Origin: a virus
Virus record (IMG/VR): IMGVR_UViG_3300029121_000001
DNA: 64,000 nt
Reading direction: 5' to 3' (one strand)
Made by a program: the position numbers and the translations under genes. This document shows, piece after piece, positions 1 through 64,000 of the stretch. The notes beneath the pieces were generated by a model. The model searched no databases and was not told where the DNA came from. It saw only the letters and a list, made by a program, of their open reading frames with translations. Positions within the stretch are counted from its first letter, which is position 1. Each line of letters opens with the position of its first letter.

Positions 1-3000
1 ACGTTCAAGAATTTCCTTAGTAATAGGATCAATCATACAGTCATAAGAGTTTTCTAGACCATCAGCATTAAGACTATTGGTATAATTTTCAAGAAATTCA
101 AGGTACATTCTTCTATTATTTACATCCTTAATCGAATAAGAAGATGTATCATTTTCCTTGATACCATTCATAAGCATAGTAGAAGAATAGTTGACATCAT
201 ATACAAGATATCCATCAGAAAATTCAATATAATCTTTATCCATATTATATTTCAAATCTTTATCCATATCTTGTACAAATTCATATTTGATTCCTGCTTT
301 ATTCATAGTTTTTACTAGACCTTCTAGGTAAGCACAAACAATGACAACAGGAATTTCACAATTCAGAATACTTGCTTTAGAATAAGTACAACGAGTTCCA
401 GTAATCTTAGTACTGTTATAGAAGTCCATATAATCTTTAGATCTATAGAATAGAATCTCAGTAATATATGCTGCTAATGTAGATCTAGTTCCATCATAAT
501 AGATGATAGTATCTTTGCCACTCTTAGATTTTTCATCAAAGATAGTAAAGACACCAATAGGAACACCCTTAGTATCATCAACTTCATATTCACTTCTAAG
601 CTCATCTTGGTTAAAGAATATTTTCAAACCAGTGGCTTCAATAGAGTTAAATACTTGTGCAAGATCGATATAGTCTATAGGCAATTCATACTTGGTACAA
701 ACTTTAGTATTATCGCCAGCGACAAATGTGATATCATTATGCTTATCACAATATTTACCTAGTGTTCTAATAAGCTTATTTGTATAAGGATTAGATTGTC
801 CCTTACGAGAACCGAATCGTCTAACAAATATCTTATTATAACCACCGGAGCCAATGATCTGACATTCTCCAAGTCCAGTCTTAATTATAGGAAGTAGCGC
901 AGACTGAATCATCAGAGTCTTTTCATTACCACGAAGCTTTAAGAAATTAGATCCATTGATAAACTTAGGAATATCAATTTTAAGTGTAAATTTAGTTTTC
1001 TTATAATCTACACAACTAATAGTCCATAGATCCAAGACATCTTCAGAAGAAGAATTATCTTTGACATCAATATTGTCAACTGCAACAGGATAAGTCCAGT
1101 GTTGCATAGAATCTAGCATCTTGATGATATCACTATCAGGATCATAATCCTTATCAAAGTTCATAAAGGTCATATGCTCCCAATCATCATTAATAGAAGC
1201 AACCTTTAGTTTAGTTTCAGGAAGTTCCTTTTCTGCTATATCAACAGTTAGGAGTTCTTTAACAGATTTACCGTCAACTTCCTTTTTATGGAATTCTTCT
1301 TGTTTAGCAACAACAGTAGAAGACTGAGTCTTATCAACTCTAATATTCTCTTCAGTATCTTGTTGCACAGCAACGATCATTTCCTTAAATTCTTCTGTAT
1401 TAAGTTTATCAGTTGCAGTATCCTCACTATCAGAAGTTTCAGCTGCTTTTACAACAGCATCGACAATAGCATCTTTCTTTTCTTTATCAGAAGTACTATT
1501 GGCAGATTTGGTGCCAGATACACCAGTATCTTCCTTGTTATCTTCTTTGGTAACTTCCTTTTCTTTTACTTCAACTTTAGCTACAGTCTTCTTTGTAGAC
1601 TTAGCATAATTAGTTTGAGTAACATTAGAAGCAACCTTAGAAGGATCCGCAACTACTTTCTTTTTTACAGCAACATTTACAGATCCAGGAACTCCATCCT
1701 TATAGATATTAGCACTTGTAGAAAGTTTTTCAATCTTAGAAACGTCATTGATTTGAACATTCTGAGATTGTTCAACTTTATCAATTATAGACAATGCAAT
1801 ACCCTTAGGAGAATCTTCAAGTTCACCTTCAGGATCAGGATCTGCGGGAGAATTATATCCAAGATTAATGATTCTCTTAGTAAGTTGAAGAAACTTAGTT
1901 ACATTAGCAGACTTAGTGAAATCATCTTTTGCAAAATTAATCTTGAAATAATTCTTAGCACCGAGAAAAACAATATCCTTATCACCAAAGATCTTCTTAA
2001 GAGTTCTGACATCATTCTTCATATAATAATAGATGACAGAGATAGGATTGATATCCTGCTTATACATCCACATTTTCTGAGATTCATTATGATGCCAATC
2101 AAGAACAGGAATAAAGACAGTTTTCTTAGAATAGTTACTCAAAGAATCATCGTTGAGTAAACGTTCCATCAATTCAATATATGTCTTAAACAGACGCATG
2201 ACATTATTTCTATCATCGTCATTAATTTGAGACATATTTCTAAAGAAAGATTCATTATAGAAAGATAGATCATAGAAGAGATTACGATTATTATATCTAG
2301 AAAGTTTTACAAATGTATATCTGATAAAAGGCATATCTGCTTTTATCTTTTTATACATATTCAAGACATCTTTATCGTTTCTCATTCTGTCTTTATATAA
2401 TGCTTTACGAAGTTGAGCATCATACTTAGCAGAATCTTCAAACAGATAAACTATTCCACCTTCATTGATATAATCTTTCTGAGACCACTGATCTAATGTA
2501 TTACCAGTAAAAGACTCAGCAGTAGTTTCAGGTTCTGCATCTGGAGCAGTTTCAGGAATACCAATTTTTTGTAGAGATAAAGCTTCTCCCTTATCAGAAT
2601 CATTGGTACCACGTTCAAGATCTCTTCTAAGTTTATTGAGTTTATATATTGTCTTACTTTTAAAACGTCTTTTAAGTCTATCTCCCATAGTACTTATCCT
2701 TTTAAGACTATCAGGAGTAGGATCTGGAATAGGAATATCTTCCTCATTTAAATTACTAATGTAATCAACTTCTTCTCTAATAGCTTTCATGAAATCATTA
2801 CGACTATTAAAGAAGTCATTCATTCCATATTGCTTACCATATTCTTTTGCATATTCATAGATAGCAACAGTATCATTGTAAGCAAGAATTCTAGTAAACT
2901 GATCAATTCCATCGGTATCGATAATATACTGAAATACACGTTCTAGATTAAACTGATCATCTCTATCTCTCTTAGCGATTTCTCCATCGGCAATACCAGA

Positions 3001-4260
3001 TAGAAGAATAGCTGCAGGTTCAGCTAGAGTATGCATGACTCTATTATATTTACTACCAACAGGAGTTTTAATAGTATAAATAGCATAGAGTTGAAAGATA
3101 TAAGCAATATAATCTTTATAATCGAATTGAGCACCAGTTCTATAGAAAGCGCCAGGCGTATAAACTAAAAGAGATGTTTCAGTAAAAGATTCAGGTGCCT
3201 GATGATCACTACAACAAATGACATTGATTTTGTCATTAGGCATTCTCTTATTCAATCTTCTGAAACATTCTTTTACATATTTTTGATTAACAAACTTTTG
3301 AACCAGTTGAATATCTCTTTCATAGCCTGTAAATGTAATAAGAGTAAATTCCTTATTCATTTTACGATTTGCTGTAGGGAGAGCAGTTTGACTCATGAAA
3401 TTAGATACTCTAAATTCATTAAAATATTCTTCCTCAGTAAATTCTCTTAGAGTCTTTTTAGACCCTCTTACAAATATAGTATCAAAATCATCTTTATGAA
3501 TACTATATCCAGGCCCCAGAACTGCTTTTACTTCATCACAGATAGCATCAATTTGTTCTTTAGGATATTTACCAAGGCATAGATCATCTGTACCATCAAT
3601 AAATTTCTTAGATCCAAAAGGTCCATTTGCAGTAATTTTGCATGTATGAAATTTATTCTTAATAGTATCAGTAATTGCGTTAACTAGCATTTCACGATAC
3701 TTATAAGGATCCATATCTTGTTCATGAACAGCTTTAGAAGCAAGGCCAGATTTTTCCCAATATGGCTTAAATCTATTGCCATCGCCTACATGAACTTGAT
3801 CAGCCATATCATACTCTTTAATCTTCTTAATGATATTCTTTGCAAGTTCAGCCTCATATTCTTTTTCTACATGATTAAAGAATCTAATAGCAGCAAGAAC
3901 ATGTGCTTCATCATTAAGAGGATATCTACGCTGTTTAGGTAAACCAAATTCACTATCATCTAGCTGTTTTCTCTCAGAAGAAGTCAATTCAACTTCAAAT
4001 AGATATTGGCCAGGATCACCAATATCAATAACAGATTCATTTTGCTGCTTAATATATCTTGTAATACTTTTCTCTACATAATACGATTCAAAGGTTCTTC
4101 TATTAATAACATAAGGTTCAGTCATTGCAAGCATAGAAGACTGATAGTTTGGTGTCAATAGCATAATAGCAGAACCATGACGTTTGTCTTTTAGATTTAT
4201 AGGAAGAAAGAATTGTTTCTTATAGATCATCAAATCTTTCAGATCATTGAGTACAACCAT
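1..4260 (-). CDS. Giant protein, 3'-truncated by the window edge (>=1420 aa). A long N-terminal extension is fused to an RNA polymerase beta-subunit-like region (candidate second, virion-type beta paralog).
   Basis: My own minus-strand translation from ATG 4258-4260 (GGAGG 8 nt upstream) is stop-free down to nt 1. It is missing from the ORF track only because it has no in-window stop. Near the edge, 'DIPKFINGSNFLKLRGNEKTLMIQSA' and 'CEIPVVIVCAYLEGL' resemble bacterial beta '[24 protein letters not shown]' and 'LPATIILRAL', and also the paralog at 62371..63996. Confidence 0.6.
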   Translation of the reverse strand, partial: MVVLNDLKDLMIYKKQFFLPINLKDKRHGSAIMLLTPNYQSSMLAMTEPYVINRRTFESYYVEKSITRYIKQQNESVIDIGDPGQYLFEVELTSSERKQLDDSEFGLPKQRRYPLNDEAHVLAAIRFFNHVEKEYEAELAKNIIKKIKEYDMADQVHVGDGNRFKPYWEKSGLASKAVHEQDMDPYKYREMLVNAITDTIKNKFHTCKITANGPFGSKKFIDGTDDLCLGKYPKEQIDAICDEVKAVLGPGYSIHKDDFDTIFVRGSKKTLREFTEEEYFNEFRVSNFMSQTALPTANRKMNKEFTLITFTGYERDIQLVQKFVNQKYVKECFRRLNKRMPNDKINVICCSDHQAPESFTETSLLVYTPGAFYRTGAQFDYKDYIAYIFQLYAIYTIKTPVGSKYNRVMHTLAEPAAILLSGIADGEIAKRDRDDQFNLERVFQYIIDTDGIDQFTRILAYNDTVAIYEYAKEYGKQYGMNDFFNSRNDFMKAIREEVDYISNLNEEDIPIPDPTPDSLKRISTMGDRLKRRFKSKTIYKLNKLRRDLERGTNDSDKGEALSLQKIGIPETAPDAEPETTAESFTGNTLDQWSQKDYINEGGIVYLFEDSAKYDAQLRKALYKDRMRNDKDVLNMYKKIKADMPFIRYTFVKLSRYNNRNLFYDLSFYNESFFRNMSQINDDDRNNVMRLFKTYIELMERLLNDDSLSNYSKKTVFIPVLDWHHNESQKMWMYKQDINPISVIYYYMKNDVRTLKKIFGDKDIVFLGAKNYFKINFAKDDFTKSANVTKFLQLTKRIINLGYNSPADPDPEGELEDSPKGIALSIIDKVEQSQNVQINDVSKIEKLSTSANIYKDGVPGSVNVAVKKKVVADPSKVASNVTQTNYAKSTKKTVAKVEVKEKEVTKEDNKEDTGVSGTKSANSTSDKEKKDAIVDAVVKAAETSDSEDTATDKLNTEEFKEMIVAVQQDTEENIRVDKTQSSTVVAKQEEFHKKEVDGKSVKELLTVDIAEKELPETKLKVASINDDWEHMTFMNFDKDYDPDSDIIKMLDSMQHWTYPVAVDNIDVKDNSSSEDVLDLWTISCVDYKKTKFTLKIDIPKFINGSNFLKLRGNEKTLMIQSALLPIIKTGLGECQIIGSGGYNKIFVRRFGSRKGQSNPYTNKLIRTLGKYCDKHNDITFVAGDNTKVCTKYELPIDYIDLAQVFNSIEATGLKIFFNQDELRSEYEVDDTKGVPIGVFTIFDEKSKSGKDTIIYYDGTRSTLAAYITEILFYRSKDYMDFYNSTKITGTRCTYSKASILNCEIPVVIVCAYLEGLVKTMNKAGIKYEFVQDMDKDLKYNMDKDYIEFSDGYLVYDVNYSSTMLMNGIKENDTSSYSIKDVNNRRMYLEFLENYTNSLNADGLENSYDCMIDPITKEILER

Positions 4261-4371
4261 TTACATTTACCTCCTTGAATATGATTATAGTAGTGTTCAA
4301 CTTGACCATTTTTAAGGATTTTAGAGAATACTTACTTCTGAAACTTTCATATAAAACTATGAAAAGGAGAA

Positions 4372-5589
4372 ATGAGTATGGGAAAAGCATTCATTAGTAC
4401 ATTCACATATGATTGTGAATTAGCATTTAATTCTCAAGATGGTACATCTGAAGATATATTTAAACAGTGCGTAAGATATATTATTGTCAATCATGACTAT
4501 ATGAAAAATATGATGCCACTTATATATGTGAATGTGAATTTGAAACCTTCTCTATATAATAAAATGGTACCTGAGCAAGGTAAGAGTAAAGTATATCTTA
4601 AATTGTATTGTACTAGAAATAAAGGTTCTACGTCATCTACAGCTAAGAAAGTTATATATGGAGAATTCGATTATTATATGGCAGATGATCCTAATTCGTA
4701 TAAGGAATTGGATACTATCAATGAAGATCAGGGTACATCTTATAAGGTTTGTCAATTGGCACTATTTTCTCTTGATCTTCAGAAGAAAAATCAAAAGAGC
4801 TTTGGCGGAGTTATGAAAGGAAAAACTCCTCAAGATTTAGTAAAAGAATCATTAAAAGATATGAATAATCTTGTAATGCAGCCTTTTGATAATAATAGTA
4901 GTCTTGGTACATTTGTTTGCCCTAATTTAAGTTCTGTTGCAAAATTCATCGGGTATTTGAATAATAAAGCATCTTTCTATAAAGGAAATTATATGTTCTA
5001 TATGGACTTCGAGAAAACATATTTACGAAGTTACGATGGATCATATATTGATGCTGGAGATGGAGATCATAAAAATATTGCAATAGATGTTAGAGATCTT
5101 ACTCAGTATAAAGGATTAGCTTCTGGTATTGTAGAAGATCCTGATCAAGATGCGTATATTATTTATGTAAATGGATCTGATTGTACTATTAGTGTAGATA
5201 GAACTTCTAGTTCCATTGTTGGCAACATTAGCTCTGTTAACGTAGAGCAAGGAACAAAACTGCAAGCTGATGTAGTTAATACTTCTAATATTACTAATAT
5301 TAGTGATACTGGTTCTTCTATCATTACTGTTAGTGAAGATAAAAATGCCGCAAGTAATATCAAGACTAAGATTGCTGAAAATGCTAATACTCTTATCTTT
5401 AGTAAAATAGATATGGACAGTAGAATCTTTACTCCAAATAAACAATATACTCTATCCAATTATGAAGATAATCCAAAGTATACTGGCGTATATTATCTGA
5501 TAAAGAAATATGAGATCTATCTACGAAGTGGAGATCATATGAATTGTCAGATGACTAATACATTTAAAAAGACTGCAGATTTTGTATAA
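4372..5589 (+). CDS. Hypothetical protein (405 aa)
   Basis: Long ORF with AAGGAG just upstream. It is followed 17 nt later by the next same-strand gene. No motif recognised. Confidence 0.65.
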   Translation: MSMGKAFISTFTYDCELAFNSQDGTSEDIFKQCVRYIIVNHDYMKNMMPLIYVNVNLKPSLYNKMVPEQGKSKVYLKLYCTRNKGSTSSTAKKVIYGEFDYYMADDPNSYKELDTINEDQGTSYKVCQLALFSLDLQKKNQKSFGGVMKGKTPQDLVKESLKDMNNLVMQPFDNNSSLGTFVCPNLSSVAKFIGYLNNKASFYKGNYMFYMDFEKTYLRSYDGSYIDAGDGDHKNIAIDVRDLTQYKGLASGIVEDPDQDAYIIYVNGSDCTISVDRTSSSIVGNISSVNVEQGTKLQADVVNTSNITNISDTGSSIITVSEDKNAASNIKTKIAENANTLIFSKIDMDSRIFTPNKQYTLSNYEDNPKYTGVYYLIKKYEIYLRSGDHMNCQMTNTFKKTADFV

Positions 5590-5606
5590 GAAAGAAGGAA
5601 TAAACG

Positions 5607-6329
5607 ATGGAAGAATTTAATACTGATTTTACTTGGGAAAAGATGAAACTTCATCTGAAGACTATTCTTACTCATAAGAAATATGTATATATTTATTGTA
5701 ATAGATGTGGAATGCCTTGGGTAGGATTGATGCATGATATGTCAAAATTCTCTCCTGCTGAATTTATTACTAATGTAAAATATACTACAAAAGGTGTATC
5801 TCCTATTATCAAGAAAAAACAAATTTGTGGTTATTCTGAACCTTGGATGCATCATAAAGCGCATAATCCACATCATTATGAATATTGGACTGATGATCTT
5901 GATGAAGGAGGATTTTGTGTAAGAATTCCATTTAGATATACCATTGAAATGATGTGCGATTATCTCGGTGCAAATATGGCATATAATAATGGAGATAGTT
6001 CTTATCAAGCAGAATTCAATTGGTGGAAAGAAGCTCGTAATAAAAGAAACATGCATCCTGATAATGTAGAATTTCTGGATCGTGTATTTGGATATCTTGC
6101 TGCTGTAGAACGTGGAAACAGATTCACCATAAATGAATCCGTTTCTGTTCAAAAGAATAATCATTTGCAAATTAGAATTCTTCAAAAGAAAATTGCTTCT
6201 GACAACGATGTATTTAATATTGCTTTTCTAGAGTATTTATACAAATACATTGTAGATAAGAATAATAATCCTATTAAGATGAGATTTAAACTTCCTAAAG
6301 GAACTGAACCTGTATATTATAATAATTAA
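5607..6329 (+). CDS. HD-like metal-binding protein (DUF5662-like by motif)
   Basis: 'HDMSKFSPAEF' and 'WMHHKAHNPHHYEYW' His/Asp clusters. A terminator hairpin follows. Confidence 0.45.
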   Translation: MEEFNTDFTWEKMKLHLKTILTHKKYVYIYCNRCGMPWVGLMHDMSKFSPAEFITNVKYTTKGVSPIIKKKQICGYSEPWMHHKAHNPHHYEYWTDDLDEGGFCVRIPFRYTIEMMCDYLGANMAYNNGDSSYQAEFNWWKEARNKRNMHPDNVEFLDRVFGYLAAVERGNRFTINESVSVQKNNHLQIRILQKKIASDNDVFNIAFLEYLYKYIVDKNNNPIKMRFKLPKGTEPVYYNN

Positions 6330-6335
6330 AAATTT

Positions 6336-6365
6336 ACCCGAATAGGATAAAAGTCCTATTCGGGT
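6336..6365 (+). terminator. Intrinsic terminator-like hairpin
   Basis: Stem ACCCGAATAGGA / TCCTATTCGGGT directly after the stop of 5607..6329. Confidence 0.6.
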
Positions 6366-6420
6366 ATTATTCCTCAACTTTTTAGTAATTAGTCTATTAA
6401 TAATAGGAGGATTTTTTGCA

Positions 6421-7284
6421 ATGAGCAAGATTGGATATATTCTAAATGAATCCAGTGTTTGCATGGAAAATGTAGACATTAGAGAAGATAAAAATGATCG
6501 CACTAGAGTTACTGGAATGGGAATTCTTCAAACCGGTAATGAAAAGAATCGTAATGGGCGTATATATCGTACTGCTGATCTAGCAAAGGAAATTGCCGCT
6601 CCTAGGCAACAAGAACTGCTTGCTGCTAAGCAAATGTGTGGTGAAGCTGGACATCCTATTGGAGCAGATGCTAGTTCTCTGGTTCGTCAGCAGACTATTG
6701 ATCCGACCAAGATTTGTGTCCGTTATCTGAAGCTATGGATGGAAGGTGATAATGTTATGGGCACCTTCCAAGGTACTAATAATGCTCTCGGTGAAGCATT
6801 CGATAAGGATCTTCGTCAAGGTGTTCTACCTGCATTTTCTCTTCGTGCACTTGGTACCATTTCTAGTACTCCTCAAGGTGCAGTTGTTGAGAATCTGAAG
6901 ATGATTACATATGACTATGTTATTTATCCTTCTCATCCTCATGCATACACTAAGGGAGTCATTAATGAGTCTGCTGGTATTGCTAGTGCAGTCAAGTCTA
7001 ATTTCACTATGAATAGTTCTATGGATGGAACTAGATCTTTCATTAAGGAATTTAGCAATAAGGATGTAGTTAATGCAATTACTTCTATGAGAGAATCTGC
7101 AGTTGATTATATTAAAGATAAGAGTCATAATTTTAAGCTTCTCCAAGAGTGCTATGATATGACTAATTATGATACCATTGATATTATTAGTCCTCATAAG
7201 ATTGCTCTAACAGAAGCTGGTAAGAATACTATCATTATGAATGTTGAAGATTATATTGCAAATGAAATTCAGAATTATGTATAA
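6421..7284 (+). CDS. Prohead (maturation) serine protease, T4 gp21-like
   Basis: 'NRNGRIYRTADLAKEI', 'CGEAGHP', 'LWMEGDNVMGTF' and 'PAFSLRALG' align colinearly with T4 gp21 'NRNKRLYPKRILEKAV', 'LGELNHP', 'MWWKGNDVYGRA' and 'PGVSSRGLG' (catalytic His and Ser). Confidence 0.85.
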   Translation: MSKIGYILNESSVCMENVDIREDKNDRTRVTGMGILQTGNEKNRNGRIYRTADLAKEIAAPRQQELLAAKQMCGEAGHPIGADASSLVRQQTIDPTKICVRYLKLWMEGDNVMGTFQGTNNALGEAFDKDLRQGVLPAFSLRALGTISSTPQGAVVENLKMITYDYVIYPSHPHAYTKGVINESAGIASAVKSNFTMNSSMDGTRSFIKEFSNKDVVNAITSMRESAVDYIKDKSHNFKLLQECYDMTNYDTIDIISPHKIALTEAGKNTIIMNVEDYIANEIQNYV

Positions 7285-7306
7285 AATATAAAGAGGTGAA
7301 TTTACA

Positions 7307-7642
7307 ATGACAGGCCAGAAATTTACACAAGAAGATATCGATAAGCTTAATTCTGCAATTGGACCATGTATTGATGATCTAAATTGTGCAGATGAATATT
7401 CAGATCTTTGTAAAGAATCTGATACAACAAAAAAGAAACTTCATATTTGTACTACTATTTCTGATGATGGTATGCAGGTTGATGTAGCATTGACCAATGA
7501 TAATTTCTTTAATAAGTTTCTTGAACCTTTTATTTCTGGAGTTGTTATTGGAATTTTGCAAGCAGCAGTAGATGCTGTATGCCCTAATCAGTATAAGTTT
7601 GAATCTAATAATGGATCTATTGTGATTAAGAAAGTAGATTAA
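7307..7642 (+). CDS. Hypothetical small acidic protein (111 aa), head-module neighbour
   Basis: ORF with AGAGGTG RBS, tightly packed between the protease gene and the next gene. Confidence 0.5.
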   Translation: MTGQKFTQEDIDKLNSAIGPCIDDLNCADEYSDLCKESDTTKKKLHICTTISDDGMQVDVALTNDNFFNKFLEPFISGVVIGILQAAVDAVCPNQYKFESNNGSIVIKKVD

Positions 7643-7648
7643 ATACAT

Positions 7649-8425
7649 ATGGCTGGATATCAAAATAATATAGCAAAATTGGTAGATAAAATAGAATGGA
7701 GACTAGGACTTATTCCATTGACTAAACATCTACCTGAAGAATTTGGAAAAGATGCTTGGGCGAATATCATAAAAGAAGATACTCTTACTACATATTCAAG
7801 ATATTGTCCTAGAAAGTTTTCATTTAAAATTACAGAACAGACAGCTCCTAAGAGAGGTGGATGGTACTATATTAATGAAGACTATATTGGAGGACAAACT
7901 ATTCTTGGTGTAGGAGATATTGACTGGACCAAGTTTGGTAATAGATCTATTGGTCTAGCACAAACATTTGGTTATGGTACTATTGATGCTGGTCTAGCAG
8001 CAAACTTTACTATGGATGATATCCTAGGAATGAAGGGAAGATCTGATTATGCTTCTATGTTTAGTAATCAGATTATTCCTGAATTTGAACCACCTAATAG
8101 AATTAGACTAGTAGCAACTGGTAACTATGATGTCAATATTGGAGAATTCAATATCATTCTTCTATTAAAGCATCTTGATAGTCTTACTAGTATTCCTGCT
8201 ACAGCGATGGAAAAGTTTGAACAACTTGCTCAAGCAGACGTTGCAGCTTTCCTTGCTAACAACTTAAAGTATTGGGATGGTCTTGAAACAGTATTCTCTA
8301 CTATTGATCTTAAGATTAGTAATCTTGAGAATGAAGCTAGTAAAAGAGATAATGTAATTGATTATCTTGAATCTAATTATGTTAGTGCTAATAATAAGAG
8401 TATCCCTATGATTATGACTGTATAA
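7649..8425 (+). CDS. Hypothetical protein (258 aa), probably structural
   Basis: ORF starts 7 nt after the previous stop. A strong terminator follows. Confidence 0.6.
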   Translation: MAGYQNNIAKLVDKIEWRLGLIPLTKHLPEEFGKDAWANIIKEDTLTTYSRYCPRKFSFKITEQTAPKRGGWYYINEDYIGGQTILGVGDIDWTKFGNRSIGLAQTFGYGTIDAGLAANFTMDDILGMKGRSDYASMFSNQIIPEFEPPNRIRLVATGNYDVNIGEFNIILLLKHLDSLTSIPATAMEKFEQLAQADVAAFLANNLKYWDGLETVFSTIDLKISNLENEASKRDNVIDYLESNYVSANNKSIPMIMTV

Positions 8426-8432
8426 AATAAAA

Positions 8433-8461
8433 TCCCAGTAGAGATTAAATCTCTACTGGGA
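8433..8461 (+). terminator. Intrinsic terminator
   Basis: TCCCAGTAGAGAT / ATCTCTACTGGGA stem followed by ATATTTTT. Confidence 0.7.
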
Positions 8462-8476
8462 ATATTTTTAAAATAA

Positions 8477-8530
8477 TGTAAATTCAATCAGATATTATAA
8501 ATATGATAGAAAAGTAAGAGCGGCCTTACT
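8477..8530 (+). promoter_or_regulatory. Promoter-plus-5'-hairpin module (class 'GATATTATAAT')
   Basis: TGTAAATTCAATCAGATATTATAAATATGATAG followed by hairpin GTAAG-agcggc-CTTAC. It is homologous in layout to 9857-9906, 27899-27942(-), 33954-33996 and 60512-60552(-). Confidence 0.5.
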
Positions 8531-8571
8531 TAAATCAAATTATAATATCATCCAAAAGGAGATTTTAAATT

Positions 8572-8787
8572 ATGAATATCACAAACGTTACGAACATTTC
8601 TATCATTGTTAATGATAATAATCATGATGATGAATATATCAATGCAATGAGGAATCAAATACGTCAGAATTCTAAAGCTATCAGAAGGGATGCAGAAGAA
8701 TTAAAACGCAAACGCTCCAAATGGAATGAGATACTAGAACATGGATCTGTGTTCCAAATAGCAGATAATTATTTGAGTATCCTTTAA
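8572..8787 (+). CDS. Hypothetical protein (71 aa)
   Basis: ORF with AAAGGAG RBS, bracketed by a promoter module and a terminator. Confidence 0.5.
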   Translation: MNITNVTNISIIVNDNNHDDEYINAMRNQIRQNSKAIRRDAEELKRKRSKWNEILEHGSVFQIADNYLSIL

Positions 8788-8815
8788 TTGAATTTACATT
8801 ATATATATGTATAAT

Positions 8816-8839
8816 GAGTGAAGGACAAAATCTTCACTC
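8816..8839 (+). terminator. Intrinsic terminator
   Basis: GAGTGAAG / CTTCACTC stem followed by a run of about 10 T. Confidence 0.7.
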
Positions 8840-8855
8840 ATTTTATTTTTTTTTT

Positions 8856-8873
8856 GATAATCTGACGCTTCTA
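8856..8873 (+). promoter_or_regulatory. Repeated motif GATAAT(CT)GACGCTTCTA, copy 1
   Basis: A GC-containing 12-mer, GACGCTTCTA preceded by a -10-like ATAAT. The same motif occurs at 9189-9204 and 9534-9551, each time at the head of a small gene. Confidence 0.45.
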
Positions 8874-9193
8874 CTAAAATATGTATAAAAAATATTATAT
8901 CGACTACTTCAACAATTATATTAAATGGGTCATCACATGGTGGTAATATATCTGGAGATCTAGATGCATATAAATATCATATCCTAGAATGTAGGCCAGA
9001 TAAGCTTGGTAGATTTATTTTACCCGGATATTTAGATAATAAGAATCCAACTGTTGATTTTCCATATGATTATACTTGGGCAGGATATATTTATATGCCT
9101 GGTGATATTATGGTAGATAGTAAAAAATATCCATCTATGATACCTGCCTATTCTGAAACTTTACATTGGAAATTCTTTTGTATTCCAAGATAA
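8861..9193 (+). pseudogene. Start-less paralog of 9240..9524 (decayed copy or non-canonical initiation)
   Basis: The frame is open from 8861 to TAA 9191-9193 and encodes '...YKYHILECRPDKLGRFILPGY...FPYDYTWAGYIY...HWKFFCIPR', clearly homologous to the next gene. There is no ATG/GTG/TTG in frame: the TTG start of the paralog is ACA here. Not in the ORF track. Confidence 0.45.
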
Positions 9194-9204
9194 TGACGCT
9201 TCTA
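9189..9204 (+). promoter_or_regulatory. Repeated motif GATAATGACGCTTCTA, copy 2
   Basis: See 8856-8873. Confidence 0.45.
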
Positions 9205-9239
9205 TAAAAATAAAGAACTTTACATCCACTAATGCATCG

Positions 9240-9524
9240 TTGATAATCATAAATGGTAGAGAAATGAAAGAATTATCAGGCGATTATATAGATCTATATA
9301 ATTATCATATTCTAGAATGCAGATCAAATACGTTCGGCAGATTTATTTTACCAGGATATTCTTTCAATAAGCAATCTAATGATTATCCATATGATTACAT
9401 ATGGATAGGATATATATACAAAGATGGCTCATTTAAAATAGGTAATATGAGTTATCAAACTATGCAATATTGCTTTAATGAAACTTTAAATTGGAAAGCT
9501 TTTTGTATTCGTAGATATAGTTAA
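9240..9524 (+). CDS. Hypothetical protein, 'YHILEC...GRFILPGY...YPYDY.W.GYIY' family
   Basis: ORF (TTG 9240 or ATG 9263). It is a paralog of 8861..9193. Confidence 0.55.
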   Translation: MIIINGREMKELSGDYIDLYNYHILECRSNTFGRFILPGYSFNKQSNDYPYDYIWIGYIYKDGSFKIGNMSYQTMQYCFNETLNWKAFCIRRYS

Positions 9525-9533
9525 ATATAATAT

Positions 9534-9551
9534 TATAATCTGACGCTTCTA
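9534..9551 (+). promoter_or_regulatory. Repeated motif TATAATCTGACGCTTCTA, copy 3
   Basis: See 8856-8873. Here the upstream hexamer is a perfect TATAAT. Confidence 0.45.
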
Positions 9552-9556
9552 AAAAA

Positions 9557-9814
9557 TTGGTTGAAAATAGAGTTCAAACTTATTTAACTAAATTTAGCGG
9601 TATTACAAAATATTATCCTCTATCGGTAGTATTATGTGATAAACGGACTGATATAATAAGTATAGAATTATTCAGATCTAATGACAATTTTGAAGTTAAT
9701 ATATATTCTATATCTAAAACATCAACATTACACAAAACTAAATTAACTGGTGTTACATGCTTATTGTATTATGTAACAGACATATATGATGATATAGCAT
9801 TTAATCTTAATTAA
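9557..9814 (+). CDS. Hypothetical protein (85 aa, TTG start)
   Basis: ORF immediately after motif copy 3. A terminator follows. Confidence 0.4.
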   Translation: MVENRVQTYLTKFSGITKYYPLSVVLCDKRTDIISIELFRSNDNFEVNIYSISKTSTLHKTKLTGVTCLLYYVTDIYDDIAFNLN

Positions 9815-9823
9815 AATCTATAG

Positions 9824-9846
9824 TCCAAGGGATTAAATCCCTTGGA
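9824..9846 (+). terminator. Intrinsic terminator
   Basis: TCCAAGGGAT / ATCCCTTGGA stem followed by TTTTAATTTTT. Confidence 0.7.
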
Positions 9847-9856
9847 TTTTAATTTT

Positions 9857-9906
9857 TGTAATACTGAGATATTATAATATTGAAGCAAGTTAGAATTTAT
9901 TCTTGC
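9857..9906 (+). promoter_or_regulatory. Promoter-plus-5'-hairpin module (class 'GATATTATAAT')
   Basis: TGTAATACTGAGATATTATAATATTGAA followed by hairpin GCAAG...CTTGC. Confidence 0.5.
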
Positions 9907-9930
9907 TTTAATATATGATTAAAGAAAGGA

Positions 9931-10683
9931 ATGATGAAAATGAAAGTAGCAACAAAAGAAGAGTTTTTTAATCAAGATACAATCTGTATTTTTACAGATG
10001 CATCTTACCAACAAAAAGATTTGTATAAAATTCCTGCTGAACAGCTTACAAGCCCTGCTTATTGTGTTTATCTCAATGATCAGTGTCTTGAAAGAAATTG
10101 CATTATTCTTAATAATTGTAATTCTCAGCAAGGAGAACTTTATGCACTCTTTATGGGAGTAAATGTAGCTGTAAAGTATTATAATCTTGGCTATAGAAGG
10201 ATTAAGCTTTTTAGTGACAATCAAAATGCTGTTCTAGGAATTAGAGAATGGATCTTTAGATGGATTCGAGAAACTAATTCTGGTAGAGCAACTTTTGGTG
10301 CTAATGGTAGAATTAGTAATCAAGAATACTATATGGATATCATTTATACCATTCTTGCAAATCGTATTTTCTTGGAATTCTATCATGTAAAAGGCCATGT
10401 GGATCTTAGAAATAAAGCATCTTTGGCTCATGCTAAATATCTGTTTCTAAAATCTAATCCTTTTGTTGGAGATGATACTACTGACGATCTTATCTATTAT
10501 ATGGCAATGGGAAATAATGATGTTGACTATTATTCAACAACTATTCTCAAGAGTTTTATTTATCATAATGGATCTGGATATTGCAGTGGTACACATGCAA
10601 TCAGTTTTGAGTATGATAAATCTAAACTTAATATGAATGATTATAAAGCTTTGGTGAATAAAAATGGTAGGACAATCTTTTAA
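9931..10683 (+). CDS. RNase H-like nuclease (RNase HI fold) with C-terminal extension
   Basis: The acidic/His catalytic series appears in order: 'IFTDAS', 'QQGELYAL', 'LFSDNQNAV', 'YHVKGH'. Confidence 0.65.
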   Translation: MMKMKVATKEEFFNQDTICIFTDASYQQKDLYKIPAEQLTSPAYCVYLNDQCLERNCIILNNCNSQQGELYALFMGVNVAVKYYNLGYRRIKLFSDNQNAVLGIREWIFRWIRETNSGRATFGANGRISNQEYYMDIIYTILANRIFLEFYHVKGHVDLRNKASLAHAKYLFLKSNPFVGDDTTDDLIYYMAMGNNDVDYYSTTILKSFIYHNGSGYCSGTHAISFEYDKSKLNMNDYKALVNKNGRTIF

Positions 10684-11185
10684 TCCTTGGCAAGACAATA
10701 GCCTAATTTCAATGACTAAGCGAGTTGGCCAGTATACATTTGAGCATAAAGCATATTTAACTTCTAAGATCAGTGATTATGACTATGACACTGATAACCC
10801 TAATAGAAGATTCATATCAAATTATGTTCATAAGATTTGTATCTATGATCTCTGTGGATCTATCTTTTTCACATTCACTACCAATTCAGAACCGATGTAT
10901 AATTTAATTACATCTTTAATATTTAAATCTAAATATAACAAACAAGGAGATATTTGTTGTATTGATATTAATGATGACAATACATCTATTCCTTATAGAC
11001 TCAATGTAATTGGAGATCAGCAGATAACAAAGATTCTTATTGCGCCAACATCGATTCAATTTGACTCATATTCAAGAATGATCAGTACTCTAACACTATC
11101 AATACCAAATAAAGATCTTGATGATCTTGTTACTGTATTGAAATTTGATAAAGATGGGAAGGGATGTTTAAATGACTATGTATAA
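10664..11185 (+). CDS. Hypothetical protein (173 aa)
   Basis: ORF overlapping the previous stop by 20 nt. Confidence 0.5.
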   Translation: MVGQSFNPWQDNSLISMTKRVGQYTFEHKAYLTSKISDYDYDTDNPNRRFISNYVHKICIYDLCGSIFFTFTTNSEPMYNLITSLIFKSKYNKQGDICCIDINDDNTSIPYRLNVIGDQQITKILIAPTSIQFDSYSRMISTLTLSIPNKDLDDLVTVLKFDKDGKGCLNDYV

Positions 11186-11480
11186 CTATATTCTCATTTG
11201 GGGAATTTCTATTATTGTAATTATTCTTCTTGGATTGATTGTAATTAGACTTGGAGATATTAACGATAATCTTTCCATTATTGATTATGATCTTTCTCAG
11301 AACAATAAATATATTTTCATGATCTTTATGGGAATTCGCATTATTCTGAAGAATAGTTATGGAATTAATCTTGTAGAATTCTGCGACGAATATCTTCAGA
11401 AAATTGATAATGACGAAGACATTGATTTCTCTGAAAATGAAGAAACCAATGCTGAAGATGATGATGAACTCGATAAATGA
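11172..11480 (+). CDS. Small membrane protein with acidic tail (102 aa)
   Basis: 'YILIWGISIIVIILLGLIVI' hydrophobic helix and C-terminal 'ENEETNAEDDDELDK'. Confidence 0.5.
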   Translation: MTMYNYILIWGISIIVIILLGLIVIRLGDINDNLSIIDYDLSQNNKYIFMIFMGIRIILKNSYGINLVEFCDEYLQKIDNDEDIDFSENEETNAEDDDELDK

Positions 11481-12412
11481 AAAGGAGAGCTATTATGAAT
11501 AACAATGATTCTAAGTCCCGTTCGATTATGAATGCTATTGAGAATATCCTGAAGAACTCTGGTGTAAAAAATCTTAAGATTGTTCCTCTTGACGAAGTTC
11601 CTGATACTGCAGTCCATCAGGAGCCTAAGGATATTGATCTTTATACTTGCAAGGAAGTAGAGAAAGCTGTTCCTAAGAATATTCCTGCAATTACTTTTGA
11701 CAATTCTTGGGTCTATACTACTGATGGTGCTGTTGAGATTCCCAATGACGTAAGAACAATTTTCTGCAATATGGCTTACAATAATACCAAAGATATTGTT
11801 GGTGAGAACAATGATTTCAATACTCCTATTGGAGCAGTAATGGATTACACTGTCAAAAATAATTTGTATTTCAACTGTGAAATTGTAAAGAAGAATATCT
11901 ATAATCATTTCCTTCAGGAATATTATGGCCTGTGTTATTCTCTCATCAATACTGTAAATGAACTTCTGTGTAATCTTGAATGTGATCCTATTGAAATTGA
12001 TATTTACGAGGTTGCATCTTGTAATCCGTATAATTTTGATTTTAATAGCACACTTGAAAGTATTTTCGTAAATACTCCTCAGGCTGTAACTGAGATCATT
12101 AACAGTGGTAAACTTGATAGTTATATCGCTACGATGGTTAATGTTATTGGCACTAATACCTATAATAATTTCATCAATAAATATATCATGCAGGCTGTTG
12201 CTGGAATGAATGCAAAGACAGCAGATGCTTTTGTGAGAGGATTCAATACTGTCTTTAGAATGTTTATGGGTGATCTATCTTATTCTGGTGCAGTACTTGC
12301 TGCTACAATTGCAAATGAAGTAAATGCCTCTAATATTTATACAATTTTCAATGCTAATGATACGGCACATGATGTTTTGTATAAAAAAGGAATTAATGAA
12401 GACCATAATTGA
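11477..12412 (+). CDS. Hypothetical protein (311 aa)
   Basis: ORF with ATGA overlap to the upstream gene. Confidence 0.6.
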   Translation: MKRRAIMNNNDSKSRSIMNAIENILKNSGVKNLKIVPLDEVPDTAVHQEPKDIDLYTCKEVEKAVPKNIPAITFDNSWVYTTDGAVEIPNDVRTIFCNMAYNNTKDIVGENNDFNTPIGAVMDYTVKNNLYFNCEIVKKNIYNHFLQEYYGLCYSLINTVNELLCNLECDPIEIDIYEVASCNPYNFDFNSTLESIFVNTPQAVTEIINSGKLDSYIATMVNVIGTNTYNNFINKYIMQAVAGMNAKTADAFVRGFNTVFRMFMGDLSYSGAVLAATIANEVNASNIYTIFNANDTAHDVLYKKGINEDHN

Positions 12413-12488
12413 CGAATAAAAAGATATTATAAGTATGAACATCCGGAGATTGTTCATTTAAACATAATAAGAAAAGGAGAATAAATTG

Positions 12489-13961
12489 ATGATGGATATG
12501 AACATGTATCCCAACAACTTTATGTCTCCTCCTTATACTAATGGAAGTATAGGAGGGTATCCAGGATATGGATACCCTCCTTATTATCCTAACATGTATG
12601 GGATGGGACAGCAGCCTCAGATGATGGCAAATATGTACAATATCAATAGCATGCCTATCGAGGCAACCTTTAGTAACGGTAGCACCGTTACTATTCCTCC
12701 TCAGCAGCCTATGGGATCTGGTTCTAATCCTGTATCAAATCCTAGTCTTGGATATATTCAGGGTGGTGCTACTATTAATCAGGGTGGTTATGATCCTACT
12801 ACAAAAACTTTTACACCTCCTGCTGCTCAGCAAGGTTTTAATCCTTATGGAGTATCTTATCAGATGCCTTCTTATGCTCCTCCTATGCAGGGACAGATGG
12901 TAAATGGCCAGATGGTTTATCCTAATGGATTTGAACCTTATGATCCTTCCAAGAGATCTAATAATGTCTATTATTCTTCCATGATGCCTTATGGTAATTA
13001 TAATAGAGCATTATATAATAATTTTCAGAATCAAGCTAACATTGCTCTTCAGGAATATATTTACAATGAAGAAATGGTTAGTAGTGATCCTGGAATTGTT
13101 ATCAATACTTTGCTGAAGGATAAATCTCATTGTGCTCCTGGATATATTATGGGATATGATTATTATGGTAATCCTATCTATAGTAATCCTCAGTATGCCT
13201 GCGAGGTCAATAAGCAGAGACAGGAAGCTTATGAGAAAGCTAAGCATGATCGTCAAGTATTCTATACAACACTTGCTAAGATTAGAGCAGTGTATAATCA
13301 TGAAGACTTTGATGAGAAAGCTGCTATGGAATATTATGATCCTGATCGTAATATGAAACAAGCTCAGCCTAAAGCATTTAGCTATTACACTGCTACTCCT
13401 GAAGAAAGGGAGGAATATGATGAGCAGATGGAGCAAGCAAGTGTGAATGCTTTTGTGAATCGTATTGATCAAGCAGAAGCAACACTTCCTTATCGTATTG
13501 CTCAACGAAATGAAATGTTTGCTAAAATTAAGGAATCTCATGATAGACTTCTTGGCATTGAACCTGGTCAACCTTGCAGTCTTCAGCAGTTCCTTGATAA
13601 CGGATATAAACTCTGTGCTGCAAACGCTGCAAAAGAGATCAAAGCTAAACTTAAGACTGGATATGATAAATATTCCACGAATAATTTTAGACAAGCTCTT
13701 GCAAGAGAGACTCATTCCCAGATTCCTATTCAATCTAAAGATGATGAGTATGTGCCTATAGAGACTATGCTCAAAAATATCTATGAAAAGAATAGGCGAG
13801 AAAATAGTGCTTTAGCAGGACAAGCACAGATTCCTGGGTTTAGTCAACCTCAATCCCCTGGATATAGTCCCACAGAAATGGACGCTCATAATAAGTTCAT
13901 GATTGCAATGCAAAATGCAAAGGAGCAAAATGATATTAGATTAATGGCGAGAGGAGGGTGA
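12489..13961 (+). CDS. Protein with a ~170-aa prion-like P/Y/G/M/Q/N-rich N-terminal region and a charged helical C-terminal domain
   Basis: AAAGGAG RBS 9 nt before ATG 12489. The N-terminus reads 'YPGYGYPPYYPNMYGMGQQPQMMANMYN...'. Confidence 0.7.
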   Translation: MMDMNMYPNNFMSPPYTNGSIGGYPGYGYPPYYPNMYGMGQQPQMMANMYNINSMPIEATFSNGSTVTIPPQQPMGSGSNPVSNPSLGYIQGGATINQGGYDPTTKTFTPPAAQQGFNPYGVSYQMPSYAPPMQGQMVNGQMVYPNGFEPYDPSKRSNNVYYSSMMPYGNYNRALYNNFQNQANIALQEYIYNEEMVSSDPGIVINTLLKDKSHCAPGYIMGYDYYGNPIYSNPQYACEVNKQRQEAYEKAKHDRQVFYTTLAKIRAVYNHEDFDEKAAMEYYDPDRNMKQAQPKAFSYYTATPEEREEYDEQMEQASVNAFVNRIDQAEATLPYRIAQRNEMFAKIKESHDRLLGIEPGQPCSLQQFLDNGYKLCAANAAKEIKAKLKTGYDKYSTNNFRQALARETHSQIPIQSKDDEYVPIETMLKNIYEKNRRENSALAGQAQIPGFSQPQSPGYSPTEMDAHNKFMIAMQNAKEQNDIRLMARGG

Positions 13962-15394
13962 TATCATTGAGAACTGATCAAGAGCGTAATTTGATTTCTG
14001 TAATGTATGGAGGCACTACAGATCTCAATTCATTTAAGTGGGATCAAATGACTACAGCTCCTATTTTAAGTTTAATGACTACTCAAGATATCGATTACAT
14101 TAGAAAGCTTATCTTGTCACCTAAGTATTCCGGAGATACTAAGTATAAACTTGATAAGATTAATGATGTAATGCATTTTAGAGGATTCACTAAATTTGCA
14201 GGCGGAACTAATAGAGTCGTTTATATCCACCCAGCAGCACCAAATGCAGTATTTAAGATTGCAATTGATTCTATAGGAATTGGAGATAATCCAGCTGAAT
14301 ATAGGAATCAAGCAATTCTTAAGCCGTACTGCTGTAAGGTGTTTGAATGCTCTCCATGTGGTACAATTGCATCATTTGAGAGAGTATATCGGATTACTAC
14401 ATTTAAAGAATTTTATGAGATTGCTGATGATTACTTTTATATTTTGTCCAGAAGAATTCTGGGTAAATATATTATGGAAGATATTGGCATCAATTATTTC
14501 ATGAATGTAGGAATTCGAATTGGATGCCATCCTGTAATTCTTGACTTCCCTTACCTGTATGAGCTGGATGGAAAGAAATTACAGTGCCAGAATCAATTAG
14601 ATGATGGTACTATTTGTGGTGGCGAAATTGATTACGATGATGGATTCAATAAGCTGATCTGTAAGAAATGCGGAAGAATCTATCGTGCAAAAGATTTAAG
14701 AAAAGATCCTGATAAGTCACGCATTGTGGTTATTGGATCTGGAGAAGAGGAGTATACTGATATGCGTAACGTTATTACTGCTGGCAACCGTGTCATTCGT
14801 GTGTTCGAGGATGGTCTGTGTGTTTATAATGCTGATAAGGCAAATGGCATGTCTTATGAACAGTATATGGAGCATATGAACAATACAAACAATACTGATG
14901 AAGATGATAGCAATGACTATACTATCAACACACAGGAATCTGAACAGATCGAGCCCAAAGAGATTTCTAAGTCTGTAAAGGCTCCGGAACCGATTGAGTC
15001 TGAGCATGTTGTCGAAGCAAACTTCGATAAGGTAAGAGATATTATTCAGAGTAATTCTTCTAATCCTGAAGATACTATTGCTAAGATTCCTGATGAGATT
15101 GAACTTGCTCCTGATGAAGAAGTTCATGAAGAATCCGATGATAGTGAACCTGAGACTACTGGAGAAGAAGCTGCTTGTAAAGAATCTGAATCTGTAGTTG
15201 AGGAGAAGGAGGATGATCATCAAACCGCATCATATGAAGGGCATTATGCAGTAGCTGGTAATGATGTAGAATCTGTTATCTCGCCTTTGGTTGGTAATAC
15301 CAGCAACCCTGTAGAGTTTAGCAACTCTATGATGGAATATATGGCGCGCAAAAAGGGATCTAAGATTGATCTTAATAATATTGATCTGATGTAA
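13958..15394 (+). CDS. Hypothetical protein: possible atypical protein-kinase-like fold + CxxC...CxxC zinc ribbon + long acidic tail
   Basis: 'FAGGTNRVVYI...AVFKIAI' (G-loop/VAIK-like), 'EDIGINYFMNVG' and 'PVILDFPY' (catalytic loop/DFG-like), 'CQNQLDDGTICGG...CKKCGRIY', then a D/E-rich C-terminus. The fold assignment is by eye only. Confidence 0.4.
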   Translation: MISLRTDQERNLISVMYGGTTDLNSFKWDQMTTAPILSLMTTQDIDYIRKLILSPKYSGDTKYKLDKINDVMHFRGFTKFAGGTNRVVYIHPAAPNAVFKIAIDSIGIGDNPAEYRNQAILKPYCCKVFECSPCGTIASFERVYRITTFKEFYEIADDYFYILSRRILGKYIMEDIGINYFMNVGIRIGCHPVILDFPYLYELDGKKLQCQNQLDDGTICGGEIDYDDGFNKLICKKCGRIYRAKDLRKDPDKSRIVVIGSGEEEYTDMRNVITAGNRVIRVFEDGLCVYNADKANGMSYEQYMEHMNNTNNTDEDDSNDYTINTQESEQIEPKEISKSVKAPEPIESEHVVEANFDKVRDIIQSNSSNPEDTIAKIPDEIELAPDEEVHEESDDSEPETTGEEAACKESESVVEEKEDDHQTASYEGHYAVAGNDVESVISPLVGNTSNPVEFSNSMMEYMARKKGSKIDLNNIDLM

Positions 15395-15409
15395 AGGAGA
15401 TGATCTTTA

Positions 15410-16117
15410 ATGATCCTCACTGGAACAATGTTTATCATTGATGAACCTCATCTTGATATTCTAAAAGCAAATCTTTCGAGAATGCCTCCACCCGGGATTC
15501 ACGGGCCCCAGCTTGCTGCAGGTACAGCATTATGTATGGATATGGATGAAACAGATAACATGCTTGAGATGTGGTTTCCTGATCATTGTCAAAAAGCAAC
15601 TCTTCTCTGTCCTCCTCCTGCAGCAATGTATAAAGAGATAGATGGAGATATGGAAGGATTCATCAAAGAGTACAATGAATATCTTGATTATGATTCTAAT
15701 GTTCAAGAATTTATTGGAAGTATGCTGATGTATCTTCACGTTGGCGGTAATGTGATGCTATATACTCCATCTCATCTTGAAGACGATTCTTTGTGGACTA
15801 ACACTCTGATTCTATTCTTCTTTACACGATATGGTATTACTGTTGGAACATCGAATACCAATCCTTATGCTTACGATCCTAGGTATGATGGTGTCATTGC
15901 GGATTCTCTATATGGTAATGGATATATCGATATAATGGAATATCTAAATCTTAGTGATCCTAATATGCAGCATAGTCTCGAGGTCTATAATAGATTGAAA
16001 TATGATCTTACTCCTATGTGTCCTGGAGAAGATCCTATGAAGTTCTATTATACAGCAAAGAATCTTATCAACACTACAGGATCTCCTGTATTCTCTCCAG
16101 CAATTGTATTCAATTAA
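15410..16117 (+). CDS. Hypothetical protein (235 aa), tandem paralog A
   Basis: AAGGAG RBS. It shares '...LPP...Y..Y...(alh)GGN-V-LY...YGI/YDI' colinear similarity with 16129..16665. Confidence 0.55.
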   Translation: MILTGTMFIIDEPHLDILKANLSRMPPPGIHGPQLAAGTALCMDMDETDNMLEMWFPDHCQKATLLCPPPAAMYKEIDGDMEGFIKEYNEYLDYDSNVQEFIGSMLMYLHVGGNVMLYTPSHLEDDSLWTNTLILFFFTRYGITVGTSNTNPYAYDPRYDGVIADSLYGNGYIDIMEYLNLSDPNMQHSLEVYNRLKYDLTPMCPGEDPMKFYYTAKNLINTTGSPVFSPAIVFN

Positions 16118-16128
16118 GGAGTAACACA

Positions 16129-16665
16129 ATGTTGGTATTCGGACCTTTTCATGCAGGTCCGGGGGTAGACCAGGGGTTTAGGATGTTTAATTTGTCTTCT
16201 CCGACAGAATATATTCCTAAACTTCCTGGACTATTTGTATTACCTCCGGATAAGAAGCTTTATCCTTCTATTGAAGTAGCAGAACAAGCTGAGAAGGCAT
16301 TTGATACATGGTACTATAATTATGTATTAAATGATCCTCAAGCTAGTATGTCTCTTATGGCAGTTATCGATGCTTTATATGAAGGAAATAAAGTATATGT
16401 TTGCATCGGTGGTTATGATGGATTACGCGATGATTATGTCAGCATTTTGAATGAGTCTTTTATGAAGATCATTCAAACAAGATATGATATCAAGTATTCT
16501 ATCATTAATACTCGTGATGACTTAAATTATATCTCTCAAGATGGATGTGATTTTATGTCAGTTGCAGGCATTCAGCAGTTTGATCAAGATAAGAAGAGAT
16601 TGATGATGTTGAACGTAGAAAATCAGATCATCAATAACTCTCTTCCAACTAATGATGATTATTAA
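16129..16665 (+). CDS. Hypothetical protein (178 aa from ATG 16129), tandem paralog B
   Basis: TAAGGAG RBS before ATG 16129. The longer track ORF (16018) overlaps the upstream gene and lacks an RBS. Confidence 0.55.
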   Translation: MLVFGPFHAGPGVDQGFRMFNLSSPTEYIPKLPGLFVLPPDKKLYPSIEVAEQAEKAFDTWYYNYVLNDPQASMSLMAVIDALYEGNKVYVCIGGYDGLRDDYVSILNESFMKIIQTRYDIKYSIINTRDDLNYISQDGCDFMSVAGIQQFDQDKKRLMMLNVENQIINNSLPTNDDY

Positions 16666-16677
16666 GGAGGTGAATAT

Positions 16678-16878
16678 ATGAAAATCATCAAACATGGTCA
16701 ATCAAAAGAAATATCATTTAAATGTGCTTTTTGTGCATGCGAATGGATATCTAATCCTGGAGAAACTAAACACTATATCTGTAGCATGAATGGAAAGAAA
16801 TTTGATATTTATTCTATGGAATGCCCTGAGTGTGGTAGAGATGTTTCAGAAACTATCGAAAAAGAAACTCCAGAATAA
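16678..16878 (+). CDS. Small zinc-ribbon protein (66 aa)
   Basis: 'CAFCAC' ... 'CPECG'. GGAGG RBS. Confidence 0.5.
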   Translation: MKIIKHGQSKEISFKCAFCACEWISNPGETKHYICSMNGKKFDIYSMECPECGRDVSETIEKETPE

Positions 16879-16894
16879 TTAACCAATAAAGGGG

Positions 16895-17716
16895 TTGTCA
16901 AAGATGCCTACAGATTTATGGAGATCTTATAATTATAAAACACCGATAAAATACTATGTGAATACTTTTATTCGTGAATACGACTTATCCAAAGCTAATA
17001 TTAATGCTCTCTATTATATGGGACGCGTAACCCAAGAAGAACGAGAATCCTACTTAGTGATGAGTAAAGAGGAAAGAGAGACAAAGATAGGCTTATGGAT
17101 CAAGAAAGATAAATCGATATACAAAGATATTCAAACTGGTATTTTTGAAGCAAAGAGGCGATTAGTATTTGCTAATAGTGTTGAGGATTATGAGGTTATT
17201 GCTGTAAAGAACGATGCAATGTTTATTGCGGGTAGGAATCTTATGCATACAGATTTTCCACCATTTAGCTTTAAAGTGAAGAATACTTACACCGTGTACT
17301 TTGGTATAGCTGATCTTGAAGTTTATTATGGTGATACTGTAGACCCTATTAGTGGATTTGTCAGTACAAATATAGATGTAAAAGGTATTAGCGATGAAAT
17401 GCTATCCTTGCATCAAAATGGTATGCTAGATTTAATCTGTAATGTCTGCTATAAGATTCAAAGAGAGGATATAAGTGAAACTATGAAATGGATGAGTCAA
17501 ATGTATGATTTATTCATTAATAGAAAGCTTCCTAAGCAGTACTATAGAAACTTCGATTCATTTTCTGGATATACTATTCATACGTATTTCAGAAGCGCTT
17601 CATTGGGTGAGATCGATGATAGCATGGTCGAGGTAGTAGATATTAATCGCAATCTATTAATTCTAAGAGACTTAATGAGTATTGTATCTGATATATACAG
17701 ATCATCTATGCACTGA
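16895..17716 (+). CDS. Hypothetical protein (273 aa; start TTG 16895 or ATG 16904)
   Basis: Long ORF followed by a terminator. Confidence 0.6.
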   Translation: MSKMPTDLWRSYNYKTPIKYYVNTFIREYDLSKANINALYYMGRVTQEERESYLVMSKEERETKIGLWIKKDKSIYKDIQTGIFEAKRRLVFANSVEDYEVIAVKNDAMFIAGRNLMHTDFPPFSFKVKNTYTVYFGIADLEVYYGDTVDPISGFVSTNIDVKGISDEMLSLHQNGMLDLICNVCYKIQREDISETMKWMSQMYDLFINRKLPKQYYRNFDSFSGYTIHTYFRSASLGEIDDSMVEVVDINRNLLILRDLMSIVSDIYRSSMH

Positions 17717-17725
17717 CAAATGAAT

Positions 17726-17753
17726 AGAGGTAGGGACTTGAATCCCTACCTCT
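17726..17753 (+). terminator. Intrinsic terminator
   Basis: AGAGGTAGGGA / TCCCTACCTCT stem followed by a long T run. Confidence 0.7.
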
Positions 17754-17811
17754 ATTATTTTTTTTTGATTGAAAAGGAGTGAATTAAAATGGTTAGAGAT
17801 GATAGAAGAAA

Positions 17812-17887
17812 TGGAGCTGGTAATAGGACTTGAACCTACAACCTGCTGATTACAAATCAGCTGCTCTGCCAATTGAGCTATACCAGC
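17812..17887 (-). tRNA. tRNA-Thr (anticodon UGU), CCA encoded
   Basis: The reverse complement folds as GCTGGTA/TACCAGC acceptor, GCTGA-TTTGTAA-TCAGC anticodon arm and GTAGG-TTCAAGT-CCTAT T arm, ending in TCCA. Confidence 0.85.
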
Positions 17888-17895
17888 ATATTAAG

Positions 17896-17966
17896 TTGCG
17901 CCAGCAGGAGTCGAACCTACGATGGGGGAGTCAAAGTCCCCTGCCTTACCGCTTGGCGATGGCGCA
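17896..17966 (-). tRNA. tRNA-Gln (anticodon UUG), no encoded CCA
   Basis: The reverse complement folds as TGCGCCA/TGGCGCA acceptor (U1-A72), GGGGA-CTTTGAC-TCCCC anticodon arm and GTAGG-TTCGACT-CCTGC T arm. Confidence 0.8.
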
Positions 17967-18120
17967 TTAAATCTAGCGAAGTCACGGCACCCGCTTACAA
18001 GACCTACTGCTTCAGTAGCGACTACCGAAGAGCTGGGAATAATAGGCGAAACAGAAAGGAATGCAGTACATCTCTGGTAAGATGCGAAGCGAAAGCAACA
18101 AGTTTGATGAAACGTAGTCG
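17967..18120 (-). ncRNA. Candidate stable small RNA in the tRNA-Gly/tRNA-Gln spacer
   Basis: A 154-nt spacer, clearly more GC-rich than the genome. It has no tRNA T-loop and no credible ORF. Helices visible on the minus strand are CGACTAC...GTAGTCG, CTACTG-aag-CAGTAG and CATCT-taccag-AGATG. Confidence 0.35.
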
Positions 18121-18196
18121 TGGAGCAGCTGACGAGTCTCGAACTCGCAACAACCTGCTTGGAAGGCAGGTGCTCTACCAATTGAACTACAGCTGC
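18121..18196 (-). tRNA. tRNA-Gly (anticodon UCC), CCA encoded
   Basis: The reverse complement folds as GCAGCTG/CAGCTGC acceptor, CCTGC-CTTCCAA-GCAGG anticodon arm and GCGAG-TTCGAGA-CTCGT T arm, ending in TCCA. Confidence 0.85.
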
Positions 18197-18201
18197 ATAG
18201 A

Positions 18202-18293
18202 ATATCTGATTAGCAAGAATTTCTTATCATGTCGTGAGGTTGAAAGAAAAACAAAGATGTGCGAGTCTTTTATGTAACCTACTAATCAGATAT
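18202..18293 (-). other. 92-nt structured element closed by a 12-bp stem, immediately 5' of tRNA-Gly
   Basis: ATATCTGATTAG (18202-18213) is the exact reverse complement of CTAATCAGATAT (18282-18293). Nested AGGTT/AACCT and AAAGA/TCTTT pairings lie inside. Confidence 0.35.
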
Positions 18294-18357
18294 ATCGAAA
18301 AGATCCACTTTGCTCAATAAATCTTTCCGAGTAATAAATTGTTATATGAATAAAATA

Positions 18358-18855
18358 TTAATTTAAATTAAAAGCATTAATATTTTTTAATGCTTCTCCT
18401 TGTTCCTTAGGAGTATTTTGATCTATAGAATAATTCAATACTGCAAATTTTGCTTTAGATTTAATAGATTCAATCATATGCTCATCTGTATCCATCGGAT
18501 ATCCAACAGATAGAATGTTCTTTTGTATAGGAGTCATTTCTATAATAATACCACTTATAATATATTGAACGCATGAGATCATATTATCTTGTGACATATA
18601 ATTTTCTGTCTCAGGATTCAAATTATAAATCTGCCATTCAGCAAGTTTTTGATTTACCAAATACTCCATTGTTTCTCTAGATTCTTTAATTGAGTATTTG
18701 CTCTGCAGTGTAAATTTGTCCGATTCCTGACGGATTTCTGAGATCCTGAGAAGGGTTTTCGACAAGCGTGTTAAACTCGAATTTAGCATTATTAGTGCTC
18801 CCATTACCGTAATTAGTAATGCTACCACAATAGTTATTATAATAACTGTATTCAT
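18358..18855 (-). CDS. Membrane-anchored protein (166 aa from ATG 18855)
   Basis: GGGGAG RBS 7 nt before ATG 18853-18855. The N-terminal TM helix is 'TVIIITIVVALLITVMGALIML'. It overlaps the 3' end of the upstream gene by 170 nt. Confidence 0.55.
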   Translation of the reverse strand: MNTVIIITIVVALLITVMGALIMLNSSLTRLSKTLLRISEIRQESDKFTLQSKYSIKESRETMEYLVNQKLAEWQIYNLNPETENYMSQDNMISCVQYIISGIIIEMTPIQKNILSVGYPMDTDEHMIESIKSKAKFAVLNYSIDQNTPKEQGEALKNINAFNLN

Positions 18856-19552
18856 TATATTCTCCCCAATTCTTAATATCATCAGATAATTTAAAAAATT
18901 CAACAGAATTTAATTCATTATTTCTCTGACAATTCTGTATATATTTTATTACTTTGTATGCTATATCAAGTGTAATTCCATATCTATATTTGATTAATAG
19001 ATCCCACCATTTACCAAATGTCATAGACAATGGAATATAGAAATCAGGAGTATCATGATAAAGCTGATGCACAGTTTCAGATAGCATTACAATAGGAATA
19101 TTATTATTTCTATGCTCTTGCATAAGAAGAGATATAATATCAAATGTAGTGCATCTGCCAACTGTATTTAATATATGCTGAGAAATTAGAATAGTAATAT
19201 CGTAGATTGTAAGAAAGTTATGATGCATTTCTATATTTGCCATTCCATCTTGTATATTACCAATAACTTGGCATCTATCAAGTCCCATACTCATTAAGTA
19301 TGATTTATAAGATTTATATGTTCTTGACTTTCTAAATCTATGAATGCAATTATCAATAAAATTCTTATATTTATCAATATCAGCAAGTGTATCTCTTGTC
19401 TGATAAAACATTAAAGGATATTCACATCTTGGAAAATATATAGTAGGAATAGGATCCTGTGTATTAATATATTCTTGAGCTAAATATATATTTATATTGC
19501 TACTATCAGCTATTTTGGTATCATTATCATATGGAATAATATCTGCACTCAT
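18686..19552 (-). CDS. Hypothetical protein (288 aa)
   Basis: Long ORF with GGAGG RBS. 'IEMHHNF...SETVHQLYH' is vaguely HNH-like, but I do not call it. The N/Y/G-rich tail lies in the overlap. Confidence 0.55.
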   Translation of the reverse strand: MSADIIPYDNDTKIADSSNINIYLAQEYINTQDPIPTIYFPRCEYPLMFYQTRDTLADIDKYKNFIDNCIHRFRKSRTYKSYKSYLMSMGLDRCQVIGNIQDGMANIEMHHNFLTIYDITILISQHILNTVGRCTTFDIISLLMQEHRNNNIPIVMLSETVHQLYHDTPDFYIPLSMTFGKWWDLLIKYRYGITLDIAYKVIKYIQNCQRNNELNSVEFFKLSDDIKNWGEYNEYSYYNNYCGSITNYGNGSTNNAKFEFNTLVENPSQDLRNPSGIGQIYTAEQILN

Positions 19553-19639
19553 AATAAAATACCTCCTAAATTACTAAAATGTGGAGGATGAGATAGTTGA
19601 CATATATGTAATTATTAATGACGATTGGAGGATATGAGC

Positions 19640-22600
19640 ATGGAAAAAGTATCCTTGTCCAACAAAGTATTTTCAGAAAATCCTTTGTTGGATGAAATTG
19701 TCTATAATGCCAGACAAATTGCAACTGGTGTTATAGTAAAAGATTCAGATTTAGCAGATAAATGTGAAACAAAAGAATCTCTAATAAATGGAGATATTCT
19801 AGTAGCAATTGGTAATAATACTATTGCTTTTAGTAATTTTTATTACGATGAAGATACTCTAGGCAAATTCTATCCAAAAGCTCAAGCAAAAGCATATGCT
19901 AAAGATAATGATCTTATTCCAAAAAGAGATAGAGATGCACTTCTAAAAATGGCTATTGAAATCTTCAATGAAACATATGAAGAAAAGAATAACTATTATA
20001 GAATGCTTCATGGTCAACCTGCTTATGATGAAACAGGTGTTTGGAAAGGATTATGGATTGATACAAAATATATTGATCCTATGCGACCTACAAATATTTC
20101 TCATGTATCCCCTTATTATAAAGAAGATATCGAATATGATGAAAATGGAGACCAAGTTGTGGTCTCCGATTATGTTCCTATTAGTGAACTTAGTATATCC
20201 AATAAGAATCTTATTTATGAGAATGGAACATGTGAAAATATTTATGAAGATACTAATACACTAGCATCTTGGAATCTTACTAAGCATGATGTTCAATATA
20301 TCATGTATATTGGTGATAGAGAAGTAGATTATTATAATGCTAGAGTAGCAGAGAAATTTGCTCTTCTTTATTGTCCTAAATCTGATGCTGAAGAAGTGCA
20401 GACTAGATTTAAAGATTTATTTGAAGCAAACAGAATGTATCTTCTCTATACAATGTATCAGGAAGCTTATAAATATAGATCTGATTATTATGACAATTTT
20501 ATGATGATCTTTCTTGTTATTCAGACTATCATTGATCTGATCGTTGAACTTCCTGAATATATTATTAGACGAGATATATTTGATACTCGTACTTGTAAAT
20601 ATATTTTTGAATCTAATGGTGTTAAATATTTTAAGGATATTCCATTGAAATATCAGGTTTCTCTAGTTAAAAATCTAAATAAACTTATTAAATTTAAATC
20701 TACTGATAAATGTATAATAGATATTATTTCTATCTTTGGTATCGAAGACATTGAAGTCTTTAGATATTATATTATGAAAGATAGAAATTTGAATTCAAAA
20801 GATAATTTGGATTATTTTGATGAGAAGAAATCTAAAACAGATTCAATGGGTAATACATCAATTGTAGATGATAATGATACGAATTATGACTTAAAGTTTA
20901 TCAAAGTTCCATTGCTAGATAACTATGATAATTATATCAGAAAAGATTCTAGTGTAGAAACTTATGATTCTGTAACAGATTCTGATGCATACTGGATTGG
21001 TGATAAGCAATATAAAGAAATTAAGAAGGATATTAAAGATCTTGATTTTACTGTATTAAGATCTAAATACTATTCTATCGAAGCTGTTATAGATTTAGCA
21101 AAGCATAATTTTACAATATCTTACTTCATGAATATCTTGATGTATAATGATATTGATAAGTCTGCTTTGAAAGTGAATATACCTACTATCTCTACAACAA
21201 AGAAATTTGAATTAGTAGATATTATTATTGCTCTATATGCTTTAAGCTATATTTATTATGGGGTAGAAGATACTATTATTGATACAAGAGCTAAGTGTGC
21301 ACAGATTCTTGGATTCAATATGGAAGCAGATCTATCTAAGATAGCTAACTGGCTAGAGGAAAATCATAAAGGGCTGACTCTAAAGGATCTTCATATTGAT
21401 ACATATAAAGTTCCTGACGATCATTCTATTATGACTTTTAAAGAACTAGAAGATATCTATTTTACAAATAAAGATATTTATAAACATATTACAGAAGTAA
21501 TGAGAAATCCTCCTTCTAAGGAAATCTATGATGCATATAGATATCTTTATAAATCTCTATTGACTACAAATCTCAATATGGAGTATTTCTTAATTGGAGA
21601 GAATAATATTGTAGATCAATATAAGAGTAATGGGTATCATGGTAAATTCATTGTACTTCCTGAGAAAAACAAATATCATAATCCAGATGATTTTACTCGT
21701 GACTGGAAATGGCTAGTTGAATCTATAGAAGATAAAGATCTATGCTTTGTAGTTCCTAATACATTTTCTGAAGATCATAATCTTGATGTATATATCAAAA
21801 AGAATAATGATCTAGAAAAAGTCGGAACAGCAAAAATGGCTTATACATATAGAGAATATCTAGCACATAAAGATGGATCTATATATGCTTTCTTGACCGC
21901 AATTGCTAATATGAATAGTACTGATACTAGACAAGAAGCTTGTGTCAATGCTATACAAGCAATTGTATCTTATCTAAAAGACTATATAGATGAGAAAGAT
22001 GATCTTAAACTAGATACTGTATTCTCTGGACTACCTTCTATTTCTATTGATTTTATTAAGCGATATATAACAGAGGTTATTGACTTCTTTAAGTCTTTTA
22101 AGATCTTTACACATGATTCATCTATTATCTATACAATAGATGATAATTTTGAAAATTATGTTCAGATTATTGATCATATTCTTCTTAAGTATCTATTCGA
22201 TAAGAGTGAGATTATTAAGATAGAAGATGCTATTAATAATATTACATCTAAACTATCTCCTAAAGAGAAGTGTAGATTGATCGATAAAGTATGGTTTGAT
22301 ATTACTACTTGGCTTACCAAGAATTATAATGAGTATTATAATTCCGATAATTATAAGCAGACAGAAAAGATTATTAGAGATTATGTAGATAGATATTCTA
22401 CTCTAGTATTAAATTCTGAAGAATTTGTTGATCATTATATTGAAGAGATTGATGATTATGCTGTAGATGCTATTGTGCATATGATAGTTGATCTTGTATA
22501 TAATGAGCATGTAAATATTCTAGAATCTATTTCTACTGCTTATTCTGAAGACTTTGATGACTATTATAATGATTGGCTAGTTGATCTTGCTATTTTACTA

Positions 22601-22801
22601 GTAGATGTCAAGTATGAGAGTAGAATGAGATATCAAGATGACTATATAAGATCCGATACTTATGATTTCTATTCTGTATTAAATACGCATGATAAGAGAC
22701 AAAGTATTAAAGGATCTATAAGTAGAAAAGAAAAGTATAATCTACTTGATACGTATTATTCTATTAGCACTCAAGAATTTCCTGCTCATCAATTTGATTA
22801 A
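19640..22801 (+). CDS. Large hypothetical protein (~1053 aa), possibly virion/baseplate
   Basis: GGAGG 8 nt before ATG 19640 (the track uses the upstream TTG at 19625). Uninterrupted 3.1-kb ORF. Confidence 0.65.
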   Translation: MEKVSLSNKVFSENPLLDEIVYNARQIATGVIVKDSDLADKCETKESLINGDILVAIGNNTIAFSNFYYDEDTLGKFYPKAQAKAYAKDNDLIPKRDRDALLKMAIEIFNETYEEKNNYYRMLHGQPAYDETGVWKGLWIDTKYIDPMRPTNISHVSPYYKEDIEYDENGDQVVVSDYVPISELSISNKNLIYENGTCENIYEDTNTLASWNLTKHDVQYIMYIGDREVDYYNARVAEKFALLYCPKSDAEEVQTRFKDLFEANRMYLLYTMYQEAYKYRSDYYDNFMMIFLVIQTIIDLIVELPEYIIRRDIFDTRTCKYIFESNGVKYFKDIPLKYQVSLVKNLNKLIKFKSTDKCIIDIISIFGIEDIEVFRYYIMKDRNLNSKDNLDYFDEKKSKTDSMGNTSIVDDNDTNYDLKFIKVPLLDNYDNYIRKDSSVETYDSVTDSDAYWIGDKQYKEIKKDIKDLDFTVLRSKYYSIEAVIDLAKHNFTISYFMNILMYNDIDKSALKVNIPTISTTKKFELVDIIIALYALSYIYYGVEDTIIDTRAKCAQILGFNMEADLSKIANWLEENHKGLTLKDLHIDTYKVPDDHSIMTFKELEDIYFTNKDIYKHITEVMRNPPSKEIYDAYRYLYKSLLTTNLNMEYFLIGENNIVDQYKSNGYHGKFIVLPEKNKYHNPDDFTRDWKWLVESIEDKDLCFVVPNTFSEDHNLDVYIKKNNDLEKVGTAKMAYTYREYLAHKDGSIYAFLTAIANMNSTDTRQEACVNAIQAIVSYLKDYIDEKDDLKLDTVFSGLPSISIDFIKRYITEVIDFFKSFKIFTHDSSIIYTIDDNFENYVQIIDHILLKYLFDKSEIIKIEDAINNITSKLSPKEKCRLIDKVWFDITTWLTKNYNEYYNSDNYKQTEKIIRDYVDRYSTLVLNSEEFVDHYIEEIDDYAVDAIVHMIVDLVYNEHVNILESISTAYSEDFDDYYNDWLVDLAILLVDVKYESRMRYQDDYIRSDTYDFYSVLNTHDKRQSIKGSISRKEKYNLLDTYYSISTQEFPAHQFD

Positions 22802-22818
22802 TAAGGAGAATTTTTATC

Positions 22819-23355
22819 ATGGCCATTTTTACTGAATCATATTGTCAAAATGTCCTTGAAGGATTTATGGATAGCTATAAAGAAAATAAAAAGAAAAAGG
22901 AAGAAGAAAAGAGAAAGAAAGAAGAGGAATATCAAGCACGCAAGAAAAAGATAGAAGCTAATAATAAAAAGAAGTTTAACTTCCAGGGCATTTCTCTTTC
23001 ATGTTATGATACTGAAGATCCTGAACGACTGATTAATCTTGCAAATAAGAATATATCAGATATTAAGGATAATGCTGCTGAAGTTATGTGGAATGATATA
23101 GACAATGAATATGATTATGGTGAATATTCAGAGCCTGCTAAACTTGATCAATTCTTCAAACAATATCCTAAATATACAGATCTTAGCTCTCAAATGATCG
23201 TAACAGATGGACAGATTTGTGATGATGGACTTGATCTTACATTTAAAATGAAATGTAAAGATCCGACTTGTCCTAAAGGACGAGAAGTATATCTGACAGT
23301 ATCTTTCGATTCTAATGATAATGCAGAATATAGCGGTATAGATGTATCTCATTAA
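22819..23355 (+). CDS. Hypothetical protein with a K/E-rich N-terminal helix (178 aa)
   Basis: 'KENKKKKEEEKRKKEEEYQARKKKIEANNKKK'. AAGGAG RBS. Confidence 0.55.
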   Translation: MAIFTESYCQNVLEGFMDSYKENKKKKEEEKRKKEEEYQARKKKIEANNKKKFNFQGISLSCYDTEDPERLINLANKNISDIKDNAAEVMWNDIDNEYDYGEYSEPAKLDQFFKQYPKYTDLSSQMIVTDGQICDDGLDLTFKMKCKDPTCPKGREVYLTVSFDSNDNAEYSGIDVSH

Positions 23356-23416
23356 TTGCTATATATTTATATACCGGAACATTCAAATAATTAACTAAAA
23401 TGGAGGTTTTAGAAAC

Positions 23417-24280
23417 ATGTCTGATAAGCATTTGACATTTTTCGATTCTCAGCAGAATCGTGATGAAGCAAATATTCATAAGTCGTTTCTTCGTGGTGAA
23501 GTAATCTTTAAGAGTATCGATACTGGTGAGGTTCTTCTGACAACACACAATAGAGTTGTCATTGCTGGTTCTCAGTTCGTTGCAGAAAAGTGTTTCAATC
23601 TTCCTGAGCTAGTTCATCTGCCTACTTATAACGAATCTCTAGAACTAGAGAATTCTCTAAATGGAGCAACTCCTGGTAACATTCCTAAGATTTGTCTATT
23701 CTGCTGTGGTACTAATGGATGTGGCACTGAGAATTCTCAAGTATTCCCTGTTCGTTATACTAAGAGAATTCCTGTTGACTCTCAGCAAGAGCATACGAAT
23801 CCCACAGATCCTAATAATACTCTCAGTGGTATTGTTCCTTTCCGTTATCAGCTTACTCAAAATGATTTGAGTGATGAACTTCGTCAGAAGTACTTTGGTC
23901 GTCAGGTTACTAGAGATGGTGAGCGTATTGCATATTACTTTAAGGCTTTCGAGTCTGATCCTAAGATGTATATGCGCTTTGTCGATGGTACTATCATTGA
24001 TGAAAATCTGTATGATTCTCAAAATGAAACTGATGCAGAAACTTATGTTGAGATGAATCTGAGAATCACTAAGGATGATTTCCGCGATTATTTCAGAGCT
24101 ACATCTTCTATCAATGATGCTAAGATCAATAGTATCTCCCTAGTAACTGCATGGTATAATGAGAATGGTGGATATCGTTGGTATCAGGATATTATTCCTA
24201 TGACCCAGCTGAATATTCCCAATGAGCCGCTAATTGACCTTACTAAGGGTATTGATATTACTTATCATATTTACTTCTAA
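23417..24280 (+). CDS. Hypothetical protein (287 aa)
   Basis: ORF with GGAGG RBS, 12 nt upstream of the beta' fragment gene. Confidence 0.6.
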   Translation: MSDKHLTFFDSQQNRDEANIHKSFLRGEVIFKSIDTGEVLLTTHNRVVIAGSQFVAEKCFNLPELVHLPTYNESLELENSLNGATPGNIPKICLFCCGTNGCGTENSQVFPVRYTKRIPVDSQQEHTNPTDPNNTLSGIVPFRYQLTQNDLSDELRQKYFGRQVTRDGERIAYYFKAFESDPKMYMRFVDGTIIDENLYDSQNETDAETYVEMNLRITKDDFRDYFRATSSINDAKINSISLVTAWYNENGGYRWYQDIIPMTQLNIPNEPLIDLTKGIDITYHIYF

Positions 24281-24292
24281 TGGAGGCTAAAT

Positions 24293-25528
24293 ATGGCTAG
24301 TAACAAAAGAGAATCTAAAATAATCAAAGATCCTACTCTTAAGCAAGAGCTTCTCAATATCAAAGAAAAAGAAATCACATCTTCTTTTATTTTTGGTCTA
24401 TTTGGAAATTATAATGGACGTGCTAAATGCCATCCTTATGATATTCTAGAAGTACCTCCTGGATATTATGGTCCTGAAGGCAATAAAAATAAAAATAGTT
24501 TTATCACAACTGTAGGAATTTGGATATTCAACAAGTGGTTTATTGAAAGTGAACTATTTGATCTATTTGGATATATCAATAAGACTATCAATGGTGATCA
24601 ACTAGAAGATATGAATCAAGATCTTTCATATGCACTTATGGAAGATCGTATTTCTGTTCAAACTCTTAAGAATTATCTAATGAAAACTCAGTTTACAATG
24701 CAGTTTGTTACGGTGCTTGCACCTAATTACACAGAAGAATTGTTGACTTGTAGTGTTCAAATAGATAAGAAAAAGAATGAGCTTATTAAGCAGCATAAAA
24801 AAGAGCTTGAAGCTGGAGATACTGTTGTTGCAAAACAGATTGAGGATGAGCTTATTGCTTATGCAAAGGAACTTTTGAAAGATGATCCTGCAATGGATTC
24901 TTTCGTTTCTGGAGCAAGATCTAATATCAATAATAACTTCAAGAATATGTTTATCTGGAAAGGTGCTACTAGAGATCCTAACCCTGATTCTAAGCAAGAG
25001 TTTCGTATTGCTACTTCTAATTATATGGAAGGAATTAAAAGAGAAGAATACTCTCTATATTCTAATTCTGGTATTGAAGGTGCATACTCTCGTGGTAAGA
25101 AAACTGAGGGTGGCGGATATCTAGAGAACCTTACTACTATGGCATATCAAGACTTAGTACTTGATGAAGATGGAACAGATTGTCATACTGATAGACATAT
25201 CGAAGTTGAACTGACTCCTAAGAATGTGAATCAGTATATGTATAACAATATTATAGGAAGTAATGGTAAGCTAATTGAACTTAATTCTCAAAACCGTGAT
25301 AAGTTCATTGGTAAGAAAGTTAAGATGCGTATGGCTTATCTATGTCCTCATGAAAAACCCTGTAATGCATGTGCTGGTAACTTCTATAAGAAACTTGGAA
25401 TTAAGAATGTTGGACTTACTCTTATGCAGGTTTTCTCTATCTATAAGAATAAGTCTATGAAGGCATTCCATGACTCTACAGTTCAATTAACAGAAATCGA
25501 TACTATGAAAGCATTTGGATATAAGTAA
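24293..25528 (+). CDS. Multisubunit RNA polymerase beta'-like fragment (region downstream of the catalytic loop through the bridge helix to the start of the trigger loop)
   Basis: Colinear with E. coli RpoC. 'TTVGIWIFNK' matches 'TTVGRAILW'. 'SGARSN...WKGATRDP' matches 'SGARGS...MRGLMAKP'. 'SNYMEGI...YSRGKKTEGGGYLENLTTMAYQD' matches 'ANFREGL...[30 protein letters not shown]'. 'CNACAG' matches 'CAHCYG'. 'MKAFHDS' matches 'MRTFHIGG'. Confidence 0.8.
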   Translation: MASNKRESKIIKDPTLKQELLNIKEKEITSSFIFGLFGNYNGRAKCHPYDILEVPPGYYGPEGNKNKNSFITTVGIWIFNKWFIESELFDLFGYINKTINGDQLEDMNQDLSYALMEDRISVQTLKNYLMKTQFTMQFVTVLAPNYTEELLTCSVQIDKKKNELIKQHKKELEAGDTVVAKQIEDELIAYAKELLKDDPAMDSFVSGARSNINNNFKNMFIWKGATRDPNPDSKQEFRIATSNYMEGIKREEYSLYSNSGIEGAYSRGKKTEGGGYLENLTTMAYQDLVLDEDGTDCHTDRHIEVELTPKNVNQYMYNNIIGSNGKLIELNSQNRDKFIGKKVKMRMAYLCPHEKPCNACAGNFYKKLGIKNVGLTLMQVFSIYKNKSMKAFHDSTVQLTEIDTMKAFGYK

Positions 25529-25550
25529 CATCTAAAGATAGGAGTTCTTT

Positions 25551-25949
25551 ATGGAATTCTCAATCAATAAAGATGACTACTATGATCTAACACAAAACCG
25601 AATTACAATAAGAGGATATAGAAAAACAGATAGTATAGAAGATGCTAAGACTCTCTCATATCCTAGCATTCTTCCTAATCTATATTGTATTACCAAGACT
25701 GGACAAGTATATTCTACAATTAATGATATTTACATTGCCTGGGCTTTTAAGAATAATATTCCATTTGTAAATCTTTCATGTGTTATAGATGGAAAATGGA
25801 GATTAGAACCTTTTTATATTAAAGACCTGATGGCTTGTAGCTATATTGCTAACGCAAATAGTTATTTAGAGAGGGGTTATCATGCCTCTAATATAGATGG
25901 TGATCCTAGGAATTGTAGATACAATAATATAGTATATATAAAATCTTGA
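25551..25949 (+). CDS. Short, probably decayed HNH (HNH_3/NUMOD4-type) homing-endonuclease-like ORF, free-standing
   Basis: 'LYCITKTGQVYS' and 'YHASNIDGDPRNCRYNNIVYI' parallel 'YYMISNCGRVFN' and 'VNHINGDKFDNRIFNLEWC' of the intron-encoded HNH at 52013..52738. It ends right after the HNH core. Confidence 0.5.
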   Translation: MEFSINKDDYYDLTQNRITIRGYRKTDSIEDAKTLSYPSILPNLYCITKTGQVYSTINDIYIAWAFKNNIPFVNLSCVIDGKWRLEPFYIKDLMACSYIANANSYLERGYHASNIDGDPRNCRYNNIVYIKS

Positions 25950-25974
25950 TTGGTAATACAAAAAAAAAATAAAG

Positions 25975-25997
25975 CCCGGTAGGAGTAATCCTACCGG
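25975..25997. terminator. Bidirectional terminator between convergent genes
   Basis: CCCGGTAGGA / TCCTACCGG stem flanked by an A run and a T run. Confidence 0.7.
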
Positions 25998-26007
25998 ACC
26001 TTTTTAT

Positions 26008-26382
26008 TTATTCATCATAGTCTTTTTCAACACTATGATCACTGATCCATTTACATGCATCAGTGCCGCATACGCTATCTTCATATGCATATTTAAAGTT
26101 GTTTCTATTAAGAGGCATGAATTTATCTTTCGGATTAACTTTGCTTTCAGTAAGATTGAAAGTATGATCAGTGATAATAGTGCCAAAGAAATTTACTACA
26201 ACCGAAGGCTCAAGAGTTCTAGGACGACTGGGATTATCTCCATGTCTAAGATCATACATTTTGATGAATCCAGGAAGTGAAGACCTATAAAGATGGCTCT
26301 CTGTAAATAGACATTTAATACCATCAATCTCTACAACCTGATAGTTGACAATAGCATCATCATAATTAAAACAATAATTCAT
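26008..26382 (-). CDS. Hypothetical protein (124 aa)
   Basis: ORF with RBS. No secure motif. Confidence 0.5.
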   Translation of the reverse strand: MNYCFNYDDAIVNYQVVEIDGIKCLFTESHLYRSSLPGFIKMYDLRHGDNPSRPRTLEPSVVVNFFGTIITDHTFNLTESKVNPKDKFMPLNRNNFKYAYEDSVCGTDACKWISDHSVEKDYDE

Positions 26383-26408
26383 ATTAAACTTCCTTTCTTT
26401 TTAAATAA

Positions 26409-27431
26409 TCACATAATTGCATCTGTACTTATCCCATGAATAGAAGCAAACATGTGAATTATAGTTTCAATAGCAAATATCGGTGATACTTCATGCCTTA
26501 ATAATCTTTGATATTGCGCAATTCCATTTTCTATAGGGGTATTATTCATTGGATCATAATTATATTCTTTAGTATCATATTCAATTTGCATAGGATATAA
26601 TCCATGAACGTGATACCATAATATTTGTCCATTATGATATTCATCTATTACAACTCCACCATCTCCAGATTCTAAATCTTCAATAGGAATATTAGGTTTT
26701 CTAGATATCCTATCAGATATAAAAAATACTTTATCTGATTTTGGATCTTTTGTAAAATCTCCAATTATATTTACAATATCACCAGGCTTAAAAGGATTTG
26801 GAAATTCATAATATCTATCTTCAATTGGATTCTCAACAAGAAGCTCATCATTATATTCAGAAGACGTATGCAATACAATAGGTGTACAATATATATTATG
26901 AATCTCTAATGATTTAGGGTCTATATGCGCAATAGCATAACTTTTAGATTCTCCAGTATCTTCAATTTCACATTTTACATCTGTAAAATGTATTTTTTCA
27001 ATCTGTATACTTTGAAAAAGTTGACAATCATTTTTAGAAAATTGTTTACTATTTGACTTTATATATTCCATTGCATTATCATATGATGTGAATAATTCAT
27101 CATACTCACTACCAGATTCAGATTCTACAAAGCTAGCTTTATAGATTTCTCCTTCCTTAGCATATTTAAAATACGATAGATAAATATTTGTTCTAGTAAT
27201 AAAAGAATCTATCTGCTTGATAGTATCAATATCACATAATTCTTTACTATCTTTAAATAGATCTTTTAATTTACGTAACCCATTAATTATCTCGTATATA
27301 GATTTATTATATGCATTCACTATTATAAAATAAATCATATCAGATGGAAGATCAATTTTATTGACTTTATAATATTCTCTCATATCTTTAGAGTCAATAA
27401 AATCTATCAGACAAGTATTAGATAAAATCAT
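26409..27431 (-). CDS. Hypothetical protein (~340 aa from ATG 27431)
   Basis: Long ORF. The internal ATG gives only a 14-nt overlap with the upstream gene. Confidence 0.55.
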   Translation of the reverse strand: MILSNTCLIDFIDSKDMREYYKVNKIDLPSDMIYFIIVNAYNKSIYEIINGLRKLKDLFKDSKELCDIDTIKQIDSFITRTNIYLSYFKYAKEGEIYKASFVESESGSEYDELFTSYDNAMEYIKSNSKQFSKNDCQLFQSIQIEKIHFTDVKCEIEDTGESKSYAIAHIDPKSLEIHNIYCTPIVLHTSSEYNDELLVENPIEDRYYEFPNPFKPGDIVNIIGDFTKDPKSDKVFFISDRISRKPNIPIEDLESGDGGVVIDEYHNGQILWYHVHGLYPMQIEYDTKEYNYDPMNNTPIENGIAQYQRLLRHEVSPIFAIETIIHMFASIHGISTDAIM

Positions 27432-27870
27432 CAATAACACCTCTTCTTTTATAATTGGTATTATAATCACCATTCATATGAGCATAGTCTGGAATAGAAA
27501 TGAAATCAATTTTTCCTTCATTATTTAAATCATTCCAAACTTTACAAGCATATTGATAATTTGTAAATTCTGGATATCTATAAGATTTTTTATTGAACCA
27601 GTCATATAGAATTTGCTCATCTACACTATCAAGTTTATCTTCGTATTTTCCAGCATGTGGAAAATATTTATTTGTGCAAAGACATATTGCTGTATCAATA
27701 TATACTCCTTTAATATGAAAATGAGGTATAGTTCCTTCATTTCCATTCACCATTAATTTACATTTTCCAGCATTCTTAAATTTTATAGCATTTGGCCCTG
27801 TTTCAGGAGCAATACCAACCTCATGAATAGCAACGTATTTTGATCCATCAAATTCTACTTTTACAATCAT
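27418..27870 (-). CDS. Hypothetical protein (150 aa) with 'PHFHI' motif
   Basis: AGAGG RBS. 'NEGTIPHFHIKG' is reminiscent of the DUF4160 'PPHFH' signature (weak). Confidence 0.5.
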   Translation of the reverse strand: MIVKVEFDGSKYVAIHEVGIAPETGPNAIKFKNAGKCKLMVNGNEGTIPHFHIKGVYIDTAICLCTNKYFPHAGKYEDKLDSVDEQILYDWFNKKSYRYPEFTNYQYACKVWNDLNNEGKIDFISIPDYAHMNGDYNTNYKRRGVIDDFI

Positions 27871-27898
27871 TGTAAATTACCTCTTTAATTTTAATTTT

Positions 27899-27942
27899 AG
27901 ATAAGAATGTATCTTATCTTTCAATATTATAATATCTAATTG
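27899..27942 (-). promoter_or_regulatory. Promoter-plus-5'-hairpin module (class 'GATATTATAAT')
   Basis: The minus strand reads CAATTAGATATTATAATATTGAAAGATAAGatacattCTTATCT, nearly identical to 9866-9890. Confidence 0.5.
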
Positions 27943-27944
27943 AA

Positions 27945-27975
27945 AAGGAAGTAGAGAGAAAATCTCTACTTCCTT
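27945..27975 (-). terminator. Intrinsic terminator after terL
   Basis: AAGGAAGTAGAGA / TCTCTACTTCCTT stem with a T run on the minus strand. Confidence 0.7.
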
Positions 27976-27983
27976 TATATATT

Positions 27984-28797
27984 TTAACTTAATCTATTAA
28001 ATATATCACTTAGATTTCCTACTAGTCTTGGATCTTTATTGTGACTAGATCCATCATCACCATACCAAATTTTATTCAGATCAGATCCAATGTCAGTATA
28101 TCCAACATCTTCTTGTTTATCTAGATAATCTTTGGGAATATGATATGCATTAGCGACAGCTTGTCTACCAACAGAACTTTTCTTAATTCTATTAAGGGCA
28201 GCTTCATCTTCATTAATCTGAGCAAGATGGAAATCTTCCATACTCATTCTCTTAGATTTACTTAGATATTCTAGCTGATCATTTACCATATGTGTAGTTG
28301 CATCAGTATCATCTGCAAATACACTAGGATCTAGTTTTTCTCCTTCTTCACCATATTCTTCTTCAAGACTATAAGAAGTTTCATCATAATGATCATCAGT
28401 ATAAATTTCAGTTTTCATAATATGGAATCTTGTAGCAAGATCTTCTCCATAATAGAAAACATATAGAGCCCATAGATAAGAGAACACCAAGTCATCATGT
28501 GCATCATCTGCATGTTCTACTTTACCATTAGGCTTAACAACCATTGTGCAAAGTTCATCATAAATATCTTTACTATTAAATTTATCTCTATGATGCTGAA
28601 CTCTTTGATGAAGTAGTTCAATAAGCTGATTACGCTTATTCTTTCCAGAAGTAGAACCATAAACTTTACATTTTTTAGGTCTACGTTTGACTGTCACACC
28701 ATCAAATTGCTCTTCATCAATACGATCTTTAATCTCATAGTATAGATTTTTCTTAATAGAAGTTTTAATAAGCATCTGCAGAACAGATGAACCGAAG
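27984..28797 (-). CDS. terL: Terminase large subunit, exon 3 of 3 (nuclease domain C-terminal part)
   Basis: 'FGSSVLQML...' continues the 'IENNG' of exon 2 and aligns ungapped to T4 gp17 'ELNSTGVSVAKSL'. 'DDAHDDLVFSYLW' matches gp17 'EGYHDDLVMSLVIFGW'. The exon start is uncertain by about 8 nt. Confidence 0.8.
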
Positions 28798-29182
28798 CCA
28801 TTTAGTTTAGATATAATCGTCTACATTATATCTCTTGGTTAATTCCAAGTCACGTCCATTACAGACAGTGATCAGATCATGTGTCCACCCTATATATCTT
28901 ATAGGGGTGTATTTTTCTTCCTTCCATTATAGACTTGAAGGTTCTACCTCTCCCGTCAGGAGATGATCGTTGAGCGTTATCCCATACGGATATTTCGCGG
29001 CTATACAAGGGCTTGTTAATTCTGACTTAGGATTTGACCATATCAGAATCCTTATAATTTCTTTCTACTTTCGTAACTATCACGCACATCTTTTCAGATC
29101 ACGTTGTAGTATATAAGGTTCTTGACCCTCTTCATAGCAATTAACACAATGAAACTTGCAAATTACTCTACAAGCTGTGACA
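28798..29182 (-). mobile_element. Group I intron (ORF-less), terL intron 2
   Basis: Stops in all frames. The minus strand carries 'AATTGCTATGAAGAGGG' (P-like) and 'GCTCAACGATCATCTCC' (R-like, 28959-28975) with a complementary ATGATC (28875-28880). The block 'GGTAGAACCTTC' is shared with terL intron 1. Boundaries are ambiguous because AATGG is repeated at both ends. Confidence 0.75.
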
Positions 29183-30389
29183 ATCGCACCATTGTTCTCG
29201 ATATTTATAATAGCATTCTTTGCATAAGTGGTTGTAAATTGATATATCATATCTGCCAATTCTGGCATTGTGATATAATTGCATTTAAATGTAGCAATAA
29301 CTTTAGTAGTTTGAGAATCAATGACTGTAATAGCAGACGAGTCTTTATGAATACCAGAAGAAACGTCAACACCAATAATGAAAGGATACATACTATTGAT
29401 AGGTACTGTATCCCAAATCTTCATTATAAATTGTCCAGCTTTACCGAATCTCAAAATACTCTTAGGTTCTTGTTTTACTTGAGCACCGATTATATCTAGA
29501 TCTTCTCTATTGAAAGGACTATTATCTGCAGTCTTAGCCCATTCTAGTAGAACCTCACGACGAATCTTAGTCCAGTCTTTCTGTAGATCCTTAACCATGC
29601 GATCAAAGTACTCAGTACCATTACCAAGCATTTGATATGTATATCTGATATGCATAAAGTTAGAATCTTTATTGGAATCAATAACTGCCTTTAATTCATC
29701 ATAACTTAGATCATAGAAACTTTCATTCCACTCAGTACCATTCAATCTAACATGATTAGCGAATTGACCTTCTCTAGTAGTCAGATCTCCAGGAGTAGTA
29801 GTAATTAGAACTCCATAAGGAGAACCATTAGCTTTAGCATTCTCGGATGCTTTAGAGAATGCAGGCATTGCGGCTGTATAAACGATATCATTATAAGGTA
29901 GAAAAGCAAACTCATCGTAATACTGTATAGCAACAGTAGCACCACGTCCTGCACCTTCTGCTAGAGCAGGAGTTCTAGCACCAGGCAGTGTAGTAATCAG
30001 ATTTCTATTAATAGGATTCTGTAATGTTTCTGCAGTATTAGGAACTCTAATTTGCTTTCCATCTCTATCTAATTGAGCTTCCATTCTCAGATATTCTGGC
30101 AATGCAGCTCTTAGATTTTTCATTGTTCTAAGGTTATTCTTAGAGTCATCATGCTTCTTATTAGCAAATATAATTCTAGTATTAGTAGCTCCAAAGTTAA
30201 ATACCCATAGATACCAACATAGAGCACTAACAGTTTTACCATGCTGTCGAGGGAATTCTACAAATTGGTTTATATTATATACGAACATATAAGCCATGGC
30301 TAGATTACCACGACTTAATTCGAATCTTTTACCAGCTCCAACAGATCCACCTTCTGTTGGAATGCGAATAATTTCTCTGCAGAAATTAA
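29183..30389 (-). CDS. terL: Terminase large subunit, exon 2 of 3 (ATPase + start of nuclease)
   Basis: Walker A 'FPRQHGKT', Walker B 'IQYYDEFAF', 'LITTTPGD' and 'IIGVDVSSG' match T4 gp17 'SRQLGKTT', 'MIYIEDCAF', 'IITTTPNG' and 'ATLDCSEG'. The frame is open upstream of the track's ATG (30297) to about 30389. The last ~35 codons of the track ORF are intron read-through. Confidence 0.85.
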
Positions 30390-30771
30390 CGTATCTACGT
30401 TATTTTTTATATTAACGCTTGTTAATCTTATGTGTTACATAAGTTCAGACTATATCTTCATCTCTTTAGAGATGTGCTATCACTTCGAGCCTCTTTTAAG
30501 GTTCTACTTCCATTTCAGGAATAGTCGTTGATCCTATACTATATTTTATATTCGCTGTGTATAGGAAGCTGATTAAACATTGTCAATAGACTTTAGGACT
30601 TATTACAATGAGAAATTGAGAATGTAATAAGCTTTTATTTCACCATGGTCCATCTCTCTACTTGTTTCTGTCTTTCGACACCTGATTGTAGGTAAGAGAG
30701 CTTTAGCCTTTCCCAGCAATTCAATAGCATTCAACACTATGTCACCATAATGAGGGGCATTTCAGTTTACC
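30390..30771 (-). mobile_element. Group I intron (ORF-less), terL intron 1
   Basis: The minus strand carries 'AATTGCTGGGAAAGGCTAAAGC' (P-like, 30698-30721), 'GATCAACGACTATTCC' (R-like, 30518-30533) and 'GAAGATATAGTCTGAAC' (S-like, 30443-30459). GACTAT/ATAGTC can pair as P7. Splicing after U 30772 and after G 30390 restores the frame. Confidence 0.8.
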
Positions 30772-30997
30772 AATAGTTAACCATGCATTCTCTTAGAATA
30801 CGCATCTTCATTGGTTGCGGAAGATTTGGATCTCTTGGGTCAACACCCATTAATCCTGCATCATATATCAAGAGAAAGAATTTATTATTCTTGATACCAC
30901 GAGCTTTAAGAAAATAATACATATTCATAAAGCTTTGATTGGTTGTAGAATCTTGATAATATACAGTAATTGGTGTTGCTGGATTAGTAACAACCAT
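30772..30997 (-). CDS. terL: Terminase large subunit, exon 1 of 3
   Basis: ORF 'MVVTNPATPITVYYQD...RECMVNY'. When spliced it reads '...MVNYFNFCREIIRIPTEGG...' into exon 2. RBS AGGAGAG. Confidence 0.75.
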
Positions 30998-31091
30998 TGT
31001 AATTACTCTCCTTTCTATATTATTAATTATAAGGTTTCAAAATTACAAAAACATTTATTTAATTTCTTAATAATATAGGAGGAATATTATT

Positions 31092-31709
31092 ATGCTTGTG
31101 AGTTTGGATAACCGTTTTAAAATTCTTGCATTGGTGGTTTTAATTGTACTATTTATTATTATCTGTATTCTTCAGTATATTTCAAAACGAGAATCTGATA
31201 AATATAAAAAGGTAATTTTAAGTCCCAATGGAGAACTATATAAATTTATAAGAGAAGAATGTGAGAATGAAGAAACTATTAGAAATGGTATCATTCTTTC
31301 TATGTCTGACTTTAGTATATTCCATGATATTGTAGATTATTATATCACAAATAAAGTAAAAGATAGGATTAAAAATGAAGGATATGGATGGCTAAATTTA
31401 GATAATAAATATATATCCATGTATGAATCTACATATCCTATTGAATTTGCTGTTTCAAAGATTAGTGGAACTACTGTAATTACTGATCTTTTATATGATA
31501 AATATATTTCTATGATCTACGATGGTATTCATTATGGGATGCAAGCAGAGCAAGAAGCAGTTCTATATTATACAAAGCATGGTGAAGATGCTGAAGGAGA
31601 TGATTTGCATCCTATTGAAAAAGCAGAATCTTCTGACAGTGAAGATAATGATCATCAAGTAGATTATGACGCATTATATCAATTTGGAACTATAGAAGAC
31701 GAAAAATAA
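31092..31709 (+). CDS. Membrane protein with N-terminal TM helix and acidic C-terminus (205 aa)
   Basis: 'FKILALVVLIVLFIIICILQYI'. GGAGG RBS. Confidence 0.55.
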   Translation: MLVSLDNRFKILALVVLIVLFIIICILQYISKRESDKYKKVILSPNGELYKFIREECENEETIRNGIILSMSDFSIFHDIVDYYITNKVKDRIKNEGYGWLNLDNKYISMYESTYPIEFAVSKISGTTVITDLLYDKYISMIYDGIHYGMQAEQEAVLYYTKHGEDAEGDDLHPIEKAESSDSEDNDHQVDYDALYQFGTIEDEK

Positions 31710-31721
31710 AAAAAAATAAAA

Positions 31722-31745
31722 CCGGATGGGCTTTCACCCATCCGG
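31722..31745. terminator. Bidirectional terminator
   Basis: CCGGATGGG / CCCATCCGG stem flanked by an A run and a T run, between convergent genes. Confidence 0.7.
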
Positions 31746-31754
31746 CCTTGTTTT

Positions 31755-32021
31755 TTATCGAACCGAATAATTGGTTTCGATTCGAAGGTCGTACCAAATG
31801 TCTACGACCTTCTCACTCTTGTTAGTGTAAGTCAGACGGAAGCCAGTCTGACTTTCTGGAATGAAGATAGACGCCTTCAAGCATCCAGCTTCGATGAGTT
31901 TCTGAAACTCATCATGGAGTCTCTCCATTTCCATTTTGGGAGGCATCGAAGCATAGCTTCTGCAAATAACCTCCTCGCTATTGTTGATGGATTTGACCAA
32001 CTTATAAACGGTTTCAATCAT
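31755..32021 (-). CDS. Hypothetical protein (88 aa) in a higher-GC, self-contained cassette
   Basis: GGAGG RBS. Visibly more GC-rich than its neighbours. It has its own leader (32022-32123) and a terminator on each side. Confidence 0.55.
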   Translation of the reverse strand: MIETVYKLVKSINNSEEVICRSYASMPPKMEMERLHDEFQKLIEAGCLKASIFIPESQTGFRLTYTNKSEKVVDIWYDLRIETNYSVR

Positions 32022-32123
32022 GATACAGTACCTCCTAATTGTACTTCCATAAATATGAATATTCTTATAAGAAGGAATATATTTATCCTTCTTATCACTT
32101 TTATACTATACAAGTGAAATATT
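32022..32123 (-). promoter_or_regulatory. Duplicated promoter/leader cassette, copy A
   Basis: The minus strand reads AATATTTCACTTGTATAGTATAAAAGTGATAAGAAGGATAAATATATTCCTTCTTATAAGAATATT...TTAGGAGGTACTgtatcATG. It is about 80% identical over ~100 nt to 50596-50700. Confidence 0.55.
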
Positions 32124-32140
32124 TAAATTGTTAAAAATAA

Positions 32141-32166
32141 ACCAGTAGAGATTTCTCTCTACTGGT
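32141..32166 (-). terminator. Intrinsic terminator
   Basis: ACCAGTAGAGA / TCTCTACTGGT stem downstream of the lysin gene. Confidence 0.65.
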
Positions 32167-32189
32167 TCTTTATTTAAACTATTCTTATA

Positions 32190-33059
32190 TTATTTATAGC
32201 AGAAATAGGTTTTATTGATTTTACAATAAACACCATTACCTTGCTTAAATAATGCCTGGAATACAACATTCTCAGGCAGAACAGATCCATTTTTCAATAA
32301 CTCCATTGCAACTTCTTTATTAGTTTCTGTAGGAGTTTTATAGGCATTTCCATCCCACATACATGCATATTGTCCTTTAGCAGTAGCAACTTGCTTAATA
32401 GTATTCTGCTTAGGAAACCAACTAGAATGTACTCTATTCAAAACAACAGAACCAACATACATTTGTTCCTGCCGAGAACAATTCTGAGACTCACCAACGA
32501 TTATCATTAGAAGATATTGATAATCTTCTTCTGTCCATCCATAGTAGCTATTTTCTTCTTCAATAGATTCAGTAGTACTAGAGGACTCTGTAGGTGATGT
32601 AGTGACAACCGATTCAGCCTGTACTTCAGGTTCTGGTTGAGTCTCAACAACTACTTCTTCTACCTGCTGTTCTTGTGCCTTTTCAGAACTAGCAACTAGT
32701 TCAGCAGCAAGATCCATTTCGTATTCTAATTCTGCATCTTCATTCATTGGAAGAATCATTTTTTCTTCTGCAGGTGAAGTAGTATTAATATTTGTAACAA
32801 CAAGCTGCTTTGACTTTGTAGCGATAGGAGTAACTACATTAGCAGTATAATGATTCATACCGATTCTCAACGGATCTAAGAAATCAGTAGGAATATTGCT
32901 TGCTGTATGTACAAGTCCAATTACAGACCAGATAAGCATAAGCCATGTTGTAAGTACAATAATTGCAAGGTTACTTGCAATCACTGCAACATTGATATGC
33001 TTCTTTCTTCTTTTAGTAGAAGGTTTCTGAACTGCGTGACGTGCTTTATAAGTATTCAT
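32190..33059 (-). CDS. Cell-wall hydrolase, SleB/CwlJ-type (Hydrolase_2-like) domain behind an N-terminal membrane anchor and acidic linker
   Basis: TM 'VAVIASNLAIIVLTTWLMLIWSVIGLV'. The C-terminal 'LLMIIVGESQNCSRQEQMYVGSVVLNRVHSSWFP...TIKQV...GQYACMWDG' matches the SleB/CwlJ signature. Confidence 0.7.
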   Translation of the reverse strand: MNTYKARHAVQKPSTKRRKKHINVAVIASNLAIIVLTTWLMLIWSVIGLVHTASNIPTDFLDPLRIGMNHYTANVVTPIATKSKQLVVTNINTTSPAEEKMILPMNEDAELEYEMDLAAELVASSEKAQEQQVEEVVVETQPEPEVQAESVVTTSPTESSSTTESIEEENSYYGWTEEDYQYLLMIIVGESQNCSRQEQMYVGSVVLNRVHSSWFPKQNTIKQVATAKGQYACMWDGNAYKTPTETNKEVAMELLKNGSVLPENVVFQALFKQGNGVYCKINKTYFCYK

Positions 33060-33155
33060 TTTAAATCTCCTTAATTCAACGAGTTTCCTACTGCGGACAC
33101 GTTGTACTTATAGACATTCCTTCCTTCTTAATTTACTTAAAATATATAAATTGCA

Positions 33156-33491
33156 TTAGTTCTTTTTAATGCAAAATATATCATCCATCATAAGAATGCT
33201 AAATCGGTTACAGCTTTTATACAAATTGTTGTGCTTAATGATGTCAATCATTTGATCAACAGTAACAACTGTTTCTACATTTTGATCAATACGTAATTGA
33301 TCAATAGCCTTCCTGTCAGAAATCAATCTTAAGAAAGATTTCTTAGTAAAATGCTTGCGGCATTTCTTGATAGTTACAAAACTGTAACTATCAGCAGGAG
33401 CAGGCCATTCATCACTATTGCACACCGTTTGTACTATACAAGATCCCTTATATAGCTGTGAATAATGCTTCTTGTAAGTTTTCTTTTTCAT
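33156..33491 (-). CDS. Hypothetical protein (111 aa)
   Basis: ORF with RBS. No motif. Confidence 0.5.
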   Translation of the reverse strand: MKKKTYKKHYSQLYKGSCIVQTVCNSDEWPAPADSYSFVTIKKCRKHFTKKSFLRLISDRKAIDQLRIDQNVETVVTVDQMIDIIKHNNLYKSCNRFSILMMDDIFCIKKN

Positions 33492-33508
33492 TTCTAATAC
33501 TTCCTTTC

Positions 33509-33853
33509 TTATAATAATCCCATTCTTCTTGCTTCTTCGACTTCGATAATAACTGAATGCGTAGGATAAGAACCTTTGTTCATAACCCAGATAATGTACT
33601 TTTTGTTAGGATCGCATGCTTTAAGGATATTGAGATCAACATGATCTACAACGCTATCATATACAACTTTAAATCTCTTGTTACAGATCTTCATTGTATT
33701 GATTGCTCGCATGATTCTTTTAGGCTTATAGCCTTTCTTTGCAGGAACTCTAGAAATGAAATTATAATGATAATCAATACAAAAACAGTTATCGACAATC
33801 TTCACATTTTCATTCAAATAATGGCCTCTGCAAAAACTTTTCATTGTAAACAT
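33509..33853 (-). CDS. Hypothetical protein (114 aa)
   Basis: ORF with AGGATG-proximal RBS. No motif. Confidence 0.5.
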   Translation of the reverse strand: MFTMKSFCRGHYLNENVKIVDNCFCIDYHYNFISRVPAKKGYKPKRIMRAINTMKICNKRFKVVYDSVVDHVDLNILKACDPNKKYIIWVMNKGSYPTHSVIIEVEEARRMGLL

Positions 33854-33953
33854 CCTTTCTGCTTAATTTTTTGACAAAAGAAATATCCATATTCTAATGT
33901 CATTTTTATAATATCTTTTTAATTTATCCATTAAATTAAAATATAAAATTTTA

Positions 33954-33996
33954 TGTAACCTGATAATAATTTAGAATAAAGCATGAAAATGCTTTA
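33954..33996 (+). promoter_or_regulatory. Promoter-plus-5'-hairpin module (variant 'GATAATAAT')
   Basis: TGTAACCTGATAATAATTTAGAAT followed by hairpin AAAGCAT-gaaa-ATGCTTT. Confidence 0.45.
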
Positions 33997-34034
33997 TTTA
34001 AATTTATATTATAAAATATAAGAAGGAGTAAATT

Positions 34035-34820
34035 ATGGCTGTTGAATTTAATGGTTCGCCCTTTCAGTATAATCCTGCAGTAACTAATGTCAATATTGAC
34101 AATCAGCTAGCAGGTATTCTGGGGCAGTTTAATGATGACTATATTCTTGATGTAGTGAATGATTCTTTAAAGAATAGATTTAATGCTTATCAATCTGCTA
34201 ATCCAAATGTTATTTCTGCATATGAAGCTACATTTAGACATCTTACAGATGGTTTCTCATCTAATACAGATGATATTTTAAATACAAGAAATAGAACTTA
34301 TACAAACATCATTAATGTTATTTGTAATTTTTATAATCTTCAGTTTAATCCTCATGATGATACTGATTATTATTCTGCTGCATATTGGCTTTATGATTTC
34401 TTTGTATCTAATTTTACTGAGCATCTTAAAACTTTTTATGCAATGTATCTTATTCAAGAAAGAAAGTCTATTAGTGAAGCCTTTAATCTTCCTCAAATGA
34501 GAAAAGATAATGATATTGTCTTTGGTTATTCTAAGAAGCTATTTAAGAATTCTACTATTGCTGCAATTCATTGTAATATTGATTATATCATTTCTCAGAT
34601 GGATTCTTTTAATATTAGTCTAGAAACTATCCTATTCACAGTATATAGAAATATTCCTAATCTATCTGCTTATGTAGCAAGTATTGTTTCTGATCCTACT
34701 GGATATTTCTTTAAGAATTATTATCAAGATTTTGTTTTAAGATCTCCTGATGCTGCTGATATGATTACTTATGTTAAGCTTGCTCTTCAGGAGATTGGTA
34801 GAGATATTGAAAATGATTAA
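34035..34820 (+). CDS. Hypothetical protein (261 aa), probably structural
   Basis: AAGGAG RBS. First gene of a plus-strand block that runs into the fibre genes. Confidence 0.6.
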   Translation: MAVEFNGSPFQYNPAVTNVNIDNQLAGILGQFNDDYILDVVNDSLKNRFNAYQSANPNVISAYEATFRHLTDGFSSNTDDILNTRNRTYTNIINVICNFYNLQFNPHDDTDYYSAAYWLYDFFVSNFTEHLKTFYAMYLIQERKSISEAFNLPQMRKDNDIVFGYSKKLFKNSTIAAIHCNIDYIISQMDSFNISLETILFTVYRNIPNLSAYVASIVSDPTGYFFKNYYQDFVLRSPDAADMITYVKLALQEIGRDIEND

Positions 34821-34839
34821 TAATAAGGAGAATATTTTT

Positions 34840-36048
34840 ATGTCTGAAAATACTATCGACAAGGCCTATGATACTCTAATTAATGCTACTCCTGATACAG
34901 CTGTAGAAGCTATTAATGAAGCAAAAGATGCTATTGATAATGCACCTACAAATGTTGTGAATTACCCTACAGAAACTACTCCTAGTAATGTAGAAAGTAA
35001 GAAAGTTATGGGAGTATATGATCCCAAGACCGGTAATATTACTCCTACAGAAGATGAAGTAGATGAAGAAACTCAGCAGAAAGTAATTGAAGCTCTAAGT
35101 AATGCTTTCGTAGATCCTGGAGAAAAAGCTATTACTGATCTTGATGCAGATATCAAGAAGTTTTTGAATAATAAGTTTAAAGCCTCTAGTAGTGATACAG
35201 ATAAGGTTGCTAAGCTTGTAGCCCATCGAATTTTGAATGATAGTGTAGATTATTATTCTGAGATGCCTACTATGATGCAGCAATCTGTTAATAAGATTAT
35301 GCTAGATGCAAATACTGAGAATGTGCCTAAGAATATGATTAAGCACAGAAATCAGGTTGCTAAGATGATTATTGATGAGCTTGTTGAAGAATATAACGCT
35401 TCTACTTCTAAGGCTGTTGATCTTGATACAGTTCTTGCAAGTTATGATAAAGAAATTGATAATATCAATAAAGAGATGGGAACTGAGATTGGCAACATGA
35501 TGCTCGGTTTTGATATCGAACGTAAAAAGCAGATTGATATTGCAATTGAAGCTTCTAAGAAAGCTGGAAATACAGCAAATGTAGAGAAGCTTGAAACAAT
35601 TAAAGCAAACATCGATAAAGCTTTTGACCTTACCGATTTTAAAGAATACTGTAAGCATTGTAGAATTAAGCCTATTGAAATTAAGAAGCCTAGTAGAGTC
35701 TTCGATAATTTCAATTTCAAGTATGAGCATAATGATATTGTGATTAATGATATTAGAGCTTGTCCTGATATCATTATTCGCCATATGAATGAATATACTA
35801 GAGATCAGGCAATGTCTGTTTGCCTTGCATTCTGTAAATATTGTGCAAACATGAATGCTAATGATATTGCAGATCATACCTTCATGTATTATTTCATTCG
35901 TAATATTATCGTCATTGATCGTATTAATCCTAGAGGCAAAGGATACGCTACTATCACTGGAAAAGATAAAGAATTCTACGATACTTTTGTTGCAAATATT
36001 CGTGAATGTATTAACAATCTACTTGAAAGAAATGTAACATTAAAATAA
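34840..36048 (+). CDS. Hypothetical protein (402 aa from ATG 34840)
   Basis: TAAGGAG RBS before ATG 34840. The track's upstream start overlaps the previous gene. Confidence 0.6.
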   Translation: MSENTIDKAYDTLINATPDTAVEAINEAKDAIDNAPTNVVNYPTETTPSNVESKKVMGVYDPKTGNITPTEDEVDEETQQKVIEALSNAFVDPGEKAITDLDADIKKFLNNKFKASSSDTDKVAKLVAHRILNDSVDYYSEMPTMMQQSVNKIMLDANTENVPKNMIKHRNQVAKMIIDELVEEYNASTSKAVDLDTVLASYDKEIDNINKEMGTEIGNMMLGFDIERKKQIDIAIEASKKAGNTANVEKLETIKANIDKAFDLTDFKEYCKHCRIKPIEIKKPSRVFDNFNFKYEHNDIVINDIRACPDIIIRHMNEYTRDQAMSVCLAFCKYCANMNANDIADHTFMYYFIRNIIVIDRINPRGKGYATITGKDKEFYDTFVANIRECINNLLERNVTLK

Positions 36049-36185
36049 TAGCTGACCGAAATACACAGTTTCTTTCGCCATGAGAAGTTGTACCTCCAAA
36101 AATCTATTTCTCTCAGCTAGTGGGTTTTGTTGGGTTGTAGTCGTTCGTTTTCATCGTTTGTTTACTCCTTTTAAAAATGATGCAG

Positions 36186-36215
36186 TGCCGATAGGATTGC
36201 AGGTTCCTATCGGCA
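36186..36215 (+). terminator. Intrinsic terminator-like hairpin
   Basis: TGCCGATAGGA / TCCTATCGGCA stem. Confidence 0.6.
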
Positions 36216-36261
36216 TTTGCACGTAAACTTTATAATAATTATTTAAAGAAAGGATTGGTTG

Positions 36262-38379
36262 ATGGCCATGCTTCTTGATAGTAAATATACCATTCTTCCT
36301 AATCTTAGGTTTTCTCTGACCTACGATACGGGAATGTCTAAGTCTATTATCGTAAAGTCTGGTGATAAAATTGATTGCTCTTATAAACAGAATGGTGTAA
36401 TTAATTCTATCACTGGTATGGTATCTAAGATTGGTGTTAATTATAATTCCTCTCTCGGTGCTTTTGGTTCTAATGCATATATGCAGGTTGATGGATCTGC
36501 AGAATATGCAGGTAAGGTAGTATATATTCAGCCTAATGATGTGCTTGATATCGATATTATCTCTACTTCTGATACTATTAGTAATCCTGTTTGTAGTGTC
36601 GATAATGAAGATCAGCGCATTAGATTGATTAGAGAAAACGAAGCTGGAGTTTTCCAGTATAGTCTTGATGGACTTACTTGGAATACTGCTACTGGATCTC
36701 AGGGTATGTCTGCATATGAATGTGCAGTTGCTATGGGATATCAGGGAACTGAGGCTGAATGGCTAGAGAGTCTTAAGGGTGATAAGGGAGATCCCGGTGA
36801 ATTTGAAATTTACTGTGTCTTTGATTCTATCGAAGAAGCAGAAAGAAAGAAGAATACTGTTCCTCGTGGAAAGTTTGTTGCTGTTCTAGGAACTCCTTGT
36901 GCTACACTATATATCAGAACCAGTGATACCACTACCAGTAGCTGTCCTTGTGGCTGTGGTAAGAATATTGTAGTTAATTCTAACACGACTATCACTGGAT
37001 ATCAATATCTTGGTCCTATGACTGTTGGTGCAAAGGGAGATCCCGGTAAGCCTGGTTCAAAGGGAGATCCCGGCAAAGATGGTAAATCTGCATATGAATA
37101 TGCTGTAGATTATGGATTTACTGGAACAGAAGAAGACTTTGCTAAGCAAATGTGTGATGGTAGTATCAAGGTTACCAATTTCTTCATGGGCCAAAATCCT
37201 GACCTTCTGAATACTGTTATTGGGCCTATTGATCTGAGAATCTTTGGCTATACAGATACTAAGACCCTTAGAAGTGTTAAGCTGAAGAAAATTGATATTT
37301 CTTCTCCTTCTGAGATTGAAGATCAATCTCTGATTTTTGCAGATGCTGTTACTCTTCGTGCTGTTCCCACTAAGACAGAGGCCGCTAAGCCTAATCTTAC
37401 CATTAAAGGTAATAAGTTTGTCACCGACTGCATTATGGAACGTGATGGAGAGATCGGTGTTTTCCGTAGAGTTGAGCACATTGATTCCTATAATGGTGAA
37501 ACTATTCTAGGTGATTGGATCTCCTCTACTGGTGAGCTTGATCTTGGTGCAGAAGTTCAGTTTACTACTCTTGGTGAATTTGAGCCTTTTGATAAGAGAA
37601 CTCAGAGCCAGTATAAGAAACTCCATACTTATGATAGAGAAACCGAAATTAAGTTGGATGATAAGAATGCTTGGCTATCTATCTCTTACCCTGTAGATAT
37701 TGCTACTTTTATTACTGGTATGGCATCTACTCAGATTCAAGAATATCTTGAAGAGCATACTACTGAGCTAATTGGTCCTGCTGTTGAGAAGGTTGTTAAT
37801 GAGAAGATCAATACCATTAATCAGGAAATAACCAATATTAACAATTCTCTTGGCGATAAACAAGAAAAGCTTCAGGCTGGAGATAATATAACCATTAAAG
37901 GCAATGTAATTAGTGCATCTGCTGCTGGTGAAACAACAGAAGAAATTACTGTTACTAAGGCCTTTGGTGCTCTTGAAGTTGGAACAGTAATTCCTACAGG
38001 AACGTCATTTACAGACTTTCTGAAGATGTCTATTGCTCCTCCTGCTCCTCCTGCTAGTAAATTTGTTTATTTTGGAACTCCTGATACTGTTCCTACCAAT
38101 ATTGAAGGTTTTACGAGTCAATCTATTGAAGATACTATACTTTTGAAGGATGGTGTATTCTTTAGATATACTGCAGATGATAAACATCTTGCATTTGCAT
38201 ATAAGCAGAGTATTGGTGAACTTCTGTCTATTAAAGATCCTAATGGGTTTGAACAGATGGATGGATGGTCAATGGCTACATATACAAATCCTGATACTAA
38301 TATTGCTTATTATATCTGGTATACTAATGATCCTGTTACAGTTTCTAGATTTAAGGTTACATTCCTATTTACTGACTGA
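36262..38379 (+). CDS. Tail fibre protein with collagen-like G-X-Y stretches
   Basis: 'GMSAYECAVAMGYQGTEAEWLESLKGDKGDPGE' and 'GAKGDPGKPGSKGDPGKDGKSAYEYAVDYGFTGTEEDF' are motifs typical of tail fibres of low-GC Gram-positive phages. Confidence 0.7.
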   Translation: MAMLLDSKYTILPNLRFSLTYDTGMSKSIIVKSGDKIDCSYKQNGVINSITGMVSKIGVNYNSSLGAFGSNAYMQVDGSAEYAGKVVYIQPNDVLDIDIISTSDTISNPVCSVDNEDQRIRLIRENEAGVFQYSLDGLTWNTATGSQGMSAYECAVAMGYQGTEAEWLESLKGDKGDPGEFEIYCVFDSIEEAERKKNTVPRGKFVAVLGTPCATLYIRTSDTTTSSCPCGCGKNIVVNSNTTITGYQYLGPMTVGAKGDPGKPGSKGDPGKDGKSAYEYAVDYGFTGTEEDFAKQMCDGSIKVTNFFMGQNPDLLNTVIGPIDLRIFGYTDTKTLRSVKLKKIDISSPSEIEDQSLIFADAVTLRAVPTKTEAAKPNLTIKGNKFVTDCIMERDGEIGVFRRVEHIDSYNGETILGDWISSTGELDLGAEVQFTTLGEFEPFDKRTQSQYKKLHTYDRETEIKLDDKNAWLSISYPVDIATFITGMASTQIQEYLEEHTTELIGPAVEKVVNEKINTINQEITNINNSLGDKQEKLQAGDNITIKGNVISASAAGETTEEITVTKAFGALEVGTVIPTGTSFTDFLKMSIAPPAPPASKFVYFGTPDTVPTNIEGFTSQSIEDTILLKDGVFFRYTADDKHLAFAYKQSIGELLSIKDPNGFEQMDGWSMATYTNPDTNIAYYIWYTNDPVTVSRFKVTFLFTD

Positions 38380-38405
38380 TTTTTAAGAAAGGAGGAGTAA
38401 TTTAA

Positions 38406-39173
38406 ATGATTAATGTTATTCAAGGTTTCAAGCTGTCTGCTAGAGATCCTATTGATGCACGTCTTTTGATGACAAAGAAAGAAATGCGTGACATCAAAGA
38501 CAACATGATGCCCGATAAGTATTTTACAATTTGTAAAGAAAATGGACTTCTTTATATTTATGATAAAGATAGAACACAAGAAGAAATCGGAGCTACAGAT
38601 ACTGGCAAATTTACACTCGTAAATTCTTCAAAAATTGATGCTATTACTATTGATGGTGAAACTCTTCCTATTGATGAATCGATTGTAGATATTCCTAAAG
38701 CTCTTGCTGACAAGTATGGTGTTATTAAGCTTGGCACAGGACTTAAGAATGATGATGATGGCACCGTAACAATTGACTTTGATTCTTTTGCAGATGGTAT
38801 TATTCCTCAGAGTAAGATTAATTTCACCAATGGTGGAATTATTTCTCGTGGATATTTTCATGATGGAAAATTTTATACTTCTACAGATTACAAAGAGTCT
38901 ATTGTAGGATACGATTATAAACTTTATATCGATATCCCCAGTACTTTTGTATATGAGTATAATACCACTGAGAAAAAATTCGAACAAATTAATAAAGCTC
39001 CACTAGCAACTTCTATTATCCCTGGTGTGATGAAGCTGTATGGAGCTCCTGGTGATCAGACTGATGGTACTATGAATCAGAAGTCTATTACCGATGAACT
39101 AAATAAAAAGTTTACAATTTCTAAGGGAGAAGATGAATCCATTATCTTTAAAGATGGATTTACTGTTTCTTAA
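38406..39173 (+). CDS. Tail fibre-associated protein (255 aa)
   Basis: 'YGVIKLGTG' and 'IIPGVMKLYGAPG' fibre-type motifs. It sits between fibre genes. Confidence 0.45.
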   Translation: MINVIQGFKLSARDPIDARLLMTKKEMRDIKDNMMPDKYFTICKENGLLYIYDKDRTQEEIGATDTGKFTLVNSSKIDAITIDGETLPIDESIVDIPKALADKYGVIKLGTGLKNDDDGTVTIDFDSFADGIIPQSKINFTNGGIISRGYFHDGKFYTSTDYKESIVGYDYKLYIDIPSTFVYEYNTTEKKFEQINKAPLATSIIPGVMKLYGAPGDQTDGTMNQKSITDELNKKFTISKGEDESIIFKDGFTVS

Positions 39174-39240
39174 GTTATTGTAATTTTTTATAAAAATCTC
39201 ACTTATCTACTACAAAAAATATTAAAGGAGATTTACTACT

Positions 39241-40626
39241 ATGGCTGTTATTAAGACTACTTATGATAATGCCAACACCCTGAAGAAGATTACAGTCGGT
39301 GCTGAAGTCTACTTCGTTAAGGATGCTGACCTGCGTAAGATTGTTGAAGGTTTCCACGATGCCGTCTATAAGGACGTCGCTGTTGAGCTGACCGAAGATG
39401 GTGTTGCTCTGCCTACTGAGGGTGCAGTTGTTAAGTATATTAAGGAGAAGGTTGCATCTCTGGAAGGTGCTATGCACTTCCGTGGTGTCATCACTCGTGC
39501 TGAAGAGGGCACAGATGATCTGACTGCTATTGCTGCTGTTGTTACCGATCCCAAGTCTGGTGACGTTGTTGTTATGAAGGATAACTCTAAGGAGTATATC
39601 TATAACGGCACTGCTTGGGAGGAGCTGGGTGACCAGACTACTCACCTGACTGTTGCTACTGCAGCTGCTACTTATGTTGCAAAGACCACTACCATTGCTG
39701 GTATTGATCTACAGGATAACATTACTGCTGAGGAGCTGGAAGGTCCTACTGCTCTGAATCTGAAGGCTCTGTCCCATAAGGATACTGCTTCTGGTTCTGT
39801 TGAGGTCTTTGATAAGATCGATGACCTGACTGTTGCTAAGTCTGGCGAGTATACTCTGGCAGGTACTACTGTTGCAGTTCCTAAGACTTATTCTGCTATG
39901 GATGTTACCGCAGCAGGTAGTGTTACTGTTGATCAGACTATTGATGTGGCTGCTACTTATGAGAAGACTTCTGGTGTTACCATTGCTGCTACTGCTGCCG
40001 ATGAGACTCATACAGCAAACTATACTCCTGCTGGTAAGGTTGCTCTGCCTGCTCTGACTGCTAGTGTTGAGCTGAAGACCACTGATGTTGCAACGGTTAC
40101 CGATAAGGGTACCGCTTACTCTATGACTGATGGTAAGGTCGAGAAGGCTGCTGATACCACTGCATCTTTCGTTCAGAAGGGTGTTAAGTTTAGTGTTGAT
40201 GCAGAAGATGAGTCTCTGACCCTGGACTACACTACTGCTGCCGCTGATACCGCATTCTATGCTGCTGCTGTCACTGTTGCTGGTGCTGTTACCTATACTG
40301 CTCCGAAGCTGTCTGGTGCTCTGCCTACCTTCGGTACTTCTGCAGTTGCTACTGCAACTGGTGCTGTTGCTAAGGCAGCATACAATGGTGAGGCTACGTT
40401 TACTGGTACTGGTGCTGTTCTTGGTGCTACCGTTGCTACTGAGACTACTGCTGCTACTGTCACTCAGCCTGTCTTCTCTGCTACCTTTGCTGGTACGAAG
40501 AAGTCTGTCACTCCCACTGTTGCTACTACCGAGGATGCTCAGGCTCCGAATGGTACCATCACTGTGGAGACCACTACTGTTACCCCGACCGTTTCCAAGA
40601 AGACTGCTACTGTCACTGTCAAGTAA
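39241..40626 (+). CDS. Abundant Thr/Ala/Val-rich fibrous structural protein (fibre or decoration)
   Basis: 'LPTEGAVVKYIKEKV' fibre-type N-terminal motif, then ~350 aa of T/A/V-rich repeats. Codon usage is biased (Leu mostly CTG), unlike the neighbours. Confidence 0.55.
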   Translation: MAVIKTTYDNANTLKKITVGAEVYFVKDADLRKIVEGFHDAVYKDVAVELTEDGVALPTEGAVVKYIKEKVASLEGAMHFRGVITRAEEGTDDLTAIAAVVTDPKSGDVVVMKDNSKEYIYNGTAWEELGDQTTHLTVATAAATYVAKTTTIAGIDLQDNITAEELEGPTALNLKALSHKDTASGSVEVFDKIDDLTVAKSGEYTLAGTTVAVPKTYSAMDVTAAGSVTVDQTIDVAATYEKTSGVTIAATAADETHTANYTPAGKVALPALTASVELKTTDVATVTDKGTAYSMTDGKVEKAADTTASFVQKGVKFSVDAEDESLTLDYTTAAADTAFYAAAVTVAGAVTYTAPKLSGALPTFGTSAVATATGAVAKAAYNGEATFTGTGAVLGATVATETTAATVTQPVFSATFAGTKKSVTPTVATTEDAQAPNGTITVETTTVTPTVSKKTATVTVK

Positions 40627-40672
40627 TTTTAACAGTTTTATTTGGATACCTGTTGCATAATTAGTTAATATG

Positions 40673-40700
40673 TACCCTCATCTCTCACGAGGTGAGGGTA
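40673..40700 (+). terminator. Intrinsic terminator
   Basis: TACCCTCA / TGAGGGTA stem followed by TTTTATTATTT. Confidence 0.7.
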
Positions 40701-40843
40701 TTTTATTATTTAATTAAAAATGCTAAATTATGATTAATAATCATAGTACTTTACAAAACATTTTAGTAAATAATAAAATGCTAGTAGTAATATACTAGTG
40801 ATATTATTATATGCTATATAATATCAATAGGAGGATATTTATA

Positions 40844-42202
40844 ATGGCTGATATTAAACAGATTAAAGTTGAAGGCGTATCTTATGATATCAACTCTAAG
40901 TATATCCAAGATGGTTCTGGAAATGGTAAAACTTGGTCTGATATTACTGCTCTGGTCAATGCTGGTGTTCAGCTGGTTACTGACGCTGCTCGTAAGGAAG
41001 CAGCTGCAGATGGTGGCGTTGGAACACCTGCTACTACAGCTGCTGCTGGTACCATGGGTAAGATCTACATGGTAGCTGGCGATGGTGCTATGTCTGGCTC
41101 TTATGTTGAGTTCATTACTGTTGATAAGGGCACTGGTAAAGATGTCACCACTCGTTTTGTCTGGGAAAAGATTGGTACTACTGAGACTGACCTGAGCGAC
41201 TATGCTAAGAAGAAGAATATTACCCTGTCTGGTACTGCAGCTACTGCTGGTGCAACAGCTACTGGTTCTGCTGGTGCAGGTGATGCATCTAATACTGGTG
41301 ATGCTGGTGCAATCACTGCCACCATTACTATTACAGATACTGCAGGTGCACCTTCTGCTACTGGTTCCGCAGGTGCTGGCGTTGCAGCTAATACTGGTGC
41401 TGCAGGAGCTGCTACCATTACTTCTACTTCTGCAGGTGCACATACTCATAGTGTCACTATCGCTGCTCATAGTCATACTGTAAATGTAGCTACTGCTACT
41501 ATTACACCGATTACTAGCGTTGACGATACTACAGGTTCTGCTGGTGCACATACTCATAGTGTCACTATCGCTGCCCATAGTCATACTGTAAATGTAGCTA
41601 CTGGTTCTACTTCTGTTGTTACTGGTGTCACCGCTACCGGTTCTGCTGGTGGTCATACTCATAGCATTACTCCGTCTACTGGTTCTGCAGCATCTCCTGC
41701 TAGTGTTACGGATGGAGTTCTGACTCTTGGAACTATGACTGTTGTTACTGGTGTCACCGCTACCGGTTCTGCAGGTGCACATACTCATAGCATTACTCCG
41801 ACAAAGGCAACTGTTACCTATGTTACTGGGGCTACTCTGTCCGCTGCTGGTGATGCTACTATCAATACTACTTCTGCAGGTGCACATACTCATAGTGTTA
41901 CCTCTTCTGCACCTACTACTCCGATCACTTACGTCACTGGTGCTACTCTGTCCGCTGCTGGTGCTGCTACTATCAATACTACTTCTGCAGGTGGTCATAG
42001 CCATAGTGTTACTATTGCTGCTCATAGCCATAGCTATACTGCACCTCAGGCTCATACCCATACTATTACTCCGACCACTAACACCTTCACTTATGATCTG
42101 GCTGTTGCTGCTCACAACCATACCTATACCAAGCCGACTGCTCATACTCATACCATTGCACAGCATACTCATAGTGTTTCTGTCAAGGGTAATAACTATT
42201 GA
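40844..42202 (+). CDS. Tail fibre / adhesin with ~13 HxH 'His boxes'
   Basis: GGAGG RBS before ATG 40844. Repeated 'SAG(A/G)H(T/S)HS(V/I)T' and 'AAHSHTV' units. The N-terminus 'MADIKQIKVEG...' parallels that of 39241..40626. Confidence 0.7.
   Translation: MADIKQIKVEGVSYDINSKYIQDGSGNGKTWSDITALVNAGVQLVTDAARKEAAADGGVGTPATTAAAGTMGKIYMVAGDGAMSGSYVEFITVDKGTGKDVTTRFVWEKIGTTETDLSDYAKKKNITLSGTAATAGATATGSAGAGDASNTGDAGAITATITITDTAGAPSATGSAGAGVAANTGAAGAATITSTSAGAHTHSVTIAAHSHTVNVATATITPITSVDDTTGSAGAHTHSVTIAAHSHTVNVATGSTSVVTGVTATGSAGGHTHSITPSTGSAASPASVTDGVLTLGTMTVVTGVTATGSAGAHTHSITPTKATVTYVTGATLSAAGDATINTTSAGAHTHSVTSSAPTTPITYVTGATLSAAGAATINTTSAGGHSHSVTIAAHSHSYTAPQAHTHTITPTTNTFTYDLAVAAHNHTYTKPTAHTHTIAQHTHSVSVKGNNY
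41427..42010 (+). repeat. Three pairs of ~60-70-nt near-identical direct repeats inside the HxH fibre gene
   Basis: For example, GGTGCACATACTCATAGTGTCACTATCGCTGC(T/C)CATAGTCATACTGTAAATGTAGCTACTG occurs twice (~41434 and ~41543). Two further pairs lie at ~41615/41741 and ~41822/41935. Confidence 0.7.
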
Positions 42203-42239
42203 TAATCAATTATCAATATCAAGACTTCTAAATAAAAGT

Positions 42240-42266
42240 GGGGAAGGAGCTCTCTGCTCCTTCCCC
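42240..42266 (+). terminator. Intrinsic terminator
   Basis: GGGGAAGGAGC / GCTCCTTCCCC stem followed by TTTGTTTT. Confidence 0.7.
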
Positions 42267-42294
42267 TTTGTTTTAATTAGGAGGATTAAATATT

Positions 42295-42468
42295 ATGCGA
42301 AATGTAGTATCTTTTTACTGCCCTGATTGCAATGAAAACTTTGAAGTTCCTGTAACTCAATTTGGAGAAGACTATATTAAGACTTTTGGAAAATGCAGAT
42401 GCGTTTGCCCACATTGTGGAAATAATGTAGAAAGTGATAGAATCATTGAAGTATCTAGTAAGGAGTAA
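42295..42468 (+). CDS. Cys-rich mini-protein 1 (57 aa; CxxC ... CxCxCxxC)
   Basis: AGGAGGA RBS. 'MRNVVSFYCPDCNENFEVP...GKCRCVCPHCGNN'. It falls below the ORF-track length cutoff. Confidence 0.5.
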   Translation: MRNVVSFYCPDCNENFEVPVTQFGEDYIKTFGKCRCVCPHCGNNVESDRIIEVSSKE

Positions 42469-42473
42469 TCTTC

Positions 42474-42653
42474 ATGAATGTAGTAGCTTTTAAATGTGAT
42501 GATTGTGGTGTAGTCACAGAAATTCCTTTTAATAAAGCTATACAAGTAATATTGAATTCAAGAGGATATGTACAATGTTTATGCATCTGCTGTGGTAAAG
42601 AATTAACCAGTAATTTGATTGCAAAAGAGGGAGAAATTAAAGATGACAGATAA
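42474..42653 (+). CDS. Cys-rich mini-protein 2 (59 aa), paralog of mini-protein 1
   Basis: AAGGAG RBS 8 nt upstream. 'MNVVAFKCDDCGVVTEIP...VQCLCICCGKE'. It overlaps the glycosyltransferase start by 11 nt. Confidence 0.5.
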   Translation: MNVVAFKCDDCGVVTEIPFNKAIQVILNSRGYVQCLCICCGKELTSNLIAKEGEIKDDR

Positions 42654-43773
42654 AAAGATTTGCGTATATGCTATTTGTAAGAATGAATCTAAATTTATTT
42701 CTCAGTGGCTAGACAATATGTCTGAAGCAGACTATATTGTTGTATTGGATACAGGTTCTACAGACGGTACATTTGAACTACTTAAAGAAGATCCTAGAGT
42801 AACTAGAGTAGAACAAAAAATAATTAATCCTTGGAGATTTGATGTTGCTCGCAATGAATCTATGAAATTGATTCCTAAAGATGCAGAAATCTTTGTATGC
42901 ACAGATTTTGATGAATTATTTGAAAATGGATGGTGTCAAGTTCTTAGAGATAATTGGGAAGATGCAGATACAAGATGTCATTATACATATGCATGGTCTC
43001 ATAACATAGATGGTGAACCTACAGATGTATTTATGTATGATAAAATTCATACAAAAGGATATCATTGGAAATTTCCTGTGCATGAAGTTCTTGTAAAAGA
43101 TGATCCTGATTCAGAAGAATTTGTTTTAGATGCTGGAGAAAATATTTATCTTCATCATTTTCCTGATACAAGTAAACCTAGAAGCTCTTATCTTAATCTA
43201 TTGAAACTAGCAGTTAAAGAAAATCCTACAGAATCTCATGTAAGTTCTCTTCTTGCTAGAGAATACATTCTAAGAGATGATATCAAAAATGCTATTAAAC
43301 AATATCTTGCTACTCTTAAATATGAAGATATTAATACTCCTGAAAAGAATGGTATTAAACTTGATTGCTTTGGACATCTTGGAGATTGCTATTTTATGCA
43401 AGCAGAATATGATGAAGCAATTAAATGGTATAATGAATGGATTGCTATAGATCCTACTTATAGAGAACCTTATTTTTGTATTGCTGATATTTATATAGCT
43501 AAGAAACTATATTCAGTGGCTATTGGATATATAGATATGGGTATTAAATTTGGTGTACGTAAATTTGATTGGCTTGAAAGATTCGACAATTGGATTACTA
43601 AAGCTGAAGATATGCTTGCTATTTGCTATTATTATATGCAGAATATTGATCTTGCTTATGATAATATCGTAAAAGCATATGATCATAACAAATCTGATAG
43701 CAGAATTATTGAAAATTATAAAACAATTCTATTTGCTAGAGAAACAGGCATTTATTATCCTACAGTAATTTAA
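42643..43773 (+). CDS. Family-2 (GT-A) glycosyltransferase with C-terminal TPR domain, SunS-like architecture
   Basis: 'ICVYAICKNESKFI...IVVLDTGSTDGT...FDVARNES...FVCTDFDE' (GT2 signature with DxD), then TPR-like 'AIKQYLATL...EAIKWYNEWIAIDPTYREPYF'. GAGGGAG RBS before ATG 42643. Confidence 0.8.
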   Translation: MTDKKICVYAICKNESKFISQWLDNMSEADYIVVLDTGSTDGTFELLKEDPRVTRVEQKIINPWRFDVARNESMKLIPKDAEIFVCTDFDELFENGWCQVLRDNWEDADTRCHYTYAWSHNIDGEPTDVFMYDKIHTKGYHWKFPVHEVLVKDDPDSEEFVLDAGENIYLHHFPDTSKPRSSYLNLLKLAVKENPTESHVSSLLAREYILRDDIKNAIKQYLATLKYEDINTPEKNGIKLDCFGHLGDCYFMQAEYDEAIKWYNEWIAIDPTYREPYFCIADIYIAKKLYSVAIGYIDMGIKFGVRKFDWLERFDNWITKAEDMLAICYYYMQNIDLAYDNIVKAYDHNKSDSRIIENYKTILFARETGIYYPTVI

Positions 43774-43785
43774 TTTTAATAAAAT

Positions 43786-43813
43786 TCCAGAGATGAAGAT
43801 ACTCATCTCTGGA
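43786..43813 (+). terminator. Intrinsic terminator
   Basis: TCCAGAGATGA / TCATCTCTGGA stem followed by TTT. Confidence 0.65.
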
Positions 43814-43854
43814 TTTAACTTGTTTATAAATACCTTTTAGGAGGAGAAATAACG

Positions 43855-44637
43855 ATGGCATTAACTTTTAAACATACTGAAATTCCTCCTTTCGCCAGAA
43901 GGGAAGAAGATGCTTTATTGTTTAATCAAGATGGGTCTTTGGAATACTATATTCCAGAAGATTATTTTGGTTCTGGTAAATCCACATCTGCTACAGTTGA
44001 AGGTGCTTATGTCAAGCTAATGGGCTCTTTTAACTACAGAGTAATCGCTGCAAATGGATCTCCTGGAAATCTAAAAGCATTTAATTTTCCTACAATGTTT
44101 CTTTGCAGACCTGGAAAAATTGAAAAGAGAAAAGATATTCAACTCGATAATGATCTAGATCCTGGTGATTATAGAGTACTTATTTTCTATAAGGATGATC
44201 AACTTATTACAAGATGTCATGTTGAACAGGATATTGATAATCTAGCAGAATTGTTTAGACTTCATATTCAAACAGGAAGAATTCCAAATAGTATTCCTTA
44301 TGATGAATTATATCTATATCCTTTTGAATGTATGGCATTGAATTCTGGTACATATAAGATCCATGCTCAAGCAATGGGTCTTCTATATTCTAAAATTTGC
44401 AGAGATCCTAAAGATATTTCTACTCCTTTTAGGCTATCTAAAACTGCAAATGAAAAGATGACAGGCTATACTTCTATTTCTATTAAGGAAGCTTCTAAAT
44501 ATGTTTCTCCGTTTGTCTCTTTGACATCTGAGAATTTGGATGAAGCTATTATGAGTGCTGTTTTGTTGTCTGATGAGGAAAAAGCTGGTAAACGTACTCA
44601 TAAAGAGAGTCCTCTTGAAAGAGTTATTACTATGTAA
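43855..44637 (+). CDS. Hypothetical protein (260 aa), tail-module neighbour
   Basis: GGAGGAG RBS. TATAAATA lies 17 nt upstream of the RBS. No motif. Confidence 0.6.
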   Translation: MALTFKHTEIPPFARREEDALLFNQDGSLEYYIPEDYFGSGKSTSATVEGAYVKLMGSFNYRVIAANGSPGNLKAFNFPTMFLCRPGKIEKRKDIQLDNDLDPGDYRVLIFYKDDQLITRCHVEQDIDNLAELFRLHIQTGRIPNSIPYDELYLYPFECMALNSGTYKIHAQAMGLLYSKICRDPKDISTPFRLSKTANEKMTGYTSISIKEASKYVSPFVSLTSENLDEAIMSAVLLSDEEKAGKRTHKESPLERVITM

Positions 44638-44760
44638 GATGCCACATTATATAGGCCAGAATGAGTACTTAAAGCAACATTACAATAATTATATATTTGA
44701 TTACATAATCAAAATTATAATCCAATTTTAATTTTACTCAACAAGGAGGAAACAGCTATT

Positions 44761-46659
44761 ATGTATGCTGGAATGAAAGTTAACTGGCATGAAGTGCTGA
44801 TGCCTAAGACATCAGCTGCTTCTAGCGATGATTCGCTGCCGTTGTTTCTATGTGTCTTTTCCTCCGATAAAGGCACAGAGAAAATTACAGAATACACCCA
44901 GGAAGACTGGGAAGCAATGTACGGAAGCGATGCAGACTTCTTCAGATATGGTCAGCCTCTGATCCAGGTTCATCGTATCCTGGAAGCTGGCGGTCGTGTC
45001 ATGGGCAAGCGTATTGTTGCTCCTGACGCTACTATGGCAAACCTGATTATCACTGCTGAGATTACTTCTGCTCAGGAGAATAAGACTGATGCTGCAGGTA
45101 ATCCTCTGTACATTGATAGTACTGGTAAGGAAACTACTACTGTTACTGATACTCCTGCAACTACTACATTTGCTAAGATTAAGTATGCTACTTCTACAGT
45201 CGAGAATGTCAAGACTTATGATGAAGTAGTTGAGAAGGCAAAGGCTATGAAGACAGATTCTGTCTTCCCGCTATTTGTTATCTGTGATAACGGTCGTGGC
45301 AAGTCTATTAAGAAGGTTCGTATTGAGCCTGATTATGCAACTTCTCGTCGTATGACTTACATGATGTATAAGATTGATAGCATTGAAGATACAACTAAGG
45401 TTGAATCTCAACGTTTTTCTATCTATCCTAATGCGGTTGCTACTATAAATGGTCAGAAACGTAATATGCTGCTGACGACTCGTACGATGAATCAGCTGAT
45501 TGTTAGCGCTACTGATTTTACTGATGCATTTATTGCAAAGCTTGCAGAAGTTACTGGCTATACCGCTGATGAGCTGTATGGCTTCGATCCTCTGTTTGGC
45601 TGCACTCTGAAGGGTAAGCAGATGGATACCATTCGTCTGGATGATACAGGTATTGATATCAACAATGAGTATGGTATGAGTCTGATGTCTGGTTCCAATG
45701 GCAAGTTTGGCGATGCTCCGTTTGCTGGAGAGACTTGCTCTGATGATTGGGCTGATGAGGCTGTTAAGTTCTTCAGTGGTGAATTTAGTAATGAGATCTT
45801 TGATCTTGACCAGTATAAGATTGATTTCTGCTTCGATGCAAACTATCCTACCAAGGTTAAGAATGCAATTGTTTCTCTTGCTAACTTCCGTGAGGACTTC
45901 TTCTATTTCCGTGATCTAGGTCTGGATATCAATACTCTAGAAGATATTGAGCCTCTGTTTGACATGGGTAGTGGCTGGAATCTAAGCTGCTTTGTTGCAG
46001 ACTATATGTCTGTGTATGATGTCATCGATAGTTTCTCTCATAAGGAAATTCGTGTAACAATGATGTACGATCTGGCTCCGCTGATTGTTAATCATTATAA
46101 CACTAATATTGCTGCACCTGTTGCTGGTGAATTTAATAACTTCATTATCACCGATGCTGTTGAGGGAACTCTGAACATCATTCCTCGTGTTACTCCTGAC
46201 GTTGATCAAAAGCAGATTCTGGATGATCTACATGTGAACTTTGTCAATCTGACTTCTGATCGTATGCTTGCTGTCCAGTCTACTTATACTTCTCAGGATC
46301 ATATGGGTCCCCTGTCCTTTATCAACAACGTTCTGGTTACCCAGCGTGTTATTAAGGCTATTCGCCGCTATGTTCCTACCATTCGCTTTATGCTGATGGA
46401 GCCTGATGCTACTGATTTTAGTAAGTATAAGGATCTGATTCAGGATAACGTCATTTCCCGTTATGATCAGTTCTTTAAGTCTATCACTCTAGTTTACACT
46501 AAGGATGATGTGCAGACTGCTAATAAGATCTTTAATGCATCTCTATATTGCTATTATAGAGACTTCCCGCAGGCTGAGATCTTTGATGTGTTTGCTGTTG
46601 AAGGTTCTCCTTCTACTAATCCTATTCCTGGTGTTACTACCGAATCTTCTAATTCTTAA
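44761..46659 (+). CDS. Contractile tail sheath protein
   Basis: 632 aa. The C-terminal half shows the sheath pattern ('PVAGEFNNFII', 'LHVNFVNL', 'FINNVLVTQRV', final 'LYCYYRDFPQAEIFDVFAV' vs T4 gp18 'FYIQPARSINYITLNFVAT'). Codon bias suggests high expression. The tube gene follows. Confidence 0.75.
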   Translation: MYAGMKVNWHEVLMPKTSAASSDDSLPLFLCVFSSDKGTEKITEYTQEDWEAMYGSDADFFRYGQPLIQVHRILEAGGRVMGKRIVAPDATMANLIITAEITSAQENKTDAAGNPLYIDSTGKETTTVTDTPATTTFAKIKYATSTVENVKTYDEVVEKAKAMKTDSVFPLFVICDNGRGKSIKKVRIEPDYATSRRMTYMMYKIDSIEDTTKVESQRFSIYPNAVATINGQKRNMLLTTRTMNQLIVSATDFTDAFIAKLAEVTGYTADELYGFDPLFGCTLKGKQMDTIRLDDTGIDINNEYGMSLMSGSNGKFGDAPFAGETCSDDWADEAVKFFSGEFSNEIFDLDQYKIDFCFDANYPTKVKNAIVSLANFREDFFYFRDLGLDINTLEDIEPLFDMGSGWNLSCFVADYMSVYDVIDSFSHKEIRVTMMYDLAPLIVNHYNTNIAAPVAGEFNNFIITDAVEGTLNIIPRVTPDVDQKQILDDLHVNFVNLTSDRMLAVQSTYTSQDHMGPLSFINNVLVTQRVIKAIRRYVPTIRFMLMEPDATDFSKYKDLIQDNVISRYDQFFKSITLVYTKDDVQTANKIFNASLYCYYRDFPQAEIFDVFAVEGSPSTNPIPGVTTESSNS

Positions 46660-46678
46660 GAAAGGAGCATCTTAAATT

Positions 46679-47587
46679 ATGGCTAATAAGACTACTGCAG
46701 GCAATGGCCTGAATTATATTAAGATGCCTCGTAGTGTCACAGAGTATACTCTGATGAAGGGTGTCACTGACTTCTCTAACCTGAAGCAGTTTGACCTCTA
46801 TGAGACTGGTTATTCTTTTCTGACTGTTGTTTCTGTTCCTAAGTTCATGACTCTTCTTGCTGCTCAGGATTCTCGTATTAAGAATCTGCAAGAAGGTTTT
46901 GTTCATATTCTGGAAGGCGAATTCCGTGGCCTAGATGGTATTCCTGATATCACTGCTGATGCTGGTTCTATTAGTAACGGTGTCAATGAGATGCAGGTTA
47001 TCAATAATGTCAATATGGATACTTCTATTCAGGTTAGTATGTCCTTCTTTGAGCGTTCTGGTGGTCTACTGACTAACTACCTGAATTATTATCTGACCGG
47101 TATTAAGGATCCTTATTCTAAGGCTAAGACTTATCATGGTCTGATTGGTAGTTCTGTTACTGATCCTGGTCCTGATTATGAGGTCTTCACTTTCCTGTAT
47201 TATGTAACTGATAATACTATGCGTTCTATTGAGAAGGCATATCTGCTGTGCAATGCTCAGCCGACTGCTGCTCCGATGAGCCAGATGTATAACTCTACTC
47301 ATGGCGATATTCAGTTCCAGGAAATTAGCATGACGTTTAACTGCTATCCTATCATGGGTGATACAATTAACCTATATGCTAACATGATGCTGCAGAATGA
47401 CCTGACTACCGATAAGAAGGATCGTATGCTGATTCTTGATTCTAACAACTATAAGTATGATGTTTATAGTTCTAAGGTTGAGAATACTGGCTTTGGCCTG
47501 GTTGGTGATATTCTGTCTAATAATGGTATCGCTGCTGCTGTTAAGTCTAAGACATCTGCTGGTGTTCAGCTGGGTCAGTCTCGCTAA
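46679..47587 (+). CDS. Tail tube protein (by position and size)
   Basis: 302 aa, starting 19 nt after the sheath gene and sharing its codon bias. A terminator follows. Confidence 0.55.
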   Translation: MANKTTAGNGLNYIKMPRSVTEYTLMKGVTDFSNLKQFDLYETGYSFLTVVSVPKFMTLLAAQDSRIKNLQEGFVHILEGEFRGLDGIPDITADAGSISNGVNEMQVINNVNMDTSIQVSMSFFERSGGLLTNYLNYYLTGIKDPYSKAKTYHGLIGSSVTDPGPDYEVFTFLYYVTDNTMRSIEKAYLLCNAQPTAAPMSQMYNSTHGDIQFQEISMTFNCYPIMGDTINLYANMMLQNDLTTDKKDRMLILDSNNYKYDVYSSKVENTGFGLVGDILSNNGIAAAVKSKTSAGVQLGQSR

Positions 47588-47622
47588 GTTAATTCTTGAA
47601 TCCTCCTTGAATTAATATAAAA

Positions 47623-47648
47623 TCCCGATAGGATTGCTCCTATCGGGA
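47623..47648. terminator. Bidirectional terminator between convergent genes
   Basis: TCCCGATAGGA / TCCTATCGGGA stem with flanking A and T runs. Confidence 0.7.
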
Positions 47649-47655
47649 TTATTTT

Positions 47656-50004
47656 TTAATCAGCTAGATCTCCAGGGTTAAGTCCATCCATAGAATGATC
47701 GATATTATTATTCATCTTAATAGTATTTCTAATTTCTTCTATATCGCTATCGGATAGATAAGAAGGAATAAGTCTACGAATAACCTGTTTCTTAAATTCT
47801 TGTTTAGCTCCATCTTCTTCACTAGCCATTTCAATTTCTGTAATAGAATCTGCATATTGCATAGCAGTCTGAAGAAGTTGAGAACCCTGAGTCATACTTA
47901 AGAATGCAGGGATAGGTAGACTTACATTAAGATCTACATCTTCATTATATTCGAACTTATAAATCTTAGTAAAGATAGTAGATAGGAATTCTTCCATCTT
48001 TGCTTGTCTCTTAAGAACATTACGCAGGAGCTTTGCATTAGTCATTGTATATCTAACAGCGAAGTCCATGCTAGTAGAGCTATTAACAATTTCTAGAGGA
48101 ACATCTGTTGCATTAACAGCAGATTCTTCTAGATTTCCCATTAAATCTTGAGGGAAATCAAATTGCTGACCAGCTTGTGTATCAAATGTAATTGGAGCTT
48201 CACCATTAGGACCAACAGGAATAACAAAGTCATTAAATCTACCAACAATATTAAGAATATTATTGACAGATTCCATCTGACGAATACCGAAGTTACCTTT
48301 CTTAATAGTAGCAACAACATTTAGAAGAGATTGTGCTGTATTAGTATCAAGAGATTGCTTCACATAATATACTCGACGATCGAATCCTCTGGTAGTCCAA
48401 CCAAGAACAGAAGTTGTATTAAGCATAATCCATTGTTTAGCCGATACAAGAGAATTCCATAGATCACTGATACCTCTATGAGTAATAGGATCATCATTGA
48501 ATTTCAAATGATGAATATCGTCAGAAGGAATGAAAACAATATCAAGATCTGGAGTATGAGCAAGCTGATTATATTTATCATTAAACTTCAGAAGTAGATA
48601 TAGTTCTCTCTTAAGATCAACATTGGAATTGATAAATGCTGCATCAATATTCTTAGAAACATTAGCAGCTAAAGTTCTCAGAAGCATATCCTTCTGATTA
48701 ATTTCATCTTCATCATATGTAGCGGATCCACCGATAGGACCATCGCTAAACATACCAGTGACAGAATTATAGCCAGTAATATTTCCAGTAGAATTGATAT
48801 CAATATCTTGCTCAGCATTATATCTGATATAATAGCAACCAAATAGAATATCCTCGATGTAGATAGGAATAATTCTATCATGCTTAATATCAGTAAGAAC
48901 AGCACCATTTAGATTAATTTTATAATCCTTATCTTCATTAGGATCGATCAATCCATCAGATGCTGCTTTATCATCTTCCCATTCAATACTATCACCAATA
49001 GTATTATCAAATTTAACTTCAGTAGAATTCTTTCCATTCTTTTTCAGATGATCGTTAAAAGATTCACCTGTTTCATTAATAATAGAATAAGATTCAGAGA
49101 GACCTCTAAACTTTTTATTTACTTTAGCCTTATGAGTTCTAAGATAATACTCATTAGCAACAGCACTTTCAATCAGCATTGATGTATCAAGATTGACTTT
49201 AATACAGATATCTCCATTTTCTGTTGTAGCTGCAACAGCGCTTGCTTTGGGTTTCTTAGTATTTTTCTCATTTGAATAAATTGTAGATTCATGATTAAAA
49301 GTATTTGCATATCCTGTATTCTTTCTTCGCTTCATAAGCTCAGCAAATGCAGAAGAATAAGGAACACAATAAACAAATTGTTCTCCATACTTAGAAGTAT
49401 TTTCATACCATTTTTCTGCTCTATTAGAAAGATCGTATTTCTTAATCATTTCATCAATATTAGCAGTGATAGCAGCATTCTTAGAAGATGTAGGATTCTC
49501 ATACTTAGGTCTAACGTTAAGAAATTCTTTAGTATAAGAATCAGAGCAAAGAACTGCATCCCTTTTAATATCTAGAGCAACCTGCAACTTAGGCATATAC
49601 TTACAGATTAGATCAAATTCATTATCAAGTTCAGTGATCCACTTAGTCTTTGCATAAGTGTCCATTAGTGAAGCTTGAATACTAGAATCTTGGAATAATG
49701 CAGAGATATCATCTCCCGTTCCTTTACCAAAAGATTTATTAAGCTTAGCAGAAGCCGTATTTGTTTCAGGCTTCATAAGCTTCATAATAATCTTAGAGGT
49801 ATTAGATAGATTCTGAATATCACTATCTTCCTCAGTAGACTTCTTAATAGCATCATCAAGCTTATCAGAAAGCTGAGATCTAAGATCATCAGAAGTAGTA
49901 GTGGTAGAATATGTAGTTGTATATAGATCACTAACCTGTCGATTTAAAAGATCTAGCGAATCATTAATTTTCTTTTGATTAGCTGTCTTTTTCTCATTAG
50001 CCAT
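47656..50004 (-). CDS. Large virion-module protein (782 aa), possibly portal
   Basis: The call rests on size, position next to the sheath/tube genes and unbiased codon usage (so not the major capsid protein). I could not verify any portal motif. Confidence 0.35.
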   Translation of the reverse strand: MANEKKTANQKKINDSLDLLNRQVSDLYTTTYSTTTTSDDLRSQLSDKLDDAIKKSTEEDSDIQNLSNTSKIIMKLMKPETNTASAKLNKSFGKGTGDDISALFQDSSIQASLMDTYAKTKWITELDNEFDLICKYMPKLQVALDIKRDAVLCSDSYTKEFLNVRPKYENPTSSKNAAITANIDEMIKKYDLSNRAEKWYENTSKYGEQFVYCVPYSSAFAELMKRRKNTGYANTFNHESTIYSNEKNTKKPKASAVAATTENGDICIKVNLDTSMLIESAVANEYYLRTHKAKVNKKFRGLSESYSIINETGESFNDHLKKNGKNSTEVKFDNTIGDSIEWEDDKAASDGLIDPNEDKDYKINLNGAVLTDIKHDRIIPIYIEDILFGCYYIRYNAEQDIDINSTGNITGYNSVTGMFSDGPIGGSATYDEDEINQKDMLLRTLAANVSKNIDAAFINSNVDLKRELYLLLKFNDKYNQLAHTPDLDIVFIPSDDIHHLKFNDDPITHRGISDLWNSLVSAKQWIMLNTTSVLGWTTRGFDRRVYYVKQSLDTNTAQSLLNVVATIKKGNFGIRQMESVNNILNIVGRFNDFVIPVGPNGEAPITFDTQAGQQFDFPQDLMGNLEESAVNATDVPLEIVNSSTSMDFAVRYTMTNAKLLRNVLKRQAKMEEFLSTIFTKIYKFEYNEDVDLNVSLPIPAFLSMTQGSQLLQTAMQYADSITEIEMASEEDGAKQEFKKQVIRRLIPSYLSDSDIEEIRNTIKMNNNIDHSMDGLNPGDLAD

Positions 50005-50078
50005 TTAATATAACCTCCTTACACTGATTGAATTATATGGATGTTTTGGAAGTAGAAATATTCAAAAAAAAAATAAAA

Positions 50079-50103
50079 GGAGTTGGCGAATGAAACCCAC
50101 TCC
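50079..50103 (-). terminator. Intrinsic terminator
   Basis: GGAGTGGG...CCAACTCC imperfect stem with a long T run on the minus strand. Confidence 0.6.
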
Positions 50104-50112
50104 TTTTATTTC

Positions 50113-50595
50113 TCAAGACAAGGCACAATCAATAATGATCTGTCTACGCTCATCAAGCGTAGACTTCACATTATTGAAGTGCCAGCCGGTGAATCGGCTA
50201 ATGCACGAGATGAAAGCATCTCTGTCATCAGTCTGATCTACAGGGACTAGATCACCAGTTCTGCATCCCTGCTCGAAAATGGTCTTACCATCTCTATCCT
50301 CGATGGTGAAAGATTCATCATACAAGGATTTATCGGAAGAGTTATTTTCGAACTTGTAGATAGCTTTGCCGACGACAAATTGTCCACTGATAGACATGAT
50401 GCTATCAATGGACGTGCCAGCAGGCAGTCTATCGCCAACATTAGGAGCAGGATTTTGATCCTCTCCTTCTGCCTCGACAAACACCACCTTGTTATCCTTG
50501 AAGCGCTTTTCAGCGTTCCACGGATAATTATTGCGGGGTTGGAGCTGAGGTGAGGGAACAGCATGCTGCTTATTCTCCTTTTTATTTTTCTTCAT
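50113..50595 (-). CDS. Hypothetical protein (160 aa) in a higher-GC, self-contained cassette
   Basis: GGAGG RBS. Clearly more GC-rich than its flanks. It is preceded by leader copy B and bracketed by terminators. Confidence 0.55.
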   Translation of the reverse strand: MKKNKKENKQHAVPSPQLQPRNNYPWNAEKRFKDNKVVFVEAEGEDQNPAPNVGDRLPAGTSIDSIMSISGQFVVGKAIYKFENNSSDKSLYDESFTIEDRDGKTIFEQGCRTGDLVPVDQTDDRDAFISCISRFTGWHFNNVKSTLDERRQIIIDCALS

Positions 50596-50700
50596 AGTAA
50601 AGTACCTCCTAAAGTACTATCTTTCAACGCAAATATTCTTTCTAAAAAGGAATACATTTATCCTTCTTTCAATTTTATACTATACAAGTGAAATATTGAA
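50596..50700 (-). promoter_or_regulatory. Duplicated promoter/leader cassette, copy B
   Basis: The minus strand reads AATATTTCACTTGTATAGTATAAAATTGAAAGAAGGATAAATGTATTCCTTTTTAGAAAGAATATT...TTAGGAGGTACTttactATG. See 32022-32123. Confidence 0.55.
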
Positions 50701-50716
50701 CTATTAAAAAAATAAA

Positions 50717-50744
50717 TGGAGAGATAGATTGCTCTATCTCTCCA
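50717..50744 (-). terminator. Intrinsic terminator
   Basis: TGGAGAGATAG / CTATCTCTCCA stem. Confidence 0.65.
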
Positions 50745-50748
50745 TATT

Positions 50749-51351
50749 TTAAACTACAAGTATATTAGAAAAGATATCTATTGTTAATTTAAACTTCTTT
50801 TTTAATACAGAATATCTAATAGTCTTTACTCTGTAATCTAGAGGATTAAGTATATAATCATAGATTCTTAGAGAAGCAGTATCTCCTTTAGACAAAGGAG
50901 TAATCGCTTTACTAGATGGTACTATATATCTAGAAGAATCAGTAGATACGTTTATCTTACTAATATTAGTACTTGCGACAGTTCCTGTAAATCCATCAAT
51001 GTTATAACAATCGGGTTCATAATAAATACACTGAACTTTATTGTCAATTCCATTAAATAGATCAAATGCTCTTATTAATGCATCATGTTTTACATTCCAT
51101 CCAGAGAAATATAAATTAGAAAATATCCTCTGTTCTGGTTTTTTCATCGACATAAAATCATTAATAATAGCTGTAAATTTGAATACATAGATTACAGGAA
51201 TTCTGATAATTCCATAAAAAGTTTGATCTGCATCCATAATGACTATAGTTCCAGGAAAGTGAGTCATATAGCCATCAGTTTTAATGAATCCAGAACAACT
51301 GTTTATGATAGGTTGCACATAATTACAAAAATCTTCAAAATTATCATTCAT
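50749..51351 (-). CDS. Hypothetical protein (200 aa) translationally coupled to polB. It may be a degenerate remnant of the polymerase C-terminal part.
   Basis: ATGA overlap with the polB exon 2 stop. 'PIINSCSGF' and 'IVIMDADQTF' loosely recall motif B 'KxxxNSxYG' and motif C 'YGDTDS', but the spacing is far too short and the Lys is absent. Confidence 0.45.
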   Translation of the reverse strand: MNDNFEDFCNYVQPIINSCSGFIKTDGYMTHFPGTIVIMDADQTFYGIIRIPVIYVFKFTAIINDFMSMKKPEQRIFSNLYFSGWNVKHDALIRAFDLFNGIDNKVQCIYYEPDCYNIDGFTGTVASTNISKINVSTDSSRYIVPSSKAITPLSKGDTASLRIYDYILNPLDYRVKTIRYSVLKKKFKLTIDIFSNILVV

Positions 51352-51833
51352 CGAAATGCTTCCTTTTCAATAGTTTCTTTTAATTTTCCTTTTACTTCAT
51401 TGTCAAGTGTTCCATATAAATAAAATCCAGTAGAATTATTTCCATAATTGTTTTCGTTAAAACTAATAGCATCGATCATATTATCTTTAACAAAATAGAT
51501 TGCCTGCTGATTAAGACCTTCATCATCAATTCCTCTGCCATAAGAAGGATTAAATTTGAAGTATTCTCTAATATCATCCATGCAATCATACACATTACCA
51601 AGTCTCATCCATCTTCTGCAAAATTCAAGGATGTTTCCACTAATCATATTCTCAAGGAATTCACCACCACGAGAATACTTAGCTACATCATCCTTCGAAG
51701 AATACATATCAGGATGCTCATTAAGAGAGAAAGGCTTAGTAGGATCATTAGGATCTTCGATAATAATTCTACCAATCTGAGTATTAGGAGCAAGATTATT
51801 CTCAAGAATAATAGAGGGATAAAGAGATGAGTA
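51348..51833 (-). CDS. Family-B DNA polymerase, exon 2 (motif A onward; ends before motif B)
   Basis: 'YSSLYPSIILEN' joins exon 1 '...NNAVDFD' to give the canonical motif A 'DFDYSSLYPSII' (DxxSLYPS). Confidence 0.85.
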   Translation of the reverse strand, partial: YSSLYPSIILENNLAPNTQIGRIIIEDPNDPTKPFSLNEHPDMYSSKDDVAKYSRGGEFLENMISGNILEFCRRWMRLGNVYDCMDDIREYFKFNPSYGRGIDDEGLNQQAIYFVKDNMIDAISFNENNYGNNSTGFYLYGTLDNEVKGKLKETIEKEAFR

Positions 51834-53057
51834 CACGTTTCTTCACAAAGGTCGTTAATCTTTGCAGTTCTCTTATGAACTTCTCTAGGAGTTACCTAGA
51901 AGGTGAGACTATATCACGATCCATTACTTACTTAATAAGCATTGGGACCCTTTATACTTCGGTACCACTTGGCCCTAATTCCTTTCGGAATAGTCGTTGA
52001 ACTCTGAATATATTAGAAATTATACTTAGATGAGATATTAGTATAATATTTTCTTGTATAAACTTTTCGCGCACAATCTACAACAGAATCTGAATCATCA
52101 TATCCAAAATATTTAAGAGCATTTCTACAATGATCATTTACTGTACTATTTCCAATATTATTATTAGAAAAATATGTACATAAATTTTCAATTTCTTCTG
52201 TAGAGAATTTCTTTCCTTTTCTTGAATGAAAAGTATAATCTTTTGATATATCTTTCCAACAAGTTTTCTTTTTAATATCAGATACAATAGTTTCTGTTAA
52301 TCCATTTCCAACCATTAATGATATTTGAAGATTAGTATATTGATCCATTGCTAATAAATCACATACATGTCTAATATCATCTTCATTTAAATCACTTGGC
52401 CTTTTATGAAGTCCAGTCATAAAAGCATGCCTTTGATTTTCACTTCTTGTGCACCATTCTAAATTAAAAATTCTATTATCAAATTTATCACCATTTATAT
52501 GATTAACTTGAAATATATTACAATTTGGAATTGGGTAAAATGACATCATGACAAGCCTATGTAATTGAACCATTACTTGGCCATGATCAGTAGATAGATA
52601 AACAAACAAATATCCAGATCCACTAACCCCAGGACTTAAATAAATATTCAAATATTTATTAAATACCCGTCCACAATTACTGATCATATAGTAATCATAA
52701 ATTCCTGGAATAATATTTTGAGTTATATCGATAAACATTTCTCCAAAGAATTTATCACAATAAGTTGGTTGGAAATAAATACATTGATCTTTAAATTTTT
52801 GTATATTAATTCACCTCTTTTTATTTGAAAATATCTCATCATATATTCAGGTGCTGATTAGACATTACTAATAGACTTTAGGACTATATATCTATCTCTT
52901 ATTCAATATATAGCTTTTATTTCACCATGGTCCATCTCTTCACTTATTTCTATCTTTCGATTCTATTATTTTTAATAGCAGAAGAGCTTTAGCCTTTTCC
53001 AGCTTTGGCAATAAAGTTTTCATTTCTATATTCCTATAAAAATGCGACTACTAGTTA
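51834..53057 (-). mobile_element. Group I intron with embedded HNH homing endonuclease gene, inserted in polB motif A
   Basis: The minus strand carries 'GCTGGAAAAGGCTAAAGCTC' (P-like, within 52983-53010), 'GTTCAACGACTATTCC' (R-like, 51987-52002) and 'GTGATATAGTCTC' (S-like, 51905-51917). The 5' exon ends in U (53058) and the intron ends in G (51834). Long blocks are shared with terL intron 1. Confidence 0.85.
52013..52738 (-). CDS. HNH homing endonuclease (NUMOD4 + HNH_3 type), intron-encoded
   Basis: 'YYMISNCGRVFN' (NUMOD4-like) and 'VNHINGDKFDNRIFNLEWCTRSENQRHA' (HNH core). Confidence 0.85.
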   Translation of the reverse strand: MFIDITQNIIPGIYDYYMISNCGRVFNKYLNIYLSPGVSGSGYLFVYLSTDHGQVMVQLHRLVMMSFYPIPNCNIFQVNHINGDKFDNRIFNLEWCTRSENQRHAFMTGLHKRPSDLNEDDIRHVCDLLAMDQYTNLQISLMVGNGLTETIVSDIKKKTCWKDISKDYTFHSRKGKKFSTEEIENLCTYFSNNNIGNSTVNDHCRNALKYFGYDDSDSVVDCARKVYTRKYYTNISSKYNF

Positions 53058-54614
53058 ATCGAAGTCCACTGCATTATTTGCTAATAAAGTAGGTCTACCA
53101 TTTACATGCATCATTACAATTTCTGCATTATGAGTAGGATCACCAACCATAGCACCAGGGAATTTGGTAGTTGGTTTCTCATTCCATAGATTTTTGTTGT
53201 TACCAAGAATATATCCATACTCAAAGAATTCTTTACAGAAACGATTTGCAAGATATACTGATTGTCTATGACATTTAGCGTAATTGGTATTATTAACTAG
53301 ACATTTAGTAAACACATATTCTAGATCATTGGTACTAGATTCAATACATTTTTGAACAATAACATCCATTACGTTATAGAAAGAAAATGTTTTAAAATCA
53401 ATATAAGGAAGCTTACCAAGATCACTAGTAATATGAGAATAGTCTAGCTTCTTAACACCTGCTACAATCTCACCAATTGCATCTAGTTTAAAGCTAGGAT
53501 ATCTACCACGACCTTTTCTTCTAGATGCAAATTCAATCATCTGATCAAGCCATACAGTATAGCTAGAAACGTTTACATAGTCACCTCGTTCTTCATAATT
53601 ATTTCTATTACGCTCATCAATATAAAACTTTAAGAATCTTAATTCAATTCTAGGATCACAGATAATATCCAAAGGATCATATCCAAGATTTTCAATTCTA
53701 TGAATAATATAAGCAAGGTCGAATGCCATGTTCCATGCTTCAATAAAGTCAGGAACTGTTTGATTAATTACATTAAAAGCCGCTTGAATAAGATCGATTT
53801 CGTTATCAAAGAATTCAAGTCGATAAGTCATTTTATCGACTCCAAATTTAACAGCCTTTTTATATCCACCAACTGCATTGATAACAAAATTCTTAAGTTC
53901 ATCTTGAAATCCAGATTGCCTAGTATATCCCATATATCTTTCAATCAAAGGATTATTTTGATCATTAAGAATAAATTGATATACTATTCCATGTGCATCA
54001 TCACAATATGCAATTGCATTAATAGGAACTTCACCAGGTTCAGGAAACTGTCCGTTACAATAAGCAGTATCAGTTTCAATATCAATGAATCCTTTAGTCA
54101 ACTTAAAGACATTGTTCTTATATGATAAATTAAATAGAAATTTATAATAGTTTTCAATTTGAATATCAGACATAAAGATTCTAGGATCTGTATGAAGTTT
54201 TCTATTTTCTGCAAATTGGTTATTAGCTCTATTCTCTTCATATTCTTCTACTCTATCAGTTACTTCTGCAATAGCTTTCAGAATATCAGCATATTTACAA
54301 GTACAAGGAATAACCTTTTCTTTTTCAATAAAGAATTTATTATAATCTACTTCATCTTCAGGATTCTTAACTTTATAAAACGTATATTTTGGTTCCTCAA
54401 TAATATGATATTTTTTTGCTCCGGTTGTATTGTCCCTATAAAGGATACCAATAAAATCTTTAACATAAGATCCATCATCTAGTTTAGTTCTAGGAGTATA
54501 TGCTGTATTAATTACAGTGATATTAGAACCTTTAGGATATCCAGGAATTAATAATTCATACTGCTTATTATCAATAATATAAGATCTTCTCTTACGTTCT
54601 TCTTGATTGATCAT
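53058..54614 (-). CDS. Family-B DNA polymerase, exon 1 (3'-5' exonuclease domain and N-terminal palm)
   Basis: ExoI 'FIDIETD', ExoII 'WNMAFDLAYI', ExoIII 'YNVMDVIVQ', then 'FPGAMVGDP...NNAVDFD' leading into motif A. Confidence 0.9.
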
Positions 54615-54649
54615 ATCTATACCTCCATAATCATTTTAGTAATAGTAAG

Positions 54650-54671
54650 TCAAAGATTTTATAATCTTTGA
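54650..54671. promoter_or_regulatory. Perfect 9-bp-arm palindrome in the polB divergent control region
   Basis: TCAAAGATT-ttat-AATCTTTGA lies 36 nt upstream of the polB start, between divergently transcribed genes. Confidence 0.4.
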
Positions 54672-54747
54672 AATTCTACACTTCATAATAAATAGATTTC
54701 TCTATTCTCATTCAAATTTATAATACATGTATAAAGGAGATTTTAAT

Positions 54748-55767
54748 ATGGCTATCTCTTTCCCTAGGGTTCCCAATATGGTAGATGAACATCAGAGTTA
54801 TACCACTGATGGTAAGCCTCAAAATCAGAGTTCATCTGTAATTATGTCTACTGATTCTGATACTAAAGTTATTCCTAATTTTTCTAGCCTAGTTGATAGC
54901 AATGTACCTGTTCCTATTACTGTAGATCCATCTACTGTAGTTACAGATATTAATGCTCCTTCTAAAAAGAAAAAGTCCAGAAAAAAGAAAGATGATGAAG
55001 ATGTAGAAACAGATAAGATTTCTCCTAGAGAAGAAGTCGAAAACACTGTTTATGCAGACGAATATAGTGATACAAATGCTATGACTAATACTATTATTGC
55101 TCAAGCTGATGGTATTATCATGGATTGTGCTCAAGATATTGCTTTTATGAAATCTCAGAGATCTATGAAAGGCAAGTATCACTATATCAATGAAACTCGT
55201 GCTGCTATGAATTCTGCACTATCTACTAAGCTTGCTGCTATTAAAGAGCGTAATGCTACAACTAAGGCAATCATTGATAATAACTATCGTCGTTATAAAG
55301 ATATGCGTGCTCTTGATCAGACTGATGATAATAAAGCAATCATGGATGCATATTCTGCATTTATTTCTGCACCTGTTGGAGCACCTGCATATATCCTGCC
55401 TAATACTAGCTCTATGACAGGTGGTATTGGAGTTATTAGATCTGATTATCCTCCTCAGATCCAAGCTGGTGTTGATGCAGGAATGAATAACTTTATGAAT
55501 CATTTAACTCCTGAACAGAATCTAATGCTTAATGATAATAACCCTGATATCGAAGAAGTTATTGTATATGATCAAGCTACAGGAGCTAAGTATTTCCAGT
55601 GGATGAATACTAAAACTGGTGAAACTATTCCTAATATGCCTATCACATCTAATCTAATTCTTGAAGACTATACTATTGATCCTCGTACTCATCTTGCCAA
55701 AAACACTAATCTTAATTCTATTAAGAAGGTTGTTGTCATTAACAACGGAGAATTTAACAATTTTTAA
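54748..55767 (+). CDS. Hypothetical protein (339 aa from ATG 54748)
   Basis: AAAGGAG RBS before ATG 54748. K/E-rich stretch 'KKKKSRKKKDDEDVE'. Confidence 0.6.
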   Translation: MAISFPRVPNMVDEHQSYTTDGKPQNQSSSVIMSTDSDTKVIPNFSSLVDSNVPVPITVDPSTVVTDINAPSKKKKSRKKKDDEDVETDKISPREEVENTVYADEYSDTNAMTNTIIAQADGIIMDCAQDIAFMKSQRSMKGKYHYINETRAAMNSALSTKLAAIKERNATTKAIIDNNYRRYKDMRALDQTDDNKAIMDAYSAFISAPVGAPAYILPNTSSMTGGIGVIRSDYPPQIQAGVDAGMNNFMNHLTPEQNLMLNDNNPDIEEVIVYDQATGAKYFQWMNTKTGETIPNMPITSNLILEDYTIDPRTHLAKNTNLNSIKKVVVINNGEFNNF

Positions 55768-55776
55768 AAAAATAAA

Positions 55777-55803
55777 TGGGAGAGACTTATTGGGTCTCTC
55801 CCA
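55777..55803. terminator. Bidirectional terminator
   Basis: TGGGAGAGAC / GTCTCTCCCA stem with A and T runs, between convergent genes. Confidence 0.7.
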
Positions 55804-55807
55804 CTTT

Positions 55808-56368
55808 TTATTTGCCGTATCCCATTGTCAGAATCTGATGAATGATATCATCATAATGAGAAGCACCAGATGCTTTAAGCATACGAATCGATTCTTCAAC
55901 ATTGGTCATTGTTGTCACGTCAAAGATTGTATCTCCAAGAACCATAACAACTTTTTCACAATATATTTCGTCGAAGAACTCACATCCGTACACAAATAGA
56001 GTATGGAAACATTGAGCAACCAAAGAATTTGATGCATCCCAATACATGATATCTTTATTCTCAATATATTTATTGGAAATAAGATAATCGGTGAGGCTCA
56101 TCAAATATCTTGGCCACAACTCTTTGATTCTGATAATTTTTAGAGTTGTATTTTCAGAATGAATCCCATATAATTCCTGCTTGAAATCGATCAATGTCGA
56201 ATCTGGAATTCCTCTCCAAACAACAATGCATACGAAGATTGGTTCATTGTACTCAGCTGTTTTGGAGATAACAGAATTGATTGGGAAACTCACTGTTCCT
56301 GTATCATCCTCAGGAGCATATTTGAATAACTCTGGAGCAGTATTCAAATACGCAAAGTATCTTTTCAT
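55808..56368 (-). CDS. Hypothetical protein (186 aa)
   Basis: ORF with ATGA overlap to the upstream gene. Somewhat GC-richer than average. Confidence 0.55.
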   Translation of the reverse strand: MKRYFAYLNTAPELFKYAPEDDTGTVSFPINSVISKTAEYNEPIFVCIVVWRGIPDSTLIDFKQELYGIHSENTTLKIIRIKELWPRYLMSLTDYLISNKYIENKDIMYWDASNSLVAQCFHTLFVYGCEFFDEIYCEKVVMVLGDTIFDVTTMTNVEESIRMLKASGASHYDDIIHQILTMGYGK

Positions 56369-56640
56369 TTTACTTCCTCCTTTTCAATAAGTAATTCAAT
56401 GGCTTTATGGCCAATACCAAACGGCATGATATTATCATACCGAACAAATTTGATGACATAATCATCAGGGCCTTTTTCTCCACTGTATTCGATATCGAAC
56501 ACGGAGCCAGGTTTTACTTCCGGATAGTAACAGCAGTAAGAATTATTAATGCTGTCACGATGAATGCTAAAGTTATGATTATAAAAGAAATTATAATCAC
56601 CAAACTTGCCTTCACCGTACCGATTAAAACGAATTCGCAT
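56365..56640 (-). CDS. Hypothetical protein (91 aa from ATG 56640)
   Basis: GGAGG RBS precedes the internal ATG ('MRIRFNRYG...'). The track's longer start lacks an RBS. Confidence 0.5.
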   Translation of the reverse strand: MRIRFNRYGEGKFGDYNFFYNHNFSIHRDSINNSYCCYYPEVKPGSVFDIEYSGEKGPDDYVIKFVRYDNIMPFGIGHKAIELLIEKEEVK

Positions 56641-56734
56641 TTTCAAAACCTCCAAAAATTTATATTCCGGAGCGAAATATTTCATTCACTCTCATATTTA
56701 TTATATCTATTTAAATTGAATTAAATAAAAATAA

Positions 56735-56761
56735 TCCGAGAGGGTTGTATATCCTCTCGGA
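56735..56761 (-). terminator. Intrinsic terminator after the Rad50-like gene
   Basis: TCCGAGAGG / CCTCTCGGA stem with a T run on the minus strand. Confidence 0.65.
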
Positions 56762-56770
56762 ATTTATCTA

Positions 56771-59533
56771 TTATTGCTCTATTCTGATACCTGTATGAGA
56801 ACAGATAATTCTAGTAGTGGATTGCGTATCAAATTCCATGTTATGCGAACAAATAATACATTGCTCACTTCCCATGAAATCTAGAATAGTATTTAGAACA
56901 TTAATGAACATAATTCTATTCTGTTGATCAAGGCCACCATCGATCTCATCAAATCTAGGAATGTTATAGGTGGTACTGCTCTTCATCATTGCTACGCAAG
57001 AGAATACAAGTCCAATCATACACTTCTGTGCAGTAGATCCAGCTGCAATATCAGGAACTATGATTCCATTAGGGCCAATAAAAGGAATAGAGAATTGCTT
57101 TTCATTGATTACAGGAACCTCAAGTCTGATAGTACCATTAAACATATATCCTAGCATCTTATTGCAATCGATAATAATCTCATTCATATATCTTTTGATA
57201 TACTCTGATTGAATACCATATCCATTACCAGGATTACATGCATTTCTAATGAAAGAAATCTTTTCAAATTTACCACTAGCATCAGCGTATTCTGCTTGAT
57301 AATCTATAATACTAGCAAGGCAAAAATTGATCTTATTAATAGATTCATTGATAGGATTCAGATTTTCTTCAATCAAAGAAATATCATTCTTAATAGCATT
57401 GAGCGAATCTACTTTCTCTTTAACAAGTTTAATTTTATCTCTAACAGAATCAAATTCTTGTTTAAGAGAATCTTTACTACTAAGCATTTCTGATTTTCTT
57501 TTCATAAGCTCTAGAACAGAATCTACCACCATCCTATTATTTTTAAATTCTTCCAATAGAGATGCAAAGAATGTTACTTTTGTATTTAAGTCTTTTAATT
57601 TATCTTCTCTTTTTTTATTCTCCTTTTCACATTTATTGATTGATCTCTGAAGTCTATCAATCATATCTTTATTATTCTTATAAATTTTATAATCAGCTTC
57701 CATAGATTTAAGTTGATTAAGCAATCCTTTCAAAATAATATAGATATTAGCTTTTTCAATAAGATCACTAACAATAGAAAATTCTTCAAATCTATTATGA
57801 TTTATAATCATATCATAAATCATATTAGTAGTAAAAATCTCTTTAATAGAAGGAATCTTATTAATAGTAGACTTCTTACCTTTAATCTGAGTCATTGCCT
57901 CATCTATAAGCTGAATAATCTGTAGCATCTGATTAAATGTATGATTATCAGATTCATCAGAAGCATTCTCAGATTTTAGAACCAATATCTGACCTACAAT
58001 ATCATCTATCTTTTCTTGAGTTACCGTATCCTTCTTAGCTACATATTTTGCAATATAAGGACAAGTATCGATAGTACAATTAGTAGGTCTATTTTTAATC
58101 ATCTGGTTGACTTCTTCTAAGTCAGACTTCATCACTGTAACTTTGTCAGTAAGTCTGCCGATAGTAATAGTGCGATTATTAATGCTAGTTTGCATCTGTT
58201 GAATTCTACTCTGTAAAGTAGCCACAGACCTATTATTGAATTTAGAATAGAACTCAATACTAGAAATAAACGTATCCTCTGATCCAATATCTTCAGCCAC
58301 CTTTATATTAGAAACTAGTAAATCCAATCCTTGTTTTAATTCAGTAAGATCTTCTACAGATACTTTATCTAGAATAGAGGCATCATCATCTGTAATATAT
58401 CCACTATAAGAATCAACTTGAGACTGAATTTGTTTGATAGACTCTGCTAGGTTATCTTGAATTAAATTGGCTTTGAGAGCTTCCATTGTATTTCTGTCAT
58501 GATCTATGGTATTAGAAGCAGCTTCATTTAGAGCCATTAAAACAGATATAGAAGATTTATTATCTTCAATAGATTTAGTATAGAATGCAATTCTATTATC
58601 CAAATCATTACCTAAAGAAGTTATACTTTCAATAGTTTGATTTTCAGGAGATATCTTAAGTTTAGTGTATTCTTGTATTAAACTTGTATCAATTTGCTTT
58701 AATTCAGAAACAATAGATCCTAATCTATCCGAAATAGAAGTGTATAGATCTTGCATATGATTGTCAGGATCTATAATTCTTACTGTAGTTTCTGCTTCAG
58801 CAAGTTGTTTAATTAATTCATCTCGTCTTTCATTATAAGATTTCTTTTGAGATTCAAGTTGAGAAAGTTTCATCCTCAATTCATTCTCATTACCAAATTC
58901 ACTAAGTTTGGTATTAAGAGTATTCATATAAGACTTAAGAGAATTGGCTTTCTTAGAAATGGTCTTAAAGATATTATTATAGGTGTCAAGAGACCCTATA
59001 TACATTGCCATATATCTTCTTCTATCAGAAGGATTCATATCAACAATACCTCTGTTCTCAGAAGATATAGAAGATAGATCCAAATAGATAGGATCAATAT
59101 TTAGCATTGCATCTCTAATTTCTTTAAACGAAGAAATATTTCCATTCGGATTAAGCTCTTCTCCATTCTTAGAAATATATGCTTTATTCAGCCTATGGGT
59201 CTTACTACCATCAACAGTAGACAAGATAAGAATCTTATAATAATCTTGAGTGCCATTAGGATTAGTAGATATATAATGAATCTCTTTTTCTGCAGGATAT
59301 TCAATGATTTGTCTATTTCCATTTTCATCAATGAATACATCTGTTCTATAAGAATCATTAGAATCTACTTCAGGTGTCATTGCACCAATAATGGTAGACT
59401 TAGAACATCCATTCTCACCTTGAATAAGAACAATACGATTTCTGAATTGTGAGAAGTCTATTGCGATTTCATCAAGTCCCATACCATTTAAGACTTTGAT
59501 ATATCCTTTTAATCTAAAATATACAATCTTCAT
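56771..59533 (-). CDS. SbcC/Rad50-like recombination ATPase (T4 gp46-like)
   Basis: Walker A 'IQGENGCSKST', ~600 aa of coiled coil with central Cys pair 'NCTIDTCPY', Walker B 'IPRFDEIDGGLD' and H-loop 'IICSHN'. Confidence 0.75.
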   Translation of the reverse strand: MKIVYFRLKGYIKVLNGMGLDEIAIDFSQFRNRIVLIQGENGCSKSTIIGAMTPEVDSNDSYRTDVFIDENGNRQIIEYPAEKEIHYISTNPNGTQDYYKILILSTVDGSKTHRLNKAYISKNGEELNPNGNISSFKEIRDAMLNIDPIYLDLSSISSENRGIVDMNPSDRRRYMAMYIGSLDTYNNIFKTISKKANSLKSYMNTLNTKLSEFGNENELRMKLSQLESQKKSYNERRDELIKQLAEAETTVRIIDPDNHMQDLYTSISDRLGSIVSELKQIDTSLIQEYTKLKISPENQTIESITSLGNDLDNRIAFYTKSIEDNKSSISVLMALNEAASNTIDHDRNTMEALKANLIQDNLAESIKQIQSQVDSYSGYITDDDASILDKVSVEDLTELKQGLDLLVSNIKVAEDIGSEDTFISSIEFYSKFNNRSVATLQSRIQQMQTSINNRTITIGRLTDKVTVMKSDLEEVNQMIKNRPTNCTIDTCPYIAKYVAKKDTVTQEKIDDIVGQILVLKSENASDESDNHTFNQMLQIIQLIDEAMTQIKGKKSTINKIPSIKEIFTTNMIYDMIINHNRFEEFSIVSDLIEKANIYIILKGLLNQLKSMEADYKIYKNNKDMIDRLQRSINKCEKENKKREDKLKDLNTKVTFFASLLEEFKNNRMVVDSVLELMKRKSEMLSSKDSLKQEFDSVRDKIKLVKEKVDSLNAIKNDISLIEENLNPINESINKINFCLASIIDYQAEYADASGKFEKISFIRNACNPGNGYGIQSEYIKRYMNEIIIDCNKMLGYMFNGTIRLEVPVINEKQFSIPFIGPNGIIVPDIAAGSTAQKCMIGLVFSCVAMMKSSTTYNIPRFDEIDGGLDQQNRIMFINVLNTILDFMGSEQCIICSHNMEFDTQSTTRIICSHTGIRIEQ

Positions 59534-59709
59534 TCTGCTTTTTCACCTTCTATATTTGATAAATCTAGATCAGGAAAATCTACAGTTTCTGAATCTTGGA
59601 ACTGACTGAAGATCTGAGGATGATCAAGAACATTCTTATCTATTTTCTTCATATCTTGTATCATCTGATTTAATTCTTCTTCAGAAATATTAAAACAATC
59701 AATACTCAT
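59530..59709 (-). CDS. Small acidic protein (59 aa), ATGA-coupled to the Rad50-like gene
   Basis: AAGGAG RBS. 'MSIDCFNISEEELNQMIQDMKK...'. It falls below the track cutoff. Confidence 0.4.
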   Translation of the reverse strand: MSIDCFNISEEELNQMIQDMKKIDKNVLDHPQIFSQFQDSETVDFPDLDLSNIEGEKAE

Positions 59710-59759
59710 TGTATATACACTCCTTTATTCTGAGGTTTCAAATTTATTAAAAATAAAAA

Positions 59760-59785
59760 TGGGAGGGTATATTTCAACCCTCCCA
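59760..59785 (-). terminator. Intrinsic terminator
   Basis: TGGGAGGGT / ACCCTCCCA stem with a T run on the minus strand. Confidence 0.65.
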
Positions 59786-59793
59786 TCTTAATA

Positions 59794-60015
59794 TTAGAAG
59801 TGTGTTACTTCGAAGATTCTAGTAGCTTCACCTTCGTCATTGATTTGATCGACGGTATAATTGGTATCACCAATATGAGTCTTATACTTAGCTTTGATCT
59901 TCTTATCGACACATTCAATTGCACGATCTGCACTGAATGCATCAATGTTATAATCATGCTTAGGAATCTTATGCTCAATAGAATGCACAGTAATTACAAA
60001 ATGCTTTTTACCCAT
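59794..60015 (-). CDS. Hypothetical protein (73 aa)
   Basis: ORF with AGGAGA RBS. Confidence 0.5.
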   Translation of the reverse strand: MGKKHFVITVHSIEHKIPKHDYNIDAFSADRAIECVDKKIKAKYKTHIGDTNYTVDQINDEGEATRIFEVTHF

Positions 60016-60041
60016 TATTTTTTATCTCCTTATGTTTTATA

Positions 60042-60482
60042 TTAGTCTTCGTCCTTGAACCAATCAGCCAAGTTGAAAACAATATGAGAAATACAATTGC
60101 CATTAAGAGCAATTTTATTACTTCCTACATAATTAATGCTGAGGTCATAATTTGCAATGGCAGGATATTCATCATAGTTACTCTTGATGCTATTGACAAT
60201 CTTAGCAATACGATCGATAATATCAGGTTTAATAACTTCAATCTCAATATGATCAATAGCTTGCCAATCAATAGCGATATTGGGAGTATGCTCATTAAGC
60301 TGATTAGGATCAATATTGATAATTGTAGTATAAGTGTCATTGGGTTTAGCATCACAATTGACGATGATAGCACTGTTAATGTAATTGCTATTACCAACTA
60401 GCTGCTGATGAATATATGTTGCTATGTACATATTAACATCAGAAGTTTCAAATGTAGGATAAATGGTAATTTCGACGATCAT
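60042..60482 (-). CDS. Hypothetical protein (146 aa)
   Basis: ORF with AAGGAGAG RBS, preceded by a promoter-hairpin module. Confidence 0.55.
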   Translation of the reverse strand: MIVEITIYPTFETSDVNMYIATYIHQQLVGNSNYINSAIIVNCDAKPNDTYTTIINIDPNQLNEHTPNIAIDWQAIDHIEIEVIKPDIIDRIAKIVNSIKSNYDEYPAIANYDLSINYVGSNKIALNGNCISHIVFNLADWFKDED

Positions 60483-60511
60483 GATAGACTCTCCTTAAAA
60501 TGAATATTTGA

Positions 60512-60552
60512 GAATAGATCTTTTCTATTCTATCATAAATATAATATCTGCT
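60512..60552 (-). promoter_or_regulatory. Promoter-plus-5'-hairpin module (class 'GATATTATA')
   Basis: The minus strand reads CAGATATTATATTTATGATAGAATAGaaaagatCTATTC. Confidence 0.45.
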
Positions 60553-60567
60553 TGAAACTAAAAATAA

Positions 60568-60600
60568 AAGGTAGGTAGAGATACCGCCTCTACCTACCTT
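60568..60600 (-). terminator. Intrinsic terminator closing the 60.6-60.9 kb ORF-free region
   Basis: AAGGTAGGTAGAG / CTCTACCTACCTT stem with TTTTATTTTT on the minus strand. Confidence 0.7.
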
Positions 60601-60921
60601 ATGCATTGAGAAGTCTATTCCAGAAAACCATGATTAAGAAAACATTAAAGATCAAGATGAAATAGAAAATCCGTACAACGTGATCCCGAGAGTTTAAGGA
60701 GAAAAATGTAGATACACACAATCCAAGAGAGTTACCAAATATATTAGGCGAGTAAAGCTGAACTGATTACTTTAGCCCTTGATATAAGGAGGTTATTATG
60801 AAAAGGTATGGAACTAAATGTGAGCATAGCAAAAAGAAATTATGACCGAAACCAACCGTGAATGCTTTGCTTTTTAGGTTTAGCACTTTCTCCTCAATGC
60901 ATTATAATAAAGTGATATAGT

Positions 60922-61188
60922 TTAAATTTCAATTCCTCCTTGAATGATTTTAGCAACTCGTTCTCTAATATCTGTACCAAAATTATTAATGAAATTATTT
61001 ACTCTTTCATCATAAAGTGGTTTATATGTTAGAGGACTATTCATAGGATGATATCCAGGGCATCTATAGTGGCATCTTAAGCAAATCATTCTAATAAATA
61101 CTCTTTTATTTTCAATAGTATTATATTCAGGAACTAATTTGCTAGACCCACAATATGGGCATGTGTCATCATTATAGATGATAGCCAT
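60922..61188 (-). CDS. Small zinc-ribbon protein (88 aa from ATG 61188)
   Basis: 'CPYCG' ... 'CLRCHYRC'. AGAGGA RBS before the internal ATG. Confidence 0.5.
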   Translation of the reverse strand: MAIIYNDDTCPYCGSSKLVPEYNTIENKRVFIRMICLRCHYRCPGYHPMNSPLTYKPLYDERVNNFINNFGTDIRERVAKIIQGGIEI

Positions 61189-61260
61189 TTTATATCCTCT
61201 AGGAAATTGATTAAATCCAGAAGTAGAAGTTAAAGTATTGTTTTCCATAATAAAAAATAA

Positions 61261-61288
61261 AGTATGGTAGGAGAAGTCCTACCATACT
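61261..61288 (-). terminator. Intrinsic terminator
   Basis: AGTATGGTAGGA / TCCTACCATACT stem with a T run. Confidence 0.65.
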
Positions 61289-61313
61289 TTTGTTTAAAAG
61301 TGATTAGAATTCT

Positions 61314-62072
61314 TTATGCTTTACGGTTGACACCATCAATGAAATCTTTGAGAATACTACCAGAAACGATACCATCTCTAATATCATTAGTGCCACCATT
61401 ACCATGACGATTGATAACATCGATACATCCAGTACGGATATTATCAGGCATTTCCGTAGCAGAGAAAATCTCAAGCATATCTTCAGGAGGAACCTGATTA
61501 TCATCACGGTCGTAATTCTTAAACCACGACTTGATATTGGTCCAGGTGCAAAGAACTGCACCAAGCATCATCTCAATATCATAAGAATGAACGGTAACCA
61601 CCTTAGACTGGCAGAATCTTAGAATGCCAGAGTTTGCATCGAATTCCATATTAAGATCGGTATCGAGAATTTTGCAATACATCTTCATGATAATATCGCA
61701 TACAGTACTGAAATCTGCTTCATTCTCAAATACATAATACGGAACAGCGATCAACATAGCATTCACAAGTTCATTGTCACCAGACTTATTGATGGAAACA
61801 AACTTATCGACGTAGGCTTCTTTCAGATTCTTAACAGAGATAACATATACAGGATTAGATTTATCTCCATTATTAGCGAAGATGCCTTTATCGATAGTAA
61901 GTTCTTCGCGTTTATCAATACTAGGAACTGATTTAGAAGCAATGTCTACAGAATTATAGATAGAATCCATAATCTTAGGCATAGTTCTTGCTTTACCGTC
62001 ACCAAAATACTCTTTTGCAAGGTAATTAAGCTGACTGCAAACAGAAGTCATTACTTCGAGAATGTGTGCCAT
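61314..62072 (-). CDS. Hypothetical protein (252 aa)
   Basis: ORF with AGGAGG RBS, downstream of the beta-like gene in the same transcription direction. Confidence 0.55.
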   Translation of the reverse strand: MAHILEVMTSVCSQLNYLAKEYFGDGKARTMPKIMDSIYNSVDIASKSVPSIDKREELTIDKGIFANNGDKSNPVYVISVKNLKEAYVDKFVSINKSGDNELVNAMLIAVPYYVFENEADFSTVCDIIMKMYCKILDTDLNMEFDANSGILRFCQSKVVTVHSYDIEMMLGAVLCTWTNIKSWFKNYDRDDNQVPPEDMLEIFSATEMPDNIRTGCIDVINRHGNGGTNDIRDGIVSGSILKDFIDGVNRKA

Positions 62073-62083
62073 GAGTAACCTCC

Positions 62084-62335
62084 TTATTTAGTCGTGGGTA
62101 ATGTGTAAACGAATTGTGATCTGTATCCAGAAGCAACCACTTTACAATCAGGATATCTATTAGCGGATTTAGTAGAAATCTCTGTAAAGATTTTCTTTCT
62201 TCCATTGACAATTACTGTGCCAGGAGTAAAGATTCTTGACATCCGTCTTTCGATATCAGATCGTTCAGCAGATTGCTGTTCAGAATACAGAAAGTAAACA
62301 AAAGTATCTTTTGTTTTGTCGATATTAGCACCCAT
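62084..62335 (-). CDS. Hypothetical protein (83 aa)
   Basis: ORF with GGAGG RBS. Confidence 0.5.
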   Translation of the reverse strand: MGANIDKTKDTFVYFLYSEQQSAERSDIERRMSRIFTPGTVIVNGRKKIFTEISTKSANRYPDCKVVASGYRSQFVYTLPTTK

Positions 62336-62370
62336 ATAAAAACCTCCTTCCTTAGAATAAATTTTATTTA

Positions 62371-63996
62371 TTAGTCTGCAGAAGGAGGAATTTCTACATC
62401 TGTGGTAACATCTCCGACTCCATCGTCATCTCCTTTAGAGACTGTAGTCTCAGACAATTTGACACCTAGAGTATAATCCTTTTTACCATCGATATCGATG
62501 ATAGCAGGAATTAATCTGTGATAAGACTCAATGGTTTCTCTTACCATATCTTCTTTCACATAGTCATAAGATAGACCACAACGTTTCTTAAGATCAATAG
62601 CTTGTTGCATTCCATAAAGAGATCTAAGTTCACTCATAGTCTCAAGATAAAATTGCTTCCATCCATTAGGCTCCTTATAATCAGTAAAGGATCCATTATT
62701 GATCTTAGCCATAGGACAGATCAAACCAGACAAACCAGGATCAGAGGAAGAAGATGCATCTAGATCAACACGACCAAGCTGACTAGGATGAACGAAACGA
62801 TATACAATAGGAACTGCAGTGCCAGAACCTTGATCACCAAGGCCAGAGATTCCTTTATAGGTATAAGAGATTGCAAGTTCTGCATCATTATCATTAACTA
62901 GATCAACATAGTCAACAAGGTTAGCAGCATTAATGTTCTTCAGGATATAGTTAGGAGGAGTATCCAGAACTCTAACTACATCTTTGAAAGTAACATTTTT
63001 ACCTTTATCAGAAATACGATAAAGGCCACGAGAAATCTTCATTGCATAAATAGCAGGAAGATACTCATCTGCTTGTCTAGGATGTTTGGTAGAGATATCC
63101 ATATTATCTCTAGCTTTGAGGAAAGAGAATTCTCTCATCATCCATCTTAGAATACAATAAGAGTCTTCTTTATCTTCAGGAGGAAGTTTAATAGACTGCT
63201 TAGTTCTAATATCATAGATAGATTCGAAAGAATCCAAAACAGGAATACCTTTATCCAAGGTAGCAGACTGAAAATCTGCACCAAGCATTCTATTCCAATA
63301 TCTCGGATCATAGATATCATCGAAATTCTCAAGCTTCTTTACAGACTTAAGAATAGTATAAACAAAAGACTGAGTGACATTATCTTTATCAAACAATCTC
63401 TTGATTACAGATACAATGATCTTATGATGAGGATCAGTAAAGTTATAGAATACATTGGGATCCATAGGAGATGCATCGCCTTTAGATGTATAAATACCAT
63501 TAAGCTCAAGCATCTCTTCTGCACCATACAATCCATATCTTCCAAGAATAAACTTGATAGAATCAGTTTTCTTATTGAAGATATACGAAGTAAATAAGAC
63601 GCATCTATGAACTGTACCATCTACAATGTCCATAATATCATAAGATTCTTTATATACCTTAATGGGCATAAATTGAGTCTTTAATGTGATACTCTGGACT
63701 TTACTATTGGAAGTAGAATTATTATAGGTACTACCATCAACAATCTGAAAGATAGGATTATAATAGTTACCAAGGATTCTGAAATAATACTTATTCACAT
63801 AAATAGGTAAGATAATCAGAACTTCCAATTCGCCTTCAGATTTTTCCAACTCACCAGTCTTAGGATCAATTCTGATTTTACTTTCAGGGATATTAAGCTT
63901 AATATAGTATCTTACTTTAAGAAGCATAATATCGGAATCTCTAAGAGTGATATAATCATATTCATTGCTGACTTTCTTACCGTTTTTAGTCTTCAT
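62371..63996 (-). CDS. Multisubunit RNA polymerase beta-like subunit, N-terminal half
   Basis: 'GISGLGDQGSG...RFVHPSQLGRVDLDASSSSDPGLSGLICPMAKINNGSF' is colinear with E. coli RpoB 'ISALGPGGL...[39 protein letters not shown]'. 'ILPIYVNKYYFRILGNYYNPIFQIV' matches '[24 protein letters not shown]'. Confidence 0.75.
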   Translation of the reverse strand: MKTKNGKKVSNEYDYITLRDSDIMLLKVRYYIKLNIPESKIRIDPKTGELEKSEGELEVLIILPIYVNKYYFRILGNYYNPIFQIVDGSTYNNSTSNSKVQSITLKTQFMPIKVYKESYDIMDIVDGTVHRCVLFTSYIFNKKTDSIKFILGRYGLYGAEEMLELNGIYTSKGDASPMDPNVFYNFTDPHHKIIVSVIKRLFDKDNVTQSFVYTILKSVKKLENFDDIYDPRYWNRMLGADFQSATLDKGIPVLDSFESIYDIRTKQSIKLPPEDKEDSYCILRWMMREFSFLKARDNMDISTKHPRQADEYLPAIYAMKISRGLYRISDKGKNVTFKDVVRVLDTPPNYILKNINAANLVDYVDLVNDNDAELAISYTYKGISGLGDQGSGTAVPIVYRFVHPSQLGRVDLDASSSSDPGLSGLICPMAKINNGSFTDYKEPNGWKQFYLETMSELRSLYGMQQAIDLKKRCGLSYDYVKEDMVRETIESYHRLIPAIIDIDGKKDYTLGVKLSETTVSKGDDDGVGDVTTDVEIPPSAD

Positions 63997-64000
63997 TGAA

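Follow-up and report, generated by a model that had tools for sequence, protein, structure and literature searches.

Do three terminase fragments encoded side by side on one viral DNA represent three products or one? The question arises on the minus strand of the window (the whole 64,000-nt stretch that was analysed), where the list of open reading frames (ORFs) contains the three frames reported in the preliminary description, at 30767-30997, 29080-30297 and 27984-28775, each carrying part of a large terminase subunit (TerL). That description read the two intervening gaps as ORF-less group I introns. The analysis presented here leads to much the same answer with different splice sites: TerL of the window is very probably one 747-aa protein, encoded by a gene that two mobile self-splicing group I introns interrupt. 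The source is an uncultured jumbo phage, since megablast of the TerL locus against GenBank phages returns zero matches. Its nearest cultured relative by TerL is the Bacillus jumbo phage AR9, at 35-38% identity.

One terminase from three exons

Sequence comparison confirms that the three ORFs would join into a single 747-aa T4-type TerL with a predicted mass of about 86 kDa. All the motifs listed earlier are present in the joined product, with PRQHGKT at residue 122, IQYYDEFAF at 230 and ITTTPG at 271, followed on the nuclease side by IGVDVS at 414, IENNG..FGSSVLQML at 472 and HDDLV at 577. Profile searches run straight through the breaks: phrog_2 matches residues 14-702 unbroken over both junctions, phrog_32359 matches residues 12-187 continuously across junction 1, and Pfam places Terminase_6N at 121-373 and Terminase_6C at 414-587, each without interruption. 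Moreover, dozens of uninterrupted TerL homologs of ~745 aa, at most 79% identical, have NYWYF at site 1 and ENNGGFGSS at site 2, the same sequences that the proposed junctions restore.

In the proposed arrangement, read on the minus strand, exon 1 (30997-30769, 229 nt) starts with ATG at 30997 and ends with U30769, the first base of codon 77. After intron 1 (30768-30387), exon 2 (30386-29187, 1200 nt) extends from A30386 to G29187, the first base of codon 477, encoding the ATPase domain plus the N-terminal half of the nuclease domain. Intron 2 (29186-28799) then separates it from exon 3 (28798-27984, 815 nt including the TAA stop), which encodes the remaining nuclease domain and a C-terminal extension. 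The sequence just 3' of junction 1 differs from that of relatives mostly by synonymous changes, which indicates that it is translated. According to the proposed mechanism, each intron would fold into a group I core after transcription, bind guanosine in P7 and excise itself by two transesterifications, joining the exons so that a single TerL could be translated.

Separate translation has some points in its favor. Exon 1 closes with an in-frame UAA that the first intron bases create, exon 2 contains an internal ATG at 30297, and the Rfam group I model RF00028 has no match, so the gaps might stay unspliced and leave either three assembling polypeptides (76, ~400 and ~270 aa) or a decaying pseudogene. 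However, neither exon 2 nor exon 3 begins with a start codon or a Shine-Dalgarno sequence, and the 31 codons upstream of the ATG at 30297 agree with homologs, most of their differences from relatives being synonymous. Both breaks lie inside conserved motifs, the second of them within the nuclease fold, and compensatory selection maintains a ribozyme fold in the gaps. TerL is also an essential protein, and many genomes show this architecture, the P0066 cluster with its 149 member sequences being one example. An unspliced locus is thus highly improbable.

Group I character of the two insertions

Both gaps are closed in every frame, as had been noted, with 5-14 stop codons per frame on both strands and a longest open stretch of 52 codons. 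The P-, R- and S-like strings described earlier are present as well, and both P7 pairings, GACUAU/AUAGUC and GAUCAU/AUGAUC, are borne out. In addition, the window contains exactly two copies of the core string TCAACGA(N15-22)GTAGAACCT, compared with zero expected from shuffles.

Unguided RNAalifold recovers P1, P2, P3 (in intron 1), P4-P6, P7 (in intron 2), P7.1, P7.2, P8 and P9 in group I order. P7 of intron 1 and P3 of intron 2 are pseudoknot helices added by hand, crossing the recovered P3 and P7, and pair counts uphold both. A hand-assigned P4 of intron 2 (GCUAU with AUAGU, columns ~131-135) was abandoned for the RNAalifold pairing GCUAUG/UAUAGC, as its partner strand varies without compensation. 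Across the eight sequences of the intron 1 family, 97.4% of cells are paired against 32-40% in slid controls, and 34 pairs show double compensatory changes against 1-6. The 12 sequences of the intron 2 family give 96.4% against 35-47% and 40 such pairs against 2-8, with none of 500 shuffles as high; these changes include a U-A to A-U switch in P3 at columns 61/420.

The catalytic 3' domains share one layout. In intron 1 (30528-30447, delimited by covariation helices and model alignment), the P7 5' strand comprises A30528, the bulged C30527 and G30526-U30521, followed by P7.1, P7.2, P3' (GAUAGC), P8, J8/7 (AAGAUAU) and the P7 3' strand at 30453-30447. In intron 2 (28970-28874, delimited by covariation helices), A28970, the bulged C28969 and G28968-A28964 precede P7.1, P7.2, P3' (AAUACA), P8 and the 3' strand UGAUCU at 28879-28874. 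P7 therefore reads A-(C)-GACUA with UAGUC-U in intron 1 and A-(C)-GAUCA with UGAUC-U in intron 2; each form is invariant within its family, and the two differ by two compensatory pairs. A bulged nucleotide followed by a G-C pair is the geometry of the guanosine-binding site, and P7 is predicted to bind guanosine. P7.1 and P7.2 lie between P7 and P3' in both introns, each with compensatory changes, and these extra hairpins are what defines the phage-type subgroup IA. Both introns accordingly appear to be of the phage IA-like type, with long P5, P6 and P9 extensions.

Rfam, by comparison, gives no group I or group II match at the gathering score over the whole window or at E<=10 over 27800-31200, with RF00028 missing both introns. 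The preliminary description had put forward this Intron_gpI search as a check, and its silence would wrongly dismiss the introns. In positive controls, RF00028 finds all four AR9 TerL introns at 71-93 bits and matches, full-length and at 52.8 bits, a compact intron at the identical site 1 (L154) that has P1, P4, P7 and P9 sequence in common with intron 1. An ORF-bearing sister of intron 1 (L155) scores only 17.6 bits, which indicates that long insertions depress the score. After the AR9 and L154 controls, the RF00028 miss was rejected as evidence of absence.

Covariance models of the 3' domains, R1 from the intron 1 family only and R2 from the intron 2 family only, tie both elements to certified group I introns. 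R1 scores 112.8 bits at 30422-30538 in intron 1 and matches all four RF00028-recognized AR9 introns at 37-52 bits, while R2 scores 148.6 bits at 28831-28978 in intron 2, 34.7 bits on window intron 1 and 24-32 bits on the four AR9 introns. R1 gives intron 2 only 13 bits (E~0.5), E-values from both models being rough given a shortened calibration and effective sequence numbers of only 1.1-1.6. A weak R2 match at 47581-47710 is a terminator hairpin at a gene end. The core string also occurs in at least 119 viral contigs, and these were considered as a large family; R2 detects the domain in only 7 of 74 such loci, so the matches are mostly chance and an Rfam control on them is uninformative. The covariation fold, the model matches to AR9 introns and the mobility described below bear out the original identification of two ORF-less group I introns.

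One feature is reminiscent of another class of element, since intron 2, if cut one base earlier, begins GUGCG, resembling the group II 5' consensus. That motif is not conserved, being GAGCA or GCGAA in other subfamilies; Rfam finds no group II domain, and 380-390 nt is too short for a typical group II intron. Inteins are excluded by stop codons in all frames, and known translational bypass elements measure about 50 nt. With the fold and the model searches linking both insertions to group I, there is next to no likelihood that they are group II introns, inteins, bypass elements or small transposons.

Proposed splice junctions and the conserved splice-site rules

The splicing of these group I introns and their exact ligation points are inferred from pairing and alignment. 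Intron 1 (382 nt, ORF-less) contains the internal guide sequence GAAAU-GCC at 30763-30756, in which GCC pairs with exon GGU to form P1 and GAAAU pairs with AUUUC of the 3' exon to form P10. P1 consists of G-C, G-C and U.G pairs in all eight family members, with the wobble at U30769.G30758, and P10 covaries in a fixed register (GAAAU/AUUUC, AUAG/CUAU, GAAG/CUUC). Because the U.G pair is invariant and P10 covaries, the cut is placed after U30769 and the start of the 3' exon at A30386. The predicted ligated junction is AACUAUUGGU/AUUUCUGC (slashes mark ligation points), also given as AACUAUUGGU/AUUUCUGCAG, and the intron-less site 1 of a close relative (L007) reads AAC TAT TGG TAT TTT.

Intron 2 (388 nt, ORF-less) begins with C29186 and ends with G28799. 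In its guide sequence GU-CAC (29181-29177), CAC pairs with exon GUG (29189-29187) and GU faces G28798-C28797 of the 3' exon. Exon GNG pairs with intron CNC across the subfamilies, the middle pair passing through three Watson-Crick states (U-A, A-U and C-G), and all six have a G in the same place that can serve as the last nucleotide of the intron. The predicted junction is AACAAUGGUG/GCUUCGGU, also given as AACAAUGGUG/GCUUCGGUUC.

The preliminary description had placed the cuts elsewhere, splicing the same two introns after U30772 and G30390 (UAUU/UUAAUUUC) and at GG/...GG/ (AAUGG/CUUCGG) to give NYFNFCRE and ENNGFGSS. Its first site is the sole window junction that combines U at -1, a G at the intron end and unchanged length, and the single-Gly ENN-G form occurs in a few distant homologs (P0022, P0031, P0034). 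Its junction 1 is nonetheless off by 3 nt, turning the invariant W-Y into F-N and thereby replacing a Trp conserved in more than 40 homologs. It yields a stop codon or a frameshift in sisters with the same intron (L011/L012, L167) and leaves unused a P1 helix whose U.G at U30769 is invariant in 8/8. The segment from G30390 to the exon measures 1, 2 or 3 nt in L167, the window and L011, and with such variable length it cannot be coding. Junction 2 is displaced by 2-3 nt at the cost of one codon, so that ENNGFGSS lacks one Gly of the ENNGGFGSS that almost every homolog has; the closest intron-less allele, 92% identical, is among these and has GG at site 2. With this cut, P1 would keep a single exon base pair. 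These earlier positions are therefore unlikely to be the ones used.

The P1- and P10-defined junctions come at a price in splice-site consensus. The last nucleotide of group I introns is G (omega-G), which fills the G site in the second step (PMC3679873). At site 1, the intron ends in G in L154, L155, L161, L163, L168 and L169; the P10-defined junction gives A in the window (A30387), L023, L011, L012 and L167, suggesting that intron 1 of the window clade ends in A and not G. At site 2, the intron 2 family would be cut, in all six subfamilies, after a G that pairs with C instead of at a U.G wobble, the junction that restores NNGGF setting G(-1) against C in five subfamilies and against U in L080. 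Enumeration of all in-frame, stop-free junctions with U at -1 and a terminal G leaves intron 2 with none and reveals none common to its family, and no such junction suits the window clade at site 1. Searches of the literature turned up no usable natural exception to either the terminal-G or the U.G rule, and from mutational work on model introns both departures would be expected to be severely harmful. A bold reading, which we rate somewhat below an even chance, is that both are natural, functional group I introns breaking the two most conserved splice-site rules, with site-2 cleavage after G-C and ligation beside a terminal A in the site-1 window clade while the G-binding pair is unchanged. 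If true, the alignment of P1 and P10 would be enough to set both splice sites in vivo.

Mobility, precedents and significance

The two introns come and go independently among close relatives. L007 (93% identical) lacks intron 1 and has intron 2, L011 (92% identical) has a 1.2-kb intron 1 and no intron 2, and both occur in L012 but neither in many relatives; L007 and L011 provide clean empty sites 1 and 2, respectively. The L011 copy of intron 1 carries an HNH homing endonuclease ORF in its P6 loop, matched by PHROGs (phrog_2081, E=4e-40) and by nothing in Pfam. L012, L155, L167 and L169 hold an ORF of ~300 aa at the same place; the profile scan covered only that of L011, with which the L155 ORF aligns by eye. 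The P6 loop of window intron 1, in which sister copies hold the HNH gene, is short, and neither window intron has a homing-endonuclease gene, either because it was lost or because none was ever present. A site occupied in some close relatives and empty in others, together with HNH genes in some copies, is the pattern expected of homing introns. Scanning viral sequences for the intron-1 5' motif added no contig to the three already known.

Since each intron is independently present or absent in near-identical phages, they look like selfish mobile elements and are best read as passengers that persist because they splice, not as packaging regulators. The splicing-dependent control of packaging suggested earlier finds nothing in its support.

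Phage IA2 introns, in Michel and Westhof's classification (T4 td/nrdB/nrdD, Twort orf142), have P7.1 and P7.2 between P7 and P3', an R element UCAACGACUA and an S element AAGAUAUAGUC. They reside in protein-coding genes of virulent phages, with related ORF-bearing and ORF-less versions. The window introns resemble them in their P7.1/P7.2 core, R UCAACGACUA, S AAGAUAUAGUC and protein-coding host gene. Unlike IA2 introns, which have a canonical U.G at the 5' splice site and a terminal G, the intron 2 family apparently uses G-C and the window clade of intron 1 apparently ends in A.

A TerL with several introns is not new. In AR9/PBS1 (KU878088, AR9_g121), the TerL CDS is joined from five pieces, so that an essential terminase gene is likewise split by short, mostly ORF-less group I introns. 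Its four introns cluster in the ATPase core (residues ~223-277 in window protein numbering), whereas those of the window interrupt codons 77 and 477, are far larger in their peripheral extensions and escape RF00028. In Bastillevirinae, TerL is split in 5 of 52 genomes, in some by two or three introns, mostly IA2/IA3-like and many with HNH endonucleases including phrog_2081; DNA polymerase is also a target there, and splicing has been shown experimentally (PMC11878797). The phrog_2081 family recurs in sister copies of intron 1, and DNA polymerase is split in the window too, although the phage lineage and insertion sites differ and splicing in the window is deduced. The earlier statement that multiple introns in a packaging gene are uncommon was overstated in view of AR9, with four, and Bastillevirinae, with two or three (PMC11878797).

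The DNA polymerase gene of the window is split at about 53057-51834 by a third group I intron with an HNH gene. Other ORF-free gaps, at 8426-8860, 42327-42618 and 60495-60921, contain no intron motifs and no split flanking genes.

TerL is a standard marker gene for classifying tailed phages, and here a gene caller yields three fragments while a standard Rfam scan gives no warning. Because of both, intron-split TerL and DNA polymerase genes are probably under-recognized in uncultured gut jumbo phages; truncated TerL "proteins" of 441-675 aa are numerous in the protein database. If cDNA confirms the junctions, these introns would represent natural group I splicing that dispenses with the U.G wobble or with the terminal G. 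Finally, the independent gain and loss of introns and HNH genes among phages more than 90% identical offers a clear snapshot of homing and decay.

The terminase gene and its two mobile insertions

Three minus-strand ORFs within 27984-30997 (30767-30997, 29080-30297 and 27984-28775) encode a single large terminase (TerL), as proposed in the preliminary description. The joined protein gives unbroken terminase profile matches over both joins (phrog_2 at 14-702, phrog_32359 at 12-187), aligns with Terminase_6N (121-373) and Terminase_6C (414-587) as single continuous matches, and contains all the ATPase and nuclease motifs listed earlier. Each of the two stretches between the ORFs holds 5-14 stop codons per frame on both strands. 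The protein database contains dozens of unsplit relatives of ~745 aa, at most 79% identical, and many truncated "proteins" that start or stop precisely at the two joins. The continuous matches, the motifs, the unsplit relatives and these truncated entries confirm that TerL is split.

The source of the window is an uncultured jumbo phage. Megablast of the locus against GenBank phages gave no match, and the closest contigs are IMG/VR genomes of 160-270 kb, all from one metagenome. The DNA of the related contig L023 is ~95% identical to the window, and gut metagenome is the sample label of at least one related contig. Among cultured phages, the closest TerL sequences (32-38% identity) belong to AR9/PBS1-like Bacillus phages and to Staphylococcus jumbo phages.

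When the joined protein is mapped onto 32 related loci, the two insertions prove to come and go independently of each other. Locus L007 (93% identical) lacks insertion 1 and has insertion 2, L011 (92% identical) has a 1.2-kb version of insertion 1 and lacks insertion 2, L012 has both, and neither is present in many relatives. Without an insertion, site 1 reads AAC TAT TGG TAT TTT and site 2 reads GAA AAC AAT GGA GGT TTT GGA. One hairpin loop of insertion 1 contains a ~300-aa ORF in L011 and L155, and an ORF of comparable length occupies that position in L012, L167 and L169. The L011 ORF encodes an HNH endonuclease (phrog_2081, E=4e-40), a family listed as intron-encoded in a study of Bastillevirinae (PMC11878797); the window's intron 1 is an ORF-less relative of this endonuclease-bearing mobile intron. 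Intron 2 also varies in length: in L013, L014, L028 and L029 the P6 extension loop carries an additional ORF-free, AT-rich insertion of 80-100 nt (alignment columns ~227-330), and the L033 version is ~1 kb long. Such a patchwork, in which near-identical phages have or lack each intron independently, is the picture that selfish homing introns give. Splicing-dependent control of packaging had been suggested, and nothing points to such regulation.

Group I architecture of the introns

Intron 1 (30768-30387) and intron 2 (29186-28799) were folded from family alignments. For intron 2 (12 copies in three subfamilies, 68% mean identity), unguided RNAalifold returned 90 pairs, 39 with double compensatory changes, including P7 (GAUCA/UGAUC), the P4-P6 domain, P7.1, P7.2, P8 and P9. 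With P3 added as a pseudoknot, 96.4% of cells are paired, versus 35-47% with slid partners; double changes occur in 40 pairs versus 2-8, and the covariation score is 0.366 versus at most 0.117, the observed values being reached in 0 of 500 shuffles. For intron 1 (eight copies, ORFs excised), RNAalifold found P1, P2, P3, P4, an extended P5, P6, P7.1, P7.2, P8 and P9. Adding P7 gives 97.4% paired cells (32-40% in controls) and double changes in 34 pairs (1-6). In P7 of both introns a G-C pair follows a bulged C, the geometry expected of a guanosine site, and the two P7 helices differ by two compensatory pairs, in agreement with the first reading. On these predicted folds, both insertions are structured RNAs with group I architecture. 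Within the window clade, intron 1 has compensatory substitutions in P6, P7.1, P7.2, P8 and P9 and is therefore not decaying.

The Rfam group I model RF00028, proposed as a check in the preliminary description, matches neither window intron at its gathering score or at E<=10; controls and family-specific models nevertheless uphold the reading. RF00028 recovers all four AR9 TerL introns at 71-93 bits. The related locus L154 has a compact 285-nt intron precisely at site 1 that scores 52.8 bits over the full model and shares P1, P4, P7 and P9 sequence with window intron 1, whereas the ORF-bearing sister copy in L155 reaches only 17.6 bits. These comparisons indicate that long insertions in P5, P6, P7.1-7.2 and P9 depress the score.

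Covariance models were built for the P7-P9 domain, R1 solely from the intron 1 family and R2 solely from the intron 2 family; their E-values are rough. R1 matches all four AR9 introns at 37-52 bits. R2 scores 34.7 bits on window intron 1 and 24-32 bits on each of the four AR9 introns, and also recovers intron 1 of L161. R1 gives window intron 2 no more than 13 bits, yet this is the third-best match in the window, in the correct place and register. Because each family's model, built without the other, places all four certified AR9 introns correctly, the comparison is a sound test of membership.

A 16-base core motif occurs in at least 119 viral contigs, which were considered as a large family; this was rejected, as R2 finds the domain in only 7 of 74, and the remaining contigs match by chance, the collection being very large. 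One unrelated contig picked up in this way, L106, has a type II hammerhead ribozyme at 3073-3136 (RF02276, 45.8 bits, above the gathering score). In L079, a 113-kb viral contig, three R2 matches (57, 34 and 32 bits) lie within 1 kb at 2889-3824, which probably marks a further gene split by three neighbouring group I introns. The cultured jumbo phages MarsHill (Staphylococcus; L151, 1446-2047) and AH12 (L153, 1416-1927) have TerL insertions of ~500-600 nt, and their TerL is annotated as two separate CDSs without an intron. RF00028 does not match these insertions, and R1 matches them weakly (22-32 bits at a GC content of 0.17-0.26); these may be introns that the annotation missed, or noise from low-complexity sequence.

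Predicted splice junctions

Group I introns have, as a rule, a U.G wobble at the 5' splice site. P1 of intron 1 comprises G-C, G-C, U.G and one intron pair and is invariant in all eight copies, so the 5' cut falls after U30769, ending exon 1 (30997-30769). The guide sequence runs on into P10, which covaries in fixed register with the first 3'-exon bases: GAAAU/AUUUC in the window clade, AUAG/CUAU in L155, GAAG/CUUC in L168 and GAAAU/ACUUY in L154/L169. A G precedes the P10-defined junction in L154, L155, L161, L163, L168 and L169, where ligation restores W-[Y/F]-[F/Y]; these terminal-G junctions serve as a positive control of the approach. For the window, L023, L011, L012 and L167, NYWYF is restored at this junction too, but the base ahead of it is A (...GUUA before AUUUC). 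Compared with L161 (...GUUAAGAUGUUUG before AUUU), the last nine intron 1 bases appear to be absent from the window clade.

Cuts after U30772 and G30390, as first placed, conflict with the invariant P1 and the covarying P10. G30390 lies 1 nt from the exon in L167, 2 nt in the window and 3 nt in L011, and cutting there gives a stop codon or the wrong frame in L011/L012 and L167; judged by these alignments, it cannot be the conserved 3' splice site. The P10 register, the restored NYWYF and the non-decaying clade fold place the predicted start of exon 2 (30386-29187) at A30386, with an A as the predicted last nucleotide of intron 1. In the second step of splicing, the exogenous G in P7 is replaced by the terminal G (PMC3679873). 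Window-clade intron 1 would lack a terminal G while its G-binding pair is unchanged, against the textbook rule.

At site 2, an exon triplet G-N-G straddles two Gly codons, taking two bases from the end of the first and one from the start of the second, and pairs with intron C-N'-C. The middle pair varies: the window has U-A, the L014 group A-U, and the L159/L161/L050 groups C-G. Enumeration of all in-frame, stop-free junctions found none with U at -1 and a terminal G family-wide. The sole junction with a terminal G in all six subfamilies that also restores the universal NNGGF joins an exon ending in GGNG to one starting with GY-UUY, the intron ending in G. In the window, this sets G29187 before C29186...G28799, with G28798 opening exon 3 (28798-27984). 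The earlier placement after GG at both ends leaves the product one Gly codon short. The cleavage-site nucleotide at the predicted junction is a G paired with C (with U in L080) rather than a U.G wobble, so the intron 2 family would also depart from the textbook rule.

A third intron and known systems

A third group I intron, absent from the preliminary description and unflagged by the Rfam scan of the window, lies at 51834-53057 (minus strand; flanking ORFs 53055-54614 and 51348-51836). R1 matches it at 51879-52007 with 66 bits (E~1e-11, a rough value), and its inner ORF (52013-52738) encodes a 241-aa HNH endonuclease (phrog_59, E=5e-38). It interrupts a family-B DNA polymerase gene within motif A, between ...VDFD and YSSLYPS..., and a predicted canonical junction, cut after GAU and between GUG and UAC, restores D-Y-S-S-L-Y-P-S. 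The 3' tail of this intron and that of the L154/L169 TerL site-1 intron are nearly identical, which suggests that one intron lineage has moved between genes.

Related phages have an RtcB RNA ligase gene (PF01139) 1-2 kb downstream of TerL (L154 4740-5830, L155 6380-7019, L157 3523-4588, L167 4895-5923, L168 5883-5989); it probably serves tRNA repair, and no mechanistic link to the introns was seen. Elsewhere, the window has a minus-strand cluster of three tRNA genes at 17815-18196 (Rfam matches of 60-73 bits). On the plus strand, three tandem small open frames at 8861-9814, directly downstream of a 435-nt ORF-free gap, look like tandem paralogs, with similar starts (SDAS...) and similar ends (...ETLHWKFFCIPR and ...ETLNWKAFCIRRYS).

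Group I introns are well known in phage structural and replication genes. Multiple introns in a packaging gene are not the rarity first supposed: the AR9 TerL record gives a CDS in five pieces, and TerL is split in 5 of 52 Bastillevirinae, "some of them... by two or three introns", with splicing demonstrated in vitro (PMC11878797). Insertion sites differ, at codons 77 and 477 in the window, residues ~223-277 in AR9 and ~176-283 in the Staphylococcus jumbo phages. Of the initial reading, one TerL with two group I introns stands; its junctions, rarity claim and regulatory idea find no support. No natural exceptions to the U.G or terminal-G rule came up in literature searches. The interest of the locus lies mostly in the two putative non-canonical splice sites, both predicted from comparison of sequences, and in the failure of the standard Rfam scan to see such introns.

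Follow-up and report, generated by a model that had tools for sequence, protein, structure and literature searches.

Glycosyltransferases that join an N-terminal catalytic domain to a helical repeat domain have been described in several systems. In glycocin systems the precursor peptide consists of a double-glycine leader, which is cleaved off, and a core of helix-loop-helix form stapled by nested disulfides. The S-glycosyltransferases SunS and ThuS (PDB 7MSN, 7MSK, 7MSP) consist of a GT-A domain and a helical repeat domain. In C. difficile, the spore exosporium enzyme SgtA (CD3350), a protein of 358 aa with a GT-A domain and four tetratricopeptide repeats (TPR), is encoded beside bclA3 and in vitro places beta-O-GlcNAc on threonines of the collagen-like region of BclA3 (PMC7157674). 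GmaR of Listeria, 637 aa long, is both the flagellin O-GlcNAc transferase and the MogR anti-repressor (PMC9638930). Among viruses, virion proteins of mycobacteriophages are glycosylated by phage-encoded glycosyltransferases (Freeman et al., 2023, cited in PMC12619734) and, as far as that work is cited there, the glycans of these actinophages sit on the C-termini of capsid and tail-tube proteins.

Here, we describe a locus of a gut jumbo phage, a jumbo myovirus, in which a glycosyltransferase (GT) of the GT-A plus TPR type follows two Thr-rich fibre genes and two genes for small Cys-rich proteins. Unlike in the mycobacteriophages, the candidate acceptors are tail fibres.

Organization of the locus

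The window analysed is a stretch of 64,000 nt of DNA from the IMG/VR virus record IMGVR_UViG_3300029121_000001, and positions are counted over the whole stretch. The phage relatives are metagenomic only, and a megablast search of GenBank phages with the 6 kb that surround the unit gave no match. The features of the locus, all on the + strand, are the following.

39241..40626, +, fibA, a 461-aa Thr/Ala-rich fibre-like protein, candidate acceptor
40672..40701, +, terminator-like hairpin 3' of fibA, 13-pair stem followed by a T-run
40844..42202, +, fibB, a 452-aa Thr/Ser/Ala/Gly/His-rich fibre, candidate acceptor directly 5' of the mini1-mini2-GT block
42240..42266, +, terminator hairpin in the gap between fibB and mini1, 11-pair stem (8 of the pairs are GC), then a T-run
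42295..42468, +, mini1, 57 aa, preceded by AGGAGG, six Cys (CxxC...CxCxCxxC)
42474..42653, +, mini2, 59 aa, preceded by AAGGAG, six Cys (CxxC...CxCxCC)
42643..43773 (ATG at 42643, stop at 43773), +, GT gene, 376 aa, motifs DTGSTDGT and TDFDE
42643..43182, +, GT residues 1-180, GT-A (GT2) catalytic domain, containing DTGSTD and, as its DxD motif, TDFDE
43189..43746, +, GT residues 183-368, all-helical TPR domain
43786..43813, +, terminator-like hairpin 3' of the GT, closing the block, 11-12-pair stem followed by a T-run

The features of mini1, mini2 and the GT on which the original prediction had been built are thus all present, including a ribosome-binding site in front of each small ORF, and the 3' end of mini2 overlaps the start of the GT by 11 nt. 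The position that had been assigned to the block, between fibre and tail genes, was likewise confirmed, with fibA and fibB on its 5' side and, 3' of the GT, genes that match virion structural protein, tail sheath and tail tube families. Terminator hairpins bracket the block, and the sequence of the one at 42240-42266 does not differ between the window, L001, L002 and L011-13, although its flanks have diverged. Only 28 nt separate this hairpin from the ATG of mini1, so that a sigma-70-type promoter has no room upstream of this gene. Since a scan for sigma-70 promoters returned no more sites than in shuffled sequence, no promoter is claimed.

A glycosyltransferase of a widespread family

In Pfam, the GT matches TPR_2 (E 2.3e-8) and Glyco_tranf_2_4 (E 3.6e-6; 27.8 bits against a cutoff of 27.5), as well as Glycos_transf_2 and several other TPR families. 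The DTGSTD motif and D88-x-D90 are invariant in 35 homologues, as are the residues D36, D41, D88, D90, E91, H147 and E148. The structure model (pLDDT 95) has a GT-A fold and helices over residues 183-368, and the best PDB structures for it in Foldseek are SunS and ThuS, matched over the full length (E ~3e-16, TM 0.64), which bears out the SunS-like architecture proposed from the sequence. The likeness is one of fold, a GT-A domain plus a helical repeat domain over the whole length, since sequence identity to these enzymes is only 14-18%. When the GT sequence alone was searched against the PDB with phmmer, essentially TPR matches were returned, and a profile was needed to reach the GT domain of GmaR, its best PDB match (E 3.5e-4, residues 9-152), and ThuS (E 9e-4). 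GmaR, which acts on a filament-forming protein, likewise starts with a GT domain and continues with TPRs, but it carries additional linker and anti-repressor domains, whereas the GT of the window ends after its TPRs, at residue 376.

An affinity with teichoic-acid enzymes had been named among the outcomes that would refute the original hypotheses. TarS, TarP and RmlT matched the model in Foldseek with E ~1e-6 to 1e-7 and TM 0.31-0.35, ten orders weaker than SunS and ThuS and confined to the GT-A core, which in those enzymes is followed by trimerisation or carbohydrate-binding domains in place of the TPRs found here. These results support the grouping of the GT with protein glycosyltransferases and not with teichoic-acid enzymes. 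As no hydrophobic segment was found in the GT (maximum hydropathy 1.16), it is predicted to be soluble and free of membrane segments.

The enzyme is a member of PHROG 13126 (full-length match, E 1.1e-81; residues 5-361 aligned to positions 2-353 of the 394 in the profile), a type of GT with more than 7000 homologues, about 475 IMG/VR loci and at least 517 bacterial loci, widespread in phages and in gut Firmicutes, whose fold recurs in BFVD. The earlier view that the unit matches no described phage system can, therefore, not be kept. Phage members of the family, found in Pseudomonas phages PaBG and Lu11 and in Erwinia and Dickeya jumbo phages, are 27-33% identical to the GT (tblastn). The labels given to the family in databases ('beta-1,4-glycosyltransferase', 'LOS glucosyltransferase', 'moron') are homology-derived.

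Thr-rich fibres as candidate acceptors

Both fibres are rich in potential O-glycosylation residues: fibA contains 18% T and 17% A and no Cys, and fibB contains 20% T, 9% S and 6% H, with 13 HxH motifs (an example peptide is TGSAGAHTHSVTIAAHSHTVNVAT). Of the window's 45 ORFs with a length of 150 aa or more, they are the sole Thr/Ser/Ala/Gly-rich ones, and they have in common an N-terminal module of about 130 aa that aligns with the fibres of the relatives; fibB also has a weak PHROG tail-fibre match. In the relatives, fibA is syntenic in L001, L002 and L011-13, and HxH fibres homologous to fibB lie directly 5' of the GT in L009, L020, L021, L023 and L033. A Thr/Ser-rich fibre-like gene immediately precedes the GT, at 43-80% identity, in L002, L009, L011, L020, L023, L024 and L033, and such a gene is found 1.4-1.7 kb 5' of it in L021 and L004. 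The order of fibre and then GT is, in this way, maintained in phage relatives down to about 43% GT identity.

Over the wider family the association is looser. A T/S-rich ORF lies within 1.5 kb of the GT in 18 of 51 dereplicated viral loci, and T/S-rich ORFs are about twice as frequent near the GT (18/94) as in the rest of the same loci (11/116). The GT has no adjacent fibre in L025 and L027-L029, nor in PaBG and Erwinia Y3, where, differently from the window, it lies near a DNA ligase and a prohead protease and small zinc-ribbon genes are absent. The context of the GT in PaBG, Erwinia Y3 and cyanophage-like contigs is uninformative on function. The N-terminal module of the fibres is itself widespread, mostly on fibres that are not Thr-rich, and the idea that the GT always accompanies fibres with this module was rejected, as 26 of 31 module loci are without the GT; L112 and L114 have Thr-rich fibres with the same module and no GT.

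A similar neighbourhood was found in bacteria. In a set of 80 bacterial loci with full-length GT homologues (37-42% identical), a collagen-like (GPT)n gene is present at 39 and a BclA-type gene of this kind lies at most 500 nt from the GT homologue at 23, mostly just upstream and on the same strand. Pfam identified Collagen in these neighbours (E 1e-25 to 1e-36) and, in one, a BclA_C domain. These homologues therefore show the arrangement of GT and (GPT)n-collagen/BclA_C known from SgtA and BclA3. The enzyme of the window would itself qualify as SgtA-like by its GT-A domain with DxD motif, its approximately four TPRs, its length (376 aa, against 358 aa for SgtA), its predicted solubility and its position directly beside the gene of a Thr-rich fibrous surface protein, the analogy being drawn from architecture, size and neighbourhood. 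There are also differences: the enzyme of the window is phage-encoded, its neighbours are Thr/Ala/Ser/His-rich and tail-fibre-like and lack GPT collagen repeats, and two zinc-ribbon ORFs precede it.

Because fibre and GT are syntenic in phages and the bacterial homologues have BclA-type neighbours as SgtA does, O-glycosylation of fibres is, by analogy, the best-supported function of the GT. We rate as somewhat better than even the chances that the GT O-glycosylates Thr/Ser of the phage's own fibres, with mini1 and mini2 as accessory proteins that are not its substrates. Glycosylation of the adjacent fibres had been one of the two hypotheses originally put forward. The conserved order of fibre and GT and the BclA-type neighbours in bacteria speak for it; the roughly two-fold enrichment and the many GTs of the family that lie away from fibres temper it.

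The mechanism that we infer, which includes the fibre as acceptor, the O-linkage, the sugar that is transferred, the time at which the genes are expressed and any part played by the small proteins, would run as follows. The GT would be a soluble, cytoplasmic, metal-dependent GT-A enzyme of the SgtA/GmaR/SunS type, in which the TPR domain may recognise the substrate. It would be produced late and in small amounts, from transcription that reads through the fibre terminator, with mini1 and mini2 translated just ahead of it and coupled to it, and would modify Thr/Ser of fibB, and perhaps of fibA, before or during tail assembly. The small proteins would be accessory: the GT family would not require them, and they would not be glycocin-like substrates of the enzyme.

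Two orphan zinc-ribbon proteins

The two small proteins, predicted to be paralogous, are indeed 33% identical over 48 ungapped aa (pairwise E 6e-9) and are tandem-duplicated, clade-specific C4 zinc-ribbon paralogues. Their dN/dS in related contigs (mini1, 0.07-0.17; mini2, 0.09-0.19 for most pairs) is no higher than that of the GT, and these ratios mark them as real proteins under purifying selection. Four Cys are invariant in all full-length members, C8, C11, C37 and C40 of mini2, which correspond to C9, C12, C38 and C41 of mini1. C35 is invariant in mini2 as well; this fifth Cys differs in position between the paralogues and is Tyr in P0144, and C39 of mini2 is variable (G, S, R, H). The AlphaFold model of mini2 (pLDDT 96) is beta-beta-alpha-beta-beta-beta, and the small proteins fit the C4 zinc-ribbon type, with two CxxC knuckles on beta-hairpins that would bind zinc. 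Zinc-ribbon matches in Pfam/NCBIfam are weak and below cutoff, and the mini2 model found no significant fold match in Foldseek. The label 'DNA-directed RNA polymerase' on one mini2 member was discarded as a generic zinc-ribbon artefact. Neither protein was found to have a leader peptide or a hydrophobic or secretion signal; the absence of a double-glycine leader, already pointed out in the original prediction, is clear from N-termini that open directly with a conserved M(R/K)xVV(A/S)F-x-C core.

The distribution of these proteins is narrow. A word-indexed search of 5.8e9 proteins returned 6 clusters for mini1, all at least 84% identical. A second search of this kind returned 19 for mini2, one of them a truncated variant of 40 aa and the remaining 18 with identities of 78% or more. 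An exhaustive profile search of 1.84e9 proteins found this clade only, plus two marginal 95-aa proteins. Neither protein was found at about 75 other viral GT loci, tblastn of both against the bacterial GT loci gave no match, and more than 99% of the GT family is without them. A search for Rosetta-stone fusions of a zinc ribbon with the GT found none, the N-terminal extensions of the GT being SAM-methyltransferase domains. Within the clade, every full relative with a GT at least 74% identical has mini2 upstream of that gene, and all members preserve the overlap between mini2 and the start of the GT, including the lineage whose 40-aa mini2 has no second Cys knuckle. By contrast, mini1 is reduced to a remnant in L001, is absent in L002 and has been lost at least twice. 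Conservation of the trio in related phages, as had been asked of it, thus holds for mini2 among close relatives and fails for mini1 in some of them and for both proteins at all other GT loci.

Other readings of the locus

The small proteins could be unrelated to glycosylation and act as zinc-ribbon factors that help to assemble the HxH fibre or load it with metal, or as a small regulator or anti-defence protein that is simply carried on the common transcript, a reading that we consider possible, if on the unlikely side. They lie immediately 3' of the HxH-rich fibB, a slot that in phages is often occupied by an assembly chaperone, and they show a similarity, below significance, to zinc domains, among them HypA (Pfam E 0.03; Foldseek E 0.28). 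Moreover, mini1 has the character of an exchangeable cassette, with 95-96% DNA identity to L011-13 between flanks of 77-83%. Another zinc-ribbon mini-ORF, unrelated to these two, is found elsewhere in the window (16678-16878), and its presence fits this reading. However, L020, L021 and L033 have equally HxH-rich fibres and no such small proteins, all similarity to known zinc ribbons is below significance, and the conserved overlap is with the GT and not with the fibre.

That overlap is the starting point for a second reading, in which the small proteins would be dedicated zinc-ribbon adaptor or regulatory subunits that bind the enzyme at its TPR or GT domain and determine its activity or its choice of acceptor, in a two- or three-component virion-glycosylation module. 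Consistent with it are the conservation of the overlap across the clade, purifying selection on both proteins at least as strong as on the GT, their place inside a block closed by two terminators and the constant company of mini2 and the GT in full relatives at 74% GT identity or more. On the other hand, overlapping genes are frequent in the tightly packed genomes of phages, and GT orthologues 43-70% identical, with the same fibre-then-GT synteny, are without either protein (L004, L009, L016-L024, L033). The absence of the small proteins from the other viral loci, and of any tblastn match at the bacterial ones, the confinement of the family to this clade (with the two marginal proteins), the repeated loss of mini1 and the mini2 without a second knuckle also count against such a role, and we regard it as unlikely. 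More doubtful still is a self-contained module in which mini1 and mini2 serve as adaptor or specificity subunits, one per fibre, docking the Thr-rich fibres on the TPR domain; if it were true, gut jumbo phages would coat their fibres with glycans, for example as a shield against proteases or antibodies or for adhesion to mucus. Tight coupling and strong constraint could nevertheless mean that the small proteins matter more to the GT than is assumed in our preferred account, fibre O-glycosylation with accessory small proteins.

A third reading concerns the enzyme itself, whose target might be a host structure (wall teichoic acid, LPS/LOS, S-layer, flagellin or pilin, with superinfection exclusion as a possible result) or phage DNA, the adjacency to fibres being incidental. 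Phage glycosyltransferases often modify the host or DNA (PMC12619734). In addition, the labels of the family include 'beta-1,4-glycosyltransferase' and 'LOS glucosyltransferase', and the GT is found away from fibres in PaBG-like, Erwinia and several metagenomic phages. These labels are, however, homology-derived, TarS, TarP and RmlT resemble the enzyme weakly and only in the GT-A core, and TPR domains normally bind proteins. The predicted solubility of the GT, its place in a late structural cluster with no recognisable promoter of its own and the association of its bacterial homologues with Thr-rich collagen-like proteins point the same way, and a host or DNA target seems to us improbable.

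Finally, the second of the original hypotheses, that the small proteins are Cys-rich peptides S- or O-glycosylated by a SunS-like GT into a glycocin-like product, finds some encouragement in the nearest solved structures, those of the S-glycosyltransferases SunS and ThuS, and in two small Cys-rich proteins whose genes adjoin the GT, but is very improbable, given that only the CxxC...CxxC Cys are universal whereas the fifth Cys and C39 of mini2 vary, that mini2 is modelled with confidence as a beta-rich zinc ribbon and not as a disulfide-stapled helical hairpin, that no leader, hydrophobic or secretion signal is present, that the neighbours are fibre and tail genes with no peptidase-ABC exporter or other transporter, thiol-disulfide oxidoreductase or immunity gene in the flanks, and that more than 99% of the GT family has no such peptides; its extreme form, a module in which the small proteins are themselves S-glycosylated, is at best scarcely credible.

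Significance

To our knowledge, most of the evidence for glycosylated phage particles so far concerns the capsids and tail tubes of mycobacteriophages. At this locus a GT of a known family, PHROG 13126, is preceded by members of a small orphan zinc-ribbon family restricted to a narrow clade of phages. Many gut jumbo phages have the GT gene right after Thr-rich tail-fibre genes, and the comparison suggests that the bacterial O-glycosyltransferases which modify Thr-rich fibres of the spore surface have their viral counterpart in the large, widely distributed phage family of GT-A plus TPR enzymes. If the fibres do carry glycans, GT and fibre would form a simple and testable pair of enzyme and acceptor, and glycosylation of the fibres would affect host recognition, shielding from immunity and proteases, and adherence to mucus in phages that are abundant in the human gut.

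Organization of the locus

The window, with a GC content of 33%, comes from a jumbo myovirus, related contigs of which, originating from human-gut and other metagenomes, measure 248-271 kb. Between 36 and 50 kb, fibre-like genes are followed by two paralogous Cys-rich ORFs (mini1 and mini2) and a glycosyltransferase gene (GT), and then by a virion structural protein, the tail sheath, the tail tube and a second virion structural protein, the latter on the opposite strand. On re-checking the sequence, the coordinates originally predicted for the three-gene unit proved exact. The features of the locus are:

39241-40626 (+), fibA, fibre gene, 461 aa
40672-40701, terminator-like hairpin after fibA
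40844-42202 (+), fibB, fibre gene, 452 aa
42240-42266, terminator-like hairpin after fibB, bracketing the unit on its 5' side
42295-42468, mini1, 57 aa, ribosome-binding site AGGAGG
42474-42653, mini2, 59 aa, ribosome-binding site AAGGAG
42643 (ATG)-43773 (end), GT, 376 aa, overlapping mini2 by 11 nt
43786-43813, terminator-like hairpin, bracketing the unit on its 3' side

The hairpin following fibB (GGGGAAGGAGCTCTCTGCTCCTTCCCC) has the same sequence in 6 of 6 aligned relatives, in which the flanking coding DNA is only 77-84% identical. Since only 28 nt separate it from the start of mini1, and a scan of the locus yields no more promoter-like sites than shuffled sequence does, the simplest reading is that the unit would be expressed by read-through out of the fibre gene, late and at a low level.

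A known type of glycosyltransferase

With the GT, an enzyme type already known gains a new member. This soluble protein matches the GT2 and TPR families of Pfam, and its AlphaFold model (pLDDT 95, pTM 0.89) consists of a GT-A domain (residues 1 to about 180) and an all-helical repeat domain (183-368), with a catalytic signature (DTGSTD, D88-x-D90-E91, H147-E148) invariant across 35 homologues. A Foldseek search of the PDB with the model puts SunS and ThuS, which S-glycosylate glycocins, at the top (E 3e-16 to 4e-14; query-normalised TM 0.57-0.65; 14-18% identity) and reaches the teichoic-acid enzymes TarS, TarP and RmlT at E about 1e-6 only, via the GT-A core. A sequence profile recovers GmaR, an O-GlcNAc transferase of flagellin, through its GT domain (E 3.5e-4), together with ThuS (E 9e-4). 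The SunS-like architecture of the original prediction is therefore correct, and the enzyme does not cluster with the teichoic-acid group.

The accompanying view that the unit matches no described phage system does not hold for the GT, which is not an orphan: it is a full-length match to PHROG 13126 (E 1e-81), named 'beta-1,4-glycosyltransferase', functional names in this family being homology-derived, and more than 7000 of 8000 scored candidates are homologues. Relatives are encoded on 475 IMG/VR stretches; those 27-41% identical occur in PaBG, Lu11, Erwinia and Dickeya jumbo phages, an actinophage and a human-faecal phage contig, and the fold recurs in BFVD models from uncultured Caudovirales and several giant viruses.

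Variants of the gene include tandem copies (L029 3902-6137 and L030 3854-6113; L202 5055-7216 is another variant locus), a GT1-family gene directly 3' of the GT (L009 7205-8356) and a SAM-methyltransferase fused to the GT N-terminus (L054 4509-6059 and the 548-aa protein P0014), which may point to glycans that other phages build in several steps or methylate. Among phage relatives with GTs of 50-57% identity, stop codons are reassigned: in-frame TAG stands at columns that are Gln elsewhere (L004 6001-7155) and in-frame TGA at invariant Trp columns (L009 6001-7113, L022 5001-6131). The window itself is readable in the standard code.

The mini-proteins as a clade-specific addition

That mini1 and mini2 are genuine genes is borne out by several features. 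The two are paralogous (33% identity across 48 aa, ungapped; pairwise E 6e-9), both are found again in related phages, and their dN/dS of ~0.07-0.19, compared with 0.08-0.26 for the GT (Nei-Gojobori in both cases), indicates that they are constrained at least as much. In mini2 homologues C8, C11, C35, C37 and C40 are invariant and the C39 position is also G, S, R or H, and in the mini1 homologue P0144 the Cys matching mini2 C35 is Tyr; the universal Cys are therefore those of two CxxC knuckles only, and the family is a predicted classical C4 zinc ribbon. A PDB search with the very confident model of mini2 (pLDDT 96, beta-beta-alpha-beta-beta-beta topology) gave nothing significant, the top match being the HypA zinc domain (E 0.28), and neither a hydrophobic segment nor a leader peptide was found in mini1 or mini2. 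A separate 66-aa ORF of the window (16678-16878, +) carries a CxxC...CxxC pattern (MKIIKHGQSKEISFKCAFCACEW...CPECGRD) and has no obvious kinship to either.

Both are restricted to a narrow phage clade and dispensable within it. A word-indexed search of 5.8e9 proteins returned 19 mini2 clusters (18 at ≥78% identity, one a truncated 40-aa variant) and six mini1 clusters, all ≥84% identical. When 1.84e9 cluster representatives were searched exhaustively with a profile, eight proteins came up in total: five clade members (the mini1 and mini2 representatives and three truncated mini2 variants), a Cys-repeat protein of 1041 aa, and two marginal two-domain proteins. The latter, P0149 and P0150 (94-95 aa; E 3e-5 to 5e-5), are the sole marginal relatives beyond the clade, and each repeats the motif C-x2-C ... 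GYLH-x-LC-x2-CGKD. Across 76 scanned IMG/VR GT loci, a Cys-rich ORF of zinc-ribbon pattern precedes the GT only where the latter is ≥74% identical; at L033 (GT ~70% identical across the 148 residues present on the contig) the fibre gene is followed directly by the GT, with no mini.

Within the clade, the closest relative, L001 (GT 95% identical), retains a mini1 remnant after a deletion of ~111 nt, and mini1 is cleanly absent from L002. Because L092, with a GT close to that of L002 (dS 0.17), keeps both minis, mini1 was ancestral, with at least two losses since. L204 lacks mini1 and has a 40-aa mini2 minus the second knuckle, with the frame and GT-start overlap retained, and mini1 of L205 bears an in-frame 8-aa deletion. 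Window mini1 shares 95-96% DNA identity with its counterparts in L011-L013 (4653-4826), compared with 83% for mini2 and 77% for the GT, which indicates recent recombinational exchange of mini1, either within a short tract or as a swappable cassette.

As to their role, an adaptor or regulatory function, one that the GT family does not require, is possible, and equally possible is a function unrelated to the GT, in fibre assembly, metal handling or regulation. That they are GT substrates, as also proposed originally, is essentially excluded on present evidence. Although the most eye-catching element of the locus, the Cys-rich minis are probably peripheral; as coupled zinc-ribbon ORFs they add a clade-specific element to a known enzyme type.

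Fibre genes beside the glycosyltransferase

Immediately 5' of the unit, fibA (T 18%, A 17%) and fibB (T 20%, S 9%, H 6%, 13 HxH motifs) are the sole T/S/A/G-rich ORFs among the 45 of ≥150 aa in the window. In phage relatives with GTs 43-80% identical, a Thr/Ser-rich fibre gene, either homologous or analogous and in many cases with terminal HxH repeats, lies directly 5' of the GT (e.g., L002, L009, L011, L020, L023, L024, L033) or 1.4-1.7 kb 5' of it (L021, L004), an unassigned 392-aa ORF intervening in L021. A T/S-rich ORF of ≥200 aa occurs within 1.5 kb of the GT in 18 of 51 dereplicated viral loci, and T/S-rich ORFs make up 18/94 of the near vs 11/116 of the farther ORFs. The enrichment is real but modest, and is concentrated in relatives at least 43% identical.

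HxH repeats bind metal ions along the trimer axis in the T4 long-tail-fibre tip. Those of fibB (e.g., AGAHTHSVTIAAHSHTVNVAT) have counterparts in HxH-rich C-termini of L020 (2686-4242, 15 motifs), L021 (1619-3607, 12 motifs) and L033 (3479-4903, likewise a fibB relative), and by analogy these proteins are probably metal-stapled trimeric fibres. A ~130-aa N-terminal module (motifs IKxIxVxGxxYD, SGxYxEF, WEKIGTTxxDLSxY) is common to fibA (39241-39660), fibB (40844-41263) and small 113-aa ORFs in relatives (L004 4356-4697), and also occurs in 31 IMG/VR loci (L093-L123), mostly without a GT and in fibres that are not Thr-rich. Farther upstream, a 706-aa fibre-like protein (36259-38379) with several PHROG tail-fibre family matches contains two short collagen-like GXY stretches, KGDKGDPG and GAKGDPGKPGSKGDPGKDGKS.

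Bacterial homologues and the SgtA-BclA3 pair

Homologues that span the full length at 37-42% identity are frequent among gut Clostridia, Christensenellales, Oscillospiraceae and small-genome 'Bacilli'. Of 80 bacterial GT loci, 39 have a collagen-like (GPT)n ORF, which lies within 500 nt of the GT in 23, mostly on the same strand and just upstream; these ORFs match Pfam Collagen repeats (E 1e-25 to 1e-36), one has a BclA C-terminal domain (BclA_C), and in L193 the GT comes after spoIIGA-sigE. Examples among bacterial loci L125-L201 are L199 4031-4990, L188 6125-7090 and L146 4113-4994. The arrangement, the same as that of C. difficile sgtA-bclA3, suggests that gut Firmicutes and small-genome 'Bacilli' widely carry a gene pair for glycosylating the spore surface. 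In vitro, given UDP-GlcNAc and Mn2+, SgtA (358 aa; GT-A residues 1-260 plus four TPRs) transfers beta-O-GlcNAc onto Thr (and Ser) in peptides from the collagen region of BclA3 (PMC7157674), and GmaR, which also combines a GT domain with TPRs, targets flagellin (PMC9638930).

Proposed function

The best-supported reading, towards which the balance tilts slightly, makes the GT a phage counterpart of SgtA, a protein O-glycosyltransferase whose acceptors would be the Thr/Ser-rich fibres of the genes upstream. What the analysis shows is the fold with its intact catalytic motifs, a soluble enzyme, membership of the family at PHROG level, and neighbourhoods that recur in phages and bacteria; the acceptor, the linkage type, the sugar and late, low-level expression are inferred from these. 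The original proposal of fibre glycosylation gains from the recurring fibre and collagen neighbourhoods. Against it, many family members, L025 and L027-L029 included, have no adjoining fibres; the gene of PaBG and Y3 has DNA ligase and the prohead protease nearby; some Thr-rich fibres that share the N-terminal module occur without this GT; and, unlike BclA3, the phage fibres are not GPT collagen.

To our knowledge, such an enzyme has not been described before in a phage tail-fibre context. The reading of the GT as a fibre glycosyltransferase makes a clear testable prediction, namely that abundant gut jumbo phages would carry glycosylated fibres.
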